Shown here: positions 1 through 64,000 of the stretch, one piece after another
Layout of the letters: the number at the start of each line of letters is the position of its first letter
Numbering within the stretch: the first letter of the stretch is position 1
Notes under the pieces: generated by a model
What the model was told of the DNA's origin: nothing
Database searches by the model: none
Seen by the model: only the letters and a program-made list of their open reading frames with translations
Assembly: GCA_964453205.1 (NCBI GenBank)
Contig: CAYVRC010000005.1
Coordinates: forward strand, 12,421-76,420
Direction of reading: 5' to 3'
Length of the DNA stretch: 64,000 nt
From: an uncultured Pirellulaceae bacterium
GTDB lineage: Bacteria > Planctomycetota > Planctomycetia > Pirellulales > Pirellulaceae
Program-made: the position numbers and the translations under genes

Positions 1-1630
1 CGGCTTCCACGACCTCCGTCGCCACGATCTCACCGTCATCGGCATTCATCCATCGGGTCAGCAGAGGGCCGAGACGGTCCCATTCGTCTTGAGCCAAGAT
101 CTTGATCCGAAGCTCCTTCGGCGGAAACGTTTCCTCCGCGGGGGAGAGCACGTAAAACGCGAACCGGTAGGGAAGCTGACTCGTGAACGCGTACTTTCGG
201 ATGTGGACGGTTTCGGCAAGTCGCGAATCGATCGGCTGCGCCTCAAGTGGTGACGCCGACGGCTTTTCCGCCGGCCAACCGGCAAACGTCAAACGGAGAA
301 GCCGTCGCTTCCATCGCTCCGTCGCGTCGGTCAATTCCGCTAGCGATTCCGGCAAGTCGGCGACGTCGACTTTCGCCACAAACGATTCTTGAATGCTGGT
401 GACACGTTCGTCGGTGGGAAGCCGCTCGAAGACCTTCAACGATCCGGGCGTGAGCGATTTTTCCGCGGGCACCTGAAGGAGCGATTCGTCGTCTTTCAAA
501 AATCGGTTGAACCAACGAAACGCATGGACTCGCAATTCCTGAGTGTCTCGGTGCGGACCTTCGGTGATCTGCAGGCCTAGTTTTTCATCCGCGTCGTACA
601 ACCGATAGACGTCCCTGACGTGGCGGTGAACGTCCAACACGCCTTCCAAGGGAAACAGGTTGTCTTTGTCGCTGTTGGAAATCAGCAGCGGGCGAGGCGC
701 CACGAGCGCGGCGACTTGCGGATAGTCCCAACGAAAGCGGTTGATCATGAACATGCAATCGCAATGTCCCTCGACACAGCCGTCAACGACATAGTCGTGA
801 AGCGTCGTGATGCCGGCGACGGGAACGGCTACTCGGATCCGCTCGTCGAGGGCCGCGATCCACCAGGAATAGATGCCCCCGCCGCTCCGGCCGGTGATGC
901 CGAATCGTTGCGGATCAACCTCGGATCGGCTTTCCAGGTAATCGAGCGCGCGGATCCCGGTCCAGGCCTCGACGCCGGCCGGCGTGTAGCCTCGGTTATT
1001 CCACCACCACTGATTCAGACGGTAGGTCCCGTGGTGATCCCCCAGAAACTCGCCGCGCTGAATGGTGTCCAGAATCAGACACGCGTAACCGTGTTTGGCG
1101 AACCAGACGCCGTGGTGGTGATACGCCGTTTTGTTGCCATAGCTCGTGTCGCCATCGGCCGCCAGCGCGTGCCCGCAAACGTACAAGATCGTCGGCAGCG
1201 GATCATCGGCCCGGGCGGATCGTTCGGGTCCGGACGGCAGATAGAAGTTGGCCGCAACGTAAAGCTTCGGCAGGGGTTGAAAATGCAAACGCTCGACGCG
1301 GTAGCCCTCTTTTTCCTCGACGCCCATCACCTCCGCGTTCAGCGGCGTCCGTGGCGGCATCGGGTTCAAGCCCAGCATGTCGGCCAGTTGACGACGCATT
1401 TGGGGACGGCGTGCTTCCCAACTTTCGCGCGTCTCGTCGGGTCGAAGGACGTCTCGAGAAAGTTCCGCGGTCTGCAAACGAAAGTACTGTGCGACCAAGT
1501 CATCGCCCGAAGGATTCGGCTCCGGCTGTGACGACTGGCCGAGGGCATGTCGTCCGGACATCAGTCCCACCGACGCGCAAACCATCAGCAGTCCACACAA
1601 TCGTTCGGGTGGATTTCGAAAAAATATCAT
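1..1630 (-). CDS. alpha/beta-hydrolase (acetylxylan-esterase / S9 peptidase-like), probably exported; the C-terminus lies beyond the left window edge
   Basis: This ORF is absent from the ORF track because it has no stop in the window. My hand translation of the minus strand from ATG (1630-1628) stays open to nt 1 (543 codons). It reads MIFFRNPPERLCGLLMVCASVGLMSG... (signal-like), ...LPTILYVCGHA..., ...RFGITGRSGGGIYSWW... (G-x-S-x-G nucleophile elbow) and ...PRPLLISNSDKDNLFP.... The 303-aa + ORF 620..1531 is its antisense shadow. Confidence 0.75.
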   Translation of the reverse strand, partial: MIFFRNPPERLCGLLMVCASVGLMSGRHALGQSSQPEPNPSGDDLVAQYFRLQTAELSRDVLRPDETRESWEARRPQMRRQLADMLGLNPMPPRTPLNAEVMGVEEKEGYRVERLHFQPLPKLYVAANFYLPSGPERSARADDPLPTILYVCGHALAADGDTSYGNKTAYHHHGVWFAKHGYACLILDTIQRGEFLGDHHGTYRLNQWWWNNRGYTPAGVEAWTGIRALDYLESRSEVDPQRFGITGRSGGGIYSWWIAALDERIRVAVPVAGITTLHDYVVDGCVEGHCDCMFMINRFRWDYPQVAALVAPRPLLISNSDKDNLFPLEGVLDVHRHVRDVYRLYDADEKLGLQITEGPHRDTQELRVHAFRWFNRFLKDDESLLQVPAEKSLTPGSLKVFERLPTDERVTSIQESFVAKVDVADLPESLAELTDATERWKRRLLRLTFAGWPAEKPSASPLEAQPIDSRLAETVHIRKYAFTSQLPYRFAFYVLSPAEETFPPKELRIKILAQDEWDRLGPLLTRWMNADDGEIVATEVVEA

Positions 1631-1798
1631 GTCGCCGTTCTCATGTTCCAGAGGCCCCGGTTCGTCTTTGCTTCGAAGACAAGGGAAATTGCCGCTTCGA
1701 TTGTAACAGTCGATCGGGTCAACCACGTGCCCACCGAAGACGAGCCCTTTGACAAGCCGCGCGCGGCCGTGGACGACGACCATCCCTGTGTGACGAAG

Positions 1799-2959
1799 CT
1801 AGCCCGAGCGTCGTACGGCTTCGTCGATCGCGTCACGTATTTGTCGCGCCGCCGTTTCAGCGGTTTGATCGACGACCGAGTGCCGTGCCCGGTGACGCAT
1901 GGCCAAACGTGCTTCGGCGTTCGTGTTCGCCCACGCCAGGACCGACGCTCGAAGCGATTCGGACCCGTGCGGATCATAGACCCAACCGTTGACGCCGTCG
2001 CGAATCAGTGTCGTGCAAGCCTGAGCGAACCGGCTGCCGATGACGACCAAACCGGAATGCAAGGCTTCGTCGACGACCAAACCCCATTCGTCGCCCAGGG
2101 TCGGAAACAGCATCACCTGGTGGTCGCGATACGCTCGGCGGATTTGTCCGGCGTCGCAGTTGCCCGAAAAATCAACTGTCAGGTTCTCAGGCGTCTTCGC
2201 GGATTTCATTGGATCAAGAAGCGGTCCACCGCCGAACAGTGTCCAGTGAATCCGCAGCTTCGGCACTTCGCTTGCCATCGCGATCAAGTCTTGCAGCGCT
2301 TCCGTCACGCCCTTGCGCTCGATCAATTGCCCGACCGTGAGCAAGCAAACTCGCCCGTCGTCGGACGGCACGATTGGTCCGCGATAAATCTTCTCGGGGT
2401 CGGCCGCGTAGTTCCACGGATACAGTTTGTCCGTCGGCACGCCCAGGTCCGACAAAAAATCTCGGCCACTCGGTCCGTTGAACGTGACCAAATCGGCACG
2501 ACGTAAAAGTCGTCGACGTTGAAAGTCACGCAGTCGGCCACGCCGACTCGCTTCGATGTGCTGCGAAGTGTTGACCGCGATGATGTGTCGGCACCGCCCG
2601 TTAAGTCTTCGATACGCCGCGGCAATCATTGACCGCGCGCCCAATTCGGTGGACACGATCACGTCGGGTCGCCGGCGGCGGAGTTGTGAAAACGTATCGA
2701 GGGGAAGGTGGACGTAGTTGACGTCTCGGTATCCCGAGGGATGCCGGTCGGTGCGAGTCATGGTCCAAGTCTTTTGCACCCGCACGTTCAGGCCTTGTTC
2801 GTCAGGTGTCCAGCTACGATTGCCTTCCATGGGGACCGATACCAAAATCGTCAAGTCATCAGCGGCCGCCGACCAGTGTCGACAAATATCAACAATGTCT
2901 GGCGATAGGAAGTTGGTCAGATAGACGATTCGCTTGGCGGCGGTTGCCGTTCGATCCAT
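1799..2959 (-). CDS. glycosyltransferase, GT-B fold (family 1/GT4-like)
   Basis: ORF 1799..3067 is trimmed to the ATG at 2959-2957 (MDRTATAAKRIVYLTNF...), because the upstream gene's TGA (2961-2959) overlaps it (TGATG). GT4-type motifs are LLTVGQLIERKGV, LFGGGP and FPTLGDEWGLVVDEALHSGLVVIGS (E-x7-E region). Confidence 0.8.
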   Translation of the reverse strand: MDRTATAAKRIVYLTNFLSPDIVDICRHWSAAADDLTILVSVPMEGNRSWTPDEQGLNVRVQKTWTMTRTDRHPSGYRDVNYVHLPLDTFSQLRRRRPDVIVSTELGARSMIAAAYRRLNGRCRHIIAVNTSQHIEASRRGRLRDFQRRRLLRRADLVTFNGPSGRDFLSDLGVPTDKLYPWNYAADPEKIYRGPIVPSDDGRVCLLTVGQLIERKGVTEALQDLIAMASEVPKLRIHWTLFGGGPLLDPMKSAKTPENLTVDFSGNCDAGQIRRAYRDHQVMLFPTLGDEWGLVVDEALHSGLVVIGSRFAQACTTLIRDGVNGWVYDPHGSESLRASVLAWANTNAEARLAMRHRARHSVVDQTAETAARQIRDAIDEAVRRSG

Positions 2960-4272
2960 CACGCCATTTCCACGGGTGCGGTGACCTGAGCGAGCGTTGC
3001 CGGCAGAAGATTTCGGCTGTGTGACAGGATCGGATAAAACGTGCACGCCAACCACAGCAGCGTGCAAGGTCCGGGGAACGTTTCCAGGATCGTGTCTTCC
3101 ATCAAACAGCTGAGCAACAGGAACGTGGACAGACCGCTGATCAACCGGTGGGAGCTGAGCAGCGCCGTGGCGAGGTTCCAGATCAGCAACGTGATCATCA
3201 AAACGCCGGCCAACACACCGCCGGCCAACGAAGCGTGCAGCACCGCGTTGTGGGTCGCTTGCGAATGATTAATCAACAAGGTCGGTGCGGCGTTGAACCC
3301 GTGTCCGATGGTCGGACGCTCGCGAATCAAGTCGGCCGCGTAACTCCAGATCTCCGAACGCCCGGTGCCGCTGGTGATCTCCTCCAAGTCACCGCTCTTG
3401 GTGATCTTCGAAAGCACGGCTTCGACCAAACGTTCCTCTTGGCCGATCGCGAACAAACCTGCCACACCGATCAATCCCGCCAACCCTGTGGCGACCATGA
3501 CCGACGCGCCGAACCGGGTCGTCAGCCGATCGATGAACAGCACGCCGATCGCGATGACTCCCGAAAACAGCACGGTTCGGCTCCACGCCAAATAAGCCGC
3601 CAAAGCCAACGGAACGCAAATCGCGATCGTCTTTTTCGCATCGAACTTGCCGACGCGATACAAATAGAGACAAAGCAACAAACCGATCATCGCCGAGCGA
3701 CTGACGGCGTTGGGATGTCCCATTCCGCCCAGACGCTCAATGACGACGCCGCCGGGCAACTTTTCAGGAAAAACTCCGTACCGTGGCAGCCACAAATACA
3801 GCCCCCACGCTCCGACAGTGGTTGCCGCGACACCGAAAAGTGTGGCCGTCGCGATGCCCCGCACACCGAGTCCGGCCAGGGCGGTCGCCGCGAAACCGAC
3901 GTACGCGATGTTGATCAAAGTCGTCGGCAAGGAGCTGCCCGTCACGGCGGTCGGCGCGGCTAGCAACACAAGCGCCAAGATGCCGAGCACCAACATCGCC
4001 GGAACGGACTGCAAGACGTCCCGCACACGCCCGCAGCTGAGGACGCCCCACACCGCCAGCCCCGTCGCCATCCCGGACACGATCAATTTCATCATGACGT
4101 ACGGATCCAAACCGACGGTCATCAACGCCCCGTCGGCCGAGATATCCAGCGGTCCGAAGAAAACCGTCAAGGCCGTGGCCACCCACAAAACCCGTCGCAA
4201 CCCGCCCTCGGCGATGCCCGTCTCCAGTCGCGTCGGATCGGCGGGCGTAGGCTCGTTCAAGGACGACATCAT
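2959..4272 (-). CDS. O-antigen ligase/polymerase-like (Wzy_C-type) polytopic membrane protein
   Basis: The protein has at least 10 hydrophobic segments and a loop NHSQATHNAVLHASLAGGVLAGV resembling the O-antigen ligase domain. It is translationally coupled to the downstream glycosyltransferase. The start is uncertain. I prefer MMSSLNEPT (4272); the ORF track start at 4449 adds a basic, non-membrane leader. Confidence 0.6.
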   Translation of the reverse strand: MMSSLNEPTPADPTRLETGIAEGGLRRVLWVATALTVFFGPLDISADGALMTVGLDPYVMMKLIVSGMATGLAVWGVLSCGRVRDVLQSVPAMLVLGILALVLLAAPTAVTGSSLPTTLINIAYVGFAATALAGLGVRGIATATLFGVAATTVGAWGLYLWLPRYGVFPEKLPGGVVIERLGGMGHPNAVSRSAMIGLLLCLYLYRVGKFDAKKTIAICVPLALAAYLAWSRTVLFSGVIAIGVLFIDRLTTRFGASVMVATGLAGLIGVAGLFAIGQEERLVEAVLSKITKSGDLEEITSGTGRSEIWSYAADLIRERPTIGHGFNAAPTLLINHSQATHNAVLHASLAGGVLAGVLMITLLIWNLATALLSSHRLISGLSTFLLLSCLMEDTILETFPGPCTLLWLACTFYPILSHSRNLLPATLAQVTAPVEMA

Positions 4273-4577
4273 CGCGGACAAAACAATCGGTGACGGGTCA
4301 GAAAACGATCGCCGGAATGGCGAATCCACGAGGGGGAAGGCGAGACCGGCGTCCCGCGCGGGGGGCGGCAAGGCCGGGACAACAAGCGGCGACCAGGTGT
4401 CGCGTCCCTTGGAGGCCGTTCCACCCGGTCGCATTTTAATCCGCGACACCTCAAAAATCAGGCGGTCACGTCGACACGGCGAAAGGGAACCTTCCGCGTC
4501 GTCGCTGCGACCCCTAGAATCCGACCTTCGTGAACCATCCTTCCTTTCAATCGCCTTTGAAGACCTTCGCCAATTTT

Positions 4578-5705
4578 ATGAGCGCCACCGCTACCCAGCC
4601 CGACGCCGCCCAAAAACGCGTGTTCAACTTTTCTGCCGGCCCGGCCGTGTTGCCCGAACCGGTCCTTCGCGAAGTCCGGGACGAGATGATGTGCCTGCCC
4701 GGCGCGGGAGCCTCGCTGTTGGAGATCAGCCACCGGGACAAACGGTTCGTCGAGATTCTGCACGAGGCCCAAGCCACGATCCGCGAACTGCTGGGCATCG
4801 GCGACGATTTCGAAGTCTTGTTCGTCCAAGGCGGCGCGGCGCTTCAGTTTTCGATGATCCCGGCCAACCTGCTCAGGGGCAGCGGAAAAACGGCCGAGTA
4901 CCTGATCACGGGAGCCTGGGGCAAGAAAGCGCTCAAGGAAGCGAAAAAGGAAGGCGCCGCGAATTCAATCTTTGACGCCGCCGAAAGCAACTACAACCAC
5001 GTCCCCGCCGCCACGGACTACCAAGTTTCACCGGATGCCGCTTATCTGTATTACTGCAGCAACGAAACGATCCAAGGCGTCCAGTTTCCCCGTGAACCGG
5101 AATGCCCGAGCGGCGTGCCGTTGATCAGTGACGCATCGAGTGATTTCCTTTGTCGGCCGCTGGACATGGCGAAGTACGGTTTGCTGTACGCTTGCGCCCA
5201 AAAGAACGCCGGCCCGGCGGGCGTGACCGTCGTGATCATGAAAAAGGAATTGGTCGATCGCGGCAGCGAAGATCTGCCCGGTTATCTGTACTACAAAAAT
5301 CACGCGGATAACGATTCGGAATGGAACACGCCGCCGACGTTCGCGATTTACTTCCTCGGCAAAGTCGCCAAGTGGCTTCGCGACGACATCGGCGGCCTGT
5401 CGGCGATGGAGACGATCAATCGCCAAAAATCCGACATGCTGTACGACGTCATCGACGCCAGCAACGGGTTCTATCGCGGTCATGCCACACCCGAATCGCG
5501 ATCATTGATGAACGTGACGTTCAACCTGCCGAGCGACGAACTGCAGGCCAAGTTCATCGCCGAAGCCGCCACGCATGACTTGGCCGCCCTGAAAGGTCAC
5601 CGCAGCGTCGGCGGCATCCGCGCCAGCATCTACAACGCGATGCCCGTTCAAGGTGCCGAAACCTTGGCCGGTTTCATGAAAGACTTTGCCAAAACCAACG
5701 GCTAG
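4578..5705 (+). CDS. serC: 3-phosphoserine aminotransferase
   Basis: Motifs are VFNFSAGPAVLPEPVL, FVQGGAALQFSMIPANLL, NETIQGVQF and the C-terminal HRSVGGIRASIYNAMP. The start is trimmed to MSATATQ (4578); ORF track start is 4530. Confidence 0.9.
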   Translation: MSATATQPDAAQKRVFNFSAGPAVLPEPVLREVRDEMMCLPGAGASLLEISHRDKRFVEILHEAQATIRELLGIGDDFEVLFVQGGAALQFSMIPANLLRGSGKTAEYLITGAWGKKALKEAKKEGAANSIFDAAESNYNHVPAATDYQVSPDAAYLYYCSNETIQGVQFPREPECPSGVPLISDASSDFLCRPLDMAKYGLLYACAQKNAGPAGVTVVIMKKELVDRGSEDLPGYLYYKNHADNDSEWNTPPTFAIYFLGKVAKWLRDDIGGLSAMETINRQKSDMLYDVIDASNGFYRGHATPESRSLMNVTFNLPSDELQAKFIAEAATHDLAALKGHRSVGGIRASIYNAMPVQGAETLAGFMKDFAKTNG

Positions 5706-5766
5706 TCGAACGCCCCGCCGCCCGGCTGGCGCTTTCTCCCCCACCCAAGATTTATCACCGCTCCTT

Positions 5767-6933
5767 ATGTACAAAATCCTGACTCTCAACAACATTTCGG
5801 TCAAAGGTTTAAAGCGTCTTCCCCAGGATCGTTTCGAAATCGCTTCGGAGTTCACCCATCCCGACGCGGTCCTGTTGCGATCGTTCAAAATGCACGACAT
5901 GGAAATTCCCGCCACCGTGGCGGCGATCGGCCGCGCCGGCGCGGGAGTCAACAACATTCCCGTCGAAAAAATGACCGCCCGAGGCGTGCCGGTGTTCAAC
6001 GCGCCCGGTGCGAACGCGAACGCCGTCAAAGAACTGGTGCTGGCGGGTTTGTTGATGGCGTCGCGGAACATCGCGCCGGCGATGCAGTTCGCCGCGACGC
6101 TCCAAGGTGACGACGCGACGATCAGCAAAGAAGTCGAAGCGGGAAAGAAAAATTACGTCGGCAACGAACTGCCGTCCAAAACGCTCGGCGTGATCGGCTT
6201 GGGCGCGATCGGCGTCCGCGTCGCCAACGCCGCTTCCGCCCTGGGCATGAAAGTCGTCGGCTACGATCCGCTGATCAGCGTCGAAAGTGCTTGGAAACTC
6301 TCGCGACGAACCGAGCAAGCGGTCAGCTTGGATCACCTTTTCAGCCGCTGCGATTACGTCACCGTCCACGTGCCCCTGATCGATGCGACCAAAAAATTGG
6401 TCAGCGCCGAACGGATCAAGATGATGCCCGCCGGTGGCATCATCGTGAACTTGGCTCGCGGAGGCATCTGTGACGACGACGCCGTGTTGGCCGCCTTGGA
6501 TTCCGGACACCTGCACAGCTATGTCATCGACTTTCCGACCGGACGACTGCTCGGACACGAGAAAGTCATCTCGTTTCCGCACTTGGGTGCGTCGACCGGG
6601 GAAGCCGAAGAGAACTGCGCGATCATGGTCGCCGACCAAGTCCGCGATTTTTTGGAGGAAGGCACGATTCGCAATTCGGTGAACTTTCCCGAAGCGGTGA
6701 TGCCGCGCTCCGGCGGCAAACGGATCACGATCGCCAATGCCAACGTGCCCAACATGGTCGGTCAGATTTCCACCATCCTCGCCACCGCCGGTTTGAACAT
6801 CGCCGACCTGTTGAACAAATCTCGCGGCGAAGTCGCTTACACCATCATCGATGTCGATGACGACGTCGACGCATCGGTCATCGAAGCGATCCGGAAAATC
6901 GAAGGCGTCCTCGCGGTCCGCTTGCTCGCTTGA
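5767..6933 (+). CDS. serA: D-3-phosphoglycerate dehydrogenase with C-terminal ACT domain
   Basis: The start is MYKILTLNNIS (ATG 5767). It has an NAD-binding motif GVIGLGAIGVRVA, the D-2-hydroxyacid dehydrogenase core NLARGGICDDDA...FPHLGAST, and an ACT-like tail ITIANANVPNMVGQISTILATAGLNIADL. It lies directly downstream of serC. Confidence 0.88.
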   Translation: MYKILTLNNISVKGLKRLPQDRFEIASEFTHPDAVLLRSFKMHDMEIPATVAAIGRAGAGVNNIPVEKMTARGVPVFNAPGANANAVKELVLAGLLMASRNIAPAMQFAATLQGDDATISKEVEAGKKNYVGNELPSKTLGVIGLGAIGVRVANAASALGMKVVGYDPLISVESAWKLSRRTEQAVSLDHLFSRCDYVTVHVPLIDATKKLVSAERIKMMPAGGIIVNLARGGICDDDAVLAALDSGHLHSYVIDFPTGRLLGHEKVISFPHLGASTGEAEENCAIMVADQVRDFLEEGTIRNSVNFPEAVMPRSGGKRITIANANVPNMVGQISTILATAGLNIADLLNKSRGEVAYTIIDVDDDVDASVIEAIRKIEGVLAVRLLA

Positions 6934-6943
6934 CGCCGTCCGC

Positions 6944-8443
6944 TCACTTGTCGGTTTCCGCGGGAACGTATTGCCGGGCGACTCGGCGACGAAACGCTTG
7001 ATCTCGGAAAGGATCATCGGTTCGGGCTTGCCAATCTTGAAGCGCCGACTTCAGTCGCGATTCCTCCGCGACGACCGACGGATCGCCGCTCAGGTTCATG
7101 CCTTCGTGCGGATCCGATTGTAAATCGTAGAACTCCCACTGCGGAGGATCCGACAACCGGGCGTAAAGAGCATGGGCGGGATGATCCTCGGGCAGCTTCG
7201 CTGATTCACGGCTGGACGGATCACCGTCGACCCGAACGATGGGCCGACCCACGCTGTCGCCGAGTCGGTGGATCAACTTGTAGCGACCGTCGGTGATCGC
7301 CCGCGTCGGATGAAACGAACTCGCACCATGAAAATGAAATTCACCGACCAGTGACGTTCGCCAAATCGACGTGTCGCCCGGCCTGATCGAATTGTCAGCT
7401 CGGGCGATCGGCCTGATGGATTTGCCTTGCACATTCTCGGGGATCGAGAGACCGACGGCATCAAACACGGTGGGAGCAATGTCCACCGCGCTGACCAATT
7501 TCTCGGAGACATGGGGCTCGGTGACCAAGGGCCAGTCGACCAAGAACGGGACTCGCAGACCGGCTTCGTAGCAGGTCGTCTTGCCGCGCGAGAACGGCGG
7601 ACCGTGATCTCCCAAAAAGATCACCAAGGTCCGATCACGCTGCCCGGTTTCTTCCAACGATCGCACCAACAGGCCCACGGCCGCATCGACACGCTGCACA
7701 CAGTTGTAATAGCCGGCGATCCGCTTTCGCATCACCGGCGTGTCCACGCCCTGCCATGGCCAAGCGTCGACATCCTCCGGCCCGATCGGTGACTCGGGGA
7801 TCCCATCGACCACGTCAGGAAACGCGGGCTGTCCCTCGGCCGCCCTGCCGTTCACGTGCGGGTCAAAAACGTTGAACATCAGGAACCACGGCTGGTCTCG
7901 GTCGATTCGCCAAAAGGATTCAGCGAAAGCAATCTGTTTGCGAATCTCGCGGGTGCCAAACCCCTGCTTTTGATGTTCGTCGAAAGCAAACTCGGATTCA
8001 GGATTGACGTGCAGTTTGCCGATCACACCGGTGCGATAGCCGGCTTGTTTCAGCCGATTGGGGATCGACTGCTCGATGATCTCCTGCTTCGCACGAAAAC
8101 CGACACCCGCATTGGCAAGTCCGTATTGACCGTTGGAATGCGGATACAATCCCGTCAACATGGCCGACCGTGACGAACTGCAAGACGCCTGGGCGACGTA
8201 GGCCGTCTGAAATCGCACGCTCCGGCTTGCCAACGCATCCAAATGAGGTGTCGGCACCGTCTTGTCGCCGTAGCAGTTCAACTGGATCCCGAGGTCATCG
8301 GACGTTATCAGCAAGACGTTCAACGGACTCTCGGCGACGCCGGACTGTGAAAGCCAAGCGACGGACAGCCACAAACCGACAACGAAACCGGGCAAGCCAG
8401 AACGATCCCGTCCACTTTTCGACGCACACGTCACTTTCATCAT
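6944..8443 (-). CDS. S1-family sulfatase (N-sulfoglucosamine sulfohydrolase-like) with non-canonical C-S-S-S-R active-site motif
   Basis: It has a signal peptide, then LLITSDDLG, QASCSSSRSAMLTGLYPHSNG, IGKLHV and FLGDHGPPF. The Cys codon is at 8182-8180 and the Arg codon at 8170-8168. Confidence 0.85.
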   Translation of the reverse strand: MMKVTCASKSGRDRSGLPGFVVGLWLSVAWLSQSGVAESPLNVLLITSDDLGIQLNCYGDKTVPTPHLDALASRSVRFQTAYVAQASCSSSRSAMLTGLYPHSNGQYGLANAGVGFRAKQEIIEQSIPNRLKQAGYRTGVIGKLHVNPESEFAFDEHQKQGFGTREIRKQIAFAESFWRIDRDQPWFLMFNVFDPHVNGRAAEGQPAFPDVVDGIPESPIGPEDVDAWPWQGVDTPVMRKRIAGYYNCVQRVDAAVGLLVRSLEETGQRDRTLVIFLGDHGPPFSRGKTTCYEAGLRVPFLVDWPLVTEPHVSEKLVSAVDIAPTVFDAVGLSIPENVQGKSIRPIARADNSIRPGDTSIWRTSLVGEFHFHGASSFHPTRAITDGRYKLIHRLGDSVGRPIVRVDGDPSSRESAKLPEDHPAHALYARLSDPPQWEFYDLQSDPHEGMNLSGDPSVVAEESRLKSALQDWQARTDDPFRDQAFRRRVARQYVPAETDK

Positions 8444-8494
8444 TATTCTTTCCTCTTGTTTTAAACCGTCGACCGTCGCATCACGGCCATCGCG

Positions 8495-9469
8495 TCACGG
8501 AAGCTTGACTCGCGAGATCTGACCATTCTGTCCCGCGACGGCCACGGTGCCGTCGTGGGGATGGACGGCGACCGCGTAGGCCCAGTCTTCGATGCCGGGC
8601 AAGGTACCGGTCAGTTCCGCCGTGTCGGGATCGATCAAGCGAACCTTTCCGTCACGGCAACCCGCGACGATTCGCGATCCGTCCGTCGTCCATGCGATGC
8701 ACAAAGGGGTCGATTCCAATCTTGCGAAGCGGACGAGTCGGCCGATCGTCGGTTGCCAAAAGCGAATCGTGCGGTCCTCGCCGGCTGATGCGATCATCGG
8801 TAAACCCCCGACGTTCGGCCGCGTCGCCAAGGCGTGAACGGGTTGTGTGTGATTGTTCAAGCTGCGAAGCAGTTCGCCCGAAACGGAATTCCAGACTCGC
8901 AAGTTCTGGTCGATGCCGCCGCTGACCAAAATCTTGTCGTCGTTCAGATTGCAAAGCGAGGTGACGCCACGGGAATGACCGACCCAGGGATCGAAGGTTC
9001 CCTCGTTTCGCAAATCCCGACGCAACAGACTGTGATCCAGACTGGCCGAAACGAACGTATCCTTTTCAAGCCAAACGATGTCCGTGACCGTGTCGTCATG
9101 GCGGTCGGAACGATCGATCGAATCCCCGTCGGGCCAGGAAAAAATCTCGATGCCTCCAAAGTCCGCCGGAGAACCGCCGCCGACGGCCAAGCGATCGTGC
9201 GACGGCGAAAACGTCAGGCAGTGAATCGTCGGCAGCCTGACCGTCAAAGTTTTTTTCAACTGCCGCTGCGGCCAATCGAACACCCGCAGCCCCGCTTGCG
9301 AGCCCACCAACAACGAATCGCCGGTCGCATCGAACGCCATCGCGGTGACGGGCGGCCGGACCGCATCGGCCGTTTCCGCGATCACCCCCGACGGCCAAAC
9401 GGACAGCAAAAACACGAGCACCACAGACGGGTTGCCGACGATCCGCGGGTAGCGGCAAGACGAAATCAC
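8495..9469 (-). CDS. WD40/beta-propeller repeat protein, exported
   Basis: The N-terminus is hydrophobic (VVLVFLLSVWPSGVIA). WD-like blades include SGGIDQNLRVWN, SAGEDRTIRFWQ and AGCRDGKVRLID. The GTG start overlaps the stop of the upstream DUF1501 gene (GTGA, 9466-9469). Confidence 0.75.
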   Translation of the reverse strand: MISSCRYPRIVGNPSVVLVFLLSVWPSGVIAETADAVRPPVTAMAFDATGDSLLVGSQAGLRVFDWPQRQLKKTLTVRLPTIHCLTFSPSHDRLAVGGGSPADFGGIEIFSWPDGDSIDRSDRHDDTVTDIVWLEKDTFVSASLDHSLLRRDLRNEGTFDPWVGHSRGVTSLCNLNDDKILVSGGIDQNLRVWNSVSGELLRSLNNHTQPVHALATRPNVGGLPMIASAGEDRTIRFWQPTIGRLVRFARLESTPLCIAWTTDGSRIVAGCRDGKVRLIDPDTAELTGTLPGIEDWAYAVAVHPHDGTVAVAGQNGQISRVKLP

Positions 9470-10803
9470 GACGCGATCAACTCCGAGACCACGCGGGCGC
9501 CGTCGGGCGCGACTCGGACCGGCCGGCCGTCGTCGGTTCGCAGTTCGGTCGCCGGATCGATGCCCAGCAGCGTGTAAATCGTTGCGGCCAAATCCGCCGG
9601 CGTTACCGGTTTGTCCTTGGGAAGCTCGCCCTGGGAATCGCTGCTGCCGATGATCTGTCCGCCGGGAACGCCGCCGCCGGCCATCGCCACGCTGAAAACG
9701 TTGGGCCAGTGGTCACGACCCCCGCGCGAATTGATTTTCGGCGTCCGCCCGAACTCCCCCATCACGACGACCAACGTTTCGTCCAACATGCCGCGATCAT
9801 CCAGATCGCCGACCAAGGAAGCCAGGGCCCGATCCAAGGCCGGCACTTTGGCGTTGCGGTCATTCGCGAAACGAGTCTTCAGTTCGGCGATCTTTTCATG
9901 CGTGTCCCAGCCGGGATTGTGAACCGTCACGAACGGCACGCCGCGCTCGACCAAACGCCGGGCCAGCAAACAGCTTTGACCGATCGGATTGCCCATGTCG
10001 CGACCGTATCGCTGGCGTATCTTTTCGGGTTCCTCCGCAAGGTTGAAGGCTCGTTTCGCATCCGGTGAAGCGATCAAGTCGTAAGCGCGTTGCAGATCCG
10101 GATCGCTGACAGGTTCAGTCGAAGCGTCTTCTCGGCGAGCAAAACGATCAAACGTTTGAACCATCCTTTGACGGCGGCCCAATCGTTCCAAGTCCAGTCC
10201 TTGATAGAAGTCCAGATCGCGGACACGAAAGTCTGGATGGCTGGGATTGCCGCCGACGTTGAACGGGCTGGTCGACGAAGAAAGGAAACCGCTGCCGCTG
10301 ATGTTCCGCGTGAAGCCGGGGACGGCGACGTTCGGTGGCAGAACGCCGGACGAGGATCGCAAATCAGCCAAGGTCGCCCCGAACGTCGGGTAAGCCAGTG
10401 CCGGGGTCGGCTTGTAACCGGTCATCAAATAATGCGTGCCGAAGTTGTGTTCACCCAACGGGGACGTCATCGATCGCACGACGGCCAATCGGTCCATGAT
10501 CGCCGCGGTCTGCGGCAAGCACTCACCGATCCGCACGCCCGGCAGCTTGGTGGCGATGCTGGTCAAAGGCCCGCGGACCTCCTCGGGCGCGTCCGGCTTC
10601 GGATCAAACGTCTCCAAGTGACTCGGCCCGCCGTCCAACCAAATCAAAATGCATGACTTGGCTTTGGCGACGGGTCGATTCTCGGCCGCCGATAACCGCC
10701 GCAGCCGAAGGAGATCGCCCAAACCCAGCCCCATCGCCGTCAATCCGCCGATGCGAAGTCCGTCCCGCCGGGTGACACCGTCACATCGTTTCGCGTCTGT
10801 CAT
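9466..10803 (-). CDS. DUF1501 family protein (sulfatase-fold, Tat-type signal)
   Basis: The N-terminus is twin-arginine-like (TRRDGLRIGGLTAMGLGLG). CILIWLDGGPSHLETFDPKP and MGEFGRTPKINSRGGRDHW are typical DUF1501 blocks. Confidence 0.85.
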   Translation of the reverse strand: MTDAKRCDGVTRRDGLRIGGLTAMGLGLGDLLRLRRLSAAENRPVAKAKSCILIWLDGGPSHLETFDPKPDAPEEVRGPLTSIATKLPGVRIGECLPQTAAIMDRLAVVRSMTSPLGEHNFGTHYLMTGYKPTPALAYPTFGATLADLRSSSGVLPPNVAVPGFTRNISGSGFLSSSTSPFNVGGNPSHPDFRVRDLDFYQGLDLERLGRRQRMVQTFDRFARREDASTEPVSDPDLQRAYDLIASPDAKRAFNLAEEPEKIRQRYGRDMGNPIGQSCLLARRLVERGVPFVTVHNPGWDTHEKIAELKTRFANDRNAKVPALDRALASLVGDLDDRGMLDETLVVVMGEFGRTPKINSRGGRDHWPNVFSVAMAGGGVPGGQIIGSSDSQGELPKDKPVTPADLAATIYTLLGIDPATELRTDDGRPVRVAPDGARVVSELIAS

Positions 10804-10818
10804 CGCTTTCGCTTTCGT

Positions 10819-13005
10819 TCAATGGTTGGTGACAAATTCATTGCAGGTCACGATGCCCCAGACGAAGTCTTCCAGCAAGTCTCGCGTCGCCAGGGCATTC
10901 GAACAGGTGTCGATTTCGCTTTGCCAATACTCCCGTTCGTCATCATCGGGTTTTCGACAAAACGCGGCGACGTAGAAATCTTCCACGATCCGAATCGGCG
11001 GCGTCCCGGCGGCCAACAAGCGATCCAACCGTCCGCCTTTGGCGCCCAATCGCGGATTGAGCAGACCGCCGTTGAACAGGTGCAACTTTTGCGGCAAGCC
11101 GCCGCCTGTCGTCACGACCGACTCACACGAGACCTCGCGATCGCACCTGCCCAAGATGTCCAAAGACGTCGACGGCGTTCGAGGGTTGACGATCGCGACG
11201 GCCCGGGTCCCCGTCGCGGTTTCGCCGTATTTTTCGGCGGTTCCCAACACGTCGCTGATCGCGTCTGCCAGGACTTCCGGTTGCAAGGGCCGGCGGATCG
11301 CGTGGGAATAAAAGCGGTCGTCGTCCTTGTTTTTCGGTGTCGCCTTCGAACGGCGGGCATAAGCGTCGCTCAACGCGATCGTCTTCAACGTGTGCCGAAA
11401 ACGATAACCGTGGTCGGCAAAATCGTCGGCCAGTCGCCGCAGCAGGTCGGGGTGCGTGGCCGGATTGGTCGCCCGAAAATCGTCCACCGGTTCGACCAGT
11501 CCCCGGCCCATCATTTGTTTCCACAACCGATTGACGATGGCCGGGGCGAAGTAAGCATTGTCGTCGCCGGTCAGCCACTCGGTGAACACCCGCAGTTCGT
11601 CGTCGTCGCCCGTGTCCAAAAACCGCTCCCCGGGAAGCCGCGGGACGGCGGGTTCCAAGGTGGCCGGGTGAATCACCTCGCCCGTCGGCTTCGGGCCGAC
11701 CACCCGACCGGTTTCGATCTTGGCAAAGATCGCCGCCATGCCGTGGTAGTCGTCCTGGGTCCAACGGTCCAGCGGGTGGTTATGGCAATTCGCACATCGC
11801 AGCCGGCTGCCCATGAACAGTTCGCTGACGAACTCGGTCTGTTCCTGAGCATTCTTGGTCGTGCGATGAAAATTGGCGGGTCCGTCGTGATGAGAATCTC
11901 CCGTCGACAACAACAGACGCCTGACCATCCGGTCGAAACCGACGCCTTGGGAAATCTGTTGCGCGAACCAGTCGTGGTACACCCCCATGCCCACGACGTC
12001 GTCGACCAACGGTCGAACGCGAAACAGCTTGGCAAGCTGCAGCGTCCAGTACTCATCAAACTCCGATGAGTCCAGCAGTTCGTCGACCAACAGCTCGCGT
12101 CGGTCTTCGTCCTTCGTGTTTTTAGTTAAGAATTCATTGACCCGTTTCGGCGTCGGCAATCGGCCGGTCAAATCCAAAGTCACACGTCGGATGAACGCGG
12201 AATCGTCGATCGTGTCGGATGTCGGCAACGCCAACTTTTGCAACTTTGCCGCGATTTCGCGGTCGATGAAACTGCCTGAACTCGTTTCCGCCGGCGCGAT
12301 TTCGTCGTCGTTGATGGGCACGATCAATTCGATCGGCACGACTCGGTCCAAGTACCTCGCCACGACGATGTGGCGGCCACGTCGCAAGACTCGCGCGACC
12401 GCAGTCTTCGTGTCGATCTTGACCGACGATTCATCTTCGGCGGTGAACACGGTCCATCGCGTGACGTCGCGGGTTTGTCCGTCGGTGTAGTGAGCGATCG
12501 CGTTCAACCGGATCGGCCGGCCGACGGCCTTCGTGACGGAGTCGGCCGGCGTGATGTCGACACGTTCTAGCCGCAGTCGTGAATCGCTGCGGGTGCCCTG
12601 CCGAATCCAAGCGAGTATCTTTTGGGCGTGTTCGTCGTCGGCATCGATCAACTGCCCGCCGCCGTGTTCGAGCTGTTCGCTGGGTTTCAAGATCAGCAAG
12701 CTGTCCTCGGGACGCGCCAAGTTGATTCGGCGGCCCTGCAAATGCCGGGTGACGGCTTCAAAGTCCTTCGCGGGATTTCCCCCGTACAGCGAGAGCTTGA
12801 ACCCGCCACGGCCGAGCGCCGCCCCGTGGCAAGCCCCCGCGTTGCACCCGAGTTTGGTGAACACGGGGATCAAATCGTGTTTGAAATCGACACGAGAATT
12901 TTCGTCAGCCTTGGACGCGGAAACACCGATCGAAAAGCCGATCAGGCACAAGCACCCGGCGAGTCGAAGGCGAAGCCGCCGGTCGTTAGAATGTGAAAAT
13001 GGCAT
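10819..13005 (-). CDS. DUF1549/DUF1553 (PSD1-type) protein with Ig-like middle domain
   Basis: The start is trimmed to MPFSHSNDRRLRLRLAGCLCLIGF (ATG 13005). Motifs are NAGACHGAALGRGGFKLSLYG, RCANCHNHPLDRWTQDDYHGMAAIFA and LPQKLHLFNG. It lies 15 nt upstream of its usual DUF1501 partner. Confidence 0.85.
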   Translation of the reverse strand: MPFSHSNDRRLRLRLAGCLCLIGFSIGVSASKADENSRVDFKHDLIPVFTKLGCNAGACHGAALGRGGFKLSLYGGNPAKDFEAVTRHLQGRRINLARPEDSLLILKPSEQLEHGGGQLIDADDEHAQKILAWIRQGTRSDSRLRLERVDITPADSVTKAVGRPIRLNAIAHYTDGQTRDVTRWTVFTAEDESSVKIDTKTAVARVLRRGRHIVVARYLDRVVPIELIVPINDDEIAPAETSSGSFIDREIAAKLQKLALPTSDTIDDSAFIRRVTLDLTGRLPTPKRVNEFLTKNTKDEDRRELLVDELLDSSEFDEYWTLQLAKLFRVRPLVDDVVGMGVYHDWFAQQISQGVGFDRMVRRLLLSTGDSHHDGPANFHRTTKNAQEQTEFVSELFMGSRLRCANCHNHPLDRWTQDDYHGMAAIFAKIETGRVVGPKPTGEVIHPATLEPAVPRLPGERFLDTGDDDELRVFTEWLTGDDNAYFAPAIVNRLWKQMMGRGLVEPVDDFRATNPATHPDLLRRLADDFADHGYRFRHTLKTIALSDAYARRSKATPKNKDDDRFYSHAIRRPLQPEVLADAISDVLGTAEKYGETATGTRAVAIVNPRTPSTSLDILGRCDREVSCESVVTTGGGLPQKLHLFNGGLLNPRLGAKGGRLDRLLAAGTPPIRIVEDFYVAAFCRKPDDDEREYWQSEIDTCSNALATRDLLEDFVWGIVTCNEFVTNH

Positions 13006-13190
13006 CAAGTCGACGGTCGTGTTTTTCCGGCGGAGCGGCTTTTCGCGAACAGGGCGACGGTTTTCGCCTACAGGACGACGGCCCCCCTTTCCAATGTACC
13101 CGATGACCGACATGAATCGGTCCCCGGTTGCTAAACTCGCGCGGAAATGTTGCGTCCTCCGCACCCCCTTTCTTGGATTCGATCTTCGCC

Positions 13191-14612
13191 ATGCCCAGAA
13201 CATTCATTTGCTCCTTGTCGTTGGTCGGCTTGGCACTTTTTTCGATCACGGGCCGGCCGCTCGCGGCTCAGGAAGCCGCCATCGGGACAGCCGAGCCGGA
13301 CGCCGCCACCGTATTCTTGATCCCCGAAACCGATGAAGGCTTGCCCGGTGCCGGACCGATTCGCCGCTACGACTGGATGAAGCGAACTTGGCAGCTCCGC
13401 CGATCCACGTTCGCGTCGCGCGCCACGCGTGACCGACAAGCGGTCGTGTTCCTGGGCGATTCGATCACGCAAGGCTGGGGCGAGTCCTTTCAAGACGACT
13501 TCGCGGGCATGAAAGTCGCCAATCGTGGCATCAGCGGCGATACGACTCGCGGCATGCTGATTCGGTTGCAAGCAGACGTCTTGAACCTGAATCCGGCCGC
13601 CGTCGTGATGTTGATGGGCACCAACGACTTGGAAGAAGCGGCCGAGCCGCCCGTGATCGCCGGCAATGTCAAGTTGATCCTCGAAACGATGAAGCAACAC
13701 GATCCCGACATGCCGATCGTCTTGTGTCAGGTCATGCCGAGTAGTGCCGCCAAGAAACGATCCTCCGAAGACATCCGGATGCTCAATGAATGGCTGGCCG
13801 ATGTCGTTCGCGGTGATTCGCAAGTCACCCTGGTCGATACTTGGACGCTGTTTGCGAACGCCGACGGCGACGCAAAGAAGGAGGAGTTTCCCGACCTGCT
13901 GCATCCCAACCGTGCCGGCTACTTGAAATGGAAGGCGGCCTTGCTGCCCGTCTTTGCCACGCTGGGTTTCGTCGAAACCCGTGCCGACGACTTTCAAGTG
14001 GAACCGGGATTCGAAAGTCTGTTCAACGGCACGGACTTGACCGGATGGGAGTACCGCCCGACACCCGACGCGATGCGTTCTTCACGTGAGCGATGGATGT
14101 CACGCAAGCCGAAAGGCATCGTCTGGCCGTTGGTCGAGAAACGGGTCTCACTTGAGGGAAAATCCTCGACGCCGGATGGTCGGTACGTCGCCAAGGCCGG
14201 ACGCCTGGTCGTCACCACGCCCCCGGAAGGCCGCAAGATTCAACAGCTTTGGACGACGCGTGATTTCGACGGCGACTTCACGCTACGACTCGAATTTCGG
14301 GCAACACCGAACGCGGACAGCGGCGTTTTTCTTCGCGGGACTCAGTTGCAGTGCCGGGACTTTGCCTTGGCCGGGCCGTACAAGGATTTAAAGGACTATC
14401 GACCGCAACAATGGAACGAACTGGAAGTCGTCGTTTCGGGCAACGTCGCGCGGTGTAGCTGCAACGGTGAAGTCATCGAAGCAGCCTTCGAGTTACCCGA
14501 CACCGGACCGATCGGATTGGAAGGCGATCGGGGTCAAATGGAGTATCGCCGCATTCGTACCACGGCCATCGCACCGGAAAGGCCCGAAGGGCCGACAGCT
14601 CCCTGCCGGTGA
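13191..14612 (+). CDS. SGNH/GDSL hydrolase fused to a DUF1080 (3-keto-disaccharide hydrolase-like, LamG-fold) domain
   Basis: The signal peptide is MPRTFICSLSLVGLALFSITG. SGNH blocks are VVFLGDSITQGWG, GISGDTT, MGTNDL and DLLHPN. The DUF1080-type C-terminus follows: FESLFNGTDLTGWEY...GVFLRG...GPIGLEGDRGQMEYRRIR. Confidence 0.8.
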   Translation: MPRTFICSLSLVGLALFSITGRPLAAQEAAIGTAEPDAATVFLIPETDEGLPGAGPIRRYDWMKRTWQLRRSTFASRATRDRQAVVFLGDSITQGWGESFQDDFAGMKVANRGISGDTTRGMLIRLQADVLNLNPAAVVMLMGTNDLEEAAEPPVIAGNVKLILETMKQHDPDMPIVLCQVMPSSAAKKRSSEDIRMLNEWLADVVRGDSQVTLVDTWTLFANADGDAKKEEFPDLLHPNRAGYLKWKAALLPVFATLGFVETRADDFQVEPGFESLFNGTDLTGWEYRPTPDAMRSSRERWMSRKPKGIVWPLVEKRVSLEGKSSTPDGRYVAKAGRLVVTTPPEGRKIQQLWTTRDFDGDFTLRLEFRATPNADSGVFLRGTQLQCRDFALAGPYKDLKDYRPQQWNELEVVVSGNVARCSCNGEVIEAAFELPDTGPIGLEGDRGQMEYRRIRTTAIAPERPEGPTAPCR

Positions 14613-14675
14613 GCTTGCTCAACGGTTCGCTAAAGAGCCAGCCAACCCAGCTCCGTAGGAGCGGCAGACGCGAGG

Positions 14676-15509
14676 CTACAAAAAAGAGAGGGGCGGGTTG
14701 CCCTTTGTGTCGTTCTCGACGGAAGGACGACCGAGTTCGTACAACAGAATCGCCGCCGCCGCGGAGACGTTCAGGCTGTCGATGCCCGGTTGCATGGGGA
14801 TGCGGATTCGCTCGGTCGCGGCTTGTTTCGTCGCGGCGTCCAAGCCGTGACCTTCGCTGCCGATGATCAGCACGACGGGCCGGCCGTCGGGCACGAAATC
14901 GTGAATCGCCGGGGCTTCCGCGTCCAAGCAGGACGCCATGACGCGGACGTCGTTCGTCCGCAGCAGTCCTCGGACCCAAGCCGAACCGGACTCGGCGCGA
15001 TAGAAACGCTGAACCAAAACGGCAGCCATGGAGACACGGATCACACGGCGGCGAAACGGATCGATCGTTTTGCCCGTCAGCACGATCCGCTGAACACCCA
15101 GTGCCGCGCAGGAACGCAAAATCGTGCCCAAGTTTTCTGATTCACATACGCCGTCGAGCATCAGAGTCAGCCCGCAAGACGACTCCCACGTCAGCGTTTC
15201 CGCGGACAGGATTTCCGGACGCTCTCCGCAGGCCAATACGCCACGGTGAAAATCAAAGCCGACCCATTCGCTGATCGCTCGCTTGGGCAAGACGTAAACG
15301 GGGAATCGATTGCCGGCGAGGGCCGAGAATTCATCTTCCAGACCTTCTCGGACCAGCACCGACCGCACGGGCACCTCGCTGGCCATCAATCGCTGGACGA
15401 CCCAGCGGCCTTCGCAGACGAAGCAGTTGCTATCGCCACCGGCCGAGCGGGCCGGCAGATCTCGATAAACCTCGATCCGTGGATCGCTGCTGGTCTCCAG
15501 ACGGATCAT
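14676..15509 (-). CDS. TrmH/SpoU-family RNA 2'-O-methyltransferase
   Basis: SpoU motifs are LMLDGVCESENLGTILRSCAALGV, LIIGSEGHGL and IPMQPGIDSLNVSAAAAILLYE. Confidence 0.85.
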   Translation of the reverse strand: MIRLETSSDPRIEVYRDLPARSAGGDSNCFVCEGRWVVQRLMASEVPVRSVLVREGLEDEFSALAGNRFPVYVLPKRAISEWVGFDFHRGVLACGERPEILSAETLTWESSCGLTLMLDGVCESENLGTILRSCAALGVQRIVLTGKTIDPFRRRVIRVSMAAVLVQRFYRAESGSAWVRGLLRTNDVRVMASCLDAEAPAIHDFVPDGRPVVLIIGSEGHGLDAATKQAATERIRIPMQPGIDSLNVSAAAAILLYELGRPSVENDTKGNPPLSFL

Positions 15510-15562
15510 GGTATCGGTTCATCGATCAAGAAATTCGTCAGCCACGTCTCGGCCGAGCTCGC

Positions 15563-16114
15563 TCAGTTCATCGCGTTGGCTCGGGCGTTGTAAATCTTCG
15601 TCGCCTGAATCGTGACCAAATTCATGGCTTCGTCGAACCGACAGTGGCCGGTGACGGTGACCCGATCGCCTTTGGTCAGTCCGAACAATTCGTCCGCCGG
15701 GGTAGAAATCAGTTCGCCGTCATCGCCGCGAAACTCCACCATCGCCTTGGTCGCTTTCTCCGCCCTGCGTTTGCAGAACGGACAGTTGTCGGCATGATCC
15801 AAGGTGCCGTCGCCGTGCGTCGGATCGGGAAGCTCCGACATCAAAAAGACAGCGGAGTCCGTCTGAAACGGATCGTGTTCGCCGGCGTAGATGACGCCTT
15901 GGACGACGCACTCGTTCGTGTCGGAATCCGCATCGGTCTTGGTGCCGGCGAGTCGTTCGACGACGGCCGCGATCGAGACCGCATCGTCGGGAGCCGACCG
16001 GCCGAGAAACGCCACCGCCGCCGTGTCGGCGGAGGGCGATCGCGTGGTCACGTCGTCGCCACAGCCCGCGGCGAACAACACGATCGGGCCGAGAAAAGAA
16101 ACAGGCCATTTCAT
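15563..16114 (-). CDS. hypothetical lipoprotein with Cys/His cluster
   Basis: It has a lipobox (MKWPVSFLGPIVLFAAGC) and the cluster DPTHGDGTLDHADNCPFCKRR. I do not recognise a family. Coding-like third-position GC supports a real gene. Confidence 0.6.
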   Translation of the reverse strand: MKWPVSFLGPIVLFAAGCGDDVTTRSPSADTAAVAFLGRSAPDDAVSIAAVVERLAGTKTDADSDTNECVVQGVIYAGEHDPFQTDSAVFLMSELPDPTHGDGTLDHADNCPFCKRRAEKATKAMVEFRGDDGELISTPADELFGLTKGDRVTVTGHCRFDEAMNLVTIQATKIYNARANAMN

Positions 16115-16155
16115 CGTTGCAGGTTCCTTTGAGGGGGGATCTTTGCCGGAAAGCG

Positions 16156-16704
16156 TTATTCCGTCGACGCTTGCAGGGTCTTCATGGCCGCATCGATGTC
16201 GTCCTTGACTTCATCGTAATCTTTGCCGGGTTCGCCGTGCAATTTTTCGTCGATCGCACCGAAGGCATCGAACAGCTGATCGACCGCAGCCAAGCTGTCT
16301 TCGCTTTGCTCGGACTTCTTGGCCAGCTGTTCGACGTTTTCCAAAGCGTTGCCGACGTCGTGCAGTTCGTCATGAACGGAATCGACGTCGTCGTCGGCAA
16401 GCCCCGCGGTGATCCTCGTCACCATCCCGGCCAGTTGCTCCACGGCTTCGGCATAGGTCGCCGGCATCGGTGGCCCGCCGGCCGGGGGCAGCGTGTCGAC
16501 GTCCAAGCCCAACTCGTCGGCCTTGATCGTGTCGTGCTCATGCCCGTCGTGGTCATGCCCGTCATGATCGTGATCGTGATCGTCATGATGTTCTCCGTGA
16601 TCGTCGTGCGACGCGTCGCTGGTCACGGTGTCTGTGGGGCCGCCGCAGCCGATGGTCAGCAGAGCGGTCAACAGCAAAGCGATGGGGGTGAAATGTTTGG
16701 CCAT
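16156..16704 (-). CDS. His/Asp-rich lipoprotein (putative periplasmic metal-binding protein)
   Basis: The start is trimmed to MAKHFTPIALLLTALLTIGC (lipobox; ATG 16704). It has the tract SHDDHGEHHDDHDHDHDGHDHDGHEHD followed by an acidic helical C-terminus. Confidence 0.65.
   Translation of the reverse strand: MAKHFTPIALLLTALLTIGCGGPTDTVTSDASHDDHGEHHDDHDHDHDGHDHDGHEHDTIKADELGLDVDTLPPAGGPPMPATYAEAVEQLAGMVTRITAGLADDDVDSVHDELHDVGNALENVEQLAKKSEQSEDSLAAVDQLFDAFGAIDEKLHGEPGKDYDEVKDDIDAAMKTLQASTE
16531..16608 (-). repeat. low-complexity (gat/cat/cgt)n coding microsatellite for the His-Asp tract
   Basis: The + strand reads ...catgcccgtcgtggtcatgcccgtcatgatcgtgatcgtgatcgtcatgatg..., with short direct repeats of gtcatgcccgtc and gatcgt units. 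Confidence 0.7.
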
Positions 16705-16753
16705 GGGAAAATCGATTGGCGAAAGGGAAATGAAGGAACGGATTTCGTCGGAG

Positions 16754-17734
16754 CTAATCATTTTGATGCTGTTCGACGACGGAGTCGATGATCGCATCCA
16801 GGTCACGGGTGGGCCGGTAACCGATCGTGTCTTTGATACGAGTCAGATCGGGAACACGACGACGTATGTCTTCGAATGACTCATCATAGGCGTCCCCGTA
16901 AGTTTGAAACAGGATTTCTGATTTTGATTTCGTGCGTTCGATCACGCGTCGCGCCAAATCCAAGATCGATACCGGCGTGTCGCTACCAATGTTGTATACC
17001 CGGCCTGCGGCGGTGGGGGTTTCGGTCAACTGGACGACCGCCCCGATGACATCGGACACGTGGGCGAAGCAGCGGACTTGCAGCCCGTCGTCGTGCACGA
17101 CCAGCGGATCCCCTTTCAAGGCGGCTTCAACGAAGCGCGGCAAGACCATTCCGTAGGCGCCCGTCTGGCGTGGGCCGACCACGTTAAAAAAGCGACCGAC
17201 GACGACGGGCAGGCCTTGCTCCTTGAAATGCGCGAGCGCCAGAAATTCATCGATCGCCTTGGAGACGCCGTAGCTCCAACGCGGCCGCGTCGTCGCGCCG
17301 AAGACCAGGTCGTCTTCTTCCGTCCAGGTCGACTTCGGATTTTTGCCGTAGACCTCACTGGTGCTGGCGATGAAACAGGGGATCTTGCGGCCCCGTTTGG
17401 CGATCGATCCCAAGCGGTCCAAGATCAACTGAGTCGGATAGACGTTCCGTTCGATCGTCTGGATGGGTTGGCTGGCGATGAGAGCGACGCCGACGGCGGC
17501 GGCCAAGTGATAAACGCGATCGGCGCGGCCGACCAACTCGGCGACCAGCGCGACGTCGTCGATGCTGCCGCGGACGTTTTCCAGTCGCTCGTGCCCAGAA
17601 ATCTCGGCCAGATTCTGCGGCCGGCCGGTCGACAAATCGTCCACGACAATCACGTGGTCCCCGCGGCCCAACAGAAATTCGGCCAAGTGGGAGCCGATGA
17701 AGCCCGAACCGCCGGTGATCAGAGAAGTCGTCAT
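16754..17734 (-). CDS. NAD-dependent sugar-nucleotide epimerase/dehydratase (UDP-glucuronate decarboxylase-like SDR)
   Basis: The start is trimmed to MTTSLITGGSGFIGSHLAEFLL (ATG 17734). It has a Rossmann GxxGxxG motif and the catalytic YGVSKAIDE (YxxxK). Confidence 0.85.
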   Translation of the reverse strand: MTTSLITGGSGFIGSHLAEFLLGRGDHVIVVDDLSTGRPQNLAEISGHERLENVRGSIDDVALVAELVGRADRVYHLAAAVGVALIASQPIQTIERNVYPTQLILDRLGSIAKRGRKIPCFIASTSEVYGKNPKSTWTEEDDLVFGATTRPRWSYGVSKAIDEFLALAHFKEQGLPVVVGRFFNVVGPRQTGAYGMVLPRFVEAALKGDPLVVHDDGLQVRCFAHVSDVIGAVVQLTETPTAAGRVYNIGSDTPVSILDLARRVIERTKSKSEILFQTYGDAYDESFEDIRRRVPDLTRIKDTIGYRPTRDLDAIIDSVVEQHQND

Positions 17735-18149
17735 GTGCGGTCGGGAGAATACGGAGTTCAGGGAAAACAGGGGGAAAGGTTCCATCCAGCCTCATTCGGG
17801 TGCGGACGCTTTCCGACAAGTCTGCTGGTACGCAGCAAGTCGCCCAATCGTTTGATCGCAGCCCGAGTGGCCGAATAATGATGATCTTCTCGCCCTCCAA
17901 TCGATTTGGCTAGGCCGAGATGGGACCGGCCCGGCCCGCCGGGGGCGACCGTGCCTGCCGTCGTGGACCTGGCCGCTGAACCGTGAATCGGTCGTTGCCA
18001 AGGCGACCCCGGCGACGGTCGTTGTCCCGTGAAGGCGGGGGGCTCGCCTCGTTGAGCTACCGAGGATTTTGGTCGACCGTTAGACTAACGGGGGTCCGTT
18101 CGCGGTCTTTGGTCTGTCCTTGTGCGCCCGCCGTCTTTTCGAATTCACC

Positions 18150-21100
18150 ATGCGTCGATTTGCTTTCTTGCCGCTGTTGCTGATTGTCGTCGTCGATTCG
18201 TTCGTCGTCTCGCCGACCGTCTCGTGGGGACAACGAGGATCGCGCGAGCGGGTTCGCACGGAAGCCGATTTGGAAGCCGAAAAGAAAGCCGAACGGGCCA
18301 TGGCGGCCTACGCCGACGCGGCCAACTTTCAAACCGGCGGCGCGATCGCGCTGGCCATCGAAGCTTGGCAAGCTTTTCTGAAAGATTATCCCGATCACGA
18401 GATGGCTTCGCAGGCCGCCCACTATTTGGGCGTCTGTTACATGCAGCAAAATCAGCCCGATTACGCCGCCGCCGCGAATTCGTTCGCCACGGCGCTCCGG
18501 GACGATGATTACGAACTTCGCGAGGAAAGCTTAGCCAATTACGGATGGTGTTTGTACGCCGACGCGGGCCAAGCGCCCGACCGAGACGCCCGACGACTGC
18601 GATCGGCCATCAAAGTGTTTCAGACGCTTCGCAAAGAGTTTCCCGAAAGTGATTTTCTGGACCGCGCGTATTTTTATACCGGCGAGGCCTACTACGGACT
18701 GGGCGACGCCGCCCGCGCCGTCCAAGCCTACGACGCGATGCTGGCCGCTGAACAAGCCGCCGAGTCTCCGCTCCGGTGCGACGCTTTGTACGCGCGTGGC
18801 GTCGCGCTGGAGGAATTGAAAGAATTCGAAAAGGCGAAAGCCTCGTTCGGTCAGTTGCTGCAAAGCTGTGCCGGCGACGACTTGGCCACCGACGTGCACC
18901 TGCGGATGGGGGACCTGGCGATCCTGAACCGCGGCTATGCCGACGCGATCGAATCGTTCGGACAAGCCTTCGACACGGCTGATCAACAGGAGGACCAGGC
19001 TTATGCCCTGTTTCGCCAGGCCTTCGCCTTTGTGAAATCGGAACAACCCGAACGCGCGACCGAAAATTACGAAAAACTGCTGGCCGCTTTTCCCGACAGT
19101 CGGTACGCCGCGTCGGCGACGCTGGCTTCCGCGCAGAACGCCTACCGCAGCGGCGACATGGACATGGCCGCCGAACGTTTCGAACAGGTCTTGACGCGAA
19201 ACAATCCCGAGGCGGCGACCGAAGCGGCGCATTGGCTGGCCCGGATCCGATTGAGCCAGGGGGATCCGACTGCCGCCCTCCGCGTCGCCGAAGGCCAAGT
19301 CGAAAAGGGCGCCGAGGGCGAATTCGCCACCGCGCTGCGTTTGGACTTGGCCGAGGCCTACGCGGCCGATCCGAAGACGGTCCCCGACGGCTTCGAACTG
19401 TTCAAAAAGATTCACCAGGATTCGCCGAACGACCCGTTGGCACCACGGGCGCTGTACAACGCGGCCTTTTTCGCTTTGCAGCTCGGCCGGCCCGACGAAG
19501 CGGCGAAGCTGTCCGATACTTTTGAAAATCAGTATTCCGACGACGCCTTGTTCGGCGACGTCGGGTTCATCGGGGCCGAGGCGGAATTGGCCGCCGGGAA
19601 CGTCCAGGCGGCTGCCCGTCGCTACGAAAAGCTGATCGCCGACACCAGCCTCGACGACAACCCGCAGAGACCGTTGTGGATCCTCCGCGGCGGGGCGACC
19701 TTGCAACGCGCCGGACGACCCGATGCGGCGATCGAAATGTTGCAAAGTCAGTCGGCGTCTTTGGCCCGGTCGGCCCAACAAGCGGAAGCCGAGTTGTTGA
19801 TCGGACAAGCGCACCTGGCCGCCGGTCGCGCCGCCCAAGCCGCCGGTGCTTTTCGCAAAAGCCGACAGACCGACGACGACTGGGCGAGGGCCGGCGAAGC
19901 CGCGTTGTTAGAAGGAACGGCGCTTCGCAACGACGGTCAAATCGATCAGGCGACCCGAGTTTGGACCGCGTTGGCCGACCGCGACGGCTCGGACCGGATG
20001 GCCGATCAGGCCCGATTCAAACTCGGCCAGCTGGCGGCCGAACAAGGGGATCACGCCCGGGCCGTCGAACAGTTCACCGCGATCTTGCGGTCCGGTCGCG
20101 ACCCCGGGCTGATTCCTTACGCGACCTACGGCAAGGCCCGCGCGGAAATCGCGAAACAAGATTTTCAGGCCGCCACCGAAACCTTGGGCCCGTGGTTGAA
20201 AGCGACCGAAACGCACCCGTTGAAAAACGAAGCGATGATGGCGCAAGGAATCGCGTTGCGAAACCTGGACGACTTGGCAGCGGCCGATGACGTGTTTAGC
20301 GAGGCACTGGCCGGCGATCCCCGCGGTGCTGTGCTGGCGGGGCTGTTGTACGAATCGGCCCTGGTCGACGTCGAACAAGAAAACGAAGACGCCGCGATCC
20401 GAAAACTACGCCGCGTCATCAAAGAAGTGCCGGGATATCGCGAGATGGACAAGGTCGCCTACGAACTGGGCTGGACGCTTCGCGAGGCGGGTCAAGAAGA
20501 TCAGGCCGAAAAACAGTTTCGCCAATTCTTGAAAGACTTTGCCGACAGTCCCGACGTCGCCGAGGCGGCTTATTTCGTCGCCCAACGTGAATACGGGCGG
20601 GAGAATTGGGTCGAGGCGGCGAAGCATTACGAACTGGCCGCGGATCGAGCCACGGAAACGGATCTGTCCGAAAAGGCGTTGTACCGAACGGGTTGGGCAC
20701 GGTTCAAAGCCGATGAATTGGAGGCTTCCGAATCGGCGTTCCGACGTCAGGCCGAGGAACACCCCGACGGTCGGTTACTCATGGACGCGTTGATGATGAT
20801 CGGGGAGTCCAGTTTCAAGGCCAAGGAGTACGCCCGGGCCATCGAAAGCTATTCTCGGGCACGGACCCGTATTCGACAAAACGGAGAAGACTCCCGGTCG
20901 CTGAAGGACGCCGCGGAACGGCAAGTCCGTGAGCTGATCCTGCTGCACGGCGGACAGAGCGCCGCGTTGCTAAAGAAATGGGACGAAGCGTTGGGATGGT
21001 ACGGCGAACTCCGCCAACGATTCCCCAACTCGGCGTATCTCGCCCAAGTCTTTTATGAGACCGCGTACGTGCATCAGCAATCCGGCGACCCGGAGGAAGC

Positions 21101-21467
21101 GCTGAAGTTCTACGGCCAAGTCGCTCAGAAGTATCGCAACAGCGTCGCGGCGAGGTCCCGATTCATGATGGGCGAGATCTATTTCGATCGAAAGCAATAC
21201 GATCAAGCGATCACCGAATTTCAACGGGTGATGTTCGGCTTCGGTGCCGACAAAGCGCCCGCGTCGGTGAAGACGTGGCAAGCCAAAAGCGGATATGAAG
21301 CGGCGCGGTGTAGCGAACAACTGATGCAACAAGCCAAAACCGGCGCGGCGGAGAACCAAGCCAAAGAGTTTGCGGTGAAGTTCTACAGTTACGTCATTGA
21401 AAAACACCCCGGCGATGAACTGGCGGGCAAAGCAGCCGACCGACTGAAGGTGCTGAAATCATCATGA
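18150..21467 (+). CDS. large exported TPR-repeat protein
   Basis: The signal peptide is MRRFAFLPLLLIVVV. About 1100 aa of degenerate TPR-like helical repeats follow (e.g. AAHYLGVCYMQQNQPDYAAAANSFATAL, YFYTGEAYYGLGDAARAVQAYDAML). The stop overlaps the ATG of exbB (ATGA 21464-21467). Confidence 0.8.
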   Translation: MRRFAFLPLLLIVVVDSFVVSPTVSWGQRGSRERVRTEADLEAEKKAERAMAAYADAANFQTGGAIALAIEAWQAFLKDYPDHEMASQAAHYLGVCYMQQNQPDYAAAANSFATALRDDDYELREESLANYGWCLYADAGQAPDRDARRLRSAIKVFQTLRKEFPESDFLDRAYFYTGEAYYGLGDAARAVQAYDAMLAAEQAAESPLRCDALYARGVALEELKEFEKAKASFGQLLQSCAGDDLATDVHLRMGDLAILNRGYADAIESFGQAFDTADQQEDQAYALFRQAFAFVKSEQPERATENYEKLLAAFPDSRYAASATLASAQNAYRSGDMDMAAERFEQVLTRNNPEAATEAAHWLARIRLSQGDPTAALRVAEGQVEKGAEGEFATALRLDLAEAYAADPKTVPDGFELFKKIHQDSPNDPLAPRALYNAAFFALQLGRPDEAAKLSDTFENQYSDDALFGDVGFIGAEAELAAGNVQAAARRYEKLIADTSLDDNPQRPLWILRGGATLQRAGRPDAAIEMLQSQSASLARSAQQAEAELLIGQAHLAAGRAAQAAGAFRKSRQTDDDWARAGEAALLEGTALRNDGQIDQATRVWTALADRDGSDRMADQARFKLGQLAAEQGDHARAVEQFTAILRSGRDPGLIPYATYGKARAEIAKQDFQAATETLGPWLKATETHPLKNEAMMAQGIALRNLDDLAAADDVFSEALAGDPRGAVLAGLLYESALVDVEQENEDAAIRKLRRVIKEVPGYREMDKVAYELGWTLREAGQEDQAEKQFRQFLKDFADSPDVAEAAYFVAQREYGRENWVEAAKHYELAADRATETDLSEKALYRTGWARFKADELEASESAFRRQAEEHPDGRLLMDALMMIGESSFKAKEYARAIESYSRARTRIRQNGEDSRSLKDAAERQVRELILLHGGQSAALLKKWDEALGWYGELRQRFPNSAYLAQVFYETAYVHQQSGDPEEALKFYGQVAQKYRNSVAARSRFMMGEIYFDRKQYDQAITEFQRVMFGFGADKAPASVKTWQAKSGYEAARCSEQLMQQAKTGAAENQAKEFAVKFYSYVIEKHPGDELAGKAADRLKVLKSS

Positions 21468-22447
21468 AGCCAGATTCCTTTCGTATCCCGGTCGCTTGGG
21501 CCGCCGTCGTCGCGGTGACCATCGTCTGGCTCGCCCAGGTGACACCCCCGACGGCCCACGGTCAGGCGTCCGAGACCCCGATCGCCGACGCGGCGGACAT
21601 CCGGTCCGTCATGAGCGACGCTCCGGCGCAAACGCCCGGTCAGGTCGACGCGCCGAGCGGGATCGATCTGTTGTCACTGATCCTTCGCGGCGGCATGTTC
21701 ATGATCCCCATCGGGTTGATGAGTTTGTTGGTGGTGACGTTGGCGGTCGAACGTCTGTTGGTGTTGCGATCTAAAAGAATCGTTCCTCGACGCTTGTCAC
21801 GCGAATTACGTGGACAAGCCGCCGACCCGGTTCGGTTCAACCCGACCACGGCTTTTCTGACATGCGACGAGTATCCGTCGGCGGCCGCTCGAGTGATCAA
21901 GGCGATGTTGATGCGGACGGGCGGCTCGCTCGGCGAAATCGAACGGGCGGCAAGCGAAACGGCCCAACGAGAAGCCGATCGCTACGCCGCGCCGATCCGT
22001 TGGTTGAATCTGGCGGCCGCGGCGACCCCGTTGATGGGCTTGCTGGGGACGGTCTGGGGAATGATCGTCGCGTTTCATGAATCGACCACGTTGACGCCCG
22101 ATCGGAGTCGCAGTGAACAGTTGTCCGAGGGCATTTACACGGCCTTGGTAACGACGTTGGCGGGTCTGGTGGTGGCGATTCCGGCCGCGATCCTGGCGCA
22201 GTACTTGGAAAACAGGGTCACCAAGTTGTTCGGCCGCGTCGAACAATTGGCGTTCGACGTCGCACCCGGATTGACGCGGTTTGTCGGCAACAGCCGTTTG
22301 CAGCGTGACGGATCGTTGCACCCGAGCATCGTCGCGGACCGTCCTCGACGCGGCGATCGCGACGTCGCGCCGCCTCCGGTGGATGACGCCCCGCCGCCGG
22401 CCGGCGAAAAAACCAAACGGACTCGCGACGGCATCCAGACCAGGTGA
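21464..22447 (+). CDS. exbB: MotA/TolQ/ExbB-family proton-channel protein
   Basis: Motifs are GGMFMIPIGLMSLLVVTLAVERL and TPLMGLLGTVWGMIVAF...LSEGIYTALVTTLAGLVVAIPAAILAQYLENR. The C-terminal tail is Pro/Arg-rich. Confidence 0.88.
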   Translation: MKPDSFRIPVAWAAVVAVTIVWLAQVTPPTAHGQASETPIADAADIRSVMSDAPAQTPGQVDAPSGIDLLSLILRGGMFMIPIGLMSLLVVTLAVERLLVLRSKRIVPRRLSRELRGQAADPVRFNPTTAFLTCDEYPSAAARVIKAMLMRTGGSLGEIERAASETAQREADRYAAPIRWLNLAAAATPLMGLLGTVWGMIVAFHESTTLTPDRSRSEQLSEGIYTALVTTLAGLVVAIPAAILAQYLENRVTKLFGRVEQLAFDVAPGLTRFVGNSRLQRDGSLHPSIVADRPRRGDRDVAPPPVDDAPPPAGEKTKRTRDGIQTR

Positions 22448-22875
22448 TTCCGATGGCTGTTCACATCAAAAAGTCGACGGTCGCCGGGACGCTCAGTCTG
22501 ACGCCATTGATCGATGTCGTGTTTTTGTTGCTGATCTTCTTTTTGGTCACCAGCGAGTTCGAAGACGAGGAACGTCGTTTGGATATCGTGTTGCCGACCG
22601 CGACCAGTGCGGCACCGATGACCAGTCGCCCGCGTGAGATCGTGATCGACGTCGACGCGGAAGGTGCGGTCTATCTGCGTGGGCGAATCACGGACCTGGA
22701 GGAACTGGAAAGATTGTTGTCCGCCGCCGTGGCTGACAATCCGGCCGACCAGTCTGTCGTCATCCGCGCCGATCGCGACGCCACGTTTCAACCGGTCGTC
22801 AGCGTGATGGACGTTTGCAACCGTACCGGAATATCGGATTACAGCGTGACCACCAAAGAAGGACCGCAGGGTTGA
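22444..22875 (+). CDS. exbD: ExbD/TolR-family biopolymer transport protein
   Basis: Motifs are LTPLIDVVFLLLIFFLVTSEF and IVIDVDAEGAVYLRGRITDLEELERLL...VVIRADRDATFQPVVSVMDVC. The GTG start overlaps the exbB stop (GTGA 22444-22447). Confidence 0.88.
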   Translation: MIPMAVHIKKSTVAGTLSLTPLIDVVFLLLIFFLVTSEFEDEERRLDIVLPTATSAAPMTSRPREIVIDVDAEGAVYLRGRITDLEELERLLSAAVADNPADQSVVIRADRDATFQPVVSVMDVCNRTGISDYSVTTKEGPQG

Positions 22876-25631
22876 TCGACGACGACCGTTTCGACCAAGA
22901 CGCCTGGGACGAACACGCATCGGATCGGATGTGGCCGCTGGATTTGGCGTTGGTCGCCGCGGCGGGGTTGGTATTGGCGATCATTTTTACCCGTTTCCGC
23001 TTCGACGATCCGCATTGGTTGTACAACGCCTGGACTTACGTGATCGCGGTGCCGGTGATCACGTTGGCTCTCGCGTTGTTGCTGCGAAACCTTGTCAGTC
23101 AAAACGTCCAAAAGTCGATCCAGTTGGGATTCTTGACCAGTGTTTTCGTTCACCTGACGTTGCTGTTGGTTGCGGTGCGTTGGGTGATTTTTCCGGCGTA
23201 CTTTCCCGAGGCTTTCATGGGCGTCAAGGCGGAACGGAAACCGATCCGCAAGACGGTTCCGGAGTACGTCTTTGAAGCACCGACCGAATCGACCGTCGCG
23301 CCGGACTGGGCCAAACCGGTCGACGCGGAAACGGCTTCGCGGGTCTTGCCGGAGCAGCCGCGACGGCTGCCGCCCCAGGACGAAGTCGCCACGAAGATCG
23401 AGATGCCTCAGCCCGAGTTGCCCAGCGATCCGATGGAGCAAGCGTTTTTGAAACTTCGCGAGGATCCGGCCCAGTCTCAACCCCGGCCCGCCGACGAGCC
23501 GGCGAAACTGGCCCGACAGCCGACCCGCCCTCCGCAGCCGGACCCGTCGCTGTTGGACAACCCGATCGCACCGGAAACCGCATCGGCACAGTCGACGCCC
23601 AGCGACGCTGCCGCGCCCGAACGGTCGACCGAGACCTCGTTGCCCGGCCGGGATCGGTTGCGATCCATGCCCGCGGCGGATTCGTTGGCCGCGCTCGCCG
23701 ATCTCGCTCCCGAACCGGTTCCCGCGGCCGGCGGACGACCGTCGCCGCGGATGTCGCTTCGCCAAGACAGCGCCTTGCCGTCGGTTTCGGACCGGAGCGT
23801 CGTGCGATCGCGGGATCGGCGACGCAGCGAAAACGGACCGGTCGGCGTGACGCCGTCGGCACCGACGGTCGCGATCGCGATCGAAAGGGCGGACGATTCA
23901 CGTCGACTATCGCCACAGCCGTTGCCGTCCGCCGAATCGTCGGAATCACGCTTGCAGCGTTCGGCGATGTCGTCGCTTGCCGAGCTGCCCGACGTGCTGC
24001 CCGGCCGACCGCTGTTGGCCGCCGACGACGCCACGCCGTCGTCGCTGCTCCGCGATCCGCGGGGCAGTGACCGGTTGCCAGACCTGACCGACGCCGGCCC
24101 GCGACAACCGACGCGGCCGTCGACGCGGCGAGCCGAGCTGGGCATGGGTGCGGTGGGGACAAAGATCAAGATTCCCGGCATGGCGGTCGCCGATGCGTCG
24201 GCGGCCGCCGGCGGTGACGAAGCCGCACGGGCGGACATCCCCCGTGACCGCGTCGGCCGGCAAAGCGAGTCGACCCGAACGAACAACGCCCCGGACCGGT
24301 CGGCCGCTTTTGCCGCGTCGCAGCCGATCGCGATCCCGTCGGACGTGATGGCACCGCTGGGACCGGCCGGGCTGTCGCGTCGCGGGTCGGATTCCCCGGG
24401 CGTGATCCGTGACGACGACCGACCGCGTGTCGCCGCGCTGGATTTGAAGTCGTTGCCGCGGCCCCGTCGCGACGTGGGCGGTCCGGTGACGCCGGCCGGT
24501 AGCCAAGTCACCGCGGTCCAGCCCTTCAACCGACGGGCGATGCGCACCGAAGCCGGCGCGGCGCCCGCGCCGGCCGGTATGGTCGGGCCGGCCACCGAGG
24601 AAGCGATCGAGTTGGGCTTGGCTTATCTGTCCGAGCTCCAGAACGACGACGGAAGCTGGTCGCTGCAGGGTCACGGTGGCGACGTGATCTTGAAAAGTGA
24701 TACCGCGGCAACGGGCATGTGCCTGTTGGCTTTTCAAGGTGCCGGTTACACGCACAAGCAACATCGCTATGCCGGCGTGGTGGCCAAGGGGTTGCAGTTT
24801 TTGCGCAGCATCCAACGGACCAACGGCGATCTGTTTCGCCCCGAGGACAGCATCAGCAACCGCAACGTCGCCTTGTACAGCCACGGGATCGCGGCGTTGG
24901 CGATGAGCGAAGCGTTCGGAATGACTCAAGATCCGGAATTACGTGAGCCCGCGCAGCTTGCCTTGGATTACATCGTCGCGACACAGCATCGACGTCGCGG
25001 CGGCTGGCGATACACGCCACAAATTAGCGCCGATACCAGCGTGACCGGCTGGATGATGATGGCGCTCAAGAGCGGCGAATTGGCCGGCCTGGACGTCGAA
25101 CCGTCGGCTTACCAAGGCATCGAACGTTGGCTGGACTTTGCCCGCGAAAGCCCGGATCGGGAAGACCGATATCGTTACGACCCTTTCGCGCCCGACACGC
25201 CGACGCAGCGTCACGGCCGCTTCGTCACGCCGACGATGACATCGGTCGGGATGCTGATGCGAATGTACCTGGGTTGGCGACGCGACCGCCCCGAAATGCA
25301 ATCGGCGGCCGAGTACTTGTTGCAGTATCCGCCGGAGATCGGCACGCCGACATCGCCACAACGGGATACCTACTACTGGTACTACGCGACACAGGTGATG
25401 TTCCACATGGGCGGCGATCATTGGGAACGCTGGAACCGTTCCCTGAACCCAGTCTTGCTGAACGGTCAGATCAAACGTGGGCCCGACACCGGCAGCTGGG
25501 ATCCCGATTCGCCCGTCCCCGATCGCTGGGCACCTCATGCCGGACGTTTGTATGTGACGGCAATGAACTTACTGAACTTGGAAGTCTATTACCGGCACCT
25601 GCCGATCTACGACGACGCCGCCGCCGATTGA
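22872..25631 (+). CDS. membrane-anchored protein: 3 N-terminal TM segments, ~450-aa Pro/Ala/Ser/Arg-rich linker, C-terminal prenyltransferase/terpene-cyclase-like alpha/alpha-toroid domain
   Basis: TM segments are WPLDLALVAAAGLVLAIIFT, WTYVIAVPVITLALALLL and LGFLTSVFVHLTLLLVAVRWVIF. The linker is low-complexity (PQPELPSDP, RPADEPAKLARQPTRPPQPDPSLLDNPIAPE...). The C-terminus (from ~24590) has LAYLSELQNDDGSWSL, ATGMCLLAFQGAGY, IVATQHRRRGGWRY and SVTGWMMMALK, which resemble QW/prenyltransferase repeats. The start is uncertain: TTG 22872 overlaps the exbD stop (TTGA); the alternatives are ATG 22815 or ATG 22929. Confidence 0.75.
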   Translation: MIDDDRFDQDAWDEHASDRMWPLDLALVAAAGLVLAIIFTRFRFDDPHWLYNAWTYVIAVPVITLALALLLRNLVSQNVQKSIQLGFLTSVFVHLTLLLVAVRWVIFPAYFPEAFMGVKAERKPIRKTVPEYVFEAPTESTVAPDWAKPVDAETASRVLPEQPRRLPPQDEVATKIEMPQPELPSDPMEQAFLKLREDPAQSQPRPADEPAKLARQPTRPPQPDPSLLDNPIAPETASAQSTPSDAAAPERSTETSLPGRDRLRSMPAADSLAALADLAPEPVPAAGGRPSPRMSLRQDSALPSVSDRSVVRSRDRRRSENGPVGVTPSAPTVAIAIERADDSRRLSPQPLPSAESSESRLQRSAMSSLAELPDVLPGRPLLAADDATPSSLLRDPRGSDRLPDLTDAGPRQPTRPSTRRAELGMGAVGTKIKIPGMAVADASAAAGGDEAARADIPRDRVGRQSESTRTNNAPDRSAAFAASQPIAIPSDVMAPLGPAGLSRRGSDSPGVIRDDDRPRVAALDLKSLPRPRRDVGGPVTPAGSQVTAVQPFNRRAMRTEAGAAPAPAGMVGPATEEAIELGLAYLSELQNDDGSWSLQGHGGDVILKSDTAATGMCLLAFQGAGYTHKQHRYAGVVAKGLQFLRSIQRTNGDLFRPEDSISNRNVALYSHGIAALAMSEAFGMTQDPELREPAQLALDYIVATQHRRRGGWRYTPQISADTSVTGWMMMALKSGELAGLDVEPSAYQGIERWLDFARESPDREDRYRYDPFAPDTPTQRHGRFVTPTMTSVGMLMRMYLGWRRDRPEMQSAAEYLLQYPPEIGTPTSPQRDTYYWYYATQVMFHMGGDHWERWNRSLNPVLLNGQIKRGPDTGSWDPDSPVPDRWAPHAGRLYVTAMNLLNLEVYYRHLPIYDDAAAD

Positions 25632-25708
25632 CGAAATGTGGTATACCCGTGCCTGAGTGAATCGCTGGAAGGTCGGCGAAGGGTCGTCAGGATCGCGTCG
25701 TCGCGGTG

Positions 25709-26794
25709 ATGACCGTTTCTTTGGACACTAATCTTGAGAGCCCCATGCTGCCGCTAATCGCGTTTCTGTTCGGGTTGTTGCTTTACGCCGGCACTCGCGT
25801 CTTGATCGGATGTTTGTACACCGTCGCGCCGGACCAACGTGCCGTCGTGACCAGTTTCGGAGCCGCCCAGACGATCCCCGGCATGCCCTACGCGTCGGCC
25901 GAAATGGAAGACGACGCCCCGCTGAGCGAAGACGAACGGGAGCGTTACGAATATCCCAACGTCGATGTGATCGGACCCGGCGGACCCTATTTTAAAATGC
26001 CTTGGCAAAAGGTTCACAAGGTCAGCGTCGCCACGCAGGCCGTCGACCTGTCCTGGGATCCGACGAAAGCCCAAAACACCATCGAAGCGGTCACCAAGGA
26101 CAACTTGACCACGGGCGTCAACGGTCAACTCCGTTACCGCGTCAGCGAAAACAACCTTTATCCGTTCTTGTTCGGCGTCAGCAGTCCGCTGGAACACGTG
26201 ATGGGCTTTTTCGTCTCCGTCTTGCGAGAACGGATCGCCAACTTTGTCGATCCCAAAGGCCAAAGCTTGCTGACCGATCAGGAGCTTTCCGACGACGTGG
26301 CGGGTGACGGTCAGACGATCCCGGCCAGCACCAGTGCCGTCGAACTATCCGAAGGCGTCAGCATCAACGACCTGCGAAAGAACCTGCCGCTGCTGAATCA
26401 GTACATGGAGGAGCAGTGTCGATCGACCACCGGCCGATACGGCATCGAACTGGACGCCGCGTTGATCACGGAAATCGATCCCCCGGCCGAAGTCGATCGG
26501 GCTTTGTCCGCGATCAACAGCACGCGAAACCAAGTCGCCGCCGACATCAGCACCGCACGGGCCGACGCCGAACAACAAATCACGATGAGTGCCCGCGCGG
26601 TCGAAATCGCCACCAACAACGCACAAGCCGAAGTCGCGCCGCTAGAAGAACTGGCCGCGACCCTGGCGGCGATCAAGAAAGAAGGCGGATCGGCTTGCCT
26701 GCAGGCTTATCTCCGCAACGCCCGCGTGCCCCTGTTCAAACGTGCCGGGCGTGTCGTGCACACGATGGGCGGCGTCGCCAAAGGAGCCAACTGA
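25709..26794 (+). CDS. SPFH/Band-7 (stomatin/HflK-C-like) membrane protein
   Basis: It has an N-terminal TM (LPLIAFLFGLLLYAGTRVLIG), then YTVAPDQRAVVTSFG, an SPFH core (IEAVTKDNLTTGVNGQLRYRV; GIELDAALITEIDPPAEVDRAL) and a coiled-coil tail. The start could be GTG 25706, ATG 25709 or ATG 25745. Confidence 0.8.
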   Translation: MTVSLDTNLESPMLPLIAFLFGLLLYAGTRVLIGCLYTVAPDQRAVVTSFGAAQTIPGMPYASAEMEDDAPLSEDERERYEYPNVDVIGPGGPYFKMPWQKVHKVSVATQAVDLSWDPTKAQNTIEAVTKDNLTTGVNGQLRYRVSENNLYPFLFGVSSPLEHVMGFFVSVLRERIANFVDPKGQSLLTDQELSDDVAGDGQTIPASTSAVELSEGVSINDLRKNLPLLNQYMEEQCRSTTGRYGIELDAALITEIDPPAEVDRALSAINSTRNQVAADISTARADAEQQITMSARAVEIATNNAQAEVAPLEELAATLAAIKKEGGSACLQAYLRNARVPLFKRAGRVVHTMGGVAKGAN

Positions 26795-27675
26795 TGTTGT
26801 CGATTTTTTCTTTTGTCGCCGGATTTCTGTTGATCCCGATCCTCCTGGGTTTGGCACGTGCCTTTGGCATCTACACCTGCGTGGAAGAATGTCAGGCCCA
26901 GGTCTTCACGCTGTTCGGCAAAGTCATCGGTACGATCGACATCGCCGGATTGCACTTTCCGATCGCGTACTTCGGCCCCCGGGCTTTGCTGATCCCGTTC
27001 TTCGGCAAACGTTACGTCGTCAGCACGGCGCTCCGCCAACACTATTTGCGCAGCCAAATGGTCAATAGCGAGGAAGGAACGCCGATGGGCGTGGGCATCT
27101 GGTACGAGATGCAGGTGAAGGATCCCGTCGCGTATTTGTTCATCAACGCCAATCCCGACGGATCATTGCAGGCCAACGTGACCAGTTCGACGATCAGCAC
27201 GCTCAGTAATCTGGAAATGGAAAAGATGCTGGAAGATCGTCACAGCCTCAGCCGGACGGTCCGCCAAGCCGTCTCGCCGCTGTCAGAAAAATGGGGCTAC
27301 CGGTTGGGCAGTGTCTACATTCGCAAAGTCGAATTCACGGACATCCAAATGGTCCAAAACATCACGGAAAAAGTCGTCAAACGATTGGTGCAAGTCACCA
27401 GCGCGATGAAACAAGACGGTGAAAACCGGGTCGGCCTGATCTTCAGCGAGACCGCCTACAAGGTGTCACAAAAGATGGCCGAAGCCTCCGCCGCGCGGCC
27501 GGACATCGTCGGCAAAAAACTGAACGAAATCGCCAAACGGGACCCGGAAATATTGGACACCCTGTTGGAAGTCATGGAGATCGAGAACCTGCTGGCCTCC
27601 GACGCCAAAGTCGACATGCTGCCCGGCAGCAGCAATCTGCTGATTCAATTGGGCGGATCGTCCAAATCCCAGTAG
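26794..27675 (+). CDS. SPFH/Band-7 membrane protein (second paralog)
   Basis: The start is MLSIFSFVAGFLLIPILLGLA, and its ATG overlaps the preceding stop (TGATG 26792-26796). Motifs are CQAQVFTLFGKVIG, SPLSEKWGYRLGSVYIRKVEF and a helical tail. The track ORF 26416..27675 carries a spurious 5' extension. Confidence 0.8.
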   Translation: MLSIFSFVAGFLLIPILLGLARAFGIYTCVEECQAQVFTLFGKVIGTIDIAGLHFPIAYFGPRALLIPFFGKRYVVSTALRQHYLRSQMVNSEEGTPMGVGIWYEMQVKDPVAYLFINANPDGSLQANVTSSTISTLSNLEMEKMLEDRHSLSRTVRQAVSPLSEKWGYRLGSVYIRKVEFTDIQMVQNITEKVVKRLVQVTSAMKQDGENRVGLIFSETAYKVSQKMAEASAARPDIVGKKLNEIAKRDPEILDTLLEVMEIENLLASDAKVDMLPGSSNLLIQLGGSSKSQ

Positions 27676-27695
27676 GGGACGAGCAGGAATCCGCT

Positions 27696-28502
27696 TCACC
27701 GGTCATTTTTCTTCGCCACCATGAATCCGACTTGATACGTCGCGACGACGCGGTCCTCGGTGTCACGATGCCGCGAATCATAGTCGGATTTCAGCGCCTT
27801 GATTTCGCCACGTGTCAGAGGCGTCTCCGCCCGAGAAACCTCGCCTCCGGTCAAGCCTTGTTCGTGCAATGCTTTCAACAGTTCGTCGGCACCGGAATGT
27901 CGGACGGTAAAACTCTGTTCATGTTGATGGAGCAACTGCCACTGCACGGTCGCCGCCGCATCGGCCAGTTTCGCCATGTCGGGCAATGTGGCGCGGGGCG
28001 GTTTGAGCGGCGCGACTCGCAAACGGGACGCGTGAAGTTCTCGTAACGTGCCACGGAGCATGACCGCGATCGCGACATGGCCGCCGGATTCCAGCGATCC
28101 GTCGATCGCGTGAAAGGCTCTGTCGATCGGAAACACCCAGTGCAAAGATGAAGCGCTGACGACCAAGGGGTAAGGCTGCGGCGAATCGAATTCGCAAACG
28201 TCCGAAGCGAACCACCGCATGTCGTCGGGATCGCCAAGATTTCGTCTCGCCTGATCGACCATTTTCGCGGACAAATCGATCGCGGTGATAAGGGTCGTCG
28301 GCCGCGACCGACGCAGCCGAATCGTCAGTCGCCCCGTGCCACAGCCGATTTCCAACAGCCGGTCCGCCGGCGGCACGTTTTCCAACATTGCGATCACCCC
28401 CGCGGCGACCTGATCTTGAATCAATGAGTGTTTGTCGTACGACCGGGCGGCCGCCGAAAACCGCGATCGGATGTCATTGTCTTGGCCGGGTGACGCCCGC
28501 AT
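27696..28502 (-). CDS. bioC: malonyl-ACP O-methyltransferase (BioC-type class I SAM methyltransferase)
   Basis: Motifs are RFSAAARSYDKHSLIQDQVA, LLEIGCGTGRLT, AIDLSAKMV and VVSASSLHWV, which match the BioC pattern. It lies immediately downstream of a BioH-like esterase. The start is 28502 (MRASPGQ) or 28523; both overlap the end of bioH. Confidence 0.75.
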   Translation of the reverse strand: MRASPGQDNDIRSRFSAAARSYDKHSLIQDQVAAGVIAMLENVPPADRLLEIGCGTGRLTIRLRRSRPTTLITAIDLSAKMVDQARRNLGDPDDMRWFASDVCEFDSPQPYPLVVSASSLHWVFPIDRAFHAIDGSLESGGHVAIAVMLRGTLRELHASRLRVAPLKPPRATLPDMAKLADAAATVQWQLLHQHEQSFTVRHSGADELLKALHEQGLTGGEVSRAETPLTRGEIKALKSDYDSRHRDTEDRVVATYQVGFMVAKKNDR

Positions 28503-29172
28503 GTTGTTTCCAAAATTCCGCAATTTCCGCGGCGACCCGCTGCGGATTTCGCAGCGGCAAATCGTGACCGACGTCGTCGAAGGTCCGTAGGACGGAGCCG
28601 GGAATTCGCCGCGCCAGGTCGTCTGCCGCGTCCGGCGAGATCACTCGATCCTGCCGCCCGTGAAGGATCAACGTGGCGGGCATCGACTGGCCGTCGATCC
28701 GGCGAAGGTCCGCCCGACCAAGGTACTCTAGCCCATCGATCAAGATCTCGGAATCACCGCCGGCCAACCGCTCGGCCAGTCGCTCGGCCTGGTCCGGGTC
28801 GACTACCGCGGGCGCGGCGGTCCGTTCGTAAAACTTTCTCAGCGTCGGCACCGGACGTCGCTTGCACCCCAGCATCATCGCCCGGATTTCGGCCGGCGGA
28901 ACGCCGTGCGGGGAATCCGCGTCGGCGCAAAACCTGGCCGTGCTGCTGATCAGACACAACGCCGCGACCGAGGTCGGATCTTTCAGTGTCGCCTCCAAGG
29001 CCGACATGCCACCCAACGACCAGCCGACCAAAAAAAACGGACCGCCGACGGGAATCGAATCAGACGCCGCCAGCGTTTCGACGTCGAACCCCGACGACAG
29101 CTCAGCGGCCAACGGAGTCATCGCCGCTGCATCGAACGCCCATCCGGCGACCAGCAACAACTTGGGTTTCAT
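28474..29172 (-). CDS. bioH: pimeloyl-ACP methyl ester carboxylesterase (BioH-like alpha/beta hydrolase)
   Basis: The start is trimmed to MKPKLLLVAGWAFDAAAM (ATG 29172). It has the nucleophile elbow FLVGWSLGGMSALEA and a C-terminal GHDLPL (catalytic His region). Confidence 0.7.
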   Translation of the reverse strand: MKPKLLLVAGWAFDAAAMTPLAAELSSGFDVETLAASDSIPVGGPFFLVGWSLGGMSALEATLKDPTSVAALCLISSTARFCADADSPHGVPPAEIRAMMLGCKRRPVPTLRKFYERTAAPAVVDPDQAERLAERLAGGDSEILIDGLEYLGRADLRRIDGQSMPATLILHGRQDRVISPDAADDLARRIPGSVLRTFDDVGHDLPLRNPQRVAAEIAEFWKQHAGVTRPRQ

Positions 29173-29182
29173 GGTCGCATGA

Positions 29183-30112
29183 TCATGTCGCGCGAACCGA
29201 CAGCGATTCCTGAAGGGCGTCCACGTCGCCACCGGCGTGGTAATCGAACCGAAGATCGACAAGTCGTCCGGGCGAAACGTCGACAGGACCGTCGATCGGC
29301 AACACCAAACATTGGTTCGGCCACGTGATCGCGTGCTGTGCCGCCTCGTCAACCGTCAGAACGTTTTGCGTCACGAATCGAACGGCATTCAGGCACCCTC
29401 CGTTTTCGACAGCCGACTGTCTTTCGATTTGAAATCGCTGGGGAATCGTTTCGTGATAGGCAACGCTCGCGTAAGGCTGCAGGGCGCTCAACGGAATCGT
29501 CCCCGGCTGGTCTTGCAGGGGAGCTTGAAACATCGGAACCGGCGCATGGTAGCCGTCAAAGTCGAAACACTGTTGGACCGGCTGAACCATCAGGATGGAA
29601 ACTTCCGGAATAAACACGGGCAAGCCGACGGCGGACGACTTCGTCTCGAACCTCCGTTTGTAATTCTTTTTGAAAGCATCGATGACGCTCGCTTGCTTTT
29701 CGCGTAGCAAACCGACATGCAACATCTCGCAGATCACCGCGTCCACCGGTGTTTCGGGAACGAACTCCGTGGCGTCCGCCTGAACGACCGTCACGTGATC
29801 CGACAGCCCATTCAAGTCGACGAATCGACGTGACGCGGCGACCAGTTCCGGGTTCCGTTCGACACAGGTCACCCGAGCACCGCGACGAGCCGCGAACGAC
29901 GACAGGATCCCCGTCCCGCCCCCGAGTTCGACGACGTGCATGCCCGGTCGGACGACCAAGTCAATGGCTTGCCGGAAAGCCCCCATGCGGTCCGCATCTT
30001 GCAGCATGTTGTAGTGATACAACAGCGGAATGTACTGGCCCAGTAAGTTTTCTGGGGCCGGCGTTTCAGTCGCGCCGATGGACGGCGAATCGATCGTTTG
30101 CAGGTCGTTCAT
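29183..30112 (-). CDS. PRMT-like (protein arginine methyltransferase-type) class I SAM-dependent methyltransferase
   Basis: YHYNMLQDADRMGAFRQAI matches the PRMT pre-motif-I H-x-x-M-L-x-D-x-x-R-x-x-x-[YF]-x-x-A-I. It also has VVELGGGTGILSSFAARRGA (motif I), VTCVERN (post-I) and a ~150-aa C-terminal domain. Its ATG overlaps the upstream stop (ATGA 30109-30112). Confidence 0.65.
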   Translation of the reverse strand: MNDLQTIDSPSIGATETPAPENLLGQYIPLLYHYNMLQDADRMGAFRQAIDLVVRPGMHVVELGGGTGILSSFAARRGARVTCVERNPELVAASRRFVDLNGLSDHVTVVQADATEFVPETPVDAVICEMLHVGLLREKQASVIDAFKKNYKRRFETKSSAVGLPVFIPEVSILMVQPVQQCFDFDGYHAPVPMFQAPLQDQPGTIPLSALQPYASVAYHETIPQRFQIERQSAVENGGCLNAVRFVTQNVLTVDEAAQHAITWPNQCLVLPIDGPVDVSPGRLVDLRFDYHAGGDVDALQESLSVRAT

Positions 30113-32268
30113 GGGGCGGAGCGTACGACATCCGAGCGGCAGCACTCAAGATCGATCGCCCGATCAAACACCGCCACCTCGTCGATTCGGCCTTCCCAGC
30201 CGTCTTGGCCATCGCTGCGTCCGCCGATGAAGGACTCCCGGCCCGGCAGGGGACGGCCCCCGTTCGCGTCGGTATGCGTGATCTCCAGCCGATCGTCCAG
30301 ATAGATTTCGACTCGGCCGTCTTTCTGAATGATCGCCAAGTCGTGCCACGTCCATCGGTCGATCGGGGTTTTACCGATCGTACGCCGGTCCGTCGGACCA
30401 TTTTGCAGGACCAGCTTGCCCGGCTGATCCCCCGTCCCGCCGATGCCCACGTGGATTCCGCGCCGCGTCAATCCGTCGGCCCGATCGCGCGAGAACAACC
30501 AACCCGTCGTCCCGCGGGCGTCGGTCGGCATGCCGTTCCAAAACGAGAGCAAGACCGTGAATTCGTCCGACAAATGGGGAAGCCTCGCCCGCACGCGACC
30601 ACCGGCGAAGTGGGCTGAACGACTCATCGCCAAGACATCGTCGGACAACAGTCGGTCCTGAGGATTCGATCGGCCCGGCAAACCGAACACGACACCCGGT
30701 TCATAAAAGGCGTCACGGTGATGGCCCGACGCGTCCATGGCGATCGGCCCTTGCAGATCCCCCAAACGCCAAAAAGCGATCGGCCGCTCCGACAGCAATG
30801 CGTCGGTTCGATCGTCTTTCGTTTCGATCGCCACGCGGCGGTCGGCACCGGTGACCTGCTCCAACAGCCTCAGCCCCGCCGCAACGATCTTCGGCTCGGC
30901 CGTCACCTCCAATCCGGCCGATCGAGCCGCCCAAGTGTTGTAGCCGCCCAGCAGGTGTTGCTCCGGCGGCGGAATGTAACCGTCGGCCCCGTTGGCCAAC
31001 TCGATCACCATCGTGTTTCGCAGCGGGCTTCGGCTTTTGAACTTGATGCCCGTCAACGCGTAAGTTTCCGTCGGCGTCGTGACGATGCCGATGTCGCCCA
31101 GACGGACGGCTTGCACGACAACCTCGGTCGATTGCAATTCATTCAAAAGCACTTGCTCCCGCGCGTAGATCTGCTCCCGCGTCTGCGGAAGTTCGCCATC
31201 CAGGGCCGTAAAGATCTCTTGCGACCATTTCAAACGTTGGTCATCGGGCACGCGGTACCGCATCGGCAATCGGGATTCCGCCATCGCGACGGAATCGGCA
31301 TCGCGAAACTCGATCGAACCGTGGACCTTGGCGGCGATTTCGACCAGTCCGTCGGTAAAGCTTTCGATCGTGTCTTCGTCCTCATCCCGCCAAGAAAAGT
31401 AATCTCGTTTCCAGATGTCACCGCTGCAACCGTGGGACATCACCACGACGCAATCACCGCCGTGACGATCGTCCGCGGGCGTGGATTGCACGCGATCTTT
31501 CAAGCCGTCGCAGAACAACCCGAAATAATCCGCACTGATCGGAGCATCGCCGAAATAGTGCATCGAAAAATTCGCCAGCACGGCGATCGGTTCCCCGTCG
31601 AGCGATTCGAACGCGATCATCGAAAGTTGGGGGTCTTCCGGGCCCGATGGTCCCGTGACGTCGTCCAGATTTCGGGCCGTGTGCATGTTCGCGCGAACCG
31701 TCGGGTTGCCGAACGGGTCGTCGGCGACGCGATCGGGACGCAAGATCCAGCGACGGACCGCGGTGAAGTCGGCGGCGATCCCGCTGCCCCAACCGATCCG
31801 TGCCGGTCGCCGTTGACGGTCAGCCGACTCGATCGCTTCGACCAACTTTTCACGCAGGTAGGGAACGTAGTTCAAGTCCGCCGGCGTACCTAAAGCGCCG
31901 AAAGACGACGGAGCCGAGTGCGTGTGGGTGGCCGAGATCATGATGTGATCCGCGGAAATGCCGACGCGTTTCTCCGCCCGTCGCTTGGCATCGTCCAACA
32001 GCACTTTGGGCATCATGCAACTGTCCACGACCACCAAAGCGATTCGCGTTTCCCCGTCCCCGACCACGATCGCTCGCGCGTTGACGCGGCTGTGGATCGT
32101 TTCGGCCCGTTTGGCCGTCATGCTGCCGTTGATGTAGACAGGCAACGTCACGGGCGTCACGTCGACGACGGCCGCACCGACCGTCAATTCCGCGCGGCAG
32201 CGTCCGATGCCGATCGTCGTGACGATGAAAAACGCGATCAGTCGAATCTTGGCGGGCGAACAAAGCAT
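30109..32268 (-). CDS. exported neutral/alkaline ceramidase-like N-terminal domain fused to a C-terminal LamG/concanavalin-like domain
   Basis: The start is trimmed to MLCSPAKIRLIAFFIVTTIGIG (ATG 32268; signal peptide). The ceramidase-like region reads LTVGAAVVDVTPV...ARAIVVGDGETRIALVVVDSCMM...HIMISATHTHSAPS. The C-terminus FTVLLSFWNG...WHDLAIIQKDGRVEIYLDD...GRIDEVAVFDRAI is LamG-like. Confidence 0.7.
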   Translation of the reverse strand: MLCSPAKIRLIAFFIVTTIGIGRCRAELTVGAAVVDVTPVTLPVYINGSMTAKRAETIHSRVNARAIVVGDGETRIALVVVDSCMMPKVLLDDAKRRAEKRVGISADHIMISATHTHSAPSSFGALGTPADLNYVPYLREKLVEAIESADRQRRPARIGWGSGIAADFTAVRRWILRPDRVADDPFGNPTVRANMHTARNLDDVTGPSGPEDPQLSMIAFESLDGEPIAVLANFSMHYFGDAPISADYFGLFCDGLKDRVQSTPADDRHGGDCVVVMSHGCSGDIWKRDYFSWRDEDEDTIESFTDGLVEIAAKVHGSIEFRDADSVAMAESRLPMRYRVPDDQRLKWSQEIFTALDGELPQTREQIYAREQVLLNELQSTEVVVQAVRLGDIGIVTTPTETYALTGIKFKSRSPLRNTMVIELANGADGYIPPPEQHLLGGYNTWAARSAGLEVTAEPKIVAAGLRLLEQVTGADRRVAIETKDDRTDALLSERPIAFWRLGDLQGPIAMDASGHHRDAFYEPGVVFGLPGRSNPQDRLLSDDVLAMSRSAHFAGGRVRARLPHLSDEFTVLLSFWNGMPTDARGTTGWLFSRDRADGLTRRGIHVGIGGTGDQPGKLVLQNGPTDRRTIGKTPIDRWTWHDLAIIQKDGRVEIYLDDRLEITHTDANGGRPLPGRESFIGGRSDGQDGWEGRIDEVAVFDRAIDLECCRSDVVRSAP

Positions 32269-32398
32269 GAGACGGCTCGAGTGGTTTGGGGCGTAACGCT
32301 GACGATCCGCCGGAATCTGGCGGACGAATCTTGATCGACAGGCGTACCAGTGTCGTCGCAGTTTCGATCGAGGGGGGGAATCGGGGATTCGTCTCCCG

Positions 32399-33841
32399 TT
32401 AACGAGCACCGGCCCGTTTCTTTTTTTCGCTTCCGGTCAGCCGTTCAGGGTCAAAATCCGGATTGGACTCAGGCATTTGAGCGTCGACCGACACAAGCCA
32501 TCGCTCCAACCTGTCACGAAGTCGGCGGGTCCGATCCGGCATCGATTGCGACAGATCCTTCTGCTCGCCGATGTCGTTGGACAAGTCGTAAAGTCGCACC
32601 GACTGGTCCTCGTAAAATTTGATCAGGCGAAAATTCTCGGATCGAATCGCGCTGTAGGGTGAATCGCCGCCGGCATGATAATGCGGGTAGTGCCAGAACA
32701 GATCGCGATCGAGTGAAACCGAATCGTCTTTGAGCAACGGGACGAGGCTGCGTCCGTCCAGACTCTTTACATCAACAATGCCTCCGGCGACCTCGGCGAT
32801 CGTCGGGAACAGGTCGGTGGTGATGATCGGCTCGTCACACTGCCTGCCCGGCCGAACCACGCCCGGCCACGTGATGATCGCGGGGACACGCACGCCGCCT
32901 TCGTAGGCGGACCCCTTGCCACGTCGCAGCGGCAAATTTTCCGTAAAACCGTCGTGGACACCGTGTCGTTGCGTCAGGCCGCCGTTGTCGCTGATGAAAA
33001 TCATGACCGTGCGATCGGTCAAATCGTGTTCGTCCAGCTCCGCCACGATGCGACCGACGCTCTCGTCCAGACTACCCACCATCGCCGCGTATTCCGGATT
33101 GCGATGCACCGCATCGGGCCGCACTTTTTGTTTGAAGTAATCGACCAAGTCGCCACGCCCCTGGATCGGCGTATGAGGAACGTTGTAGGCGAAATACAAC
33201 ATGAACGGCTGTGTCTTTGACTGATCGATGAATTCACATGCCTTGTCGGTCAAAGCATCGGTCAGATAATTCGACTTCGATTCCCCCTCAGAAGGTCGAT
33301 CCAAAAGGTATCCTTTCCTGCGACCATTGGGGGCGGCAAAAGTGAAATCAAAGCCTTGGTCCATCGGATTCGTTCCGGCGGCTTGATCGCCACGCCCGTT
33401 CAAATGCCATTTGCCGACATGACCGGTCCGATAGCCGGCTTGCCGAAGCACCTCGGCGATCGTCGTCTCCTCGGGATCCAGCCGCTTGTTCCAGTCCGGA
33501 ATCTTTAACTTGGCAAACGGGTCGGCTTGCCCCGGGATGAAATCGGTCAGGTGCAATCGCGCCGGTGACTTGCCCGTCATGATGGACGCGCGGGTCGGCG
33601 AACAGACCGTGCAAGCGGAATACGCGTCGGTGAACCGGACCCCACGGTCGGCCAAGGCGTCCAAGTTCGGTGTCTCATAAAGATCGCTTCCGAAACACCG
33701 CAAGCCCGTCCAACCCAGATCGTCCGCCAACAGCAACACGATGTTGGGCGGAGGTTCCGCGGTCCGATTTTCATCAGCCGCCGTGCCGGCGGAGAGCGAC
33801 AGGATCGCGGACGCGATCACGACAAATGGGATGCACTTCAT
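32399..33841 (-). CDS. S1-family arylsulfatase (canonical C-x-P-x-R)
   Basis: It has a signal peptide, then NIVLLLADDLGW, YSACTVCSPTRASIMTG, GKWHLN and FISDNGG. Confidence 0.88.
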   Translation of the reverse strand: MKCIPFVVIASAILSLSAGTAADENRTAEPPPNIVLLLADDLGWTGLRCFGSDLYETPNLDALADRGVRFTDAYSACTVCSPTRASIMTGKSPARLHLTDFIPGQADPFAKLKIPDWNKRLDPEETTIAEVLRQAGYRTGHVGKWHLNGRGDQAAGTNPMDQGFDFTFAAPNGRRKGYLLDRPSEGESKSNYLTDALTDKACEFIDQSKTQPFMLYFAYNVPHTPIQGRGDLVDYFKQKVRPDAVHRNPEYAAMVGSLDESVGRIVAELDEHDLTDRTVMIFISDNGGLTQRHGVHDGFTENLPLRRGKGSAYEGGVRVPAIITWPGVVRPGRQCDEPIITTDLFPTIAEVAGGIVDVKSLDGRSLVPLLKDDSVSLDRDLFWHYPHYHAGGDSPYSAIRSENFRLIKFYEDQSVRLYDLSNDIGEQKDLSQSMPDRTRRLRDRLERWLVSVDAQMPESNPDFDPERLTGSEKKKRAGAR

Positions 33842-33911
33842 GGGTAGAATTCATCGGATGGGGGATTACGTCGATAGGCGTCGAGCCGAACCTCGGGCAC
33901 GAGCCGTCAGG

Positions 33912-35231
33912 TCACCGCACGCGATACAGCTTTCCGGACGTGCGGATGAAAAGTTGGTCTCCGGAAACCGCGATCGAAGCCATGCCGCCCGAGTCGTCCA
34001 GACGGTTTTTCGCGATCAGCTCGTATTCGGGTTGAACCCGAAAGACCAACACCTCGCCGGACTCGTCGGGAACGTAAAAGGTTTCGCCGATGACCAAAGG
34101 GGACGCACTGAAGTTGCCACCCAATCGTTGTTGCCACAGCCGTTTCCCGTCCTGCATTTGGAACGCGGCCAATATTCCGTCATCGCTCAAGGAATACAGC
34201 ACGTCGTCAAGAATCGTCGGTGAGGGGACATAGGTCACGCCTCGATCGGCTCGCCAAACGATGTGACTGTCGGTCACCTCGCCTTCGCCGTCGGCGGCGA
34301 TGCACAGAATTTCTTTCTCCGGATAGCCGCCGCTGACGATCACGTGGGGGTCTCGGGCGACGATCGTGTTGGCCATGACTTCGGCGGGTCCGTCGCATCG
34401 CCAAAGTTCTTCACCGCTGGCCGGATCATAACTGACGACGCGTCCGTAACCGGAATGCACGAGTTGCGGTCTACCGGCCAGTTCGGCGACCAGCGGTGTC
34501 GCATAGTTGCCGTGGATGCCCGCCCCTTCGCGCGGCGTTCGCCACAAGATCTCGCCGCTGTCGCGGACCAGAGCCGCCAGGTAGCCGTTACCGGGACTAT
34601 CGCCGCAGACGAACAACAAACCCTTCCACAACACGACCGACGATCCGTAACCGTGCTCGGATTCGAAGGGTCCGACTTCGCGTTGCCAGACCCGATTGCC
34701 CTGAAAATCGCACGCGGTGACGAAAAGACTTTCACCATGAATGAACGCCGCGTAAACATGAACACCGTCGCAAGCCGGCGTCGACGAAGCGTGCGTGTTT
34801 TTTTTGTGCATCCGCGGCAAGTCGCCTGAATGGACAACGGTTTTCCAAAGCTGATTTCCGCTGGCCTTGTCGATCGCCAAAACGCTTTGCGTTTGCTCGG
34901 ACGGGTCGGCGGTCGTCAGGAAGACATGATCGTCCCAAATGATCGGCGACGAGTGCCCGCTGCCGGGGATGTCGGCTTTCCAAACCACGCCTTCGTCGGC
35001 CGACCACGACGTCGGAACGTCACGGTCCGGTTCACGACCGTCTTGGTCGATGTTTCGCCAGGACGCGAAAGCGCCCTCGGGCGGCGTCACCTGAGTCTCC
35101 AAGCTCGCCAGCGATGCGTCGGTCGCTCGAATCGCGGAAGCCGGAGGAGCTTTCCCGCGGCCGCAGCCGGCCGTGAAAACCGTGAACCCGGCGAGGGCCA
35201 GAAAACCGACGTGTACGACTTCGAATTTCAT
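33912..35231 (-). CDS. PQQ-like/BamB-like beta-propeller lipoprotein
   Basis: It has a lipobox (LAGFTVFTAGC). Repeated W-containing blades include VVWKADIPGSGHSSPIIWDDHVFL, NQLWKTVV, NRVWQREV, EILWRTP, EELWRCDG, IVWRAD and KRLWQQRL. Its ATG overlaps the upstream stop (ATGA 35228-35231). Confidence 0.75.
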   Translation of the reverse strand: MKFEVVHVGFLALAGFTVFTAGCGRGKAPPASAIRATDASLASLETQVTPPEGAFASWRNIDQDGREPDRDVPTSWSADEGVVWKADIPGSGHSSPIIWDDHVFLTTADPSEQTQSVLAIDKASGNQLWKTVVHSGDLPRMHKKNTHASSTPACDGVHVYAAFIHGESLFVTACDFQGNRVWQREVGPFESEHGYGSSVVLWKGLLFVCGDSPGNGYLAALVRDSGEILWRTPREGAGIHGNYATPLVAELAGRPQLVHSGYGRVVSYDPASGEELWRCDGPAEVMANTIVARDPHVIVSGGYPEKEILCIAADGEGEVTDSHIVWRADRGVTYVPSPTILDDVLYSLSDDGILAAFQMQDGKRLWQQRLGGNFSASPLVIGETFYVPDESGEVLVFRVQPEYELIAKNRLDDSGGMASIAVSGDQLFIRTSGKLYRVR

Positions 35232-35800
35232 GATGGGGATTCACCGGTTGTGAGGTTGTGGAATAGTTGTCGGGCTTCTTGAAAAGCCGACTGCGCTTCG
35301 AGGGCGGACGAGCGGGATTCGTCCAAGTGCCCGTCCGCGGCGGCCGACCAGGTTCGATTGAGCATGCGTTCGCCCACCGCCGCGGCGACCAGGACTTCGG
35401 ATCCCTTTCGCAGCCCCAACTGATCGATTATCGCTCTTCGGGAATCGACCAGGGGTGCCACGCCGTTTTGCAACAAGTCCTCGATGTTTGCCAATCGTTC
35501 GTCGGGTTCCATCGTATCGAATCGTGACTGCAAGTCATCCAGCAAATCGACGATCGATCGCAGCAACGTTGCGGGGCTGATCCGCGTGCCGTCGGCGATC
35601 GCGATGGCCTCGCCGGCCGAATACGTCGCATGGTCTTCGCGACGCCACAGAATCAGCCCGACCACGGCGACCGACGCCGCGGTCAAACACAACGGCCACG
35701 TGTCCGGAAAGTCTGCTTTGTCACTCGGGGGCAGTTTGGCGGCACACAGGGCCGCCACCAACAATCCGCCGACGAACATCAGGTAAGCCAAAAGACGCAT
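35228..35800 (-). CDS. hypothetical small membrane protein (2 TM + helical domain)
   Basis: The start is trimmed to MRLLAYLMFVGGLLVAALCAA (ATG 35800), 11 nt after the OPT stop. A second TM is WPLCLTAASVAVVGLILW. The track ORF (to 36493) overlaps the OPT gene and is Arg-rich nonsense upstream. Confidence 0.55.
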   Translation of the reverse strand: MRLLAYLMFVGGLLVAALCAAKLPPSDKADFPDTWPLCLTAASVAVVGLILWRREDHATYSAGEAIAIADGTRISPATLLRSIVDLLDDLQSRFDTMEPDERLANIEDLLQNGVAPLVDSRRAIIDQLGLRKGSEVLVAAAVGERMLNRTWSAAADGHLDESRSSALEAQSAFQEARQLFHNLTTGESPS

Positions 35801-35811
35801 GTCGGATTCCC

Positions 35812-37638
35812 TTAAGACGTCAAGATCGAAAAACCGGCATGCCCGATGCCCATGAGCGCTTCGCCGACGATCAGACCGGCGGCGAAGGGCACCAGTTTGT
35901 GTTCGCAAAACCAGACGCCTTTGCGTCGCCGGATCGCCATCTGCAACAGACATCCGATGCCATAACCCAGCGTGATGCTGAACGGAAGGTACATCGCCAG
36001 TCCCACCAGTACGCCCAGTCCACCGATCGGGGCCGCACCGAGCACGACGCCGACCAACCCGCCCAACGCGTATTTGTCGATCGGCACGTTGCCGGTGTTG
36101 ACCGCTTCGATGATGCCCATCAACGCGCCGCCTTGCGGTGCGGGCAAGGCGGTGCCTTCGCCGAATCCGCCGGCACCATCGGGTCCGCCGTGCCACAAAA
36201 TGGAAATCGTCCCCAAAGCGATCAACGGCCCCAGCCACGTCGTCGCGAACTGGGCGATCTGTTGGCGAATCGGCCTGGCACCGATCAGGAATCCGGTTTT
36301 CAAATCTTGCATCATGTCGGCACCTTGCCCGATCGCCACGCACACCGCGACGCCCACGACCATCGACGCGGCGATGTTCTTGTTCAGCAGGAACATCATC
36401 AGCGTCACCGAGATCAAGGCCATGCCTGACATCGGTGAAATGTCGGTCAGTCCGGTGGCTTGGGCGACGATCAGGGACGCCAGACCCAACCACAGCGTGC
36501 CGACGATCGCGGACAACAAGGCTTGGAAAACCGTCACGCCGGGCGTCAGCATGGAAGCGAGAAAGAACAAGGCGACGGCCAGAAGGGTACCGCCGATCAG
36601 CACCGGTAGTTTGAGTTCATCGCCGCCGACGACTTTGCCACTGCCGGCCGTTTTGGTCGCCGCCGCCAACGATCCGATCGCACCGCGAATCGCCGGAAAC
36701 GCCGTCACCACACCCATCAACGCGCCGCCGATCAGCACGCCGATCCCCAGGGGACGCAGCATCTGACCGTAGATGAAACCCGTCAGCTCCGACGGATCAC
36801 CACCGGGTGTCCAACCGAGTCCCACCGAAGCGGGCGCGATCAACCACCACGAGACCATCCCGCCGATCAAGAACGGCAGTCCGCCACGCCCGGCCAACAG
36901 ACCCGCCGCCAAATTCATCAGCGAAAGATAAACCGCGGGGGCGAAATAAGCCGGCACTACGCCGAATCCGAAGTGCAGTTCCTCCGCTTCGATCCCGAAA
37001 CCCGATGATGCCACCAATTCCGGCGTTTCGAAAATCTGAGAAACCATCACCAGTTTCCATAACGCACTGACCACGCAGCCCAGCGCCAGCAACTTCGCCT
37101 TTTCCATCCCCGACGACCCGGCACGGATGATCGTCGCGGTCGCCACGCCCGACGGAAAACGCAACCGATCCAGTTCGATCATTTGTTTGCGGAGCGGAAT
37201 GATCGCCACGACACCCAACACCGCGCCGGCGATTCCGGCGATCGCCAGGGGCAACAGATCGATGTCCAGTCCCGGTTGTCCCTGGCTGCGACGTGCCGCG
37301 TCCAACATGAACAACGCCGGAACCGTGAACACGATCCCGGTACCGGCCGTGTTGATGCCCGACGCGACGGTTTGGTTGATGTTATTTTCGACCATCGTGC
37401 CGCCACGAAACACGCCCCGCAGCAACGCGTAGCCCATGATCGACGCCACGGTCGACCCGCCGATCGAAAACCCCAGCTTCAGCGCCGCGTACACGAACGC
37501 GACGTTCAGGACGACGCCTTGAATGAACCCCAGCAGTAGCGATCGTGTCGTCAGTTCGCGATACACGGGACTTTCCGATGTCGAATCGGCTCGGGGGGCG
37601 GGTGCTTGTTCGTTTGTCGCGTTGGGGTCACTTACCAA
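35812..37638 (-). CDS. OPT-family oligopeptide transporter
   Basis: This is a ~16-TM protein with SIGGSTVASIMGYALL, a Gly-rich helix pattern and MMQDLKTGFLIGARP, typical of the bacterial OPT superfamily. Confidence 0.8.
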   Translation of the reverse strand: MVSDPNATNEQAPAPRADSTSESPVYRELTTRSLLLGFIQGVVLNVAFVYAALKLGFSIGGSTVASIMGYALLRGVFRGGTMVENNINQTVASGINTAGTGIVFTVPALFMLDAARRSQGQPGLDIDLLPLAIAGIAGAVLGVVAIIPLRKQMIELDRLRFPSGVATATIIRAGSSGMEKAKLLALGCVVSALWKLVMVSQIFETPELVASSGFGIEAEELHFGFGVVPAYFAPAVYLSLMNLAAGLLAGRGGLPFLIGGMVSWWLIAPASVGLGWTPGGDPSELTGFIYGQMLRPLGIGVLIGGALMGVVTAFPAIRGAIGSLAAATKTAGSGKVVGGDELKLPVLIGGTLLAVALFFLASMLTPGVTVFQALLSAIVGTLWLGLASLIVAQATGLTDISPMSGMALISVTLMMFLLNKNIAASMVVGVAVCVAIGQGADMMQDLKTGFLIGARPIRQQIAQFATTWLGPLIALGTISILWHGGPDGAGGFGEGTALPAPQGGALMGIIEAVNTGNVPIDKYALGGLVGVVLGAAPIGGLGVLVGLAMYLPFSITLGYGIGCLLQMAIRRRKGVWFCEHKLVPFAAGLIVGEALMGIGHAGFSILTS

Positions 37639-37903
37639 GCAAACATTCCTTTCCTCAGGGGTGGCGGCACGGTTCGCCCGACGGCAAGACTTGGTCGGCG
37701 AGCGGATCGCTCACCGATGACTCAAAGTTCGCTCGAAAGCGAAAGCAAAAAAAGTTTAGCGTATCCGGCCCACCGATGGACGCGCCGCCGATCCGCCGCA
37801 GAGCCAAAAAACCTCAGACCCCGGAAACGACGGGCAGCGACCGCCGAACCCCGAACCCTGTTCGGCGATCCCTTGTCCGAGCCTCCACCGCGACGTCTCC
37901 GAT

Positions 37904-37935
37904 TCGACAATGAACCACAACGACAATGAACCACA
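37904..37935 (+). repeat. perfect 16-bp tandem duplication (cgacaatgaaccacaa x2) at the 5' end of the GNAT gene
   Basis: It can be read directly: 37904-37919 is identical to 37920-37935. Each copy carries an ATG (37910 in frame with the GNAT ORF; 37926 out of frame). Confidence 0.9.
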
Positions 37936-39202
37936 AGAAAGCTCCATCATGGTAGACGCCGACATTCGCGTCGTCTCGATCGCGCAGATCGAAGCCTCCG
38001 GCGGCGGGACCGCGGAGGCCCTGGATCGCTACGTCGACATCGCCCAGGAGTCCTTGTTGGGACACAGCCTGGAAACTTGGACGCTGTACCTGGATCGGAT
38101 CGACCGCCGGAACGTCCGTTTGGTTTACAGGGATGACCGACTGGCGGGCGGTTTGGCGTTTTACCGGATGCACCACGTCTTCGGCGGGCGTGAAGTTTCC
38201 GCGGCCGGAATCTCCGGTGTCGCCATCGATCCCGCCTGTCGTGGCTCCGACGTCTGTGCGAACTTGCTACGCGACACGCTGCGTGAGCTGGGCGAGGAGG
38301 GTGTTGCGATCGCTTCGCTGTACGCCTCGACGCAACACCTTTATCGCGGCGTCGGATTTGAACAGGCCGGTTCGCGAACCGAGTACGTCTTGCCGCTGCG
38401 TTCTTTGCCGCGGCCGGATCGTTCGTTGTCATGCACCCGCCGCGAACCACCTCCGCTGGCTTCGGTCCGGCATGCCCATCGGGTTTGGGCGGAAAACAAC
38501 AGCGGCAATCTCATTCGCACCGACGGTTTGTGGGATCGCCTGTTTCGGCCTTACGACGGTTTGCGATGTGTCACCTATTTGTTCGGTGATCCGGAGCAAC
38601 CCGAAGGCTACGTCATTCTGAAACAGGCCGGTCGTCAATCCGGGTTGCCGGCGGAGCTGGTGGCGACGGACTATGCCGTCAATACGCCCGCTGCGCTCGA
38701 TCGGCTGATGGCGTTGTTGCACGATCATCGTTCGATGTTCGACCGGTTCCGTTGGTTCGGTGGTCCTCAAGATCCACTGTTGGCTTCGGCAAGCGAATTG
38801 TGGATGGAGGTCCAAGAGACGCTCCGTTGGATGATTCGTGTGTTGGACATGAAGACGGCGTTTTCATCGCGTGGCTATCCGTCGACCCTTAACGGCGAGG
38901 TGCATCTGGAAATCCGAGACGATCTGCTGCCGTCCAACGCGGGCCTTTGGCGATTCACTTGGAATCACGGCCGGCTGTCGATCGAGCGGAGTTCGCCGAA
39001 CGATTCGGCCGCGTCGAACGATTCTTTTCCGTCGAACCGAATTCGCACGGACGCGCGTTGGTTGGCACCCCTGTATTCGGGTTTCTTGACGGCCAGTCAA
39101 CTTCGACGACTCGGCAAACTGGAGGGCGGGGACTCCGCGGCAGTCGCGGTCCTGGACGCGGCGTTTGCCGGGCCGAGTCCGTGGCTCAGTGAGATTTTCT
39201 GA
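37910..39202 (+). CDS. Eis-like GNAT N-acetyltransferase with SCP2-like C-terminal domain
   Basis: The GNAT core is GISGVAIDPACRGSDVCANLLRDTLRELGEEGVAIASLYASTQHLYRGVGFEQAG. The long C-terminus (NGEVHLEIRDDLLPSNAGLWRF) is Eis/SCP2-like. The alternative start is MVDADIRVV at 37949. Confidence 0.7.
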   Translation: MNHNDNEPQESSIMVDADIRVVSIAQIEASGGGTAEALDRYVDIAQESLLGHSLETWTLYLDRIDRRNVRLVYRDDRLAGGLAFYRMHHVFGGREVSAAGISGVAIDPACRGSDVCANLLRDTLRELGEEGVAIASLYASTQHLYRGVGFEQAGSRTEYVLPLRSLPRPDRSLSCTRREPPPLASVRHAHRVWAENNSGNLIRTDGLWDRLFRPYDGLRCVTYLFGDPEQPEGYVILKQAGRQSGLPAELVATDYAVNTPAALDRLMALLHDHRSMFDRFRWFGGPQDPLLASASELWMEVQETLRWMIRVLDMKTAFSSRGYPSTLNGEVHLEIRDDLLPSNAGLWRFTWNHGRLSIERSSPNDSAASNDSFPSNRIRTDARWLAPLYSGFLTASQLRRLGKLEGGDSAAVAVLDAAFAGPSPWLSEIF

Positions 39203-39288
39203 GCCCGCTTTCGTGACACGGCGTGACGGCAGTGGCATAATCAAGGACTCACTTGAAAGTGACCGCTTGCCACAAGCCGGAGAAATCC

Positions 39289-39804
39289 ATGAACCCGTCC
39301 ATGTTCTTTCTAGGACGTTCACCCGATGCCGAGGTGGTGATCATCGAAGGAAAAGGGCTCCGCCGGCAAAGCGAATACCTGAAGTCTTTGTTCGAAGACG
39401 CGACGGAGGGACAAGACGAAAATCAGGTTTCCGATCGGCCGCTCGTCGTCATGCTGGATCGCTGTGACTATCTGGACAGCACGTTTTTGGGCGGACTGGT
39501 GCGGCTTTCCAAGCAAAACGCCCACAAGGAGACCCGGACGCTGCGGATCGTTGCCGGCCCCGAGACGGTCAAGCGTTTGTTCGGAGCGTGCAAGCTGCAA
39601 AAATACTTGCCGGTCCAAGATTCGTTCTCCGGCCGGACGCCGACACAGTGGCAGGCGGTCGATCTGGATCAAGCGGGCGAGGATTGCGTGTATCACCAGT
39701 TGGAATCTCACGAAGCGTTGGCCGAACTGGACATCCCGCAATCCGACGCGTTTCACCGGATCGCCGAGAACATCCGCAAGGAATTGCAAGCCCGCGAGGG
39801 CTGA
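39289..39804 (+). CDS. STAS-domain protein (anti-sigma-factor-antagonist-like)
   Basis: The pattern VVIIEGKGL...LVVMLDRCDYLDSTFLGGLVRL...LRIVAGPETVKRLF matches STAS/SpoIIAA architecture. The start is trimmed to MNPSMFF (39289); track start is 39253. Confidence 0.6.
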   Translation: MNPSMFFLGRSPDAEVVIIEGKGLRRQSEYLKSLFEDATEGQDENQVSDRPLVVMLDRCDYLDSTFLGGLVRLSKQNAHKETRTLRIVAGPETVKRLFGACKLQKYLPVQDSFSGRTPTQWQAVDLDQAGEDCVYHQLESHEALAELDIPQSDAFHRIAENIRKELQAREG

Positions 39805-39857
39805 TCGGCCGCGTCGGTTCTTAAAAACCCTGCTTCATCGATCCGAGTTCCCCCCCC

Positions 39858-41165
39858 GTGATGCGATTCACACCTCCCGCCGTTGCCGGTCTGGCTTTCT
39901 TTTTGTTGGTCGGGCCGATGACCACGGCGATCAAGTCCGAAACGATTCACATCGGTCCGCAAGACGACTGGTTCGGCGTGCTTTCGGGATCCTCGCTTCG
40001 GCCCGGCGACGAAGTCGTGTTGGCGGCGGGAACGTACAGCGATCCCCGCAAACTTTCGATCCGTCATCGTGGCACCGTCGACCGACCGATCAAGATTCGA
40101 GTCGAACCCGGCAGACCGGCGACCTTCGCCCGACCCGATGCGACGCAGAACACGTTCAATCTGAGCGGCGCTCAGTACCTGATCCTGGAGGGCTTGGAGA
40201 TCACCGGCGGGGCGGCCGGTGTTCGCATCGGAGGTGACGGTGCACGGCAAGCCAAGTTCATCACTTTGCAAGGCCTGCACATCCATCACGTCGGTGGCGT
40301 TGCGGTGACGGCCAATGAGCCCGGACAGGTTTACCAATCGCTGGTCTTTCGCGGCAATCACATCCATCACACCAGCGGACACGGCGAAGGTTTCTATCTG
40401 GGCAGCAACAACGACGCCGACGGGGCGACGACGGGCTACATCTTCGATTCGCTGATCGAAGGCAATTACATTCACCATCTCAACGGTGATGCGGTCAGCC
40501 AAGGCGACGGCATCGAACTCAAGGACGGTTGCTACAACAATGTCATCCGTGACAACGTCATTCACGATACGAACTATCCGGGCATCCTGGTCTACGGAAC
40601 CGACCGACGTGAACCGAACGTGATCGAGCGGAACGCGATTTGGCGGACCGCTGATCATGGCATCCAAGCCGCGGCCGACGCGATCATCCGCAACAACCTT
40701 GTCTGGGAAACGGGTGGCTGGGGAATCTATTGCCGTGACCACCAAAGCGCCGTCGTTGGTGATTTGCGGATCGTCAATAACACGGTTCTTGACCCGCAAT
40801 CGATTCGTATCGTCACAACCGATTCACCCGGCGGGCCGATCCTCGTCGCGAACAACGCCTTGGGGGGAGATCTGCGAATCGATGGGCGGACCACCCGCGA
40901 GGGAACCAACGATCCGCGTCAGCAGATCCAAATGACGAACAACGTCACGGGGGTTCGCGATCGTTTCCCCCGCACCGGTTCGGCGGTCGTCGGTTCGGCC
41001 GATCCGACTTTCCTTCCGCGAGACGATTACAATGCGGACCCGCGCGACGGGTCTCTCGATGCCGGAGCCTATCGTTACGCGGCAGACGGCAACCCCGGTC
41101 CGCCGATCCGTCCCGGCTTCAAAATGACCACTTCGGATCCCACGATTTTGCCGCCGGCGAAATGA
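39858..41165 (+). CDS. exported right-handed parallel beta-helix repeat protein (pectate-lyase/NosD-like fold)
   Basis: It has a signal peptide. Coils with ~22-25-aa periodicity include FRGNHIHHTSGHG, IEGNYIHHLNGD, IRDNVIHDTNYPG, IERNAIWRTADHG, IIRNNLVWETGGWG and IVNNTVLDPQS. Confidence 0.75.
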   Translation: MMRFTPPAVAGLAFFLLVGPMTTAIKSETIHIGPQDDWFGVLSGSSLRPGDEVVLAAGTYSDPRKLSIRHRGTVDRPIKIRVEPGRPATFARPDATQNTFNLSGAQYLILEGLEITGGAAGVRIGGDGARQAKFITLQGLHIHHVGGVAVTANEPGQVYQSLVFRGNHIHHTSGHGEGFYLGSNNDADGATTGYIFDSLIEGNYIHHLNGDAVSQGDGIELKDGCYNNVIRDNVIHDTNYPGILVYGTDRREPNVIERNAIWRTADHGIQAAADAIIRNNLVWETGGWGIYCRDHQSAVVGDLRIVNNTVLDPQSIRIVTTDSPGGPILVANNALGGDLRIDGRTTREGTNDPRQQIQMTNNVTGVRDRFPRTGSAVVGSADPTFLPRDDYNADPRDGSLDAGAYRYAADGNPGPPIRPGFKMTTSDPTILPPAK

Positions 41166-41458
41166 TTCCGTTGGTCGCGATCACTCAAGACGCCTGTTCG
41201 CCGACGTTTGCAGACCCCCTCTCATTTCCTCCGTTCCCGATCGAAGCCATGAAACTCGTCGTCGTCGCGGTACCCGTCCGAACGAGTCCGGTTGCCGTGT
41301 TTGCGGCCACAGCCGAGTTTTCTCCGCGGGTCGACTCCGCCTCCGGGATCACCCGAATCGCCTGGCGGACCCACAGCGATGTCGGCGTCGGCATCAAGTT
41401 TCGCAACACCCGGATGGTGACGGGCACCGAAGCGTTTCGTAGCGGAGAGGCACAATGA
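41162..41458 (+). CDS. hypothetical 98-aa protein bridging the beta-helix and gntP-family genes
   Basis: Both ends form ATGA overlaps with the neighbours (41162-41165 and 41455-41458). Third-codon positions are mostly G/C by hand count, as in the real genes here. I do not recognise a family. Confidence 0.4.
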   Translation: MIPLVAITQDACSPTFADPLSFPPFPIEAMKLVVVAVPVRTSPVAVFAATAEFSPRVDSASGITRIAWRTHSDVGVGIKFRNTRMVTGTEAFRSGEAQ

Positions 41459-42828
41459 CACTGAGCCCCCTCTTGATTCTGTTGATCGGCGTCGCGGTCA
41501 TCATCGGCTCGATTTTGATCCTGCGAATCAACGCGTTCATCGCGTTGATCACCTCGGCGATCGTCGTCAGCCTGTTGTCGCCCGGCGAGATGTCGGAAAA
41601 GATTTCTCGCGTCGCGGCGGCCTTCGGTGCGTCGGCCGGGGGAATCGGCATCGTGATCGCCATGGCGGCCGTGATCGGCAAGTGCTTGATGGACAGCGGC
41701 GCGGCCGATCGCATCGTGTATTCGTTCACCAAGGCACTCGGTCAAAAACGCGCGCCGGTCGCTCTGATGGGCAGCGGGTTCGTGTTGTCGGTTCCCGTGT
41801 TTTTTGACACCGTTTTCTATCTGTTGGTCCCACTGGCACGATCTTTGTATCGGAAGCGGCAAAAGAACTACATCCTTTTCCTGACCGCCATCGTTGCCGG
41901 CGGAGCGGTCACGCACTCGATGGTACCGCCGACACCGGGGCCGCTGGCGATTGCCGACAATTTGGGAATCGATTTAGGGTTGATGATGTTGGTGGGTACG
42001 CTCGTCGCCGTTCCCATGTCCGTCGTCGGCTTGAGCGTTTGTTGGATCTTGAACCGTTGGCAGCCGATTGCGATGCGGCCTTATCCGGGCGAATCCGAGC
42101 CGGTGGCTTTGAGCGAAGAAGAACTACCGCCGCTGGGCATGGCCCTGTTGCCCGTGATCTTGCCGGTCGTCTTGATCGCGACCCACACGATCGCCGTCGC
42201 GGTGTCGGATGCAGCTTCGCCGCGTGGCGAGGCGATCTTGGGCGTAACCGCCGTGCTGGGCAACCCGAGTTTGGCGCTGCTGTTATCAGCGGCGGTGTCG
42301 ATCTTCTTGGTGATGCGGTATCGGGGTCATTCGCGTGATCAGATGTCCGCCTCGGTGGAGCAAGCTTTGATGAGCGGCGGCGTGGTGATTTTGATCACCG
42401 CCGCGGGCGGCGCCTTCGGAAAAATGTTGGCGGCTGCCGGCATTCAAGACGCGGTCGCCGAAACGATGGAAAGCGGAAACTTGGCGACGGGCATTGCCGT
42501 GTTGTTTGCCGCCTTTGCCGTCGCCAGTCTGATGAAATTCGCCCAGGGTTCCGGCACGGTGTCGATGATCACGACATCGTCGATGTTTGCGGCCATGGGA
42601 TTCACCAGCGAAGGTTTGGGATTTCATTTGGTGTACTTGGCCACCGCGATCGGTAGCGGTTCGTTGGTCGGCGACTGGATGAACAACAGCGGTTTTTGGG
42701 TGTTCAGCAAGATGAGCGTCTTGACGACAACCGAAACGCTCAAGACTTGGTCGATCTTGACCGCATCGCTGGGTTGCACGGGATTGGTCGTGACCGTGAT
42801 CGCGGCGGTCGTTTTTCCGTTGGTTTGA
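41455..42828 (+). CDS. GntP-family (gluconate:H+ symporter-type) permease
   Basis: The N-terminus is LLILLIGVAVIIGSILILRINAFIALITSAIVVSL. It has more than 12 TM segments and motifs typical of GntP permeases (GIVIAMAAVIGKCL, GSGTVSMITTSSM). Confidence 0.8.
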   Translation: MTLSPLLILLIGVAVIIGSILILRINAFIALITSAIVVSLLSPGEMSEKISRVAAAFGASAGGIGIVIAMAAVIGKCLMDSGAADRIVYSFTKALGQKRAPVALMGSGFVLSVPVFFDTVFYLLVPLARSLYRKRQKNYILFLTAIVAGGAVTHSMVPPTPGPLAIADNLGIDLGLMMLVGTLVAVPMSVVGLSVCWILNRWQPIAMRPYPGESEPVALSEEELPPLGMALLPVILPVVLIATHTIAVAVSDAASPRGEAILGVTAVLGNPSLALLLSAAVSIFLVMRYRGHSRDQMSASVEQALMSGGVVILITAAGGAFGKMLAAAGIQDAVAETMESGNLATGIAVLFAAFAVASLMKFAQGSGTVSMITTSSMFAAMGFTSEGLGFHLVYLATAIGSGSLVGDWMNNSGFWVFSKMSVLTTTETLKTWSILTASLGCTGLVVTVIAAVVFPLV

Positions 42829-42900
42829 GTTTCCCGACAACGAAGCAAGAAACCGCTGTCCGATCCCCCGCGACCGAGACGCCGACCGGCAAGATTCGCG

Positions 42901-42958
42901 TGGGATAGGCTTCCAGCCTGTCATCAAGCACATCGACAGGCTGGAAGCCTATCCCACG
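42901..42958. repeat. perfect 23-bp inverted repeat (stem-loop), REP-like palindromic element / possible terminator after the permease gene
   Basis: gtgggataggcttccagcctgtc (42901-42923), then a 12-nt loop atcaagcacatc, then gacaggctggaagcctatcccac (42936-42958), which is the exact reverse complement. There is no T-tract. Confidence 0.85.
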
Positions 42959-43192
42959 GGCAACGACGTACAAGACAACCATCCCAAATGGAGGTCAAAC
43001 ATGGACACGATGTGAAGCCGGCTGATGATCAAATTGAAGCCTCCGCAACACGCGATCAATAAGTGTCGGGTTGACTGTAGCGGATGTCGCCAGACTTCCG
43101 ACTCCGAAAAACGGGATCGGATTTTGGACAGACGTCACGGCCGGACGTTAAGCTGAAGAGCCCGCCTTCCCCACCCGCCCGAGATTCCGAGC

Positions 43193-46100
43193 ATGTCGCG
43201 TCCCCGATCTGAACGCTTGCCGTCGAGGTCCGTCTGTTGCGTCAAGCATCGACGGCTTCGGCTCGGTCATGAGTCGTCCTTTGCCAGCTTGCTGTTCGTC
43301 TTTTTCGTTTCCGTTGGGATCAGCCGCGAAGCGGCCGGTGAAGTTGCCGTCGCGCCGGCGGCGGACGTCTTGCAAACCTATTGTTTGGACTGTCACACCG
43401 GTGCCGGCGCGGAAGCCCGACTGGATCTGGAAATGCTCCTGAGTCAGCCCGTCGAACCACGGTGGCAAGATTGGCGACGCGTCGCCCGTGTGTTGGATTC
43501 GCAAGAGATGCCGCCGGAGGACGCGGCGCAGCCGGATGAGTCCGAACGTCGCGAGCTCGGCCGAGCGATCGACGAATCGCTGGAACAACTGTTCCTCTCG
43601 GCCGCCGACGATCCGGGACCGAGCCAGTTGCGGCGACTGACCAATGCCCAGTACGAATACTGTATCGAAGACCTGACCGGCGTCCGATTCGACCTGCGTG
43701 ATCGATTGGTTCCTGACAGCGTCGGCAGCAGCGGCTTCACCAACGCGGCGACCGGCCAGTTCATGCAAGCCGACACCCTGGAACGATATTTAGAAGCCGC
43801 CAAGCAGATCGCCGGCCATGCGGTCCTCGGCGCCGGACCGTTGTACTTTTCCGAACAGGCCGGCGCGACGGGCATGGAATTGGCCTCCATCAAACGGATT
43901 CAGGAAATCTATCGGACCCACGGATTTCGCACCGGGGCGGGTGAGGGTGCCGAACCGTATCGCACGCACCTGTTCGCCCAAGCGTTCGAAGTGGCTTGGC
44001 GATTCCGTCATCGAAAAGCGTTGGGTTTCGAAACCAAAACGCTGGACCGGTGGGCCGCGGAGTCTGACCTGACGCCAGCCTTTGCCCGGCACGTCTGGGA
44101 CACGCTGAACATGCCCGACCCGCCCTATCCGTTGTCGGAGTTGATCGACCGGTGGCAAGCTTGGCCGGAACCGGATGCGATCGGTGGTGACAAGGACGAA
44201 GCGGTCGGCAAACTTGCCGGTCAGCTTGATCAACACATGAGGTCGTTGCAGGAACGACTGGCGGGTTCGGCATCTGCCGAGGAAGAGGCGGCGCTGCTGA
44301 CTTGGAATTCGATCGAGATCCCCGATGCCAAGACGTTTTTGGTGACCGCGCGGCGGCGACTGCTCCGCAAAGACGACGGCAACTTCACGCTCGATCTGAA
44401 CAACGCCGACTTGTTTGACAAGGACGGCACCGTCCTGTTGCGGATCTCGGTCGAATCGGCGGACCAAACCGAACAGGTATCCTCCGCGGTCGTGATCTTC
44501 GAAAACCCGGAATTCAAGATTCGCTACAACGATCGCTCGGACTCGGCCGAGGTGCCCTTGGCCCGGGTCATCAAGCCGGAATCGTTACGCGACCTGAACC
44601 CGGGAAGCAATCCGGACGGCGAAGCGATCACGTCGAGCGATTTCGTGGTGGGGACCGGACAAACCAGAACGATTGCGATCGAGTTGCCCGAGGACAGCCG
44701 ATCGGGACAATTGACCCTTCACGCCCGCTTGGATCAAAAATTGGGCCGCGACCGTATCGTTCGCGTCGTCATCGATGACGTCACGAATTCTCGCGTGCGA
44801 AGCTACTCGTCGCTGCTGCGCGACCAATCCAGTGAAGCGATGAGTGACTGGGAATCGGGACTGGAAACCTTCGCCGCATCGCTGCCTCAGATTTCCCACG
44901 GCGAACCGGCCCCTTCAGACCGCGATCCGATCCCCCGACCGTTCGACGCGACCTACAACACGAGCGAGCGGAACTATTTTCATACGGCGGTCAAATACTA
45001 CCGCGACGATGATTTCTTGGTCCGCTATCTGTTGACACCCGACGTCGCCAGAGAATTGCAGACGGCCTGGACGGATCTGTTGACCTCGTTCGACTTTCAC
45101 GACGTGAACCTCCGTTTCGTCGTGTCGCGGTATCAGCTCGCGGAGCCTGATCGGCCGGACCAATCGGCTCTTCGCGTCGCATCGTTGACGCCGGAGTGGA
45201 TCGAATCTTTGCCCGAAGAACCACGGAGTTTCATCGCAGCCTACAAGGCCGAATACGACGCGATGCACAGCGCCCGTCGGTCGGCCCAGACGCGACATTT
45301 GCAAGACTTGATCGAGTTCGCGTCGCGTGCGTGGCGACAGCCTTTGGATGCGCATCAAAAACAAACACTCAAGGCTTTCTATCAAACTCAACGTGACGAA
45401 CAGGGTCTGGATCATGAGGAAGCCGTTCGTGCGACGATCGCACGAATCTTGGTCAGCCCCGAATTTCTTTACCTGGGCGAACACGTCGCCGACGGGGACG
45501 GTCCGGCGCGTCTGAGTGATTTCGAACTGGCGGGTCGAATGGCTGCGGTGCTGTGGTCATCGCTCCCCGACGCTTCGCTGCTGCAAGCGGCCGAATCGGG
45601 GGCGTTGTCGAAACCGGATGAATTGAAGGCTCAGGTCTTGCGGATGACGGCTTCCCCGAAGACGCGACGATTCGCGGACGAATTTTTCGGACAGTGGCTG
45701 GGTTTTTATCAATTCGATCGCTTCCGAGGCGTCGATACGAATCAGTTCCCTGAATTCGACGACGATTTGAAGGAATCGTTGCACGACGAAGCGATCTCGT
45801 TCTTCGAATACCTGATCCGCCAAGACCGTCCCTATCACGAAATCTTGACGGCCGATTTCGCCTTTTTGAACCCGACGATCGCCCGGCATTACGGCATCGA
45901 ATGGGACGCGGGCGAGGGCGGGGGCGATCAGATTCGCTTGGTCGATGACGTCACCGATCATCATCGCGGCGGGGTTTTGTCCTTGGGGGCGCTGTTGACC
46001 GCGACGTCGGCACCGCTTCGGACCAGTCCCGTCAAACGCGGGGATTGGATCCTACGTCGCTTGCTGGGCACGCCCGTTCCGCCACCACCGGCCGACGCCG

Positions 46101-46633
46101 GTTCGATCGCCGCGGAAGAAGTGCTCGGCGATGGCAAGACCGTTCGTGAGCGATTGGAAGCGCATCGTCAAAGTCCTGAATGCATGAGCTGTCACGAGCG
46201 GATCGATCCGCTCGGGTTCGCGCTCGAGCATTTCGATTCACTCGGCCGCTGGCGACAAACCTACAGCGACGACTTGGCGATCGATGCCAGCGGAACGTTG
46301 GCCGACGGACGTGTGCTCGACGGCTTGTCGGACTTGAAACGGTACTTGGCCGACCAAGACGAATCCGTTCGCCGGACGCTGGCGACCAACTTGGTCGCTT
46401 ATGTCACCGGACGCGCCGAATCGATCTCCGATTCGATGTTGATCCGGCGCGTGGCGGACCAGTTGGGTGAAACGCCGCAGCTGTCCTCCGCGCTGACGCT
46501 GATCATGCAAAGCCCTCAGTTTCAAAAAACGCGAGGCCACGACGCAACGCTCGTGACGCCTCACTCCCCCGCCTCCCATTCACCCGCCCCACGATCCCCA
46601 GCCCTCCGATCCCCCGAGGAAGCGACGCCATGA
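43193..46633 (+). CDS. DUF1592/DUF1595/DUF1587/DUF1588/DUF1585-type large protein with N-terminal CxxCH motif
   Basis: It has [18 protein letters not shown] (CxxCH at 43382-43396), [32 protein letters not shown] and [25 protein letters not shown]. Its stop overlaps the ATG of the DUF1552 partner (ATGA 46630-46633). Confidence 0.8.
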
Positions 46634-48012
46634 CCGCCGAACCATCACCACGCCGACCTTTGCGTCGCCGAAGTTTCCTGAAATCTTGTCTGGGCGGAAC
46701 CGGAATCAGCTTGGCACTCCCGTGGCTGGATTCGATGCCCGTCCACGCGAACGACTCCGGCAAACTGCAGCGGGCGGATTCGGACTCAGACGGTCCGCCG
46801 GTGCGATTCGGTTGCTTCTTTTTTTCCAACGGCGTCGAACCCGAACATTGGTGGGCGAAACCGGCTGGCTCGGGGATCCGTTACGGCCACGGGCTTGATC
46901 CGCTACGCGGTCATTCCCAGGACATCACGTTCATCAAGGGTCTGTTCAACGAACAAGCCGCGTCGCACCCGAGTCCGCACATGGGGCGGATGGCCAATCT
47001 GTTGTCAGGGGCTTGGGTCAGCCAGGATCAATCCGAGATCCGTGTCGGCCGAACCATGGACCAAGTCATGGCCGAACGTCTCGGCCGACAGACGGCGCTG
47101 CCGAGTTTGTGCTTGGGCGTCGAGCCGACCGAGTTGCGACTCGAAGACGGCCTTTCGATGATCTACGGGTCCTGCATCTCTTGGGCCTCGGACATCAAAC
47201 CGGCGACCAAGGAGATCTATCCGGCGCGGGTTTACGATTTGATCGTCGGCAACCAAGGAAACCGGGATCGTGATCGCAGCATTTTGGACGCGGCGGTGGC
47301 GGACGCCGGGCGGCTCCGGAACAAGCTGTCGGCGGCGGACCGGATCAAGTTGGACGAATACTTCGAATCCATCCGTGACATCGAAAACCGCATCGACCGG
47401 GCCGGTCGGGACGACGCCTTGGAAGGTTGGCGTCCGTCGATCGACCAACCGACCTTTGGCCGACCCGACGACGACTTGCCGCAGAACGTCTCCGAACACA
47501 TGCGGTTGATGTTGGACCTGATCGTGCTGGCGTTCCAAATGGACAAGACGCGTATCGCGACTTGCATGCTGAACAACGACTTGTCCCAGATGAATTTCGG
47601 TTTCCTGGATGGCGTCCAGGGAAGTCTGCATCTGGATCTGACGCACAACGGTCGTGACCCGGACCTGGAGGCGATGTATCTGAAGACGAATCAGTTTCAT
47701 GCGTCGCAGTTCGCCTACTTGATCGACCGCATGAAACGAATCGAAGAAGGCGATTCGACGTTGCTGGACAATTCGATCCTGATGTTCTGTTCGAACCTGT
47801 TCGACGGGGATCGCCACCAAGCCGACGAAATGCCGGTGTTGTTGGCCGGAGGCGGCGGCCAGACACTTCGCCACGGCCGCGTCCTGGACGTCAGCGAACG
47901 CCCCGTCGACGAACGCCGCGCTTGCAACCTCTATCTGTCGATCATGGACCGCATGGGACTGGAACTTCCTCGATTCGGAGATGCGACGAACCGACTCGCC
48001 GGACTCGGGTGA
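46630..48012 (+). CDS. DUF1552 family protein (Tat-type signal)
   Basis: [22 protein letters not shown] is twin-arginine-like. It also has FFFSNGV and [22 protein letters not shown], and ends LLAGGGG...GRVL, as in DUF1552 proteins paired with DUF1592-type genes. Confidence 0.8.
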
Positions 48013-48092
48013 CGCAGGTGTCAACAATCAGGCGCGCCGATGCCCCGGGGGTGCGCAGCGGGCGCTGTTGTCAGGCCGGTCCGCCTCTTCGT

Positions 48093-48926
48093 TCATTGCA
48101 TGGCCCAGGTCCAGCCCGCCGCGGTGATCGCCTGCCAAGGCTCGGCCATCATGGTTTCGTTGTGATGGCCCAAAGAGATGCCAAAGACTTTGACGCCTTG
48201 CGTTTCGTTGGTCCAGATCACCGGCTCGTCCTTGTGCGTTTCGTCGCTGTGGGCGGTGGCCAGCACGGTCGTCCCCGGCCAGACTTGTTCGATGATGTAC
48301 AGCTCGCCGTTGGGCGTGTCCCAAGCTTTCCCGTCCAAGACTTCCAGAATCGGATGATCCTTGCCCGCATCGGTGGGCACGACTTTTAAGCTGTGCTTGG
48401 TCTTTTCGTGTCGTCGGCTGGTCACGCCCAAGAATTCGCGCCAGACATCGGCCGTCGGCGCGTTTCGGTAACTGTGCATGCTGCAGTGAACGACGATGGC
48501 GGGGATTTTCGTCCGCCGGTGTGCCGCGACGATGCCTTTGACAAAGTCGCCGTCGGTGACGCCGCCGAAGCATTCGTTGTGAACGACAATGTCGAAACCG
48601 TCGATCCAATCACCGCTGCGGTAGACGTCGGCCTTGATGTCCTTTTTGTCGCCGTATTCGATGATCGTCCAATCGATATTCCCGAAACGCTCGGACAGGC
48701 TTTCGCTGATGATTTGTTTTTGATTCTGATAGTCGTGACAACAGCCGCCGGTGATCAACAAAGCCTTGACGGTCGCTTTGCCGCTGTCGGCCGATGATCG
48801 CACTTGCGTCTTGGCGACCGGGGCGGAAAGCTCGACGGTTTGACCGAGGCAAACGCTGACGCACAGCGAAGCGAACACGAGGACGACACAACGTCCGACA
48901 AGATTCATGGGGCGGATAGGATTCAT
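48093..48926 (-). CDS. ThuA-domain protein (exported)
   Basis: It has a signal peptide, then KALLITGGCCHDYQNQ, VVHNECF and IVVHCSMHSY, typical of ThuA (GATase1-like fold). Confidence 0.8.
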   Translation of the reverse strand: MNPIRPMNLVGRCVVLVFASLCVSVCLGQTVELSAPVAKTQVRSSADSGKATVKALLITGGCCHDYQNQKQIISESLSERFGNIDWTIIEYGDKKDIKADVYRSGDWIDGFDIVVHNECFGGVTDGDFVKGIVAAHRRTKIPAIVVHCSMHSYRNAPTADVWREFLGVTSRRHEKTKHSLKVVPTDAGKDHPILEVLDGKAWDTPNGELYIIEQVWPGTTVLATAHSDETHKDEPVIWTNETQGVKVFGISLGHHNETMMAEPWQAITAAGWTWAMQ

Positions 48927-49536
48927 GGTTCCGGGTCACAAGTGGAAGGTGGGGCGGGGTGGACCAGCCATCATAACCCGCTGCCAAATGACCCGGTGCC
49001 AGGCAGTCGATACGACGATGTCACGAATCAAGACGTGACCCGACGCTGCCGGCTTTGGACGAAGCACTCGACAAGTCGGCTGACCTCTGCACGCACGGTG
49101 AAGCGGAATCGGGCATCCGCGCGGGCACGGCCGCCACTCGGGGGAACAAACGAAAAAGGCCCGTGACCATTCGATCAAGTTTTCACGCAGACGCCCCGTC
49201 AGCCAGGCAACAGGCAAGCTCGGTTCGCCTCGGGAAGGTCGGGCCTCCGGCCACGGTCGCCACGAGTTTTCCATTCCGCCGCGGCGTGTCGTGGCCGACG
49301 GAATTTCGTGGTTTCGGGATGCCGGATTCGCCCCCGATCCCACGGACGTCCGATCGATCCGCAAAACTTGTGGCAGCTAGGATTCATTTGTCCTATCATT
49401 GACGCCACTCAGAAAATGAGTGTCGGCCGCCGCACGGCCATGGGCATGCCGGCGTGGACCACCGAAATGAAACTTCGACCAGCGCCCGTCGATGTATCAG
49501 ATGACAGTCGTTATTGCTCTCACCCAGTAGCCGCGC

Positions 49537-50127
49537 ATGATTTCGCCCAAGTCTCCAGCTTCACCCACCCCCGAGCCCACTGGGCTCGGCGAGTCAGATG
49601 ACTTCGCGGGTGACGAGCTGCTGCAATCGTTCGAATCCCAGTTCCGCGTGTTGGCCAGCCGCATGCTGTCCGAATTCCCCGTGGTAAAACGCTGGGAGCA
49701 AACGGATGACATCATTCAAGCCTCGTTAATGAACGTGCATCGTCATCTGCGATCGGCGGAGATTCAGTCGGAGCTGCATCGACGGCGTCTTGCCGCCCGA
49801 GTGATCCGGCATCAGCTTTTGGATCTAGCCAGACATTACCGCAACAAGTCGTCGCATGCGGCCAATCACGAATCAACCGAAGGTCGCATTCCTCCAACTT
49901 CTTCGCCGGCCGAGACGCCAGGACTGCAAGAATGGGCGGAGTTCCATCAGCGCGTCGGTGAATTGCCGGCACGACTTCGTGATTCGTTCGAATTGATCTG
50001 GTACGGCGGACTGAGCCATGCGGAAACGGCATCGAATCTGGGGATCAGCCAGCGCCAATGCCAACGCCGCTGGCGTGAGGCGAAGATCGAGGTTGCCCGA
50101 GGACTCCGATACGATCTTCTGTTCTGA
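49537..50127 (+). CDS. ECF-type RNA polymerase sigma factor (Sigma70_ECF/kinase-associated class)
   Basis: The region-2-like segment is ASRMLSEFPVVKRWEQTDDIIQASLMNVHRHL. The region-4 HTH is LIWYGGLSHAETASNLGISQRQCQRRWREAKI. A Ser/Thr kinase gene starts 17 nt downstream. Confidence 0.8.
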   Translation: MISPKSPASPTPEPTGLGESDDFAGDELLQSFESQFRVLASRMLSEFPVVKRWEQTDDIIQASLMNVHRHLRSAEIQSELHRRRLAARVIRHQLLDLARHYRNKSSHAANHESTEGRIPPTSSPAETPGLQEWAEFHQRVGELPARLRDSFELIWYGGLSHAETASNLGISQRQCQRRWREAKIEVARGLRYDLLF

Positions 50128-50144
50128 CGCCTTGGGAACCCAAC

Positions 50145-53100
50145 ATGGCTGACTCGTCGAGTGACTCGCAGACGACCGAGGTCTCGCGCCTCGATCCGTC
50201 AATGCAAGAACGGGTTGAACAGCGCCTTGATCGTTGGGAGACACTGCAGGCCGCCGGGGTTGCGGCCACGCCCGAGGAACTTGCCGGCGACGACCAAGCG
50301 ATTGTGGAAACGCTTCGCGAGCGAATCGAGATGCTCAAGGCGTTTTCGCGTTTCGAGCAGCAATCGACGACAGCGCCGCCTTCGCAGGTCGACGGGTACC
50401 GGATCGTTCGCGAGATCGGCAAGGGCGCGAACTCCATCATTTATCTGGCCCAGCAGACCTTCCCCGGCCGCATGGTTGCTTTAAAGCTGCTCTGCAACGT
50501 TGCTGCACGCCCGAGGCTCGAACAAAGATTTCGGCTGGAGGCGGATGTGCTCGCGTCGCTGCAACACCCAAATATTGCGAGGATTTATGACGCCGGGATC
50601 GCCAACGTCTGGGGCGCTAAACGTCTTTACTTCACCATGGAGTGGATTGACGGGACGAACGTCCAACAGCATGTCACGGACAGGAAGACTCAGTCGCACG
50701 ACTGGACCCCAGAGGACACGGTTCGTCTGTGTCTTCACTTTGCTGACGCCTTGTCCGAGGCGCACTCGCTGGGAGCCGTCCATCGTGATTTGAAACCGGA
50801 CAACATGCTGGTGATGGCAGACGGGACCCCCAAGCTGATCGATTTCGGACTCGCTGCGGTTCGATCCGATTCCGACGTGGAGACTGGTGAATCGACCCAG
50901 GACGGTTTCGTCGGGACACGCTGTTACATGAGCCCGGAACAATTCAGCGGAAGCCCCGCGTCCATCGACACGCGGACCGACATCTACGGTTTCGGCGTCG
51001 TTTTGTACCAGCTATTAACCGATCGACTTCCCTACCCGATCGAAGACAAGACCGTTTGGGAAACAGCCGAAATCGTACGGCATCAGCCGCCGACTCCGAT
51101 CAGGCGTATCAACCGACGATGCTCGCATGACCTGGAGACGATTCTTCAGACATCCCTGAGGAAGGCACCTTCTGAGCGATATCAGTCGATGACTGAGTTT
51201 GCCGATGACTTGCGTCGGTATTTGCAGGGTCGCCCCATCCGGGCCAAGCGAATCCACATCGGGGCTGTGGTTGGGAAATGGTGCCGACGACACCGCACCG
51301 CCGCGTTGACTTCCGCGTTGGCGGTCACGGTCATGTTGGCGCTGTTGATGGCGACGCTTGTCGCCACGGCAAAAGTAGCTCGGCAATCGACCCGGCTGAC
51401 TCAGGCGAACCGGCAGCTTCAATCGCAGCAGCTTGAACTTGTCGGGGCCAATCAAGAACTGGAAACGACGGTTGATCGACTGACGCGCAAGGCGTTTAGC
51501 AAGTCATTGCTCCGGCTGTCTATGCTCGCGGACCAAGACCGCAAACACACTTACCAACAACTGTTGGATCAGCAACTTTTCCCCAACCAACTTCGATCGT
51601 TCGCCTGGAATATCCTGACGCAATCTGTTCGTCCGAACCGTATCGACTGGGTTGCTGACACGAAGGGCATCTACGACATCGCGATTTGTGATGATGGCGA
51701 TTGGTGCGCGACCAGCGGACCTTCTGCAATTCGAGTTTGGGACTGTACCACGCAAGAGCTTCTCGCCCAGTATCAAACCGACGACGTTGATCCCTCGGTT
51801 CCGCTTTCACTACTGGAAGATCCGCAGGCAGTCTGTTTTGTTTGTTTCGACGGCGGTGCCAGAAGGCTATCGGTCGATCAGGACGAAACCACCATGGTCA
51901 TTCCACCTTCGGCGCGTCGAATCACAGCGTTGTTCACCGCTTCCGCGCGAGATCTTTGCTTGACATTGGACCAGTCCGGTACGCTCGAGTGTCGAAATCT
52001 GTCGGAGAACCGACTACTGTGGAAAAGATTCATCTTGGAAAGCCAGGGCATCGCAATCCGCGCGGACGAACTCGGCCAGCGGTACGCCGCGGTATCGCGA
52101 AACGGCGAGATCGTGATCGGACTTGCCGAGTCAGGCGAGGTCACCAGTCGGCAGAACGCGAGGACGACCAAGGGAAGCACACCTCATTGGCGGCGAGCGC
52201 GGATTTCTCACGATCTCAATTCCGTGAGCCTCTGTCAGGAACGATCCAAGGCATTGGTTTGGGATGTGATTCGCAAGGAACCAAGACGATCTTTCGATCA
52301 CTTGGAGGCAGCGCCAGACATCGCCTTTGTGGAAGCGGGTGCGACGCGATCCGAACCGGCATACCTTGTTTCGGGACGCAACCGTATCGTCAAATGGTCG
52401 GGGACGTCCGAGGGCGCGATCGTCTACAGCGACAAGCCGGTAGCTGCTGGCGACAAGACGGACCAGTCGACGACAAACGGTGGGGCGATCCGAGCTGCAA
52501 CGCCTGTCGCCGTTGCGGTCGCAAGAGAACAAGATCGCGTCGCAATCGCCATGTCGGATGGCCGGTTGTTGATCGATTCCATTTACGGAAACCACCTGTT
52601 TCAACGATGGCCGACTGCCAGGTCGACGGTCGCCGGGCTGGCGCTGTCGACTGACGGCAAGCGACTGGCGGCTTACGCAGGTGGCGGCAGCATCAGCATT
52701 CACGACACGAGAAACGGCAAGATTCTTTGGGAGGCCAACGGCAATCGAAGACGGACGCATGACATTCATTTCGCCGGCAATGACCAATGGATCATTGCTC
52801 GACGCCACAAGCATCTCGTGTCGGCCTTTAACGCGGCGTCAGGCAACCTCGTGAGCGAGGTGATTGTTCCAAGCGCAAGCAGACGGATGTTGAAGGTCCG
52901 CGATCGATTTCTGCTGGGGATTGCGGCGGATCAATTAGCATTCCTAACCCTGAAGAGCGCATCCAAAGGCATCTCATTCGGACCTGTGCCTCATGGGATC
53001 AATGGCCCCATCCAAATAGCTCGCCAAGATTCGAATACCGGGCGCATCGCACTTTCCCACGATGACGGAATCGTCACCGTCGGGCAGATCACTCAGGGCG

Positions 53101-53525
53101 ATCGGTTTCAACTTCTCGCGGAGCAGTGGCTTGGTCATGTCCGCGCCATGACTTGGCTGCCTGGGCAGCACCGACTCGTCACAGGAGACCAGGATGGCTC
53201 AGTGGTTCTTTGGGGCACGCCCCCGCCGGACGCAGGCCCCCGAGGCGGTCGACGATCAATGGAGGAGATCAGTCGAACTCGCCCGAACAGTTATCCGGTC
53301 GGAAGCTTGGCCGTATCGCCCGATGGCACGACGATGGCCAGTGGCGCTTTCAATGGCGATGTCATTTTTTGGGACACGGTCACCATGGAGCCACAACTTG
53401 TCGTCTCCACCGAACTGATCCCAATCCGAGACATGGCGTTTTCGTCCGACGGAAGAACGTTGGTCATCGGTGGCAAAGGCGATCACATGGCCGTCTTTCG
53501 CACCTCGGACGCAGGTCGGCCGTAG
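50145..53525 (+). CDS. membrane Ser/Thr protein kinase with large C-terminal WD40-like beta-propeller region
   Basis: Hanks motifs are IGKGANSIIYLA, VALKLL, HRDLKPDNML, DFGLA and YMSPEQ. The TM is LTSALAVTVMLALLMATLVA, followed by a coiled coil and then ~620 aa with WD-like blades (TGDQDGSVVLWG, SGAFNGDVIFWD). Confidence 0.88.
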   Translation: MADSSSDSQTTEVSRLDPSMQERVEQRLDRWETLQAAGVAATPEELAGDDQAIVETLRERIEMLKAFSRFEQQSTTAPPSQVDGYRIVREIGKGANSIIYLAQQTFPGRMVALKLLCNVAARPRLEQRFRLEADVLASLQHPNIARIYDAGIANVWGAKRLYFTMEWIDGTNVQQHVTDRKTQSHDWTPEDTVRLCLHFADALSEAHSLGAVHRDLKPDNMLVMADGTPKLIDFGLAAVRSDSDVETGESTQDGFVGTRCYMSPEQFSGSPASIDTRTDIYGFGVVLYQLLTDRLPYPIEDKTVWETAEIVRHQPPTPIRRINRRCSHDLETILQTSLRKAPSERYQSMTEFADDLRRYLQGRPIRAKRIHIGAVVGKWCRRHRTAALTSALAVTVMLALLMATLVATAKVARQSTRLTQANRQLQSQQLELVGANQELETTVDRLTRKAFSKSLLRLSMLADQDRKHTYQQLLDQQLFPNQLRSFAWNILTQSVRPNRIDWVADTKGIYDIAICDDGDWCATSGPSAIRVWDCTTQELLAQYQTDDVDPSVPLSLLEDPQAVCFVCFDGGARRLSVDQDETTMVIPPSARRITALFTASARDLCLTLDQSGTLECRNLSENRLLWKRFILESQGIAIRADELGQRYAAVSRNGEIVIGLAESGEVTSRQNARTTKGSTPHWRRARISHDLNSVSLCQERSKALVWDVIRKEPRRSFDHLEAAPDIAFVEAGATRSEPAYLVSGRNRIVKWSGTSEGAIVYSDKPVAAGDKTDQSTTNGGAIRAATPVAVAVAREQDRVAIAMSDGRLLIDSIYGNHLFQRWPTARSTVAGLALSTDGKRLAAYAGGGSISIHDTRNGKILWEANGNRRRTHDIHFAGNDQWIIARRHKHLVSAFNAASGNLVSEVIVPSASRRMLKVRDRFLLGIAADQLAFLTLKSASKGISFGPVPHGINGPIQIARQDSNTGRIALSHDDGIVTVGQITQGDRFQLLAEQWLGHVRAMTWLPGQHRLVTGDQDGSVVLWGTPPPDAGPRGGRRSMEEISRTRPNSYPVGSLAVSPDGTTMASGAFNGDVIFWDTVTMEPQLVVSTELIPIRDMAFSSDGRTLVIGGKGDHMAVFRTSDAGRP

Positions 53526-53957
53526 TATTCCAACACAGCTTGGCTCTCGAACGCAACCGTCTTGGTGAGCCGCTGGCCGTAAGGCCTCGGGCAGACGCGA
53601 GAGGCCTGGCCGCTGACGCGATCACGGCTCACAAGATCGAGGAACGGTTGCATTTTCGCCTATCCGAAAATGAAGCCGCGGCCGAATACCGGGCAGCCTC
53701 GACCGGACCCGAGGATTCGGAAGCCTTCTCTGCACGCTGACGTGAACTTGGGATCTTTCCCATCTGATTTCGACGAATTTTCAAATTCTTCTCCGATTTG
53801 ATGTCGGGTTCGATCAGATTTCTTCGCAGGGACGGGTGAGCAGGCGATTGTGTTGTGTCTGCCGTTCACTGCCCGCCCCGATCGACCCAACCATGATTCG
53901 CCTGCACATCGAATGTGGCCGACGGAACGCCCCGAGACGCCCCAGGCCGAAGGCGTC

Positions 53958-54335
53958 ATGACGACCTCACAGGATCTCATTCCGACGGCCGACGCCTTAG
54001 CGATCGCCAAACTGCTGGGTGATGTCGCCGGCATGGATGCCGACGTCCCCCAACAAAAAGGCCTGCTCATGCGGGGACTCACCCAGCTCACCGATGCGGA
54101 CGGCTGGTTGTGGTCCCTTGCGTCTTCGGACCACGGCAAGAACCAGTCCATCTCCCTGGACGTCATCCACGAGGGGCTGACCGACGATCAGTTTGCAGGC
54201 TGGCTGGAGGCAAGCCAGACCGCCGACCCGCCACTGCCCGAGGACGAGCCCATCACGCGGTGCCTCCCTTGGGAGGATGGACGAAAACACTTGCTGTCAA
54301 TACTATCCGAAATCATGTCACCAGCCCCGGAATAG
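53958..54335 (+). CDS. hypothetical protein, possibly the N-terminal remnant of a regulator truncated at the island boundary
   Basis: The sequence MTTSQDLIPTADALAIAKLLGDVAGMDADVPQQKGLLMRGLTQLTDADGWLWSL... looks coding. The last ~15 codons coincide with the drop in GC, and no DNA-binding domain follows. The family assignment is a guess. Confidence 0.35.
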   Translation: MTTSQDLIPTADALAIAKLLGDVAGMDADVPQQKGLLMRGLTQLTDADGWLWSLASSDHGKNQSISLDVIHEGLTDDQFAGWLEASQTADPPLPEDEPITRCLPWEDGRKHLLSILSEIMSPAPE

Positions 54336-54542
54336 ACGTGTATTCACAACATAGGATTCGCGAAACTCGGTTCCGGGCGAGCGAACGCAAACGCGAAACC
54401 ACGCCAAAACACGATTGTGCTCAAAGTGATGTTTCGACATCTCAGTAAGCAAAGATCAATGTAACCGGTCCTAGCAAGCCAGGCTCGAACGCCCCCTGCA
54501 AGAACAAAACAAGAAGATTCGCTTTTAAAGTTTTTTGAAATC

Positions 54543-57500
54543 ATGCAATCTCTAGACATTTTTAATCGCTTCATCCTTCGTCGCGTTGAAAGTAGTCCGA
54601 TTCGGCGTAGAAAGTCCGTGAGACTTGAGGCTCTTGAAGACCGCACGCTCATGTCCGCCGATTTAAGACTGGCACAACCGTTTGAGTTAGACTTGGCGGA
54701 ATCAAGCCAGTACTCGGTGCCTGGTGATCTGAGATTCGCCGAATTAGACGATCGATTCCTCTTTGTAGGCGACAACGGCCTTACCGGCAGCGAGCTTTGG
54801 AGTTCTGATGGAACTGAGGCTGGAACGAGCCTAGTCAGAGAGATCTATCCCGGCAGTCAGGGTGCGAACCCGGGGATGCTAAAAGTTTTGGGTGACGAAG
54901 TCTTCTTTTTTGCAAACGACCCAGATCACGGAATAGAGCTTTGGAAAAGCGATGGCACAGAGGGTGGCACACAAATCGTTGCGGACAAGTTCTCTCAGCC
55001 GCGTCTGTTTGAAAGCACAGTGCAAGGGACGTCCTCCAACAAAACACTAGTTGAAGCAAATGGAAGGTTGTTTTTCCCTCATCTCGATCCAGAGTTTGAA
55101 CAAGTTCTGTATGTCTCCGACGGAACATCTGACGGAACACGGATCTTTATGACCTTTTTCGATGAAGATGGCTTCAGGATCATCGACAATGATGGTGTTG
55201 AGAACCTAACCGAAGCCGATGATATCTTCTATTTTTCAGCTAGATTGCGGGGCGACTATCACGTCTACCGATCAGATGGAACCGTTGACGGAACATTTCC
55301 TATTGCTGCACCATTTGAGTTCGAGCCGAAAGACTTCAAGACGAAAAACAACCGAGTTTCGTTCGCTGTTAACGGTAGCGTTTGGGCCAGCAATGGTCAG
55401 TTGCGAGACGCCTATCAGGTGCACGCAGCAGAACGAGGTGGAAGGGTTGGTTTTTTTACTTCTCGTGTCTTACATCATCCATTCCAAGACGGAGTCATGG
55501 TTTTTGAGGTCCTTCAAACGCCGAGCGGTCGCGTTGGACGCATAGGAATTCACGGTGGTCTGCCGAGCGATCTAACTGAGTATTTCGCCGGTGGCGACAG
55601 CGCAACTTTCAATGAGAGATTGTTCGTAGAAATCGAGCAAGAACTGTTTTTTTATCAGGAAGGTCCAAGTGAGGCGCGTGGTCTTTGGAAGACAGATGGC
55701 ACTTCAGAGGGAACCGTTATGATGTCAACGCTCGTCCCAGAACTTCCAACATCAGTAATAACCACCTCGTATTTCGCCAAATCAGCACGTCTGTTTTTTT
55801 CCACAGGCCGGCAATGGTGGTCAACCGATGGAACACCTAGCGGTACCTACATTGAGGAATGGCTTGATTTCTTGAACGATGTAGAAGTGCGCAAGGATGG
55901 CTTTAGGGCAAATGGGGATGTCGTTTTTCAATCGTTTCCTGAAGACGGCCCGACAACGCTTCAAATGCTGAACTTCCAGCAGGAGAGCCCCACGCTCTTG
56001 CAAAGTGATGGCGAACGCTCCGTGGTATCTGCGTTGGCGTCTGTGGAGATTCTGGACTCGCTCGAATACTTGAGTGCCACTGCGGGTGACACTTGGTACT
56101 TTAGGGACGGGCAAGGTTTGTCAGCTTTCAGTGAACGACTAGGTTTGCGTCCAATCGAAGGTGTTGATGGCTTCCGTCGTCTCGCAGTTGTTGGCGATGA
56201 TTTATACCTATCTTCACTTTTTAGGGGTGTCACCACGTTGCAGGTCGTCCGCCAGGATTCGCCAAACGCATTGCGAGTGACGACAAACGGATTCACGGGA
56301 CGATTCAGTTTCTTGGGAAGCCTAAACGGTGACGTACTGTTTTCTGCTAACGACGAGGAGGGGATTGAGAGGTTGTGGAAGTCTGACGGTACGGCCGACG
56401 GAACTTTGGCCTTAGACATACCGGTGCCAATTCGTCACACGATTGAGTTCAGGGGAGCCTTGTACTTTGCGGCTCCTTCGTCGCAGGCAAGTGGTTGGTC
56501 TCTTTATCGATCTGACGGAACTCTCGATGGCACAGTGGAACTGGCAGAAATGGGTTTCTCAACGCCGGACGTTTTCGTCGTCAAGGGCGGGGAATTGTAT
56601 GCTCTAAGCACTTTCACAGCCTGGAAGACTGACGGAACTCGCTCAGGAACCAGATATATTGCGGATATCGTTGCGAGTGAGTTTGCTTCGACCGGGCAAG
56701 CACTTTTTGCGGCTGCATCTCCCATAACTTCGCTCTTGCTAATTGATCAATCTGGTGTACCTGAGGTGGTGCTGAAAGCGTACCCCGGCAAGGAGGGAAT
56801 TCGTCAGCTAACTCACTTTAACGACAGGGTTATTTTTTCTGCTGATGATGGGATAAACGGTGCAGAGCTCTGGGTGAGTGACGGCACAAGCGAGGGTACT
56901 TTTATGGTGAAAGACATCGCGCCGGGGGCCTCAGGATCTTATCCACGCGACTTTACAGTACATGATGGACGAGTGTACTTTCAAGCGGATGATCGTGAGC
57001 ATGGATTTGAGCTTTGGAGTACTGACGGAACAGAAGTTGGCACAGTGCTTGTTCGTGATTTCACAAACGACAGTTTTAGCAGCCACCCACGAACATTCAC
57101 CCTTGATGGCCAGTTGCTTTCGATCGCATCGACATTCGAAACTGGTCGTCGGCTATATTTCACCGATTCGATTTCGACAGAACCAGGGATCGCGAACGTT
57201 GTGGTCGCAAACGGTGAGTCGGGACGATCGAATGTATCATCATGGGCCGTCGCCTTCGACCAACCTGTCGACTACCACGGTCAGAGCATTTCCGACGCAA
57301 TATCGGTCGTCTTACAGCCTGTCCGAGTTCCATCCGGCAGCACGCGTGAAGTCGATTTTCGAGACGAGCTCTTCTCTTTAGAAGTCGACACTGAGACTGG
57401 AAACTCTTGGCTGGTCTTCGATAGTGGATCTCAAAAGATTCCAGACGGCACTTTTCGGGTCAAGATCTCAACCACAAACCTGCGTAACTCCGCGAGCGTA

Positions 57501-58163
57501 GCGGTGGACGGAGACGGCGACGGGCTGGCTGGTGGTGATTTTGAGTTTGAGTTCCACAGCTTGGCTGGTGACGTCGATGGTAACGGCGTGGTTGGCCCAA
57601 GCGATATGCTTGTTGTTGCCCAATCTTTAGGGACAACCCCAGCTTCAGCAAAGTGGAATGCGAACGCTGATGTCGATCTCGACGGCCGGATCTCAGTGCG
57701 AGACAGGGTGTATGTCGCTCGACGGCTTGGTGAGGCAGTTGTCCCTTTTGACGGCGATATCTTAACAAGCGATCCTCTCACGCGGTTTGATGTGACAGAT
57801 GACGGTGACGTTTCAGCTCAAGATGCTCTCACAGTAATAAATTATTTAGCCCGTGCAGTCTCAGAACCAATGAGGGAAGTTGGAGACACTAGTTCATTCG
57901 CTCAGGAAAGGTTGGACGTGTCAAAAGATGGGAAAGTGACCGCGCTCGACGCGCTGCAGGTCATCAACCAACTGAACCGTCTTTCCGCGGTCACCGTTCC
58001 GTATGAGGGCGAGGGGATCGACCCTGACGAACCGAGCTTCGACGCGGCGAGTTCCCTGCCTGGCATAGCAACACCAACATGGATCATGGATGACGAAGAT
58101 GAAGTACTGGAGGAAACAATCGACACATTAGCCCTTGATCTTGTCGAGCACAGAAACTTTTAA
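54543..58163 (+). CDS. ELWxxDGT-repeat protein (beta-propeller-like) with two C-terminal dockerin-type modules
   Basis: The N-terminus contains RLEALEDRTLMSA. There are at least 11 repeats (ELWSSDGTEAGT, ELWKSDGTEGGT, LYVSDGTSDGT, VYRSDGTVDGT, LWKTDGTSEGT, WWSTDGTPSGT, LWKSDGTADGT, LYRSDGTLDGT, AWKTDGTRSGT, ELWVSDGTSEGT, ELWSTDGTEVGT). Dockerin-like loops at nt 57564-57983 are DVDGNGVVGPSDMLVVAQSLG, DVDLDGRISVRDRVYVARRLG, DVTDDGDVSAQDALTVINYLAR and DVSKDGKVTALDALQVINQLNR. Confidence 0.85.
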   Translation: MQSLDIFNRFILRRVESSPIRRRKSVRLEALEDRTLMSADLRLAQPFELDLAESSQYSVPGDLRFAELDDRFLFVGDNGLTGSELWSSDGTEAGTSLVREIYPGSQGANPGMLKVLGDEVFFFANDPDHGIELWKSDGTEGGTQIVADKFSQPRLFESTVQGTSSNKTLVEANGRLFFPHLDPEFEQVLYVSDGTSDGTRIFMTFFDEDGFRIIDNDGVENLTEADDIFYFSARLRGDYHVYRSDGTVDGTFPIAAPFEFEPKDFKTKNNRVSFAVNGSVWASNGQLRDAYQVHAAERGGRVGFFTSRVLHHPFQDGVMVFEVLQTPSGRVGRIGIHGGLPSDLTEYFAGGDSATFNERLFVEIEQELFFYQEGPSEARGLWKTDGTSEGTVMMSTLVPELPTSVITTSYFAKSARLFFSTGRQWWSTDGTPSGTYIEEWLDFLNDVEVRKDGFRANGDVVFQSFPEDGPTTLQMLNFQQESPTLLQSDGERSVVSALASVEILDSLEYLSATAGDTWYFRDGQGLSAFSERLGLRPIEGVDGFRRLAVVGDDLYLSSLFRGVTTLQVVRQDSPNALRVTTNGFTGRFSFLGSLNGDVLFSANDEEGIERLWKSDGTADGTLALDIPVPIRHTIEFRGALYFAAPSSQASGWSLYRSDGTLDGTVELAEMGFSTPDVFVVKGGELYALSTFTAWKTDGTRSGTRYIADIVASEFASTGQALFAAASPITSLLLIDQSGVPEVVLKAYPGKEGIRQLTHFNDRVIFSADDGINGAELWVSDGTSEGTFMVKDIAPGASGSYPRDFTVHDGRVYFQADDREHGFELWSTDGTEVGTVLVRDFTNDSFSSHPRTFTLDGQLLSIASTFETGRRLYFTDSISTEPGIANVVVANGESGRSNVSSWAVAFDQPVDYHGQSISDAISVVLQPVRVPSGSTREVDFRDELFSLEVDTETGNSWLVFDSGSQKIPDGTFRVKISTTNLRNSASVAVDGDGDGLAGGDFEFEFHSLAGDVDGNGVVGPSDMLVVAQSLGTTPASAKWNANADVDLDGRISVRDRVYVARRLGEAVVPFDGDILTSDPLTRFDVTDDGDVSAQDALTVINYLARAVSEPMREVGDTSSFAQERLDVSKDGKVTALDALQVINQLNRLSAVTVPYEGEGIDPDEPSFDAASSLPGIATPTWIMDDEDEVLEETIDTLALDLVEHRNF

Positions 58164-58196
58164 GTCCACAGAAAAGGTCTAGACGGAACCACTCTC

Positions 58197-58820
58197 ATGA
58201 GATTGATCTTCATCATTGCAGTTCTGACGTTTGTTGGTCGCTCGTCCTGTAGCGCTGCCGCTGTTCGCATCGTCGATGCACCAGAGACAATCATCCCCGG
58301 CCAAACGTTTTCATTTGATGTCGTTGTCCCGGCGATGACGGCGCTTTCGGCATATCAGATCGACATCCTTCTCGCCGGCAGTACTGGTTCTGCCGGAATC
58401 GACTTTCAATTTGGGCCTGCGGAAGCGGTCGCACCGGCAGATGGCTATGTTTTCGCGTCAACGGATTTCTTTGCTCCTGCGATCAACAACGTTTCGACGG
58501 CCGTGCAGCGTCTGACACTGTCGGATATCGATCTGGTCGGTCGCAACACCATAACGGGCGTCAATGACCAGATCGCTCGCGTCAGTGTCCTGACGTCCGA
58601 CTCCTACGATGGCAGCCTGCAATTTTCGATTGACCCCGCGACGTTGATTCTGGATGGCCCACAGTTCACCCCGACCTCGGTTCCCGAGTTTGCGAGCATT
58701 CAAGCGGACACACTCAATCAGCCGTCCATCACGATCACGGCCGTCCCCGAACCGGCCGCGTTCACTCTGCTAGCAGGACTCACCGTATGTTTCCGAAGCG
58801 TCCGGAAGAAGAAGGCATAA
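58197..58820 (+). CDS. PEP-CTERM-anchored secreted protein with cohesin-like beta-sandwich domain
   Basis: The signal peptide is MRLIFIIAVLTFVGRSSCSA. The domain begins AVRIVDAPETIIPGQTFSFDVVVPAMTALSAYQIDILL. The C-terminus VPEPAAFTLLAGLTVCFRSVRKKKA has the PEP motif, a TM helix and a basic tail. The PEP-CTERM call is strong; the cohesin call is by resemblance only. Confidence 0.75.
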   Translation: MRLIFIIAVLTFVGRSSCSAAAVRIVDAPETIIPGQTFSFDVVVPAMTALSAYQIDILLAGSTGSAGIDFQFGPAEAVAPADGYVFASTDFFAPAINNVSTAVQRLTLSDIDLVGRNTITGVNDQIARVSVLTSDSYDGSLQFSIDPATLILDGPQFTPTSVPEFASIQADTLNQPSITITAVPEPAAFTLLAGLTVCFRSVRKKKA

Positions 58821-58976
58821 TAGGGACAGGCAACTGTTTGTCGCGGTGAAGTACGATCGGCCGGTGACGAGGGCGATCACAGATGGACTGCGGCGTTCTC
58901 GATCATGACGCGGCAACCGTGACAGCACTCCGAAATTGTGAGGTGAATGGCCGAACGACGGTGGCTCGTTTTCCAC

Positions 58977-59490
58977 GATGCGAAAGGGTGCTCAGCAGGC
59001 AGTGACTAAGGCCAACGCAACCAAGAAGTTACATCCATAAGTGCAGTGACAGCGTGAGATCGCTGAAGTGCTCGGCGTCGGTCGGAAGACCGTTCGGCGT
59101 CATTCGACCCACGTGGCGACCGAACCCGCCGCGACCGATTCGAAAAGGGGGCGCCGCGCCCACCGGCTTGGCCGCCGAGCTGACGCCGATGATGCCCGCA
59201 CAGGCCGGCGAATCAGCCAATCCCGCCAAGTCGGCTGGTGCCTGCGAGCCGTTCCGCGATGCCATCGAAGCGAGGCTTTCGCGAGGTTTGCACGCTCGGC
59301 GGACCTTTCAAGACTCGCAGTGCCGGCAAGGCTACCCAGGCAGCTCTACGACAGCGTCCGACGCTTCGTCAAAAAGCTCGACACTGACGAGCCGACCGCC
59401 TTGCGGCGCATCGAAGTCGAACCTGATCAGGAAGCCCAGGTCGACTGCGGCCAACGCTGGGGCCTTTCGTTCGGCAGGCGTGAGAGCTGA
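58977..59490 (+). pseudogene. IS21-family transposase (IstA-like) N-terminal fragment, frameshifted and with in-frame stops
   Basis: Pieces lie in two frames: ...REIAEVLGVGRKTVRRH (HTH), ...SAGACEPFRDAIEARLSRGLHARRTFQD..., ...LYDSVRRFVKKLDTDEPTALRRIEVEPDQEAQVDCG. This matches the IstA pattern (HTH, then a basic linker, then R-x-E-x-x-PG-x-x-x-Q-x-D-x-G). Stops interrupt the sequence at ~59037 and ~59047. There is no catalytic DDE part, no IstB and no visible terminal repeats. The boundaries are approximate. Confidence 0.55.
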
Positions 59491-59777
59491 TCCGGGACGA
59501 AGTCGCCGCGAAAACGCTTCACCGATGACGCCTTCTTGAGGGCCGCCGAAGATGAAGTGGAACAACCCCGAGATCGTTGCGACAGTTTGTCATGCCGCGG
59601 AGTCGTTTCTTGCAAAGCCGCTCATCGGCCGACGGGGGAGGAACCGGCGAACGCGAAAAGTGAGCGTTGGTCGCGAAAATGGCCGGCCGGAACCGCCGGG
59701 CCTCCCAAGTCGGGACCGCGAAACGATAAGATAGCGGCGGTTCCCCGACGCGACTTATCCACTGGAGTAAACAGTCA

Positions 59778-61838
59778 ATGCCTGACGCAGGTTCTACGTT
59801 TCCCGCACCCGATACCATTCGTAACCTTTGTCTTTGCGGACACACCGGTGCCGGTAAAACGACTTTGTGTGAACGATTGTTGTTCGGTGCGGGCGAAATC
59901 AAACGCATGGGGGATGTCGAATCCGGCAGCACGGTGTGTGACTTCACCGAAGAAGAACAGCATCACAAGCATTCGCTGCAGCCCGCCATCATCCATTTCG
60001 ACTACGAAGGCCATCACGTCAACGTGATCGACACGCCGGGCATGGCGGACTTCATCGGTCATGCGATCGCCTGCTTTCCGGCCGTCGAGACCGTGGTCAT
60101 TGTCATCGATGCGGTCAAAGGCATCGAAAGCGAAACACGACGACTGATGCAAGTCGCGACCGATCGCAATTTGCCGCGGATGATCTTGATCAACAAAATC
60201 GATGTGGCCGAAGCCGACCTGGGCGGTTTGACCGATCAAATCCGCGACGAGTTCGGGGGCGAGTGTCTGCCGATCAACATGCCCAGCCCCGACCGCAGCA
60301 CGGTCATTGATGTCTTTGAAACCGACGCACACGATGAAACCGCGTTCAGCAGCGCCGAAACGGCACACACCAAAATCGTCGAACAAGTCATCGAAGTCGA
60401 CGACGATCTGACCGAAAGTTACCTGGAAGCCGGCGAAGCCGAATTGGAACCGCAACGTTTGCACGACGCGTTCGAAAAGGCACTCCGGTTGGGCCATCTG
60501 GTGCCGATCGTTTACGCCTCGGCCGGCACGGGTGCGGGAATTCCCAACCTGTTGCACGTCGCCGCGTCGTTGCTGCCCAGCCCGTTGGAGGGCAACCCGC
60601 GTCCGTTCGTCCGTGGCGACCAGCCGCTGCACACCGAATTCGATGCCGAAAAACCGACCATCGCCCATGTGTTTCGCGTCAGTACCGACAAACACATCGG
60701 CAAACTCGGCGTGTTTCGCGTGCACCAAGGCGTCGTCAAGTCACGCAGCGAACTGTACATGGACGCTTCCAAGAAACCGCTCCGCGTCGGCCACGTGATG
60801 CGGCTGCAAGGCAAAGACCACGTCGAATGTGACGCGATCGGCCCCGGCGAGATCGGCGCGGTGTCCAAGCTGGAAGACATTCACTTTGACGGCGTGTTGC
60901 ACGACGGCGCGACGCCCGAGGATCCGCCGCATTTGGTGTCCTTGCCGCTGCCCAAGCCGATGTTCGGGTTGGCGATCGAACTGAAAAGTCACGCCGACGA
61001 AACCAAGTTCTCCACCGCCATCGCCAAGCTGCAAGCCGAAGACCCTTGTTTCGTGTTGGAGCGGATCGGCGCGACCAAGCAAACCGTCATGCGGGGTCTG
61101 GGCGAACTGCATCTGCGCGTGATCCTGGAAAAACTGAAATCGATCTACGACATCGAACTGGAAACTTCGCCGCCAAAGATCGCCTTCAAGGAAACCATCA
61201 CGGCCCCGGCCGAAGGTCATCACCGACACAAAAAACAGACCGGCGGTGCCGGACAGTTCGGGGAAGTCTACTTGCGCGTCGCCCCACTGCCGGAGGAACA
61301 CGAGGAAGGGTTCGAATTCGTCAACGCCACGGTCGGTGGTACGATTCCCCGCCAATTCATGCCCGCGATCGAAAAAGGCATCCGGCAAGTCTTGGCCGAC
61401 GGCGCAGTGGCCGGCTACCCGATGTCGGGCGTGCGAGTCGAAGTTTACGACGGCAAACATCACGACGTCGACAGCAAAGAAATCGCCTTCATCACCGCCG
61501 GCAAGAAAGCGTTCTTGGACGCGGTCAAAAAGGCCAAGCCGATCCTGCTGGAACCCTTCGTCGAAGTCACCGTGTCGACGCCCAGCGAATCGATGGGTGA
61601 CGTGTCCGGTGACATCGCGACGCGGCGGGGACGGGTCAGCGATACCGAAATCCGGGGCAACACGTGCATCGTCAAAGCCACCGCGCCGCTGGGCGAACTG
61701 CAGACCTACGCGACCCAGCTCCGCAGTTTGACCTCCGGTGCGGGCAGCTTCACGATGACCTACAGCCACGACGAACCGGCACCTGGCGATATCCAACAAG
61801 CCGAGATGGCCAACTTCAGCCATCACGACGACGACTGA
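59778..61838 (+). CDS. elongation factor G paralog (EF-G2-like translational GTPase)
   Basis: G1 is GHTGAGKTT, G3 is DTPGMADF and G4 is NKID. Domains II-V are present (HRHKKQTGGAGQFGEV, GYPMSGVRVEVYDGKHHDVDS, LLEPFVEVTVSTP). It is not next to rpsL/rpsG/tuf. Confidence 0.88.
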   Translation: MPDAGSTFPAPDTIRNLCLCGHTGAGKTTLCERLLFGAGEIKRMGDVESGSTVCDFTEEEQHHKHSLQPAIIHFDYEGHHVNVIDTPGMADFIGHAIACFPAVETVVIVIDAVKGIESETRRLMQVATDRNLPRMILINKIDVAEADLGGLTDQIRDEFGGECLPINMPSPDRSTVIDVFETDAHDETAFSSAETAHTKIVEQVIEVDDDLTESYLEAGEAELEPQRLHDAFEKALRLGHLVPIVYASAGTGAGIPNLLHVAASLLPSPLEGNPRPFVRGDQPLHTEFDAEKPTIAHVFRVSTDKHIGKLGVFRVHQGVVKSRSELYMDASKKPLRVGHVMRLQGKDHVECDAIGPGEIGAVSKLEDIHFDGVLHDGATPEDPPHLVSLPLPKPMFGLAIELKSHADETKFSTAIAKLQAEDPCFVLERIGATKQTVMRGLGELHLRVILEKLKSIYDIELETSPPKIAFKETITAPAEGHHRHKKQTGGAGQFGEVYLRVAPLPEEHEEGFEFVNATVGGTIPRQFMPAIEKGIRQVLADGAVAGYPMSGVRVEVYDGKHHDVDSKEIAFITAGKKAFLDAVKKAKPILLEPFVEVTVSTPSESMGDVSGDIATRRGRVSDTEIRGNTCIVKATAPLGELQTYATQLRSLTSGAGSFTMTYSHDEPAPGDIQQAEMANFSHHDDD

Positions 61839-61867
61839 TCCGCCGAGCGGGTTCAACGCCGCGACGA

Positions 61868-63226
61868 TCAATCGTCAGACGATTCGCTTTGCGTCTGATA
61901 TTTCCGTTTGTATTTTTCGTACAGCATCGTGTGCCGGCTTCCCAGATCGACGCGTCGACCTTGGATGAACGCCGCCGTCACATTGCTGGACGTTTCCAAA
62001 ATGTCACCCGTCGCGACGATCAATGTCGCGTCCTTTCCGACGGTCAACGAACCGACACGATCGGCCACACCCAGGATCTCCGCGGGCGACAAGGTGATGC
62101 TACGGACGGCCAAATCGCGGTCCAAGCCGTAGGCGACCGCGCAGCCGGCGTGATAAGGCAAGTTACGCGCCTGAGAGGCGCCGCCGGGATACCCCGGGCC
62201 TTCGCCGCAGATCGAAAACTTGACGCCTTTGGCTTGCAATCGAGCGGGCAACGTGTAGGACGCATCGTAAGAATCGCTGCGACGTAAAGGCAAGCGATAG
62301 GTGCCCGCGACGATCACCGGCACGTCGTGGGCCAGCAACAGATCCGCACAGTCTTCCGCGTCGTAGCCGCCATAGATCACCAGCTTGATGCCGCGGGATT
62401 GGGCATAAGCGACGGCGGACTGCATCGTGGCTTGGCGGTCGGCCTGGGCGATCATCGGCATCTGACCTTGAATGACGGGCAACAGACTTTCCAGCTTCAA
62501 ATCGGTGTCGAACGAATCGAGCTCGCCGGCGTCTCGAGCCGCACGGCGCGCCCGGGCGTAGCGGACGGCCTCGTCCAAGCGATCGTCCAGTTCCTTCAAC
62601 TTCTCTTCGCGTTTTTTGACGGTCGCCGCATCGTCATCACCGCCGGGCGTCATGTTGTTCCAGTCGACACACAAACCCGAGGGGGCGGACAGGTTCATTT
62701 CGTCGGCGGTCCAGCCGTCCAACTGCATCACCGCCGACTGACCGCGGATCCACCGTCCACCGGGCGCGACGTTGGCGATCAACAGCCCGCCGGCCCGCGC
62801 GACGGGGATCAATTCGCTGTCCGGGTTGACGGCCACCCAGGATCGGACGTTGGGATTCTCGCTACCGAACTCCGTCCGATCGACCGTTTCGTCGACCGCG
62901 CTGATTTCTCGCAGTCCCAAATCGGTCATCGATTCGAACAGACCCGGATACACGTGCGAGCCATCGCCGTCGATGATCTGGGCGTCATCGGGGACGTCGA
63001 TGTCTCGGCCGACCGCCGTGATTTTTCCTTCGACGAACAACACGTCGCCACGATCGAGCGTGGCCGCATCGACCGGGTGGACCGTCGCACCGCGGATCAG
63101 GATCGGTCGCGTTTGCGGCGCGCCGGGGACTTGGTCGTGACCGAAACAGGTCTGCCGGTCGAAGCTTTGCCAAGCGACGATCGCGAGCAACCAACAGGCG
63201 ATCGCGGGAAAAATCTTGGGAATCAC
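61868..63226 (-). CDS. amidohydrolase-superfamily protein, exported; the N-terminal HxH metal motif appears to be lacking
   Basis: It has a signal-like N-terminus. LIRGATVHPVD...VLFVEGKITAVG...IIDGDGSHVYPGLFESMTDLGL has the layout of an amidohydrolase composite domain, but reads FESMT where HxH normally follows PG[LF]. The C-terminus is GSLTVGKDATLIVATGD...IQGRRV. Confidence 0.7.
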   Translation of the reverse strand: MIPKIFPAIACWLLAIVAWQSFDRQTCFGHDQVPGAPQTRPILIRGATVHPVDAATLDRGDVLFVEGKITAVGRDIDVPDDAQIIDGDGSHVYPGLFESMTDLGLREISAVDETVDRTEFGSENPNVRSWVAVNPDSELIPVARAGGLLIANVAPGGRWIRGQSAVMQLDGWTADEMNLSAPSGLCVDWNNMTPGGDDDAATVKKREEKLKELDDRLDEAVRYARARRAARDAGELDSFDTDLKLESLLPVIQGQMPMIAQADRQATMQSAVAYAQSRGIKLVIYGGYDAEDCADLLLAHDVPVIVAGTYRLPLRRSDSYDASYTLPARLQAKGVKFSICGEGPGYPGGASQARNLPYHAGCAVAYGLDRDLAVRSITLSPAEILGVADRVGSLTVGKDATLIVATGDILETSSNVTAAFIQGRRVDLGSRHTMLYEKYKRKYQTQSESSDD

Positions 63227-63265
63227 GGTGGCGGGTTCCTTGGTGAACGGGTCGTTCTTGGTGAT

Positions 63266-64000
63266 CTAACGTCGTTGTTTGGTGGTGCAGAATTCGTCAA
63301 ACCTCAACCAGCGATCCTCTTCGGCTTGCCGACGGACATCGTCCTTCGCCTCTTTGCCGTCCTCGTCCTTGTCGCCTTTTTCTTTGGACAGGTTTTCCGA
63401 CAGGACCAGTTGGATCAACCGCCGGCGGAGCGATCGGTCACGTGATCGCAGCGCGGCATCATTTTCCAAGCTGAAGTAACAGCGACCATCGACCCACGTT
63501 TGCTCGCAGCGGCTGGTCGTCGACATCGGCGGCCCGCTCCAGATCACCAAGTCGGCGTCTTTTCCGACTTCGATCGAACCGACGCGGTCGTCGATGCGGA
63601 GCTGTCGGGCGGGATTCAGCGTGACGAATTTCAGGGCTTCTTGGGGCGGGACGCCGCCGTATTTCGTCGCCTTGGCCGCTTCGGTGTTCAGGTGACGCCC
63701 CAGTTCCCTGTCGTCGCTGTTGTAGGAAACCACGACGCCGGCGTCGTGCATCAAGACGCCGTTGTAGGGGATCGCATCGATGACTTCGAACTTGTAAGCC
63801 CACCAGTCCGAGAAGGAAGACCCCATCGCGCCGTGCTTGGCCATCGCGTCGGCGACTTTGTAGCCTTCCAAGATGTGCTGCAAAGTTCCGATCCGGATGC
63901 CGAACTCTTCCAAGACCGACAAAGTCGCCAGGATTTCGTCTTGGCGATAACTGTGGCAATGGATCCACCGCTCGCCACGCTGGATTTCGGCGAGCGCGTC
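63266..64000 (-). CDS. amidohydrolase-superfamily protein; the N-terminus lies beyond the right window edge
   Basis: Track ORF 63266..63922 starts at an internal TTG. My hand translation stays open to nt 64000 (...DALAEIQRGERWIHCHSYRQDEILATLSVLEEFGIRIGTLQH...). Other motifs are NSDDREL and GSIEVGKDADLVIWSG. The C-terminal tail is Lys/Asp/Glu-rich. Confidence 0.75.
   Translation of the reverse strand, partial: DALAEIQRGERWIHCHSYRQDEILATLSVLEEFGIRIGTLQHILEGYKVADAMAKHGAMGSSFSDWWAYKFEVIDAIPYNGVLMHDAGVVVSYNSDDRELGRHLNTEAAKATKYGGVPPQEALKFVTLNPARQLRIDDRVGSIEVGKDADLVIWSGPPMSTTSRCEQTWVDGRCYFSLENDAALRSRDRSLRRRLIQLVLSENLSKEKGDKDEDGKEAKDDVRRQAEEDRWLRFDEFCTTKQRR

Follow-up and report, generated by a model that had tools for sequence, protein, structure and literature searches.

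An ExbBD-like operon of Planctomycetia encoding a putative TonB/TolA-class force transducer with an alpha/alpha toroid head

Open reading frames and Pfam matches place four genes in tandem at positions 18150-25631 of the 64-kb stretch of DNA that we analysed (the window). They encode a TPR protein, an ExbB-like protein, an ExbD-like protein and a fourth protein, here called gene 4 (Table 1). When the sequence was read directly all three of the predicted overlaps between stop and start codons were seen: ATGA at 21464-21467 joins the TPR gene to exbB, GTGA at 22444-22447 joins exbB to exbD and TTGA at 22872-22875 joins exbD to gene 4. Alternative starts are available for the last two genes, namely an in-frame ATG at 22453 for exbD and ATG 22929 (MWPLD...) for gene 4, where several homologues begin; whichever starts are used, neighbouring genes stay less than 60 bases apart. 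The reading frame of gene 4 was given correctly in the original prediction but its length was not, since the 938 amino acids stated there count from TTG 22815, inside exbD, and the protein has 919 amino acids from TTG 22872. Promoter and terminator scans gave matches that were no commoner than in shuffled sequence. It had been noted that the window holds no gene for a TonB-dependent receptor, Pal or TolB, and our domain search of its other ORFs likewise found no TonB_C, TonB-dependent receptor, Pal or TolB domain. Two SPFH genes lie downstream of the operon and are not conserved as neighbours. A Zorya or other MotAB-based defence system was also considered. PADLOC returned only marginal ZorA similarity for the ExbB protein (E 0.003-0.008) and had no match to the remaining three proteins, and we rejected this reading because it had no support from that tool.

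Table 1. Positions in the window of the four genes and of the features of gene 4.
Feature	Position	Strand	Evidence
Gene 1, TPR protein, 1105 aa	18150..21467	+	start ATG; TPR Pfam families
Gene 2, ExbB/TolQ-like proton-channel subunit, 327 aa	21464..22447	+	Pfam MotA_ExbB (PF01618), 1.9e-24
Gene 3, ExbD/TolR-like subunit, 143 aa	22444..22875	+	GTG start; Pfam ExbD (PF02472), 7e-29
Gene 4, putative force transducer, 919 aa	22872..25631	+	identical to database protein P0001; full-length AF2 model
TM1 (aa 21-41) and TM2 (aa 53-75) hairpin	22932..23096	+	hydrophobicity, AF2, conservation
TM3 (aa 82-110), TonB/TolA-like anchor helix	23115..23201	+	S-x3-H register
Ser90	23139-23141	+	S-x3-H in TM3
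His94	23151-23153	+	S-x3-H in TM3
Disordered Pro/Ala/Arg/Ser-rich linker (aa 118-547)	23223..24512	+	AF2 pLDDT <50
IRKTVPEYV (aa 125-133), candidate D-box/motor box	23244..23270	+	conservation island
WAKPVDAE (aa 146-153), second conserved island	23307-23330	+	conservation
(alpha/alpha)6 toroid (aa 573-910), extreme C-terminal end	24588..25601	+	AF2, Foldseek

Motors of the ExbBD and TolQR type act through TonB or TolA. The product of gene 2 carries an N-terminal signal-peptide-like extension, and its segments GLLGTVWGM and ALVTTLAGLVVAIPA align with those in which Escherichia coli TolQ has Thr145, Thr178 and the TM3 Pro. Likewise, TPLIDVVFLLLIFF of the gene 3 product aligns with VPLLDVLLVLLLIF of E. 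coli TolR, which holds Asp23. The Asp, Thr, Thr and Pro residues have essential roles in TolR and TolQ (PMC12905483), and judged by these alignments all four catalytic residues of the motor are intact. The best NCBIfam matches of the two proteins were to the TolQ (2.1e-15) and TolR (1.7e-17) models, ahead of those for ExbB and ExbD. However, the curated equivalog cut-offs for TolQ, TolR, ExbB and ExbD were all missed, the TolQ and TolR scores lying far below theirs, and we therefore assign genes 2 and 3 to neither subfamily. The TPR protein encoded by gene 1 begins with a Sec-type signal peptide (MRRFAFLPLLLIVVVDSFVVSPTVSWG) that lacks a lipobox Cys and is predicted to be periplasmic. Many TPR families of Pfam match it, as do TIGR02795, the YbgF/CpoB-type TPR model, in 10 stretches, and the BamD-like model TIGR03302, repeatedly.

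Gene 4 has three hydrophobic segments at its N-terminus (aa 19-45, 52-77 and 82-111), and the AF2 model has helices at aa 21-41, 53-75 and 82-110, in keeping with the three TM helices proposed originally. The TM1-TM2 loop is short and conserved (FDDPxWLYNAWTY, aa 44-58); distant relatives have a PD40 (TolB-type) region of approximately 300 amino acids in its place. TM3 contains a Ser-x3-His core, Ser90 and His94, that is in register with S16/H20 of E. coli TonB and S18/H22 of TolA. Across 35 diverse anchors sharing 12-57% identity the His is the sole invariant column, and the Ser is kept in 31, with Ala or Gly in the remainder; both residues are invariant in 42 full-length homologues. The second half of the SHLS motif (x6-Leu-x3-Ser) is absent from gene 4, its Leu being replaced by Ala101, a residue that hardly varies across the family, and its last Ser by Val105. 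In a pairwise alignment with TolQ, gene 2 showed no obvious counterpart of the TM1 Ser/Trp that are said to contact the SHLS motif. Arg/Lys residues stand before the anchor helix, as in TonB. A profile of the anchor region found no match among PDB sequences, and its link to TonB and TolA therefore rests on motif register and conservation. The same profile gave three short matches in a large protein database, which were uninformative on other head domains. The Ser-x3-His core in TM3 goes beyond the argument of the original prediction.

To which side of the membrane the rest of the protein extends was judged from relatives, because the Lys and Arg counts of the three-TM members are ambiguous for topology (means of 1.6 in the N-terminal tail, 2.9 in loop 1, 1.9 in loop 2 and 1.5 after TM3). 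Single-TM relatives have 3-6 Lys/Arg before the anchor as against 1-3 after it. In the distant PD40-type relatives an N-terminal signal-anchor and the PD40 region are followed by RDRR or RWRR, and the anchor helix comes directly after it. By comparison, these relatives support a periplasmic C-terminus for gene 4, as had been expected from its three helices.

The region that follows, put earlier at about 450 residues, is a Pro/Ala/Ser/Arg-rich linker of approximately 430 residues (P 14%, A 14%, R 11.5%, S 10%) that has no secondary structure in the AF2 model and is disordered there. Its mean column conservation is 0.38 compared with 0.78 for the toroid, and its length within the family ranges from 313 to 1673 amino acids, both ends of the protein being conserved. 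Pfam detected no extra domains in the long orthologues, which simply have longer linkers. Two islands of conservation stand near the membrane. The first of these, IRKTVPEYV, lies some 15 residues past the end of TM3 and is not modelled as a strand in the AF2 monomer; distant homologues again have a (V/I/L)P(D/E)Y motif. The D-box of TonB lies 10-15 residues after its TM helix (PMC12905483), and from its sequence and position the TVPEY stretch of gene 4 is possibly D-box-like.

It can be seen from the AF2 model that the C-terminal domain of gene 4 is a confident all-helical toroid (pLDDT 92.2, pTM 0.92). Its top Foldseek match in the PDB is 8paj (E 2.4e-8, TM-score 0.58-0.63), and the leading matches (E 2e-8 to 3e-6) are single-domain squalene-hopene-cyclase-like proteins with a TM-score of about 0.6; the scores to 8paj, 8pak, 6sbe (MstE) and 1sqc span 0.55-0.64, and the further matches include AprG, GH76 enzymes, MstE and AGE epimerases. 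Model and structural matches thus bear out the alpha/alpha toroid that had been proposed. The description of it as terpene-cyclase-like holds for the fold, but the DxDD motif is absent from aa 573-919, where the nearest helix-start motif is ISADTS as read from the sequence without structural superposition, and a phmmer search found no match to the sequences of solved structures in the PDB. The Pfam model SQHop_cyclase_C matches gene 4 weakly (E 0.0087, 15.6 bits against a gathering cut-off of 26.1). Among six orthologues that were scanned it passes in four (27.3-32.7 bits) and misses in two (22.1 and 23.2 bits), and faint Pec_lyase and GlcNAc 2-epimerase matches were also seen in orthologues. 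No TonB_C or TolA-III domain (PF03544, PF06519, PF13103) was matched in gene 4 by Pfam or NCBIfam, and Pfam found no VWA domain. Aromatic residues are frequent at the positions conserved in the toroid, as in DTYYWYY and GSWDP.

The gene 4 family is present in at least 588 species genomes. Of the informative loci across Planctomycetia, 58 of 66 have exbD directly upstream of gene 4, 49 of 62 have exbB adjacent and 44 of 56 have a TPR gene upstream. The adjacency to exbD is immediate, often with overlap, in very divergent lineages, and the same gene order is seen in the distant PD40-containing relatives and in one single-TM relative, so that co-occurrence with exbBD in other genomes, a point on which the original idea depended, extends to distant lineages. 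In the other eight loci exbD is not adjacent, and one subclade lacks adjacent exbB and TPR genes; toroid homologues without a neighbouring exbD include those at loci L017, L019, L075, L078 and L079. No neighbour beyond the four genes is conserved among the loci compared, and no outer-membrane partner is encoded near the operon. Of 80 long proteins with the same N-terminal module, 77 end in the toroid; one of the remaining three is a spurious repetitive match and two have no Pfam domain. Neither TonB nor a TonB-dependent receptor was found in Rhodopirellula baltica and most other Planctomycetia by Speth et al. (2012; PMC3422733).

We consider it fairly likely that gene 4 is a TonB/TolA-class force transducer with a toroid head, worked by the co-encoded proton motor. 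The fold, topology and co-occurrence results are all in favour of the original proposal of a motor whose transducer carries a toroid in place of TonB-C or TolA-III. Since a TonB-like docking helix, a long tether and a toroid head are combined on a protein that is paired with a motor, the operon probably encodes an undescribed form of the machinery by which energy is passed outwards from the inner membrane to the outer envelope. In such a machine the cytoplasmic membrane would hold a 5:2 motor, driven by protons and built from an ExbB-like pentamer and an ExbD-like dimer, and TM3 would dock against the outer face of the ExbB ring by means of Ser90/His94, in the fashion of TonB and TolA. The TVPEY motif, just past the membrane, would bind the periplasmic dimer of ExbD like the TonB D-box, and the disordered linker would bridge the enlarged planctomycete periplasm. 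At its far end the toroid would bind an outer-envelope ligand, whether protein, glycan or lipid, and proton flow would pull on the bound ligand or displace it. The large secreted TPR protein would serve this machine in the periplasm, as a scaffold or an adaptor. The toroid could also be an enzyme, not a grip.

An explanation that keeps the same transducer mechanism is that the operon is the planctomycete counterpart of Tol-Pal, acting in envelope maintenance, in outer membrane/peptidoglycan tethering or in remodelling, for example during budding division, with the toroid standing in for TolA domain III and the TPR protein for CpoB. The order of the NCBIfam models for the motor subunits, the ten YbgF/CpoB-type stretches of gene 1, the TolB-type repeats within the same polypeptide of distant relatives and the lack of TonB-dependent receptors in related organisms (PMC3422733) would all fit. 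However, the TolQ and TolR scores fall well short of the curated cut-offs, the YbgF match reflects generic TPR similarity across the repeats, and a Pal-like or TolB-like gene is neither in the window nor conserved nearby. In transposon data for Planctopirus limnophila the listed ExbB/ExbD genes are non-essential (PMC10632474), none of them being mapped as the orthologue of this operon. On balance we regard this explanation as unlikely. A different role is suggested by the periplasmic uptake of dextran and GFP by planctomycetes, which is abolished by CCCP and for which the machinery is not known (PMC5394234). Here the toroid would take hold of a glycan or of a channel in the outer membrane, and the motor would draw macromolecules, polysaccharides among them, into the enlarged periplasm, replacing the TonB/receptor route that is missing from related Planctomycetia (PMC3422733). 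The sugar-binding toroids among the fold matches (GH76 mannanases, AGE-family epimerases and AprG with GlcNAc), the faint Pec_lyase and GlcNAc 2-epimerase hits in orthologues and the aromatic-rich conserved positions would suit a glycan ligand. Nevertheless, those fold matches are generic and extend to terpene cyclases in equal degree, sensitivity to CCCP does not single out this motor, and the loci share no CAZyme, porin or pilus gene beside the operon. We therefore think a role as uptake energiser distinctly unlikely.

It is also conceivable that gene 4 is co-transcribed with the motor genes without mechanical coupling, as a membrane-anchored periplasmic enzyme or binding protein for an isoprenoid or glycan, in which case the operon would be shared for regulation and the His-containing helix would have another role. 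In its favour, most toroids of this fold class are enzymes, gene 4 lacks the Leu and the last Ser of the SHLS motif, and some toroid loci have no adjacent exbD. Against this, an invariant His in a TM helix with a Ser four residues earlier is hard to square with a passive anchor, the immediate and often overlapping exbD gene recurs across very divergent lineages, the DxDD motif is absent, and a disordered linker of 313-1673 amino acids is what one expects of a tether, not of an enzyme. We consider the absence of coupling very unlikely. At the other extreme, the toroid transducer with its motor might be the main phylum-specific coupling of the proton motive force to the outer envelope in Planctomycetia, replacing both Ton and Tol, the toroid gripping a glycan or outer-membrane gate and the motor reeling macromolecules into the enlarged periplasm, so that it would be the missing machinery of CCCP-sensitive polysaccharide uptake; this wider reading is speculative and we hold it to be highly improbable.

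Should gene 4 be a force transducer with a toroid head, then the Ser-His anchor and disordered tether would constitute a portable module for unrelated heads, and the operon would offer a concrete candidate for energy-dependent processes at the planctomycete outer membrane, including uptake, envelope maintenance and budding. Specific, testable targets would be available in His94, the TVPEY motif and the toroid's ligand, in organisms for which genetic tools now exist. Conservation of the type extends to hundreds of planctomycete species, and members of this group are reported to lack TonB and TonB-dependent receptors. With vWA heads forming a third type of transducer in a 2025 survey, the approximately 340-residue helical toroid on its very long tether would be a further type of head.

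Each part of the operon can be set against a known system. Like CpoB/YbgF and the BamD-type TPR proteins, gene 1 is a secreted TPR protein and is encoded with a TolQR-like motor. The resemblance is confined to the level of the TPR repeats, however, and gene 1 is roughly four times longer than CpoB, stands first in its operon and not last, and has no lipobox. The toroid shares the (alpha/alpha)6 fold of the class II terpene cyclases and prenyltransferases (TM-scores of 0.57-0.64 to 8paj, 8pak and MstE, 6sbe) as well as weak QW-repeat-like sequence matches. It differs from them in lacking DxDD, in falling below the SQHop_cyclase_C gathering cut-off and in its predicted periplasmic position at the end of a tether, and the sugar-acting toroids (GH76, AGE epimerases and AprG) match it as well as the terpene cyclases do.

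Gene 4 resembles TonB and TolA of E. coli in being encoded with an ExbB/TolQ-ExbD/TolR motor, in an anchor with Ser-x3-His in register and Arg/Lys on its cytoplasmic side, and in a long Pro-rich or disordered linker that ends in a globular C-terminal head; a conserved short motif past the helix is a candidate for the D-box/R-box. In contrast to the TonB_C and TolA-III domains, which have about 90 residues and bind by beta-strand addition, that head is an (alpha/alpha)6 toroid of approximately 340 residues. Gene 4 also has two additional TM helices before the anchor, does not retain the Leu and final Ser of SHLS, and has a linker 3-15 times longer. A partner with a TonB box, or TolB, is known for TonB and TolA but not for gene 4.

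We found no description of a toroid-headed transducer in the literature. Transducers with vWA heads and an SHLS helix, encoded in TPR-tolQ-tolR operons of the PVC group, have been described by Williams-Jones et al. (2025; PMC12204202), who mention no toroid, prenyltransferase or squalene-cyclase head, and as a result the concept of a non-TonB head is less new than the original prediction assumed. The vWA proteins differ from gene 4 in the fold of the head and in a linker of approximately 100 residues as opposed to several hundred; the module of gene 4 has three TM helices, and its operon has one exbD/tolR-like gene where theirs has a heterologous tolR pair, the order being the same. In other respects the two are alike: both combine an SHLS-type TM helix containing the His with a disordered linker and a globular head that is not of the TonB type, and in the PVC group the vWA gene lies, as gene 4 does, downstream of a TPR gene and tolQ/tolR-like genes.

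The four genes of the operon overlap at their stop and start codons, as the original prediction held, and each overlap (ATGA at 21464, GTGA at 22444 and TTGA at 22872) was read directly in the sequence. Two of the starts are uncertain: ATG 22453 is an alternative for exbD, and ATG 22929, the start site of several homologues, is an alternative for gene 4. Translation of gene 4 from TTG 22872 gives a 919-aa product identical to the database protein P0001; the length of 938 aa proposed originally counts the ORF from an upstream TTG inside exbD and was corrected. The sole Pfam match of this protein, to SQHop_cyclase_C, is sub-threshold (E = 0.0087). When the ORFs of the window were searched for domains, no TonB_C domain was found and, as predicted, no TonB-dependent receptor, Pal or TolB. 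The remaining genes are typical planctomycete content (PSCyt/PSD, DUF1501 and sulfatase genes), and the two PSCyt/PSD gene pairs listed in the table confirm that the window is planctomycete in origin. The SPFH/Band-7 genes beside the operon are not conserved at this place in other genomes, the region of low G+C may be acquired DNA, and a defence system received no support from PADLOC.

Features of the window and of homologous loci from other genomes
Feature	Source	Coordinates	Strand	Remarks
TPR gene (gene 1)	window	18150-21467	+	start ATG; long ORF; many TPR Pfam families
exbB-like gene (gene 2)	window	21464-22447	+	long ORF; Pfam MotA_ExbB 1.9e-24
exbD-like gene (gene 3)	window	22444-22875	+	long ORF; Pfam ExbD 7e-29
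gene 4	window	22872-25631	+	long ORF; start TTG 22872
two SPFH/Band-7 genes	window	25706-27675		first starts 75 bases past gene 4; ORFs overlap as called, second start probably later than 26416
two planctomycete-specific gene pairs	window	9466-13203, 43193-48012		PSCyt2/PSD1 + DUF1501; PSD/PSCyt3 + DUF1552 (HXXSHH)
ECF sigma factor gene and kinase gene	window	49537-53525		sigma factor gene directly followed by gene for 1126-aa Ser/Thr kinase with WD40 propellers
low G+C region	window	54000-58200		G+C 0.51-0.52, ~0.60 elsewhere
1206-aa ORF	window	54543-58163		two dockerin type I matches, no other Pfam domains
second motor-like cluster	L001 (Crateriforma spongiae)	15733-20146	opposite to operon	few kb downstream of operon; 454-aa MotA_ExbB protein, two proteins without Pfam domains (674, 339 aa)
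Peptidase_M56 (BlaR1-like) protein	L003, L088	2183-5277, 1-3154		912-1219 aa; adjoins TPR gene
PD40-type loci	L003, L088	10001-13882, 8001-11972		proteins P0072, P0068
toroid protein without upstream exbD	L079	9191-10987		S-x3-H helix kept (SCLVHFTLIVV)

Hydropathy (segments at aa 19-45, 52-77 and 82-111) and a full-length AF2 model built from an alignment of 42 homologues (helices 21-41, 53-75 and 82-110, pLDDT ~80-89) agree on three N-terminal TM helices in the gene 4 protein. They are followed by a linker (aa 118-547) rich in P (14%), A (14%), R (11.5%) and S (10%), which AF2 modelled with pLDDT below 50 and without secondary structure. The last 375 residues, modelled alone, are all-helical (pLDDT 92.2, pTM 0.92), and their Foldseek matches in the PDB are (alpha/alpha)6 toroids, namely the single-domain squalene-hopene-cyclase-like proteins 8paj and 8pak (E 2.4e-8, TM 0.58-0.63), the class II terpene cyclase MstE, AprG, GH76 mannanases and AGE-family epimerases. 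The predicted toroid fold is therefore confirmed. The domain is not taken to be a terpene cyclase; the fold match is generic, a search of PDB sequences gave no match and the DxDD motif is absent from the toroid.

The third helix of the gene 4 protein, SIQLGFLTSVFVHLTLLLVAVRW, was compared with the anchors of E. coli TonB and TolA (from NC_000913). Ser90-x3-His94 lines up in register with TonB S16/H20 and TolA S18/H22, whereas the SHLS motif is not preserved in its second half, which has Ala101 and Val105 at the Leu and Ser positions. Ser90 and His94 are both invariant in the 42 full-length homologues; among 35 diverse anchors (12-57% identical to that of the window) the His is the sole invariant column, and Ser occupies position -4 in 31, the others having Ala or Gly. 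In a 2026 review, the Ser and His are described as a contact hub with TM1 of ExbB/TolQ, and the SHLS Leu of TonB as making no contact (PMC12905483). TM3 is followed by two islands of conservation, IRKTVPEYV (aa 125-133) and WAKPVDAE (aa 146-153), and a (V/I/L)P(D/E)Y motif lies at the same place in distant homologues. As this motif is ~15 residues past the end of TM3, and the D-box by which TonB binds the ExbD dimer is 10-15 residues past its helix (PMC12905483), we regard it as a candidate D-box. Alignment of the motor subunits with E. coli TolQ and TolR, using residue roles from PMC12905483, showed that the TM Asp of the ExbD-like protein (TPLIDVV) and the two Thr and TM3 Pro of the ExbB-like protein (GLLGTVWGM, ALVTTLAGLVVAIPA) are kept; no obvious counterpart of the TolQ TM1 Ser/Trp pair was found.

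Counts of Lys and Arg on the three-TM members were not decisive for topology. Some distant members have the Ser-His helix only, with 3-6 Lys/Arg on its N-terminal side and 1-3 on its C-terminal side, a distribution that matches the orientation of TonB. In the PD40-type relatives P0068 and P0071 to P0073 an N-terminal signal-anchor helix (MSRR..., MIRRPGR...) is followed by ~300 residues with PD40 (TolB-type) repeats, TM2 and the Ser-His helix, the last preceded by RDRR or RWRR. The TM1-TM2 loop, which in the window protein is short (12 residues) and conserved (FDDPxWLYNAWTY), is enlarged in these relatives to a domain of a kind usually located outside the cytoplasm. Taken together, the two kinds of relative suggest that the gene 4 protein has its N-terminus in, loop 1 out, loop 2 in, and linker and toroid in the periplasm, and this comparison supports the C-terminus being outside the cytoplasm, as first proposed. 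P0068 additionally has a CarboxypepD_reg domain. The Peptidase_M56 protein, accompanied in L003 by a Penicillinase_R repressor, may have a regulatory connection with the PD40-type loci.

Toroid relatives were found in at least 588 genomes (one genome per species), and the best 80 of these are nearly all Planctomycetia (Pirellulaceae, Lacipirellulaceae, Thermoguttaceae and Planctomycetaceae including Fuerstiella). Association with exbBD in other genomes, which had been anticipated, was borne out at loci with a complete 5' end and sufficient upstream DNA: exbD lies on the same strand within 600 bases upstream in 58 of 66, frequently with a 4-base overlap, exbB is adjacent in 49 of 62 and the TPR gene in 44 of 56. 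Two of the eight loci without adjacent exbD have apparent frame problems, and clustering all ORFs of the loci gave no further conserved neighbour. The gene order of the operon recurs in Crateriforma spongiae, where a 929-aa protein without Pfam domains directly follows gene 4, and in the PD40-type relatives, whose toroids are only 30% identical; a soil-metagenome relative with a single TM helix has the order exbB-exbD-gene 4. In a Pirellula/Blastopirellula subclade (L002, L023, L028, L030, L031 and L033) gene 4 is accompanied by exbD alone, and neither exbB nor a TPR gene is present in the 10 kb upstream; one member, Blastopirellula marina (L030), is a rare case among Planctomycetia in that a TonB and a single receptor have been reported for it (PMC3422733). 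Toroid proteins of 500-600 aa without upstream exbD (L075, L078 and L079) may be orphans or may have other partners.

A search with the first 140 residues against 1.84 billion representative proteins gave 260 clusters (E <= 0.001). Among the matches listed of at least 700 aa, the toroid forms the end of the protein in 77 of 80 (median of one residue beyond it), and linkers are 313-1673 aa (median 555); the other three are one spurious match and two proteins without a Pfam domain. Long orthologues carry no extra Pfam domains. We conclude that the N-terminal module and toroid are essentially always coupled, and that the tether alone varies in length.

Synteny, motifs and folds support the proposal of a motor-driven transducer with a toroid head, and from them we infer a mechanism. 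We consider it probable that gene 4 codes for a transducer of the TonB/TolA class that bears a new head, docks on the motor and acts through a tethered toroid on an outer-envelope ligand. Docking onto the ExbB ring would be through the Ser-His helix, and contact with ExbD through the motif near the membrane; the disordered tether would cross the periplasm, which in planctomycetes is enlarged (PMC5394234), and the toroid would bind a ligand on which the motor performs work. A scaffolding role in the periplasm is probable for the secreted TPR protein (1105 aa), and we speculate that this protein binds the tether. An unrelated tethered enzyme is unlikely, given the invariant intramembrane His and the strict adjacency of exbD.

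Two roles were considered for such a transducer. A Tol-like envelope role would fit the CpoB-type repeats of the TPR protein, the PD40 repeats of some relatives and the motor subunits, for which TolQ and TolR are the top-scoring NCBIfam models; however, all these scores fall under the curated cut-offs, and Pal and TolB are not encoded nearby. A role in uptake would fit the CCCP sensitivity of dextran uptake, for which the machinery is unknown (PMC5394234), the lack of TonB and its receptors in relatives (PMC3422733) and the sugar-binding toroids among the fold matches.

The toroid-headed system is widespread, conserved and uncharacterised, and occurs in a phylum from which the usual ExbBD partners are reportedly missing. 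Since the gene 4 protein lacks the defining C-terminal domain of the TonB/TolA family and keeps only half of the SHLS motif, it is not a member of that family in the strict sense. We found no literature pairing ExbD with toroid, prenyltransferase or squalene-cyclase terms. The general concept of a non-TonB head has a published precedent in the vWA-headed transducers described in 2025, in which an SHLS helix and a disordered linker lead to the vWA domain; heads of toroid, prenyltransferase or squalene-cyclase type go unmentioned in that paper (PMC12204202). The gene 4 operon differs from these in its head, its three-TM module, its much longer tether and its single exbD.

Follow-up and report, generated by a model that had tools for sequence, protein, structure and literature searches.

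A small planctomycete protein of 207 aa without annotation, encoded directly behind a dockerin-bearing giant of 1206 aa, is probably a previously unrecognised surface anchor for dockerin giants, a conclusion which follows from its predicted cohesin fold, its PEP-CTERM tail and its near-constant place after such a giant, and for which no binding data exist. Domain content, predicted fold, family-wide sorting signal and conserved gene pairing are observations. That the two genes form a cognate cohesin-dockerin pair of anchor and cargo is the favoured reading, held with moderate confidence only, and within it the contact, its Ca dependence, the exosortase processing and the extracellular location are inferred. 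Surface tethering by cohesin and dockerin had been proposed in the first-pass annotation and this interpretation is supported in every part open to a test, with binding, an exosortase of the genome and surface exposure still resting on inference.

Both open reading frames lie in the window, i.e., the whole analysed stretch of 64,000 nucleotides, and their originally reported coordinates and spacing were reproduced exactly. The features of the locus are as follows:

54543..58163, + strand: 1206-aa cargo protein with LEPR-XLL-like N-terminus, ELWxxDGT body, X-like module, two dockerins and acidic tail
54621..54665, + strand: LEPR-XLL-like motif, aa 27-41, RLEALEDRTLMSA (NF012209)
54792..57044, + strand: ELWxxDGT body with 12 copies of the motif, clustered at aa 84-437 and at aa 610-836 (HMM and motif)
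57264..57563, + strand: X-like module, beta-rich and conserved, ending DGDGDG..GG.FEFEFHSLAGD, directly 5' of the dockerins
57564..57752, + strand: dockerin module 1, Ca loops at aa 1010 (DVDGNG) and 1043 (DVDLDG) (Pfam Dockerin_1)
57786..57986, + strand: dockerin module 2, Ca loops at aa 1083 (DVTDDG) and 1125 (DVSKDG) (Pfam Dockerin_1)
57993..58160, + strand: acidic C-terminal tail with conserved motif TLxxLAxD (alignment, charge count)
58164..58196, + strand: intergenic spacer, 33 nt (sequence)
58197..58820, + strand: 207-aa cohesin-like PEP-CTERM protein, candidate anchor (ORF, homologue family, AF2 model, cohesin fold matches)
58197..58259, + strand: signal peptide, aa 1-21, MRLIFIIAVLTFVGRSSCSAA (read from sequence)
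58260..58739, + strand: cohesin-like beta-sandwich, aa 22-181, strongly acidic, net charge -13 (AF2, Foldseek)
58740..58817, + strand: PEP-CTERM-type signal, aa 182-207, with AVPEP, helix AAFTLLAGLTVCF and RSVRKKKA

The two genes are probably co-transcribed. The gap between the genes of homologous pairs ranges from -4 to 59 nt in six of seven measured cases and amounts to 235 nt in the other, and no terminator was predicted in the 33-nt spacer by a scan which as a whole performed at chance level. The identical 1206-aa protein is present on metagenome and NCBI contigs.

The small protein belongs to a family of about 150 clusters (151 cluster representatives), as revealed by an exhaustive HMMER search. 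Its AF2 model, built with 113 homologs, attained a pLDDT of 92.5 (89-98 across the domain) and a pTM of 0.83. A Foldseek comparison of this model with the PDB returned exclusively cohesins of type I, type II and non-cellulosomal origin at ranks 1-34, with the best E value for 6kgd_A (1.5e-6) and a TM score of 0.67 for 5nrk_A. The better matches reached TM scores of 0.51-0.67 normalised to the target; TM values of 0.5-0.67 together with an rmsd of 4-6 Å show that the folds are alike without being close. The initial impression that the opening of the domain reads like cohesin strands is thus supported by the predicted structure, but has no backing from sequence profiles. Pfam Cohesin did not match the 207-aa protein at E<=1 and gave only one match across 113 members, at the noise level (E 0.079), and the family profile found no cohesin among PDB sequences; none of the Pfam, NCBIfam and PDB-sequence profiles identifies the protein as a cohesin. 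Without recognition by any sequence profile, it is not established whether the protein is homologous to cohesins or has merely converged on a common beta-sandwich.

The absence of a cohesin signal at the sequence level, the recurrent nature of beta-sandwich folds and the occurrence of the CLIPPER stalk domain and the Als3 adhesin further down the list of matches (ranks 35 and 47) would all be compatible with a cohesin-like PEP-CTERM surface protein that does not bind dockerins. The small protein and the giants would then be neighbours as co-regulated or co-exported parts of the envelope, and the dockerins would merely aid folding or stability with the help of Ca, or bind something else. Nevertheless, this explanation is regarded as unlikely: the 34 top ranks are no mix of sandwich families, and a cohesin fold beside a dockerin represents the one known partnership of both modules.

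The presumed ligand is well defined. Pfam Dockerin_1 recognises two stretches of the 1206-aa protein (E 3.5e-24; score 85 bits, cut-off 22.9), the best of them being module 2 (aa 1082-1145, profile positions 2-57 of 57), in which each Ca loop is followed by a DALxVINxL helix. Module 1 has an Arg-rich second helix (RISVRDRVYVARR), and the profile of its region matches 2y3n_B (E 4.4e-9), a dockerin crystallised in complex with a type II cohesin. The two tandem dockerins with four units of Ca loop and helix were located at nt 57570-57986, essentially the earlier assignment of 57564-57983. The loop pattern D-x-[DN]-x-D-G postulated for all four units does not hold throughout: the first two loops alone conform to D-x-[DN]-x-[DN]-G, and loops 3 and 4 carry T and S at position 3. 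Both residues are permitted at this position in EF-hand-type loops.

The ELWxxDGT body of the giant is recognised by NCBIfam TIGR04534 (E 2.2e-99, 10 separately significant stretches), and the loose motif [WYF]x[STA][DN]G[TSQ] occurs 12 times, 11 times in clean and once in degenerate form, which bears out the original count of at least 11 repeats. At the N-terminus, annotated before as LExLExR-type, the sequence LEALEDRTLM does resemble LEPR-XLL, but its 11.3 bits fall below the NF012209 cut-off of 17. The protein lacks a classical hydrophobic signal peptide, and the export route of LEPR-XLL-type proteins is unknown, which is to be noted as a point against the proposal.

The tethering proposal would have been refuted if the two genes were never syntenic elsewhere, which is not the case. 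In the window and in eight relatives with a readable upstream gene (P0123, P0124, P0125, P0126, P0127, P0128, P0133, and P0271), the same-strand gene directly upstream ends in Dockerin_1 (9/9). Likewise, an in-house dockerin HMM matched eight ORFs in 192 kb of DNA, two of them absent from its building set, and every one was the upstream neighbour (rough hypergeometric P ~1e-11 for dockerin placement, without correction for locus relatedness). The nine paired loci are mutually related, with about 32-53% identity, and therefore do not represent nine independent events. The bodies of the upstream proteins comprise ELWxxDGT in the window, Big_13/CARDB/Big_5 (L009, L011), CARDB/DUF7619 (L013), a matrixin-like segment (L014) and DUF7619 after an RHS protein (P0271), and the dockerin cassette is the only feature common to them. 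The constant element on the partner side is the C-terminal dockerin cassette rather than the ELWxxDGT propeller protein, whose body is only one among several interchangeable cargos. For the non-binding explanation, the sharing of this cassette alone and the lack of other dockerins in the 192 kb are further difficulties, whereas the existence of family members without a dockerin neighbour in the available sequence (P0249, P0278, and P0157) is in its favor. The latter demonstrate that the pairing is not universal; only P0249 is cleanly informative, since the contigs of P0278 and P0157 are truncated.

The cassette also raises the question of which of its parts would be bound. The X-like module, for which a Pfam scan found no matching family, can be aligned to the C-terminal ends of five partners that have unrelated bodies, and the acidic tail (net charge -12 across the last 45 aa in the 1206-aa protein) contains L289, A290, and D292 as invariant positions of the C-terminal alignment. 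Both are conserved among the partners like the dockerins, so that the small protein might bind the C-terminus of the giant via the X-like module or the LAxD tail, or require X-like module and dockerin together. The X-module is known to form part of the interface in type II anchoring complexes, examples of which (4u3s, 4wkz) occur among the fold matches. Still, such a contact is judged improbable. Tails (-6 to -13) and cohesin-like domains (-12 to -16) are both strongly acidic, which argues against their direct contact, and the dockerins retained in the more distant pairs L015 and L016 are of a different subtype and lack the same tail. For docking via the dockerins, the preferred reading, the only conserved Arg-rich helix, that of module 1, offers a counterpart to the acidic domain; this electrostatic support is weak.

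The ends of the small protein resemble those of an exported and sorted protein. Its signal peptide, as annotated previously, is readable in the sequence, and the AF2 model places a helix of low pLDDT at aa 3-12; a hydrophobic N-terminus is present in 106 of 115 full-length members. The C-terminus, originally described as a textbook PEP-CTERM signal, possesses VPEP, a hydrophobic stretch and RSVRKKK, but PF07589 (aa 182-205) yields 16.3 bits against the Pfam cut-off of 20.7, and the score also remains under the curated NCBIfam cut-off. Homologs do pass: PF07589 matches 67 and TIGR02595 36 of 113 members, and eight of ten members scanned singly exceed the curated TIGR02595 cut-off. The NCBIfam PEP-CTERM family models match the family only sub-threshold, and in most of these ten members in the tail alone. 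A [VI]PEP-like tail is found in 93 of 115 full-length members, with P[ATV]P in place of PEP in 17. Judged by this conservation, a PEP-CTERM tail characterises the family of the small protein.

The sub-threshold score, the P[ATV]P variants, the absence of an exosortase from the 64-kb window and the unknown passage of LEPR-XLL-type giants through the planctomycete envelope leave room for a periplasmic docking or hand-over factor in the export of the giant, with its C-terminal helix uncleaved in the cytoplasmic membrane; the small protein would then be an accessory of secretion without surface display, and not an anchor. This possibility is even more improbable than binding by the X-like module or tail, considering that most homologs tested pass the curated cut-off and that P184 does not vary among 113 members, with at least 90% conservation of P186 and of the basic cluster, including R200, as expected of a processed sorting signal and not of a plain TM anchor. 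Pirellulaceae are known carriers of PEP-CTERM/EpsH systems, and R. baltica encodes the EpsH homolog RB2461 along with 12 PEP-CTERM proteins (PMC1569441).

According to the proposed anchor-and-cargo mechanism, the 207-aa protein would be exported via its signal peptide and, in its mature form, consist of just one beta-sandwich of a highly divergent cohesin type. The region of VPEP, TM helix and basic tail is the expected substrate of an exosortase, whose cleavage would result in fixation to the cell envelope or an exopolysaccharide layer. At least one dockerin of the giant would bind the cohesin-like domain in a Ca-dependent manner, and with the dockerin docked on the anchored domain the secreted giant would be retained at the cell surface and not be lost by diffusion.

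A close analogy is offered by ScaE of Ruminococcus flavefaciens, a sortase-anchored single-cohesin scaffoldin (cohesin and LPXTG). Both proteins are small, with one cohesin-type module placed between a signal peptide and a C-terminal sorting signal for a dedicated transpeptidase-type enzyme, and the role would be the same, i.e., tethering of a dockerin-bearing partner to the surface. They differ in the sorting route (PEP-CTERM, exosortase and diderm envelope vs. LPXTG, sortase and peptidoglycan), in the divergence of the cohesin, which is too high for Pfam in the planctomycete protein, and in the partner, a giant adhesin-like or enzyme-like protein instead of a cellulosomal scaffoldin, without any sign of polysaccharide degradation. 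In Clostridium thermocellum, SdbA, OlpA, and OlpC likewise fuse one or few cohesins to an envelope anchor, and all three turn up in the fold matches, OlpA and OlpC through their cohesin complexes (3ul4, 4dh2) and SdbA through its cohesin (2bm3), with a sequence identity to the present family of only 8-16%. The X-like module directly before the dockerin is reminiscent of X-Doc in the type I and type II (X-)dockerin complexes of this species, whereas its anchor is non-covalent SLH binding to a Gram-positive wall and the tandem double dockerin is absent. Cohesin-dockerin use outside cellulose degradation is shared with the non-cellulosomal modules reportedly treated by Peer and colleagues in 2009; the fold matches include such cohesins from C. 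perfringens (2jh2, like 2w1n a toxin-complex cohesin) and Archaeoglobus fulgidus (2xdh).

Within the Planctomycetes, a hypothetical dockerin-based surface complex, the planctosome, was suggested for freshwater representatives, with Pfam-recognisable cohesins in large multidomain proteins and a proposed lamin-tail-domain anchor (Andrei et al. 2019, PMC6461901). The present candidate is, in contrast, a stand-alone, Pfam-invisible cohesin of 200 aa with a PEP-CTERM tail, encoded immediately after its presumed ligand. With the floc protein PepA and other substrates of the PEP-CTERM/exosortase system (Haft et al. 2006, PMC1569441) it has in common the signal peptide, a modest extracellular domain and a C-terminus of PEP, TM and Arg/Lys. 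In the literature searched, no PEP-CTERM protein was assigned the role of a cohesin or of a receptor for the dockerin of a second protein, and no paper reported this arrangement of a cohesin-like PEP-CTERM protein and a dockerin giant or combined the terms PEP-CTERM and cohesin, which agrees with the earlier view that the system is undescribed. The dockerin cassette and the anchor gene may be regarded as a portable two-gene unit, joined to varied adhesin-like or enzyme-like bodies, and its anchor would represent, in a phylum of Gram-negative type, a counterpart of the sortase-anchored ScaE.

Two co-directional reading frames separated by 33 nt form the gene pair considered here. Their positions agree exactly with those proposed in the first-pass annotation, whose observations on the sequence are confirmed with small corrections.

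54543-58163, plus strand: giant protein of 1206 aa with ELWxxDGT repeats and C-terminal dockerin modules
58197-58820, plus strand: small protein of 207 aa with a hydrophobic N-terminal signal, a predicted cohesin-like domain and a PEP-CTERM-type tail

The explanation which we favor with moderate confidence is that an exosortase-anchored protein of the cohesin type captures the dockerin of the giant encoded upstream. The small protein would be exported, its PEP-CTERM tail would be processed by an exosortase so that the protein becomes fixed to the envelope or matrix, and its single cohesin-type domain would bind the dockerin of the giant, which would thereby be held on the cell. Binding, its calcium dependence, processing and surface exposure are all inferred.

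The large reading frame is an ELWxxDGT repeat protein according to the NCBIfam model TIGR04534 (325 bits against a cut-off of 65, E 2.2e-99, 10 stretches), and 12 motif instances were counted with a loose pattern, in accordance with the at least 11 repeats originally noticed. More than 7,400 homologs exist, and their C-terminal appendages vary. The N-terminus had been described as of the LExLExR type; its LEALEDRTLM segment loosely resembles LEPR-XLL, but the match to the respective profile (NF012209, aa 27-41) reaches only 11.3 of the 17 bits needed. At the C-terminus, two complete Dockerin_1 modules were found (Pfam PF00404, E 3.5e-24, 85.2 bits against a gathering threshold of 22.9), lying in two stretches, the best of which covers profile positions 2-57 of 57. 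The criterion of a duplicated F-hand, which requires two 12-residue calcium loops per module with a helix behind each, is fulfilled: module 1 has its loops at aa 1010 and 1043, module 2 at aa 1083 and 1125, and an amphipathic helix follows all four, with calcium binding being inferred. The four loop-helix units initially proposed thus hold, but not the D or N at loop position 3, which is T in the third and S in the fourth loop. Module 1 could be aligned over both repeats with 2y3n_B, a dockerin crystallized on its cohesin (E 4.4e-9).

The proposal that the small protein carries a cohesin-like domain is supported by its predicted fold and not by sequence profiles. The Pfam model Cohesin (PF00963) did not match the 207-aa protein at E<=1, and a single match among 113 aligned family members (E 0.079) is regarded as noise. 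Likewise, the family profile retrieved no cohesin from the PDB sequences at E<=10, and searches of these sequences with the protein (phmmer) or the family (hmmsearch) returned noise only, i.e., beta-2-microglobulin, Fab light chains and complement C3. No conserved stretch of 7-10 columns is present in either of two alignments of the family. Structure prediction by AF2 was based on the alignment of 113 sequences, as input of one or two sequences resulted in an unusable model (pLDDT 38.8), and yielded a pLDDT of 92.5 and a pTM of 0.83. In the model, the region of aa 24-182 holds about 10 strands and fulfills the criterion of a nine-stranded, flattened beta-sandwich of the jelly-roll type, the topology not having been compared strand by strand. 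In a Foldseek search against the PDB, ranks 1-34 were occupied exclusively by cohesins (E 1.5e-6 to 1.4e-3, target-normalized TM up to 0.67, sequence identity 8-16%), which bears out the fold guessed from the sequence. These matches comprise CohA2 of C. acetobutylicum (E 1.5e-6), Coh6 of A. cellulolyticus ScaB (TM 0.67), type II cohesins and non-cellulosomal cohesins of C. perfringens and A. fulgidus. The first non-cohesin, at rank 35, is the isopeptide domain of CLIPPER (9ifr), a stalk domain of fibrillar adhesins; it was rejected as the fold with 34 cohesins ranking above it. Homology to cohesins, as against convergence, is not proven.

The yield of relatives depended on the search: a word-indexed search found one, the same search with the family profile 21, and exhaustive HMMER 151 cluster representatives. 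Most members measure 200-230 aa, of which about 150 aa form a domain lying between a signal peptide and a PEP-type tail. The body of the family is covered by no Pfam or NCBIfam model, and all sources name the small protein hypothetical or, at best, PEP-CTERM sorting domain-containing protein. The possibility that the PEP-CTERM family NF038129 already covers it was rejected, as ten members scanned stayed far below its 65-bit cut-off and matched mostly by the tail alone. Two homologs, P0149 and P0124, gave weak, nearly full-length alignments (22-25 bits) to this model, which is of similar size (194 positions), and NF038129 may be a distant relative with the same fold in other lineages. In the homolog P0148 (944 aa), residues 790-940 form a cohesin-like domain at the C-terminal end of a large protein that has a canonical LEPR-XLL-type N-terminus as well as He_PIG and PKD domains; thus, the domain also occurs within bigger surface proteins. 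A 730-aa PATR-repeat protein just downstream of one related pair (L014:8825-11137, minus strand) matched the family HMM weakly (E 8e-6), probably via its own PEP-CTERM tail.

Concerning the tail, the 207-aa protein ends in AVPEP-AAFTLLAGLTVCF-RSVRKKKA, i.e., a PEP motif, a hydrophobic helix and a terminal basic cluster. The textbook sorting signal initially read from this layout stands as a motif and as a trait of the family, but the protein itself scores only 16.3 of the 20.7 bits required by PF07589 and is not matched by TIGR02595. As the TIGR02595 cut-off (16 bits) was exceeded by eight of ten family members scanned individually, the sorting signal is considered a true family trait despite the sub-threshold member at hand. 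Furthermore, PF07589 matched 67 of the 113 aligned members (E<=0.1). Over these 113 homologs, position P184 never varies, and at least 90% conservation is reached at both P186 and R200. Among 115 full-length members, 93 tails are of the PEP and 17 of the P[ATV]P type. No exosortase of the EpsH/Xrt family is encoded within the 64-kb window, the polytopic reading frames of which belong to GntP, OPT, Wzy_C and MotA/ExbB. The Wzy_C protein (2962-4449, minus strand; seven transmembrane helices, O-antigen ligase type) is not an exosortase, and no other envelope-polymer gene was noticed in the window. In R. baltica, 12 PEP-CTERM proteins occur together with the EpsH homolog RB2461 (PMC1569441), and an exosortase in the source lineage is accordingly supported at the level of the lineage only. 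The absence of an exosortase gene from the window leaves room for the small protein being a periplasmic export accessory that is retained in the membrane by its hydrophobic tail; with the conserved sorting signal on the other side, we regard this as very improbable, and a surface anchor remains the preferred reading.

The genomic context was examined for twelve family members. In the window and all its closer relatives (nine of nine; homologs P0123, P0124, P0125, P0126, P0127, P0128, P0133, and P0271), the immediately preceding gene is co-directional and its product ends in Dockerin_1, which satisfies the demand that the pair be syntenic in other genomes. Of seven intergenic gaps measured, six lie between -4 and 59 nt and one amounts to 235 nt. 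The definition of an anchoring pair, a cohesin-like carrier with an envelope-anchoring signal and a dockerin partner in the same genome, is thus fulfilled. The upstream proteins differ in length (547 to 4,430 aa) and have unrelated bodies, and the closest six have in common a cassette at the C-terminus, which extends over about 250 aa and is composed of an X-like module, two dockerins and an acidic tail.

Upstream dockerin proteins: position of the shared cassette (alignment of partner C-termini) and type of body
Window: cassette 57264-58160; ELWxxDGT body
Locus L009: cassette 9105-10001; Big_13/CARDB/Big_5 body
Locus L011: cassette 7073-7969; Big_13/CARDB/Big_5 body
Locus L013: cassette 7042-7938; CARDB/DUF7619 body
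Locus L014: cassette 7054-7950; body with matrixin-like segment
Locus L012: cassette 2-547
Locus of P0271: DUF7619 body after an RHS protein

The giant at L014, the partner of P0127, contains a matrixin/reprolysin-like segment just before the cassette (L014:6451-6870, Peptidase_M10 E 2e-7), from which it follows that some cargos look enzyme-like rather than adhesin-like. The fetched DNA amounts to 192 kb without redundancy, and a dockerin HMM derived from the cassette alignment matched eight reading frames therein. Each of the eight immediately precedes a family gene, and two had not been part of the training set; a rough hypergeometric P for this pairing is about 1e-11, with the loci being phylogenetically related. 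Support for cohesin-dockerin binding is indirect only and inferred from this conserved adjacency. A rival reading is a PEP-CTERM protein of cohesin shape that only shares its regulation with the giants. A gene for an ECF sigma factor and, directly behind it, one for a Ser/Thr kinase of 1126 aa with WD40-like repeats (49537-53525) precede the giant/anchor pair by about 1 kb, an ECF sigma and kinase pair is also found near the pair at L014, and a regulatory link is possible. A scan of the window for sigma-70 promoters and terminators remained at chance level and was uninformative. With a cohesin fold on one side and dockerins on partners of unrelated body on the other, mere co-regulation appears unlikely, yet it is the most serious competitor of direct capture.

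The cassette itself bears on how such a capture might take place. Its X-like module is rich in beta structure and precedes dockerin 1, the second helix of which reads RISVRDRVxVAR; dockerin 2 is characterized by DVNxDGxVTALDALQVINxLAR, and the acidic tail features an invariant LAxD. The net charge of the cohesin-like domains is uniformly -12 to -16, and the only conserved Arg-rich helix lies in dockerin 1; the combination is compatible with direct contact, which is weak evidence. As the X-like module and the tail, neither of which matches any Pfam family, are conserved as well, the contact could be made by one of these instead of the dockerin helices, but we deem this improbable and retain the dockerins as the presumed ligand. 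A more distant pair (L015:4469-5968) has another dockerin subtype, with DGxVSGxDFLAWQRGFG repeats, and no LAxD tail, and the partner at L016 possesses a divergent dockerin with a weak score (27 bits). Dockerin type may vary in step with the clade to which the cohesin-like protein belongs.

Regarding the origin of the pair, GC3 falls to 0.495 in the large reading frame, is intermediate in the small one (0.625) and ranges from 0.65 to 0.76 in the flanking genes, with no dip of comparable size at related loci. A cargo gene or body that was acquired or exchanged recently would be consistent with this pattern. The dip affects the third codon positions of the large reading frame, no tRNA was found in the window and no integrase gene nearby, and it is left open whether it marks a mobile island. 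PSD/PSCyt domains elsewhere in the window identify the genome as that of a planctomycete. At L016, two genes of the Phage_integrase family lie immediately downstream of the pair (L016:6638-9531), hinting that it can sit on or beside mobile DNA.

A dockerin neighbor was not seen for P0249, P0278, and P0157, of which only P0249 is cleanly informative due to the truncated contigs of the other two. P0249 (L005:8860-9474) and P0278 (L007:10001-10597) belong to the subgroup with P[ATV]P tails, which includes P0279 of Gemmata sp.; these two were the members examined, and neither showed an adjoining dockerin gene. This subgroup may be functionally different or act in trans. A wider and rather speculative idea, which we would sooner doubt than accept at present, is that the family of about 200 aa represents the long-missing receptor of planctomycete 'orphan' dockerins, an exosortase-anchored cohesin for general surface display of giants in a diderm phylum. 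The X-dockerin-dockerin-tail cassette and the anchor gene would then move as a unit grafted onto unrelated adhesin or enzyme bodies, and unpaired members would be anchors shared by dockerin proteins whose genes lie elsewhere in the genome.

Anchoring by cohesin and dockerin is as such well established, and modules outside cellulosomes are known from across life. The proposed pair follows the same logic as anchoring scaffoldins such as the sortase-anchored ScaE and the SLH-anchored SdbA, OlpA, and OlpC, but differs in belonging to a diderm phylum and in holding adhesin-like or enzyme-like giants instead of cellulases. Planctomycetes, like many other non-cellulolytic microbes, commonly possess dockerin modules, the partners and purpose of which are largely unknown. 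Reviews continue to describe these modules as lacking a known function beyond the cellulosome (PMC5244752, citing Peer et al., 2009). For Planctomycetes, a 'planctosome' with Pfam-recognizable cohesins in large proteins and a lamin-tail-domain anchor was hypothesized (PMC6461901), and the protease-like cargo at L014 recalls this peptidase-based idea. In the literature searched, no paper contained both 'PEP-CTERM' and 'cohesin', and dockerin and exosortase occurred together in one paper only, as separate topics. The family is best described as divergent stand-alone proteins of predicted cohesin fold that bear an exosortase-type anchor and whose genes are coupled to a portable dockerin cassette.

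The pair occurs in the cultured Pirellulaceae Rubripirellula tenax Poly51 (Poly51_44750), Roseiconus lacunae and Stieleria sp. JC731, which makes the hypothesis directly testable. A cohesin-fold protein without a profile match implies that Pfam-based censuses undercount cohesins, homology being unproven. If the anchoring hypothesis is true, a concrete candidate receptor for planctomycete dockerins would be at hand, and the poorly understood PEP-CTERM/exosortase pathway would gain a defined job, namely the anchoring of a receptor for another protein. Moreover, it would show how planctomycetes may retain adhesin-like proteins of 1,000-4,400 aa on their surface.
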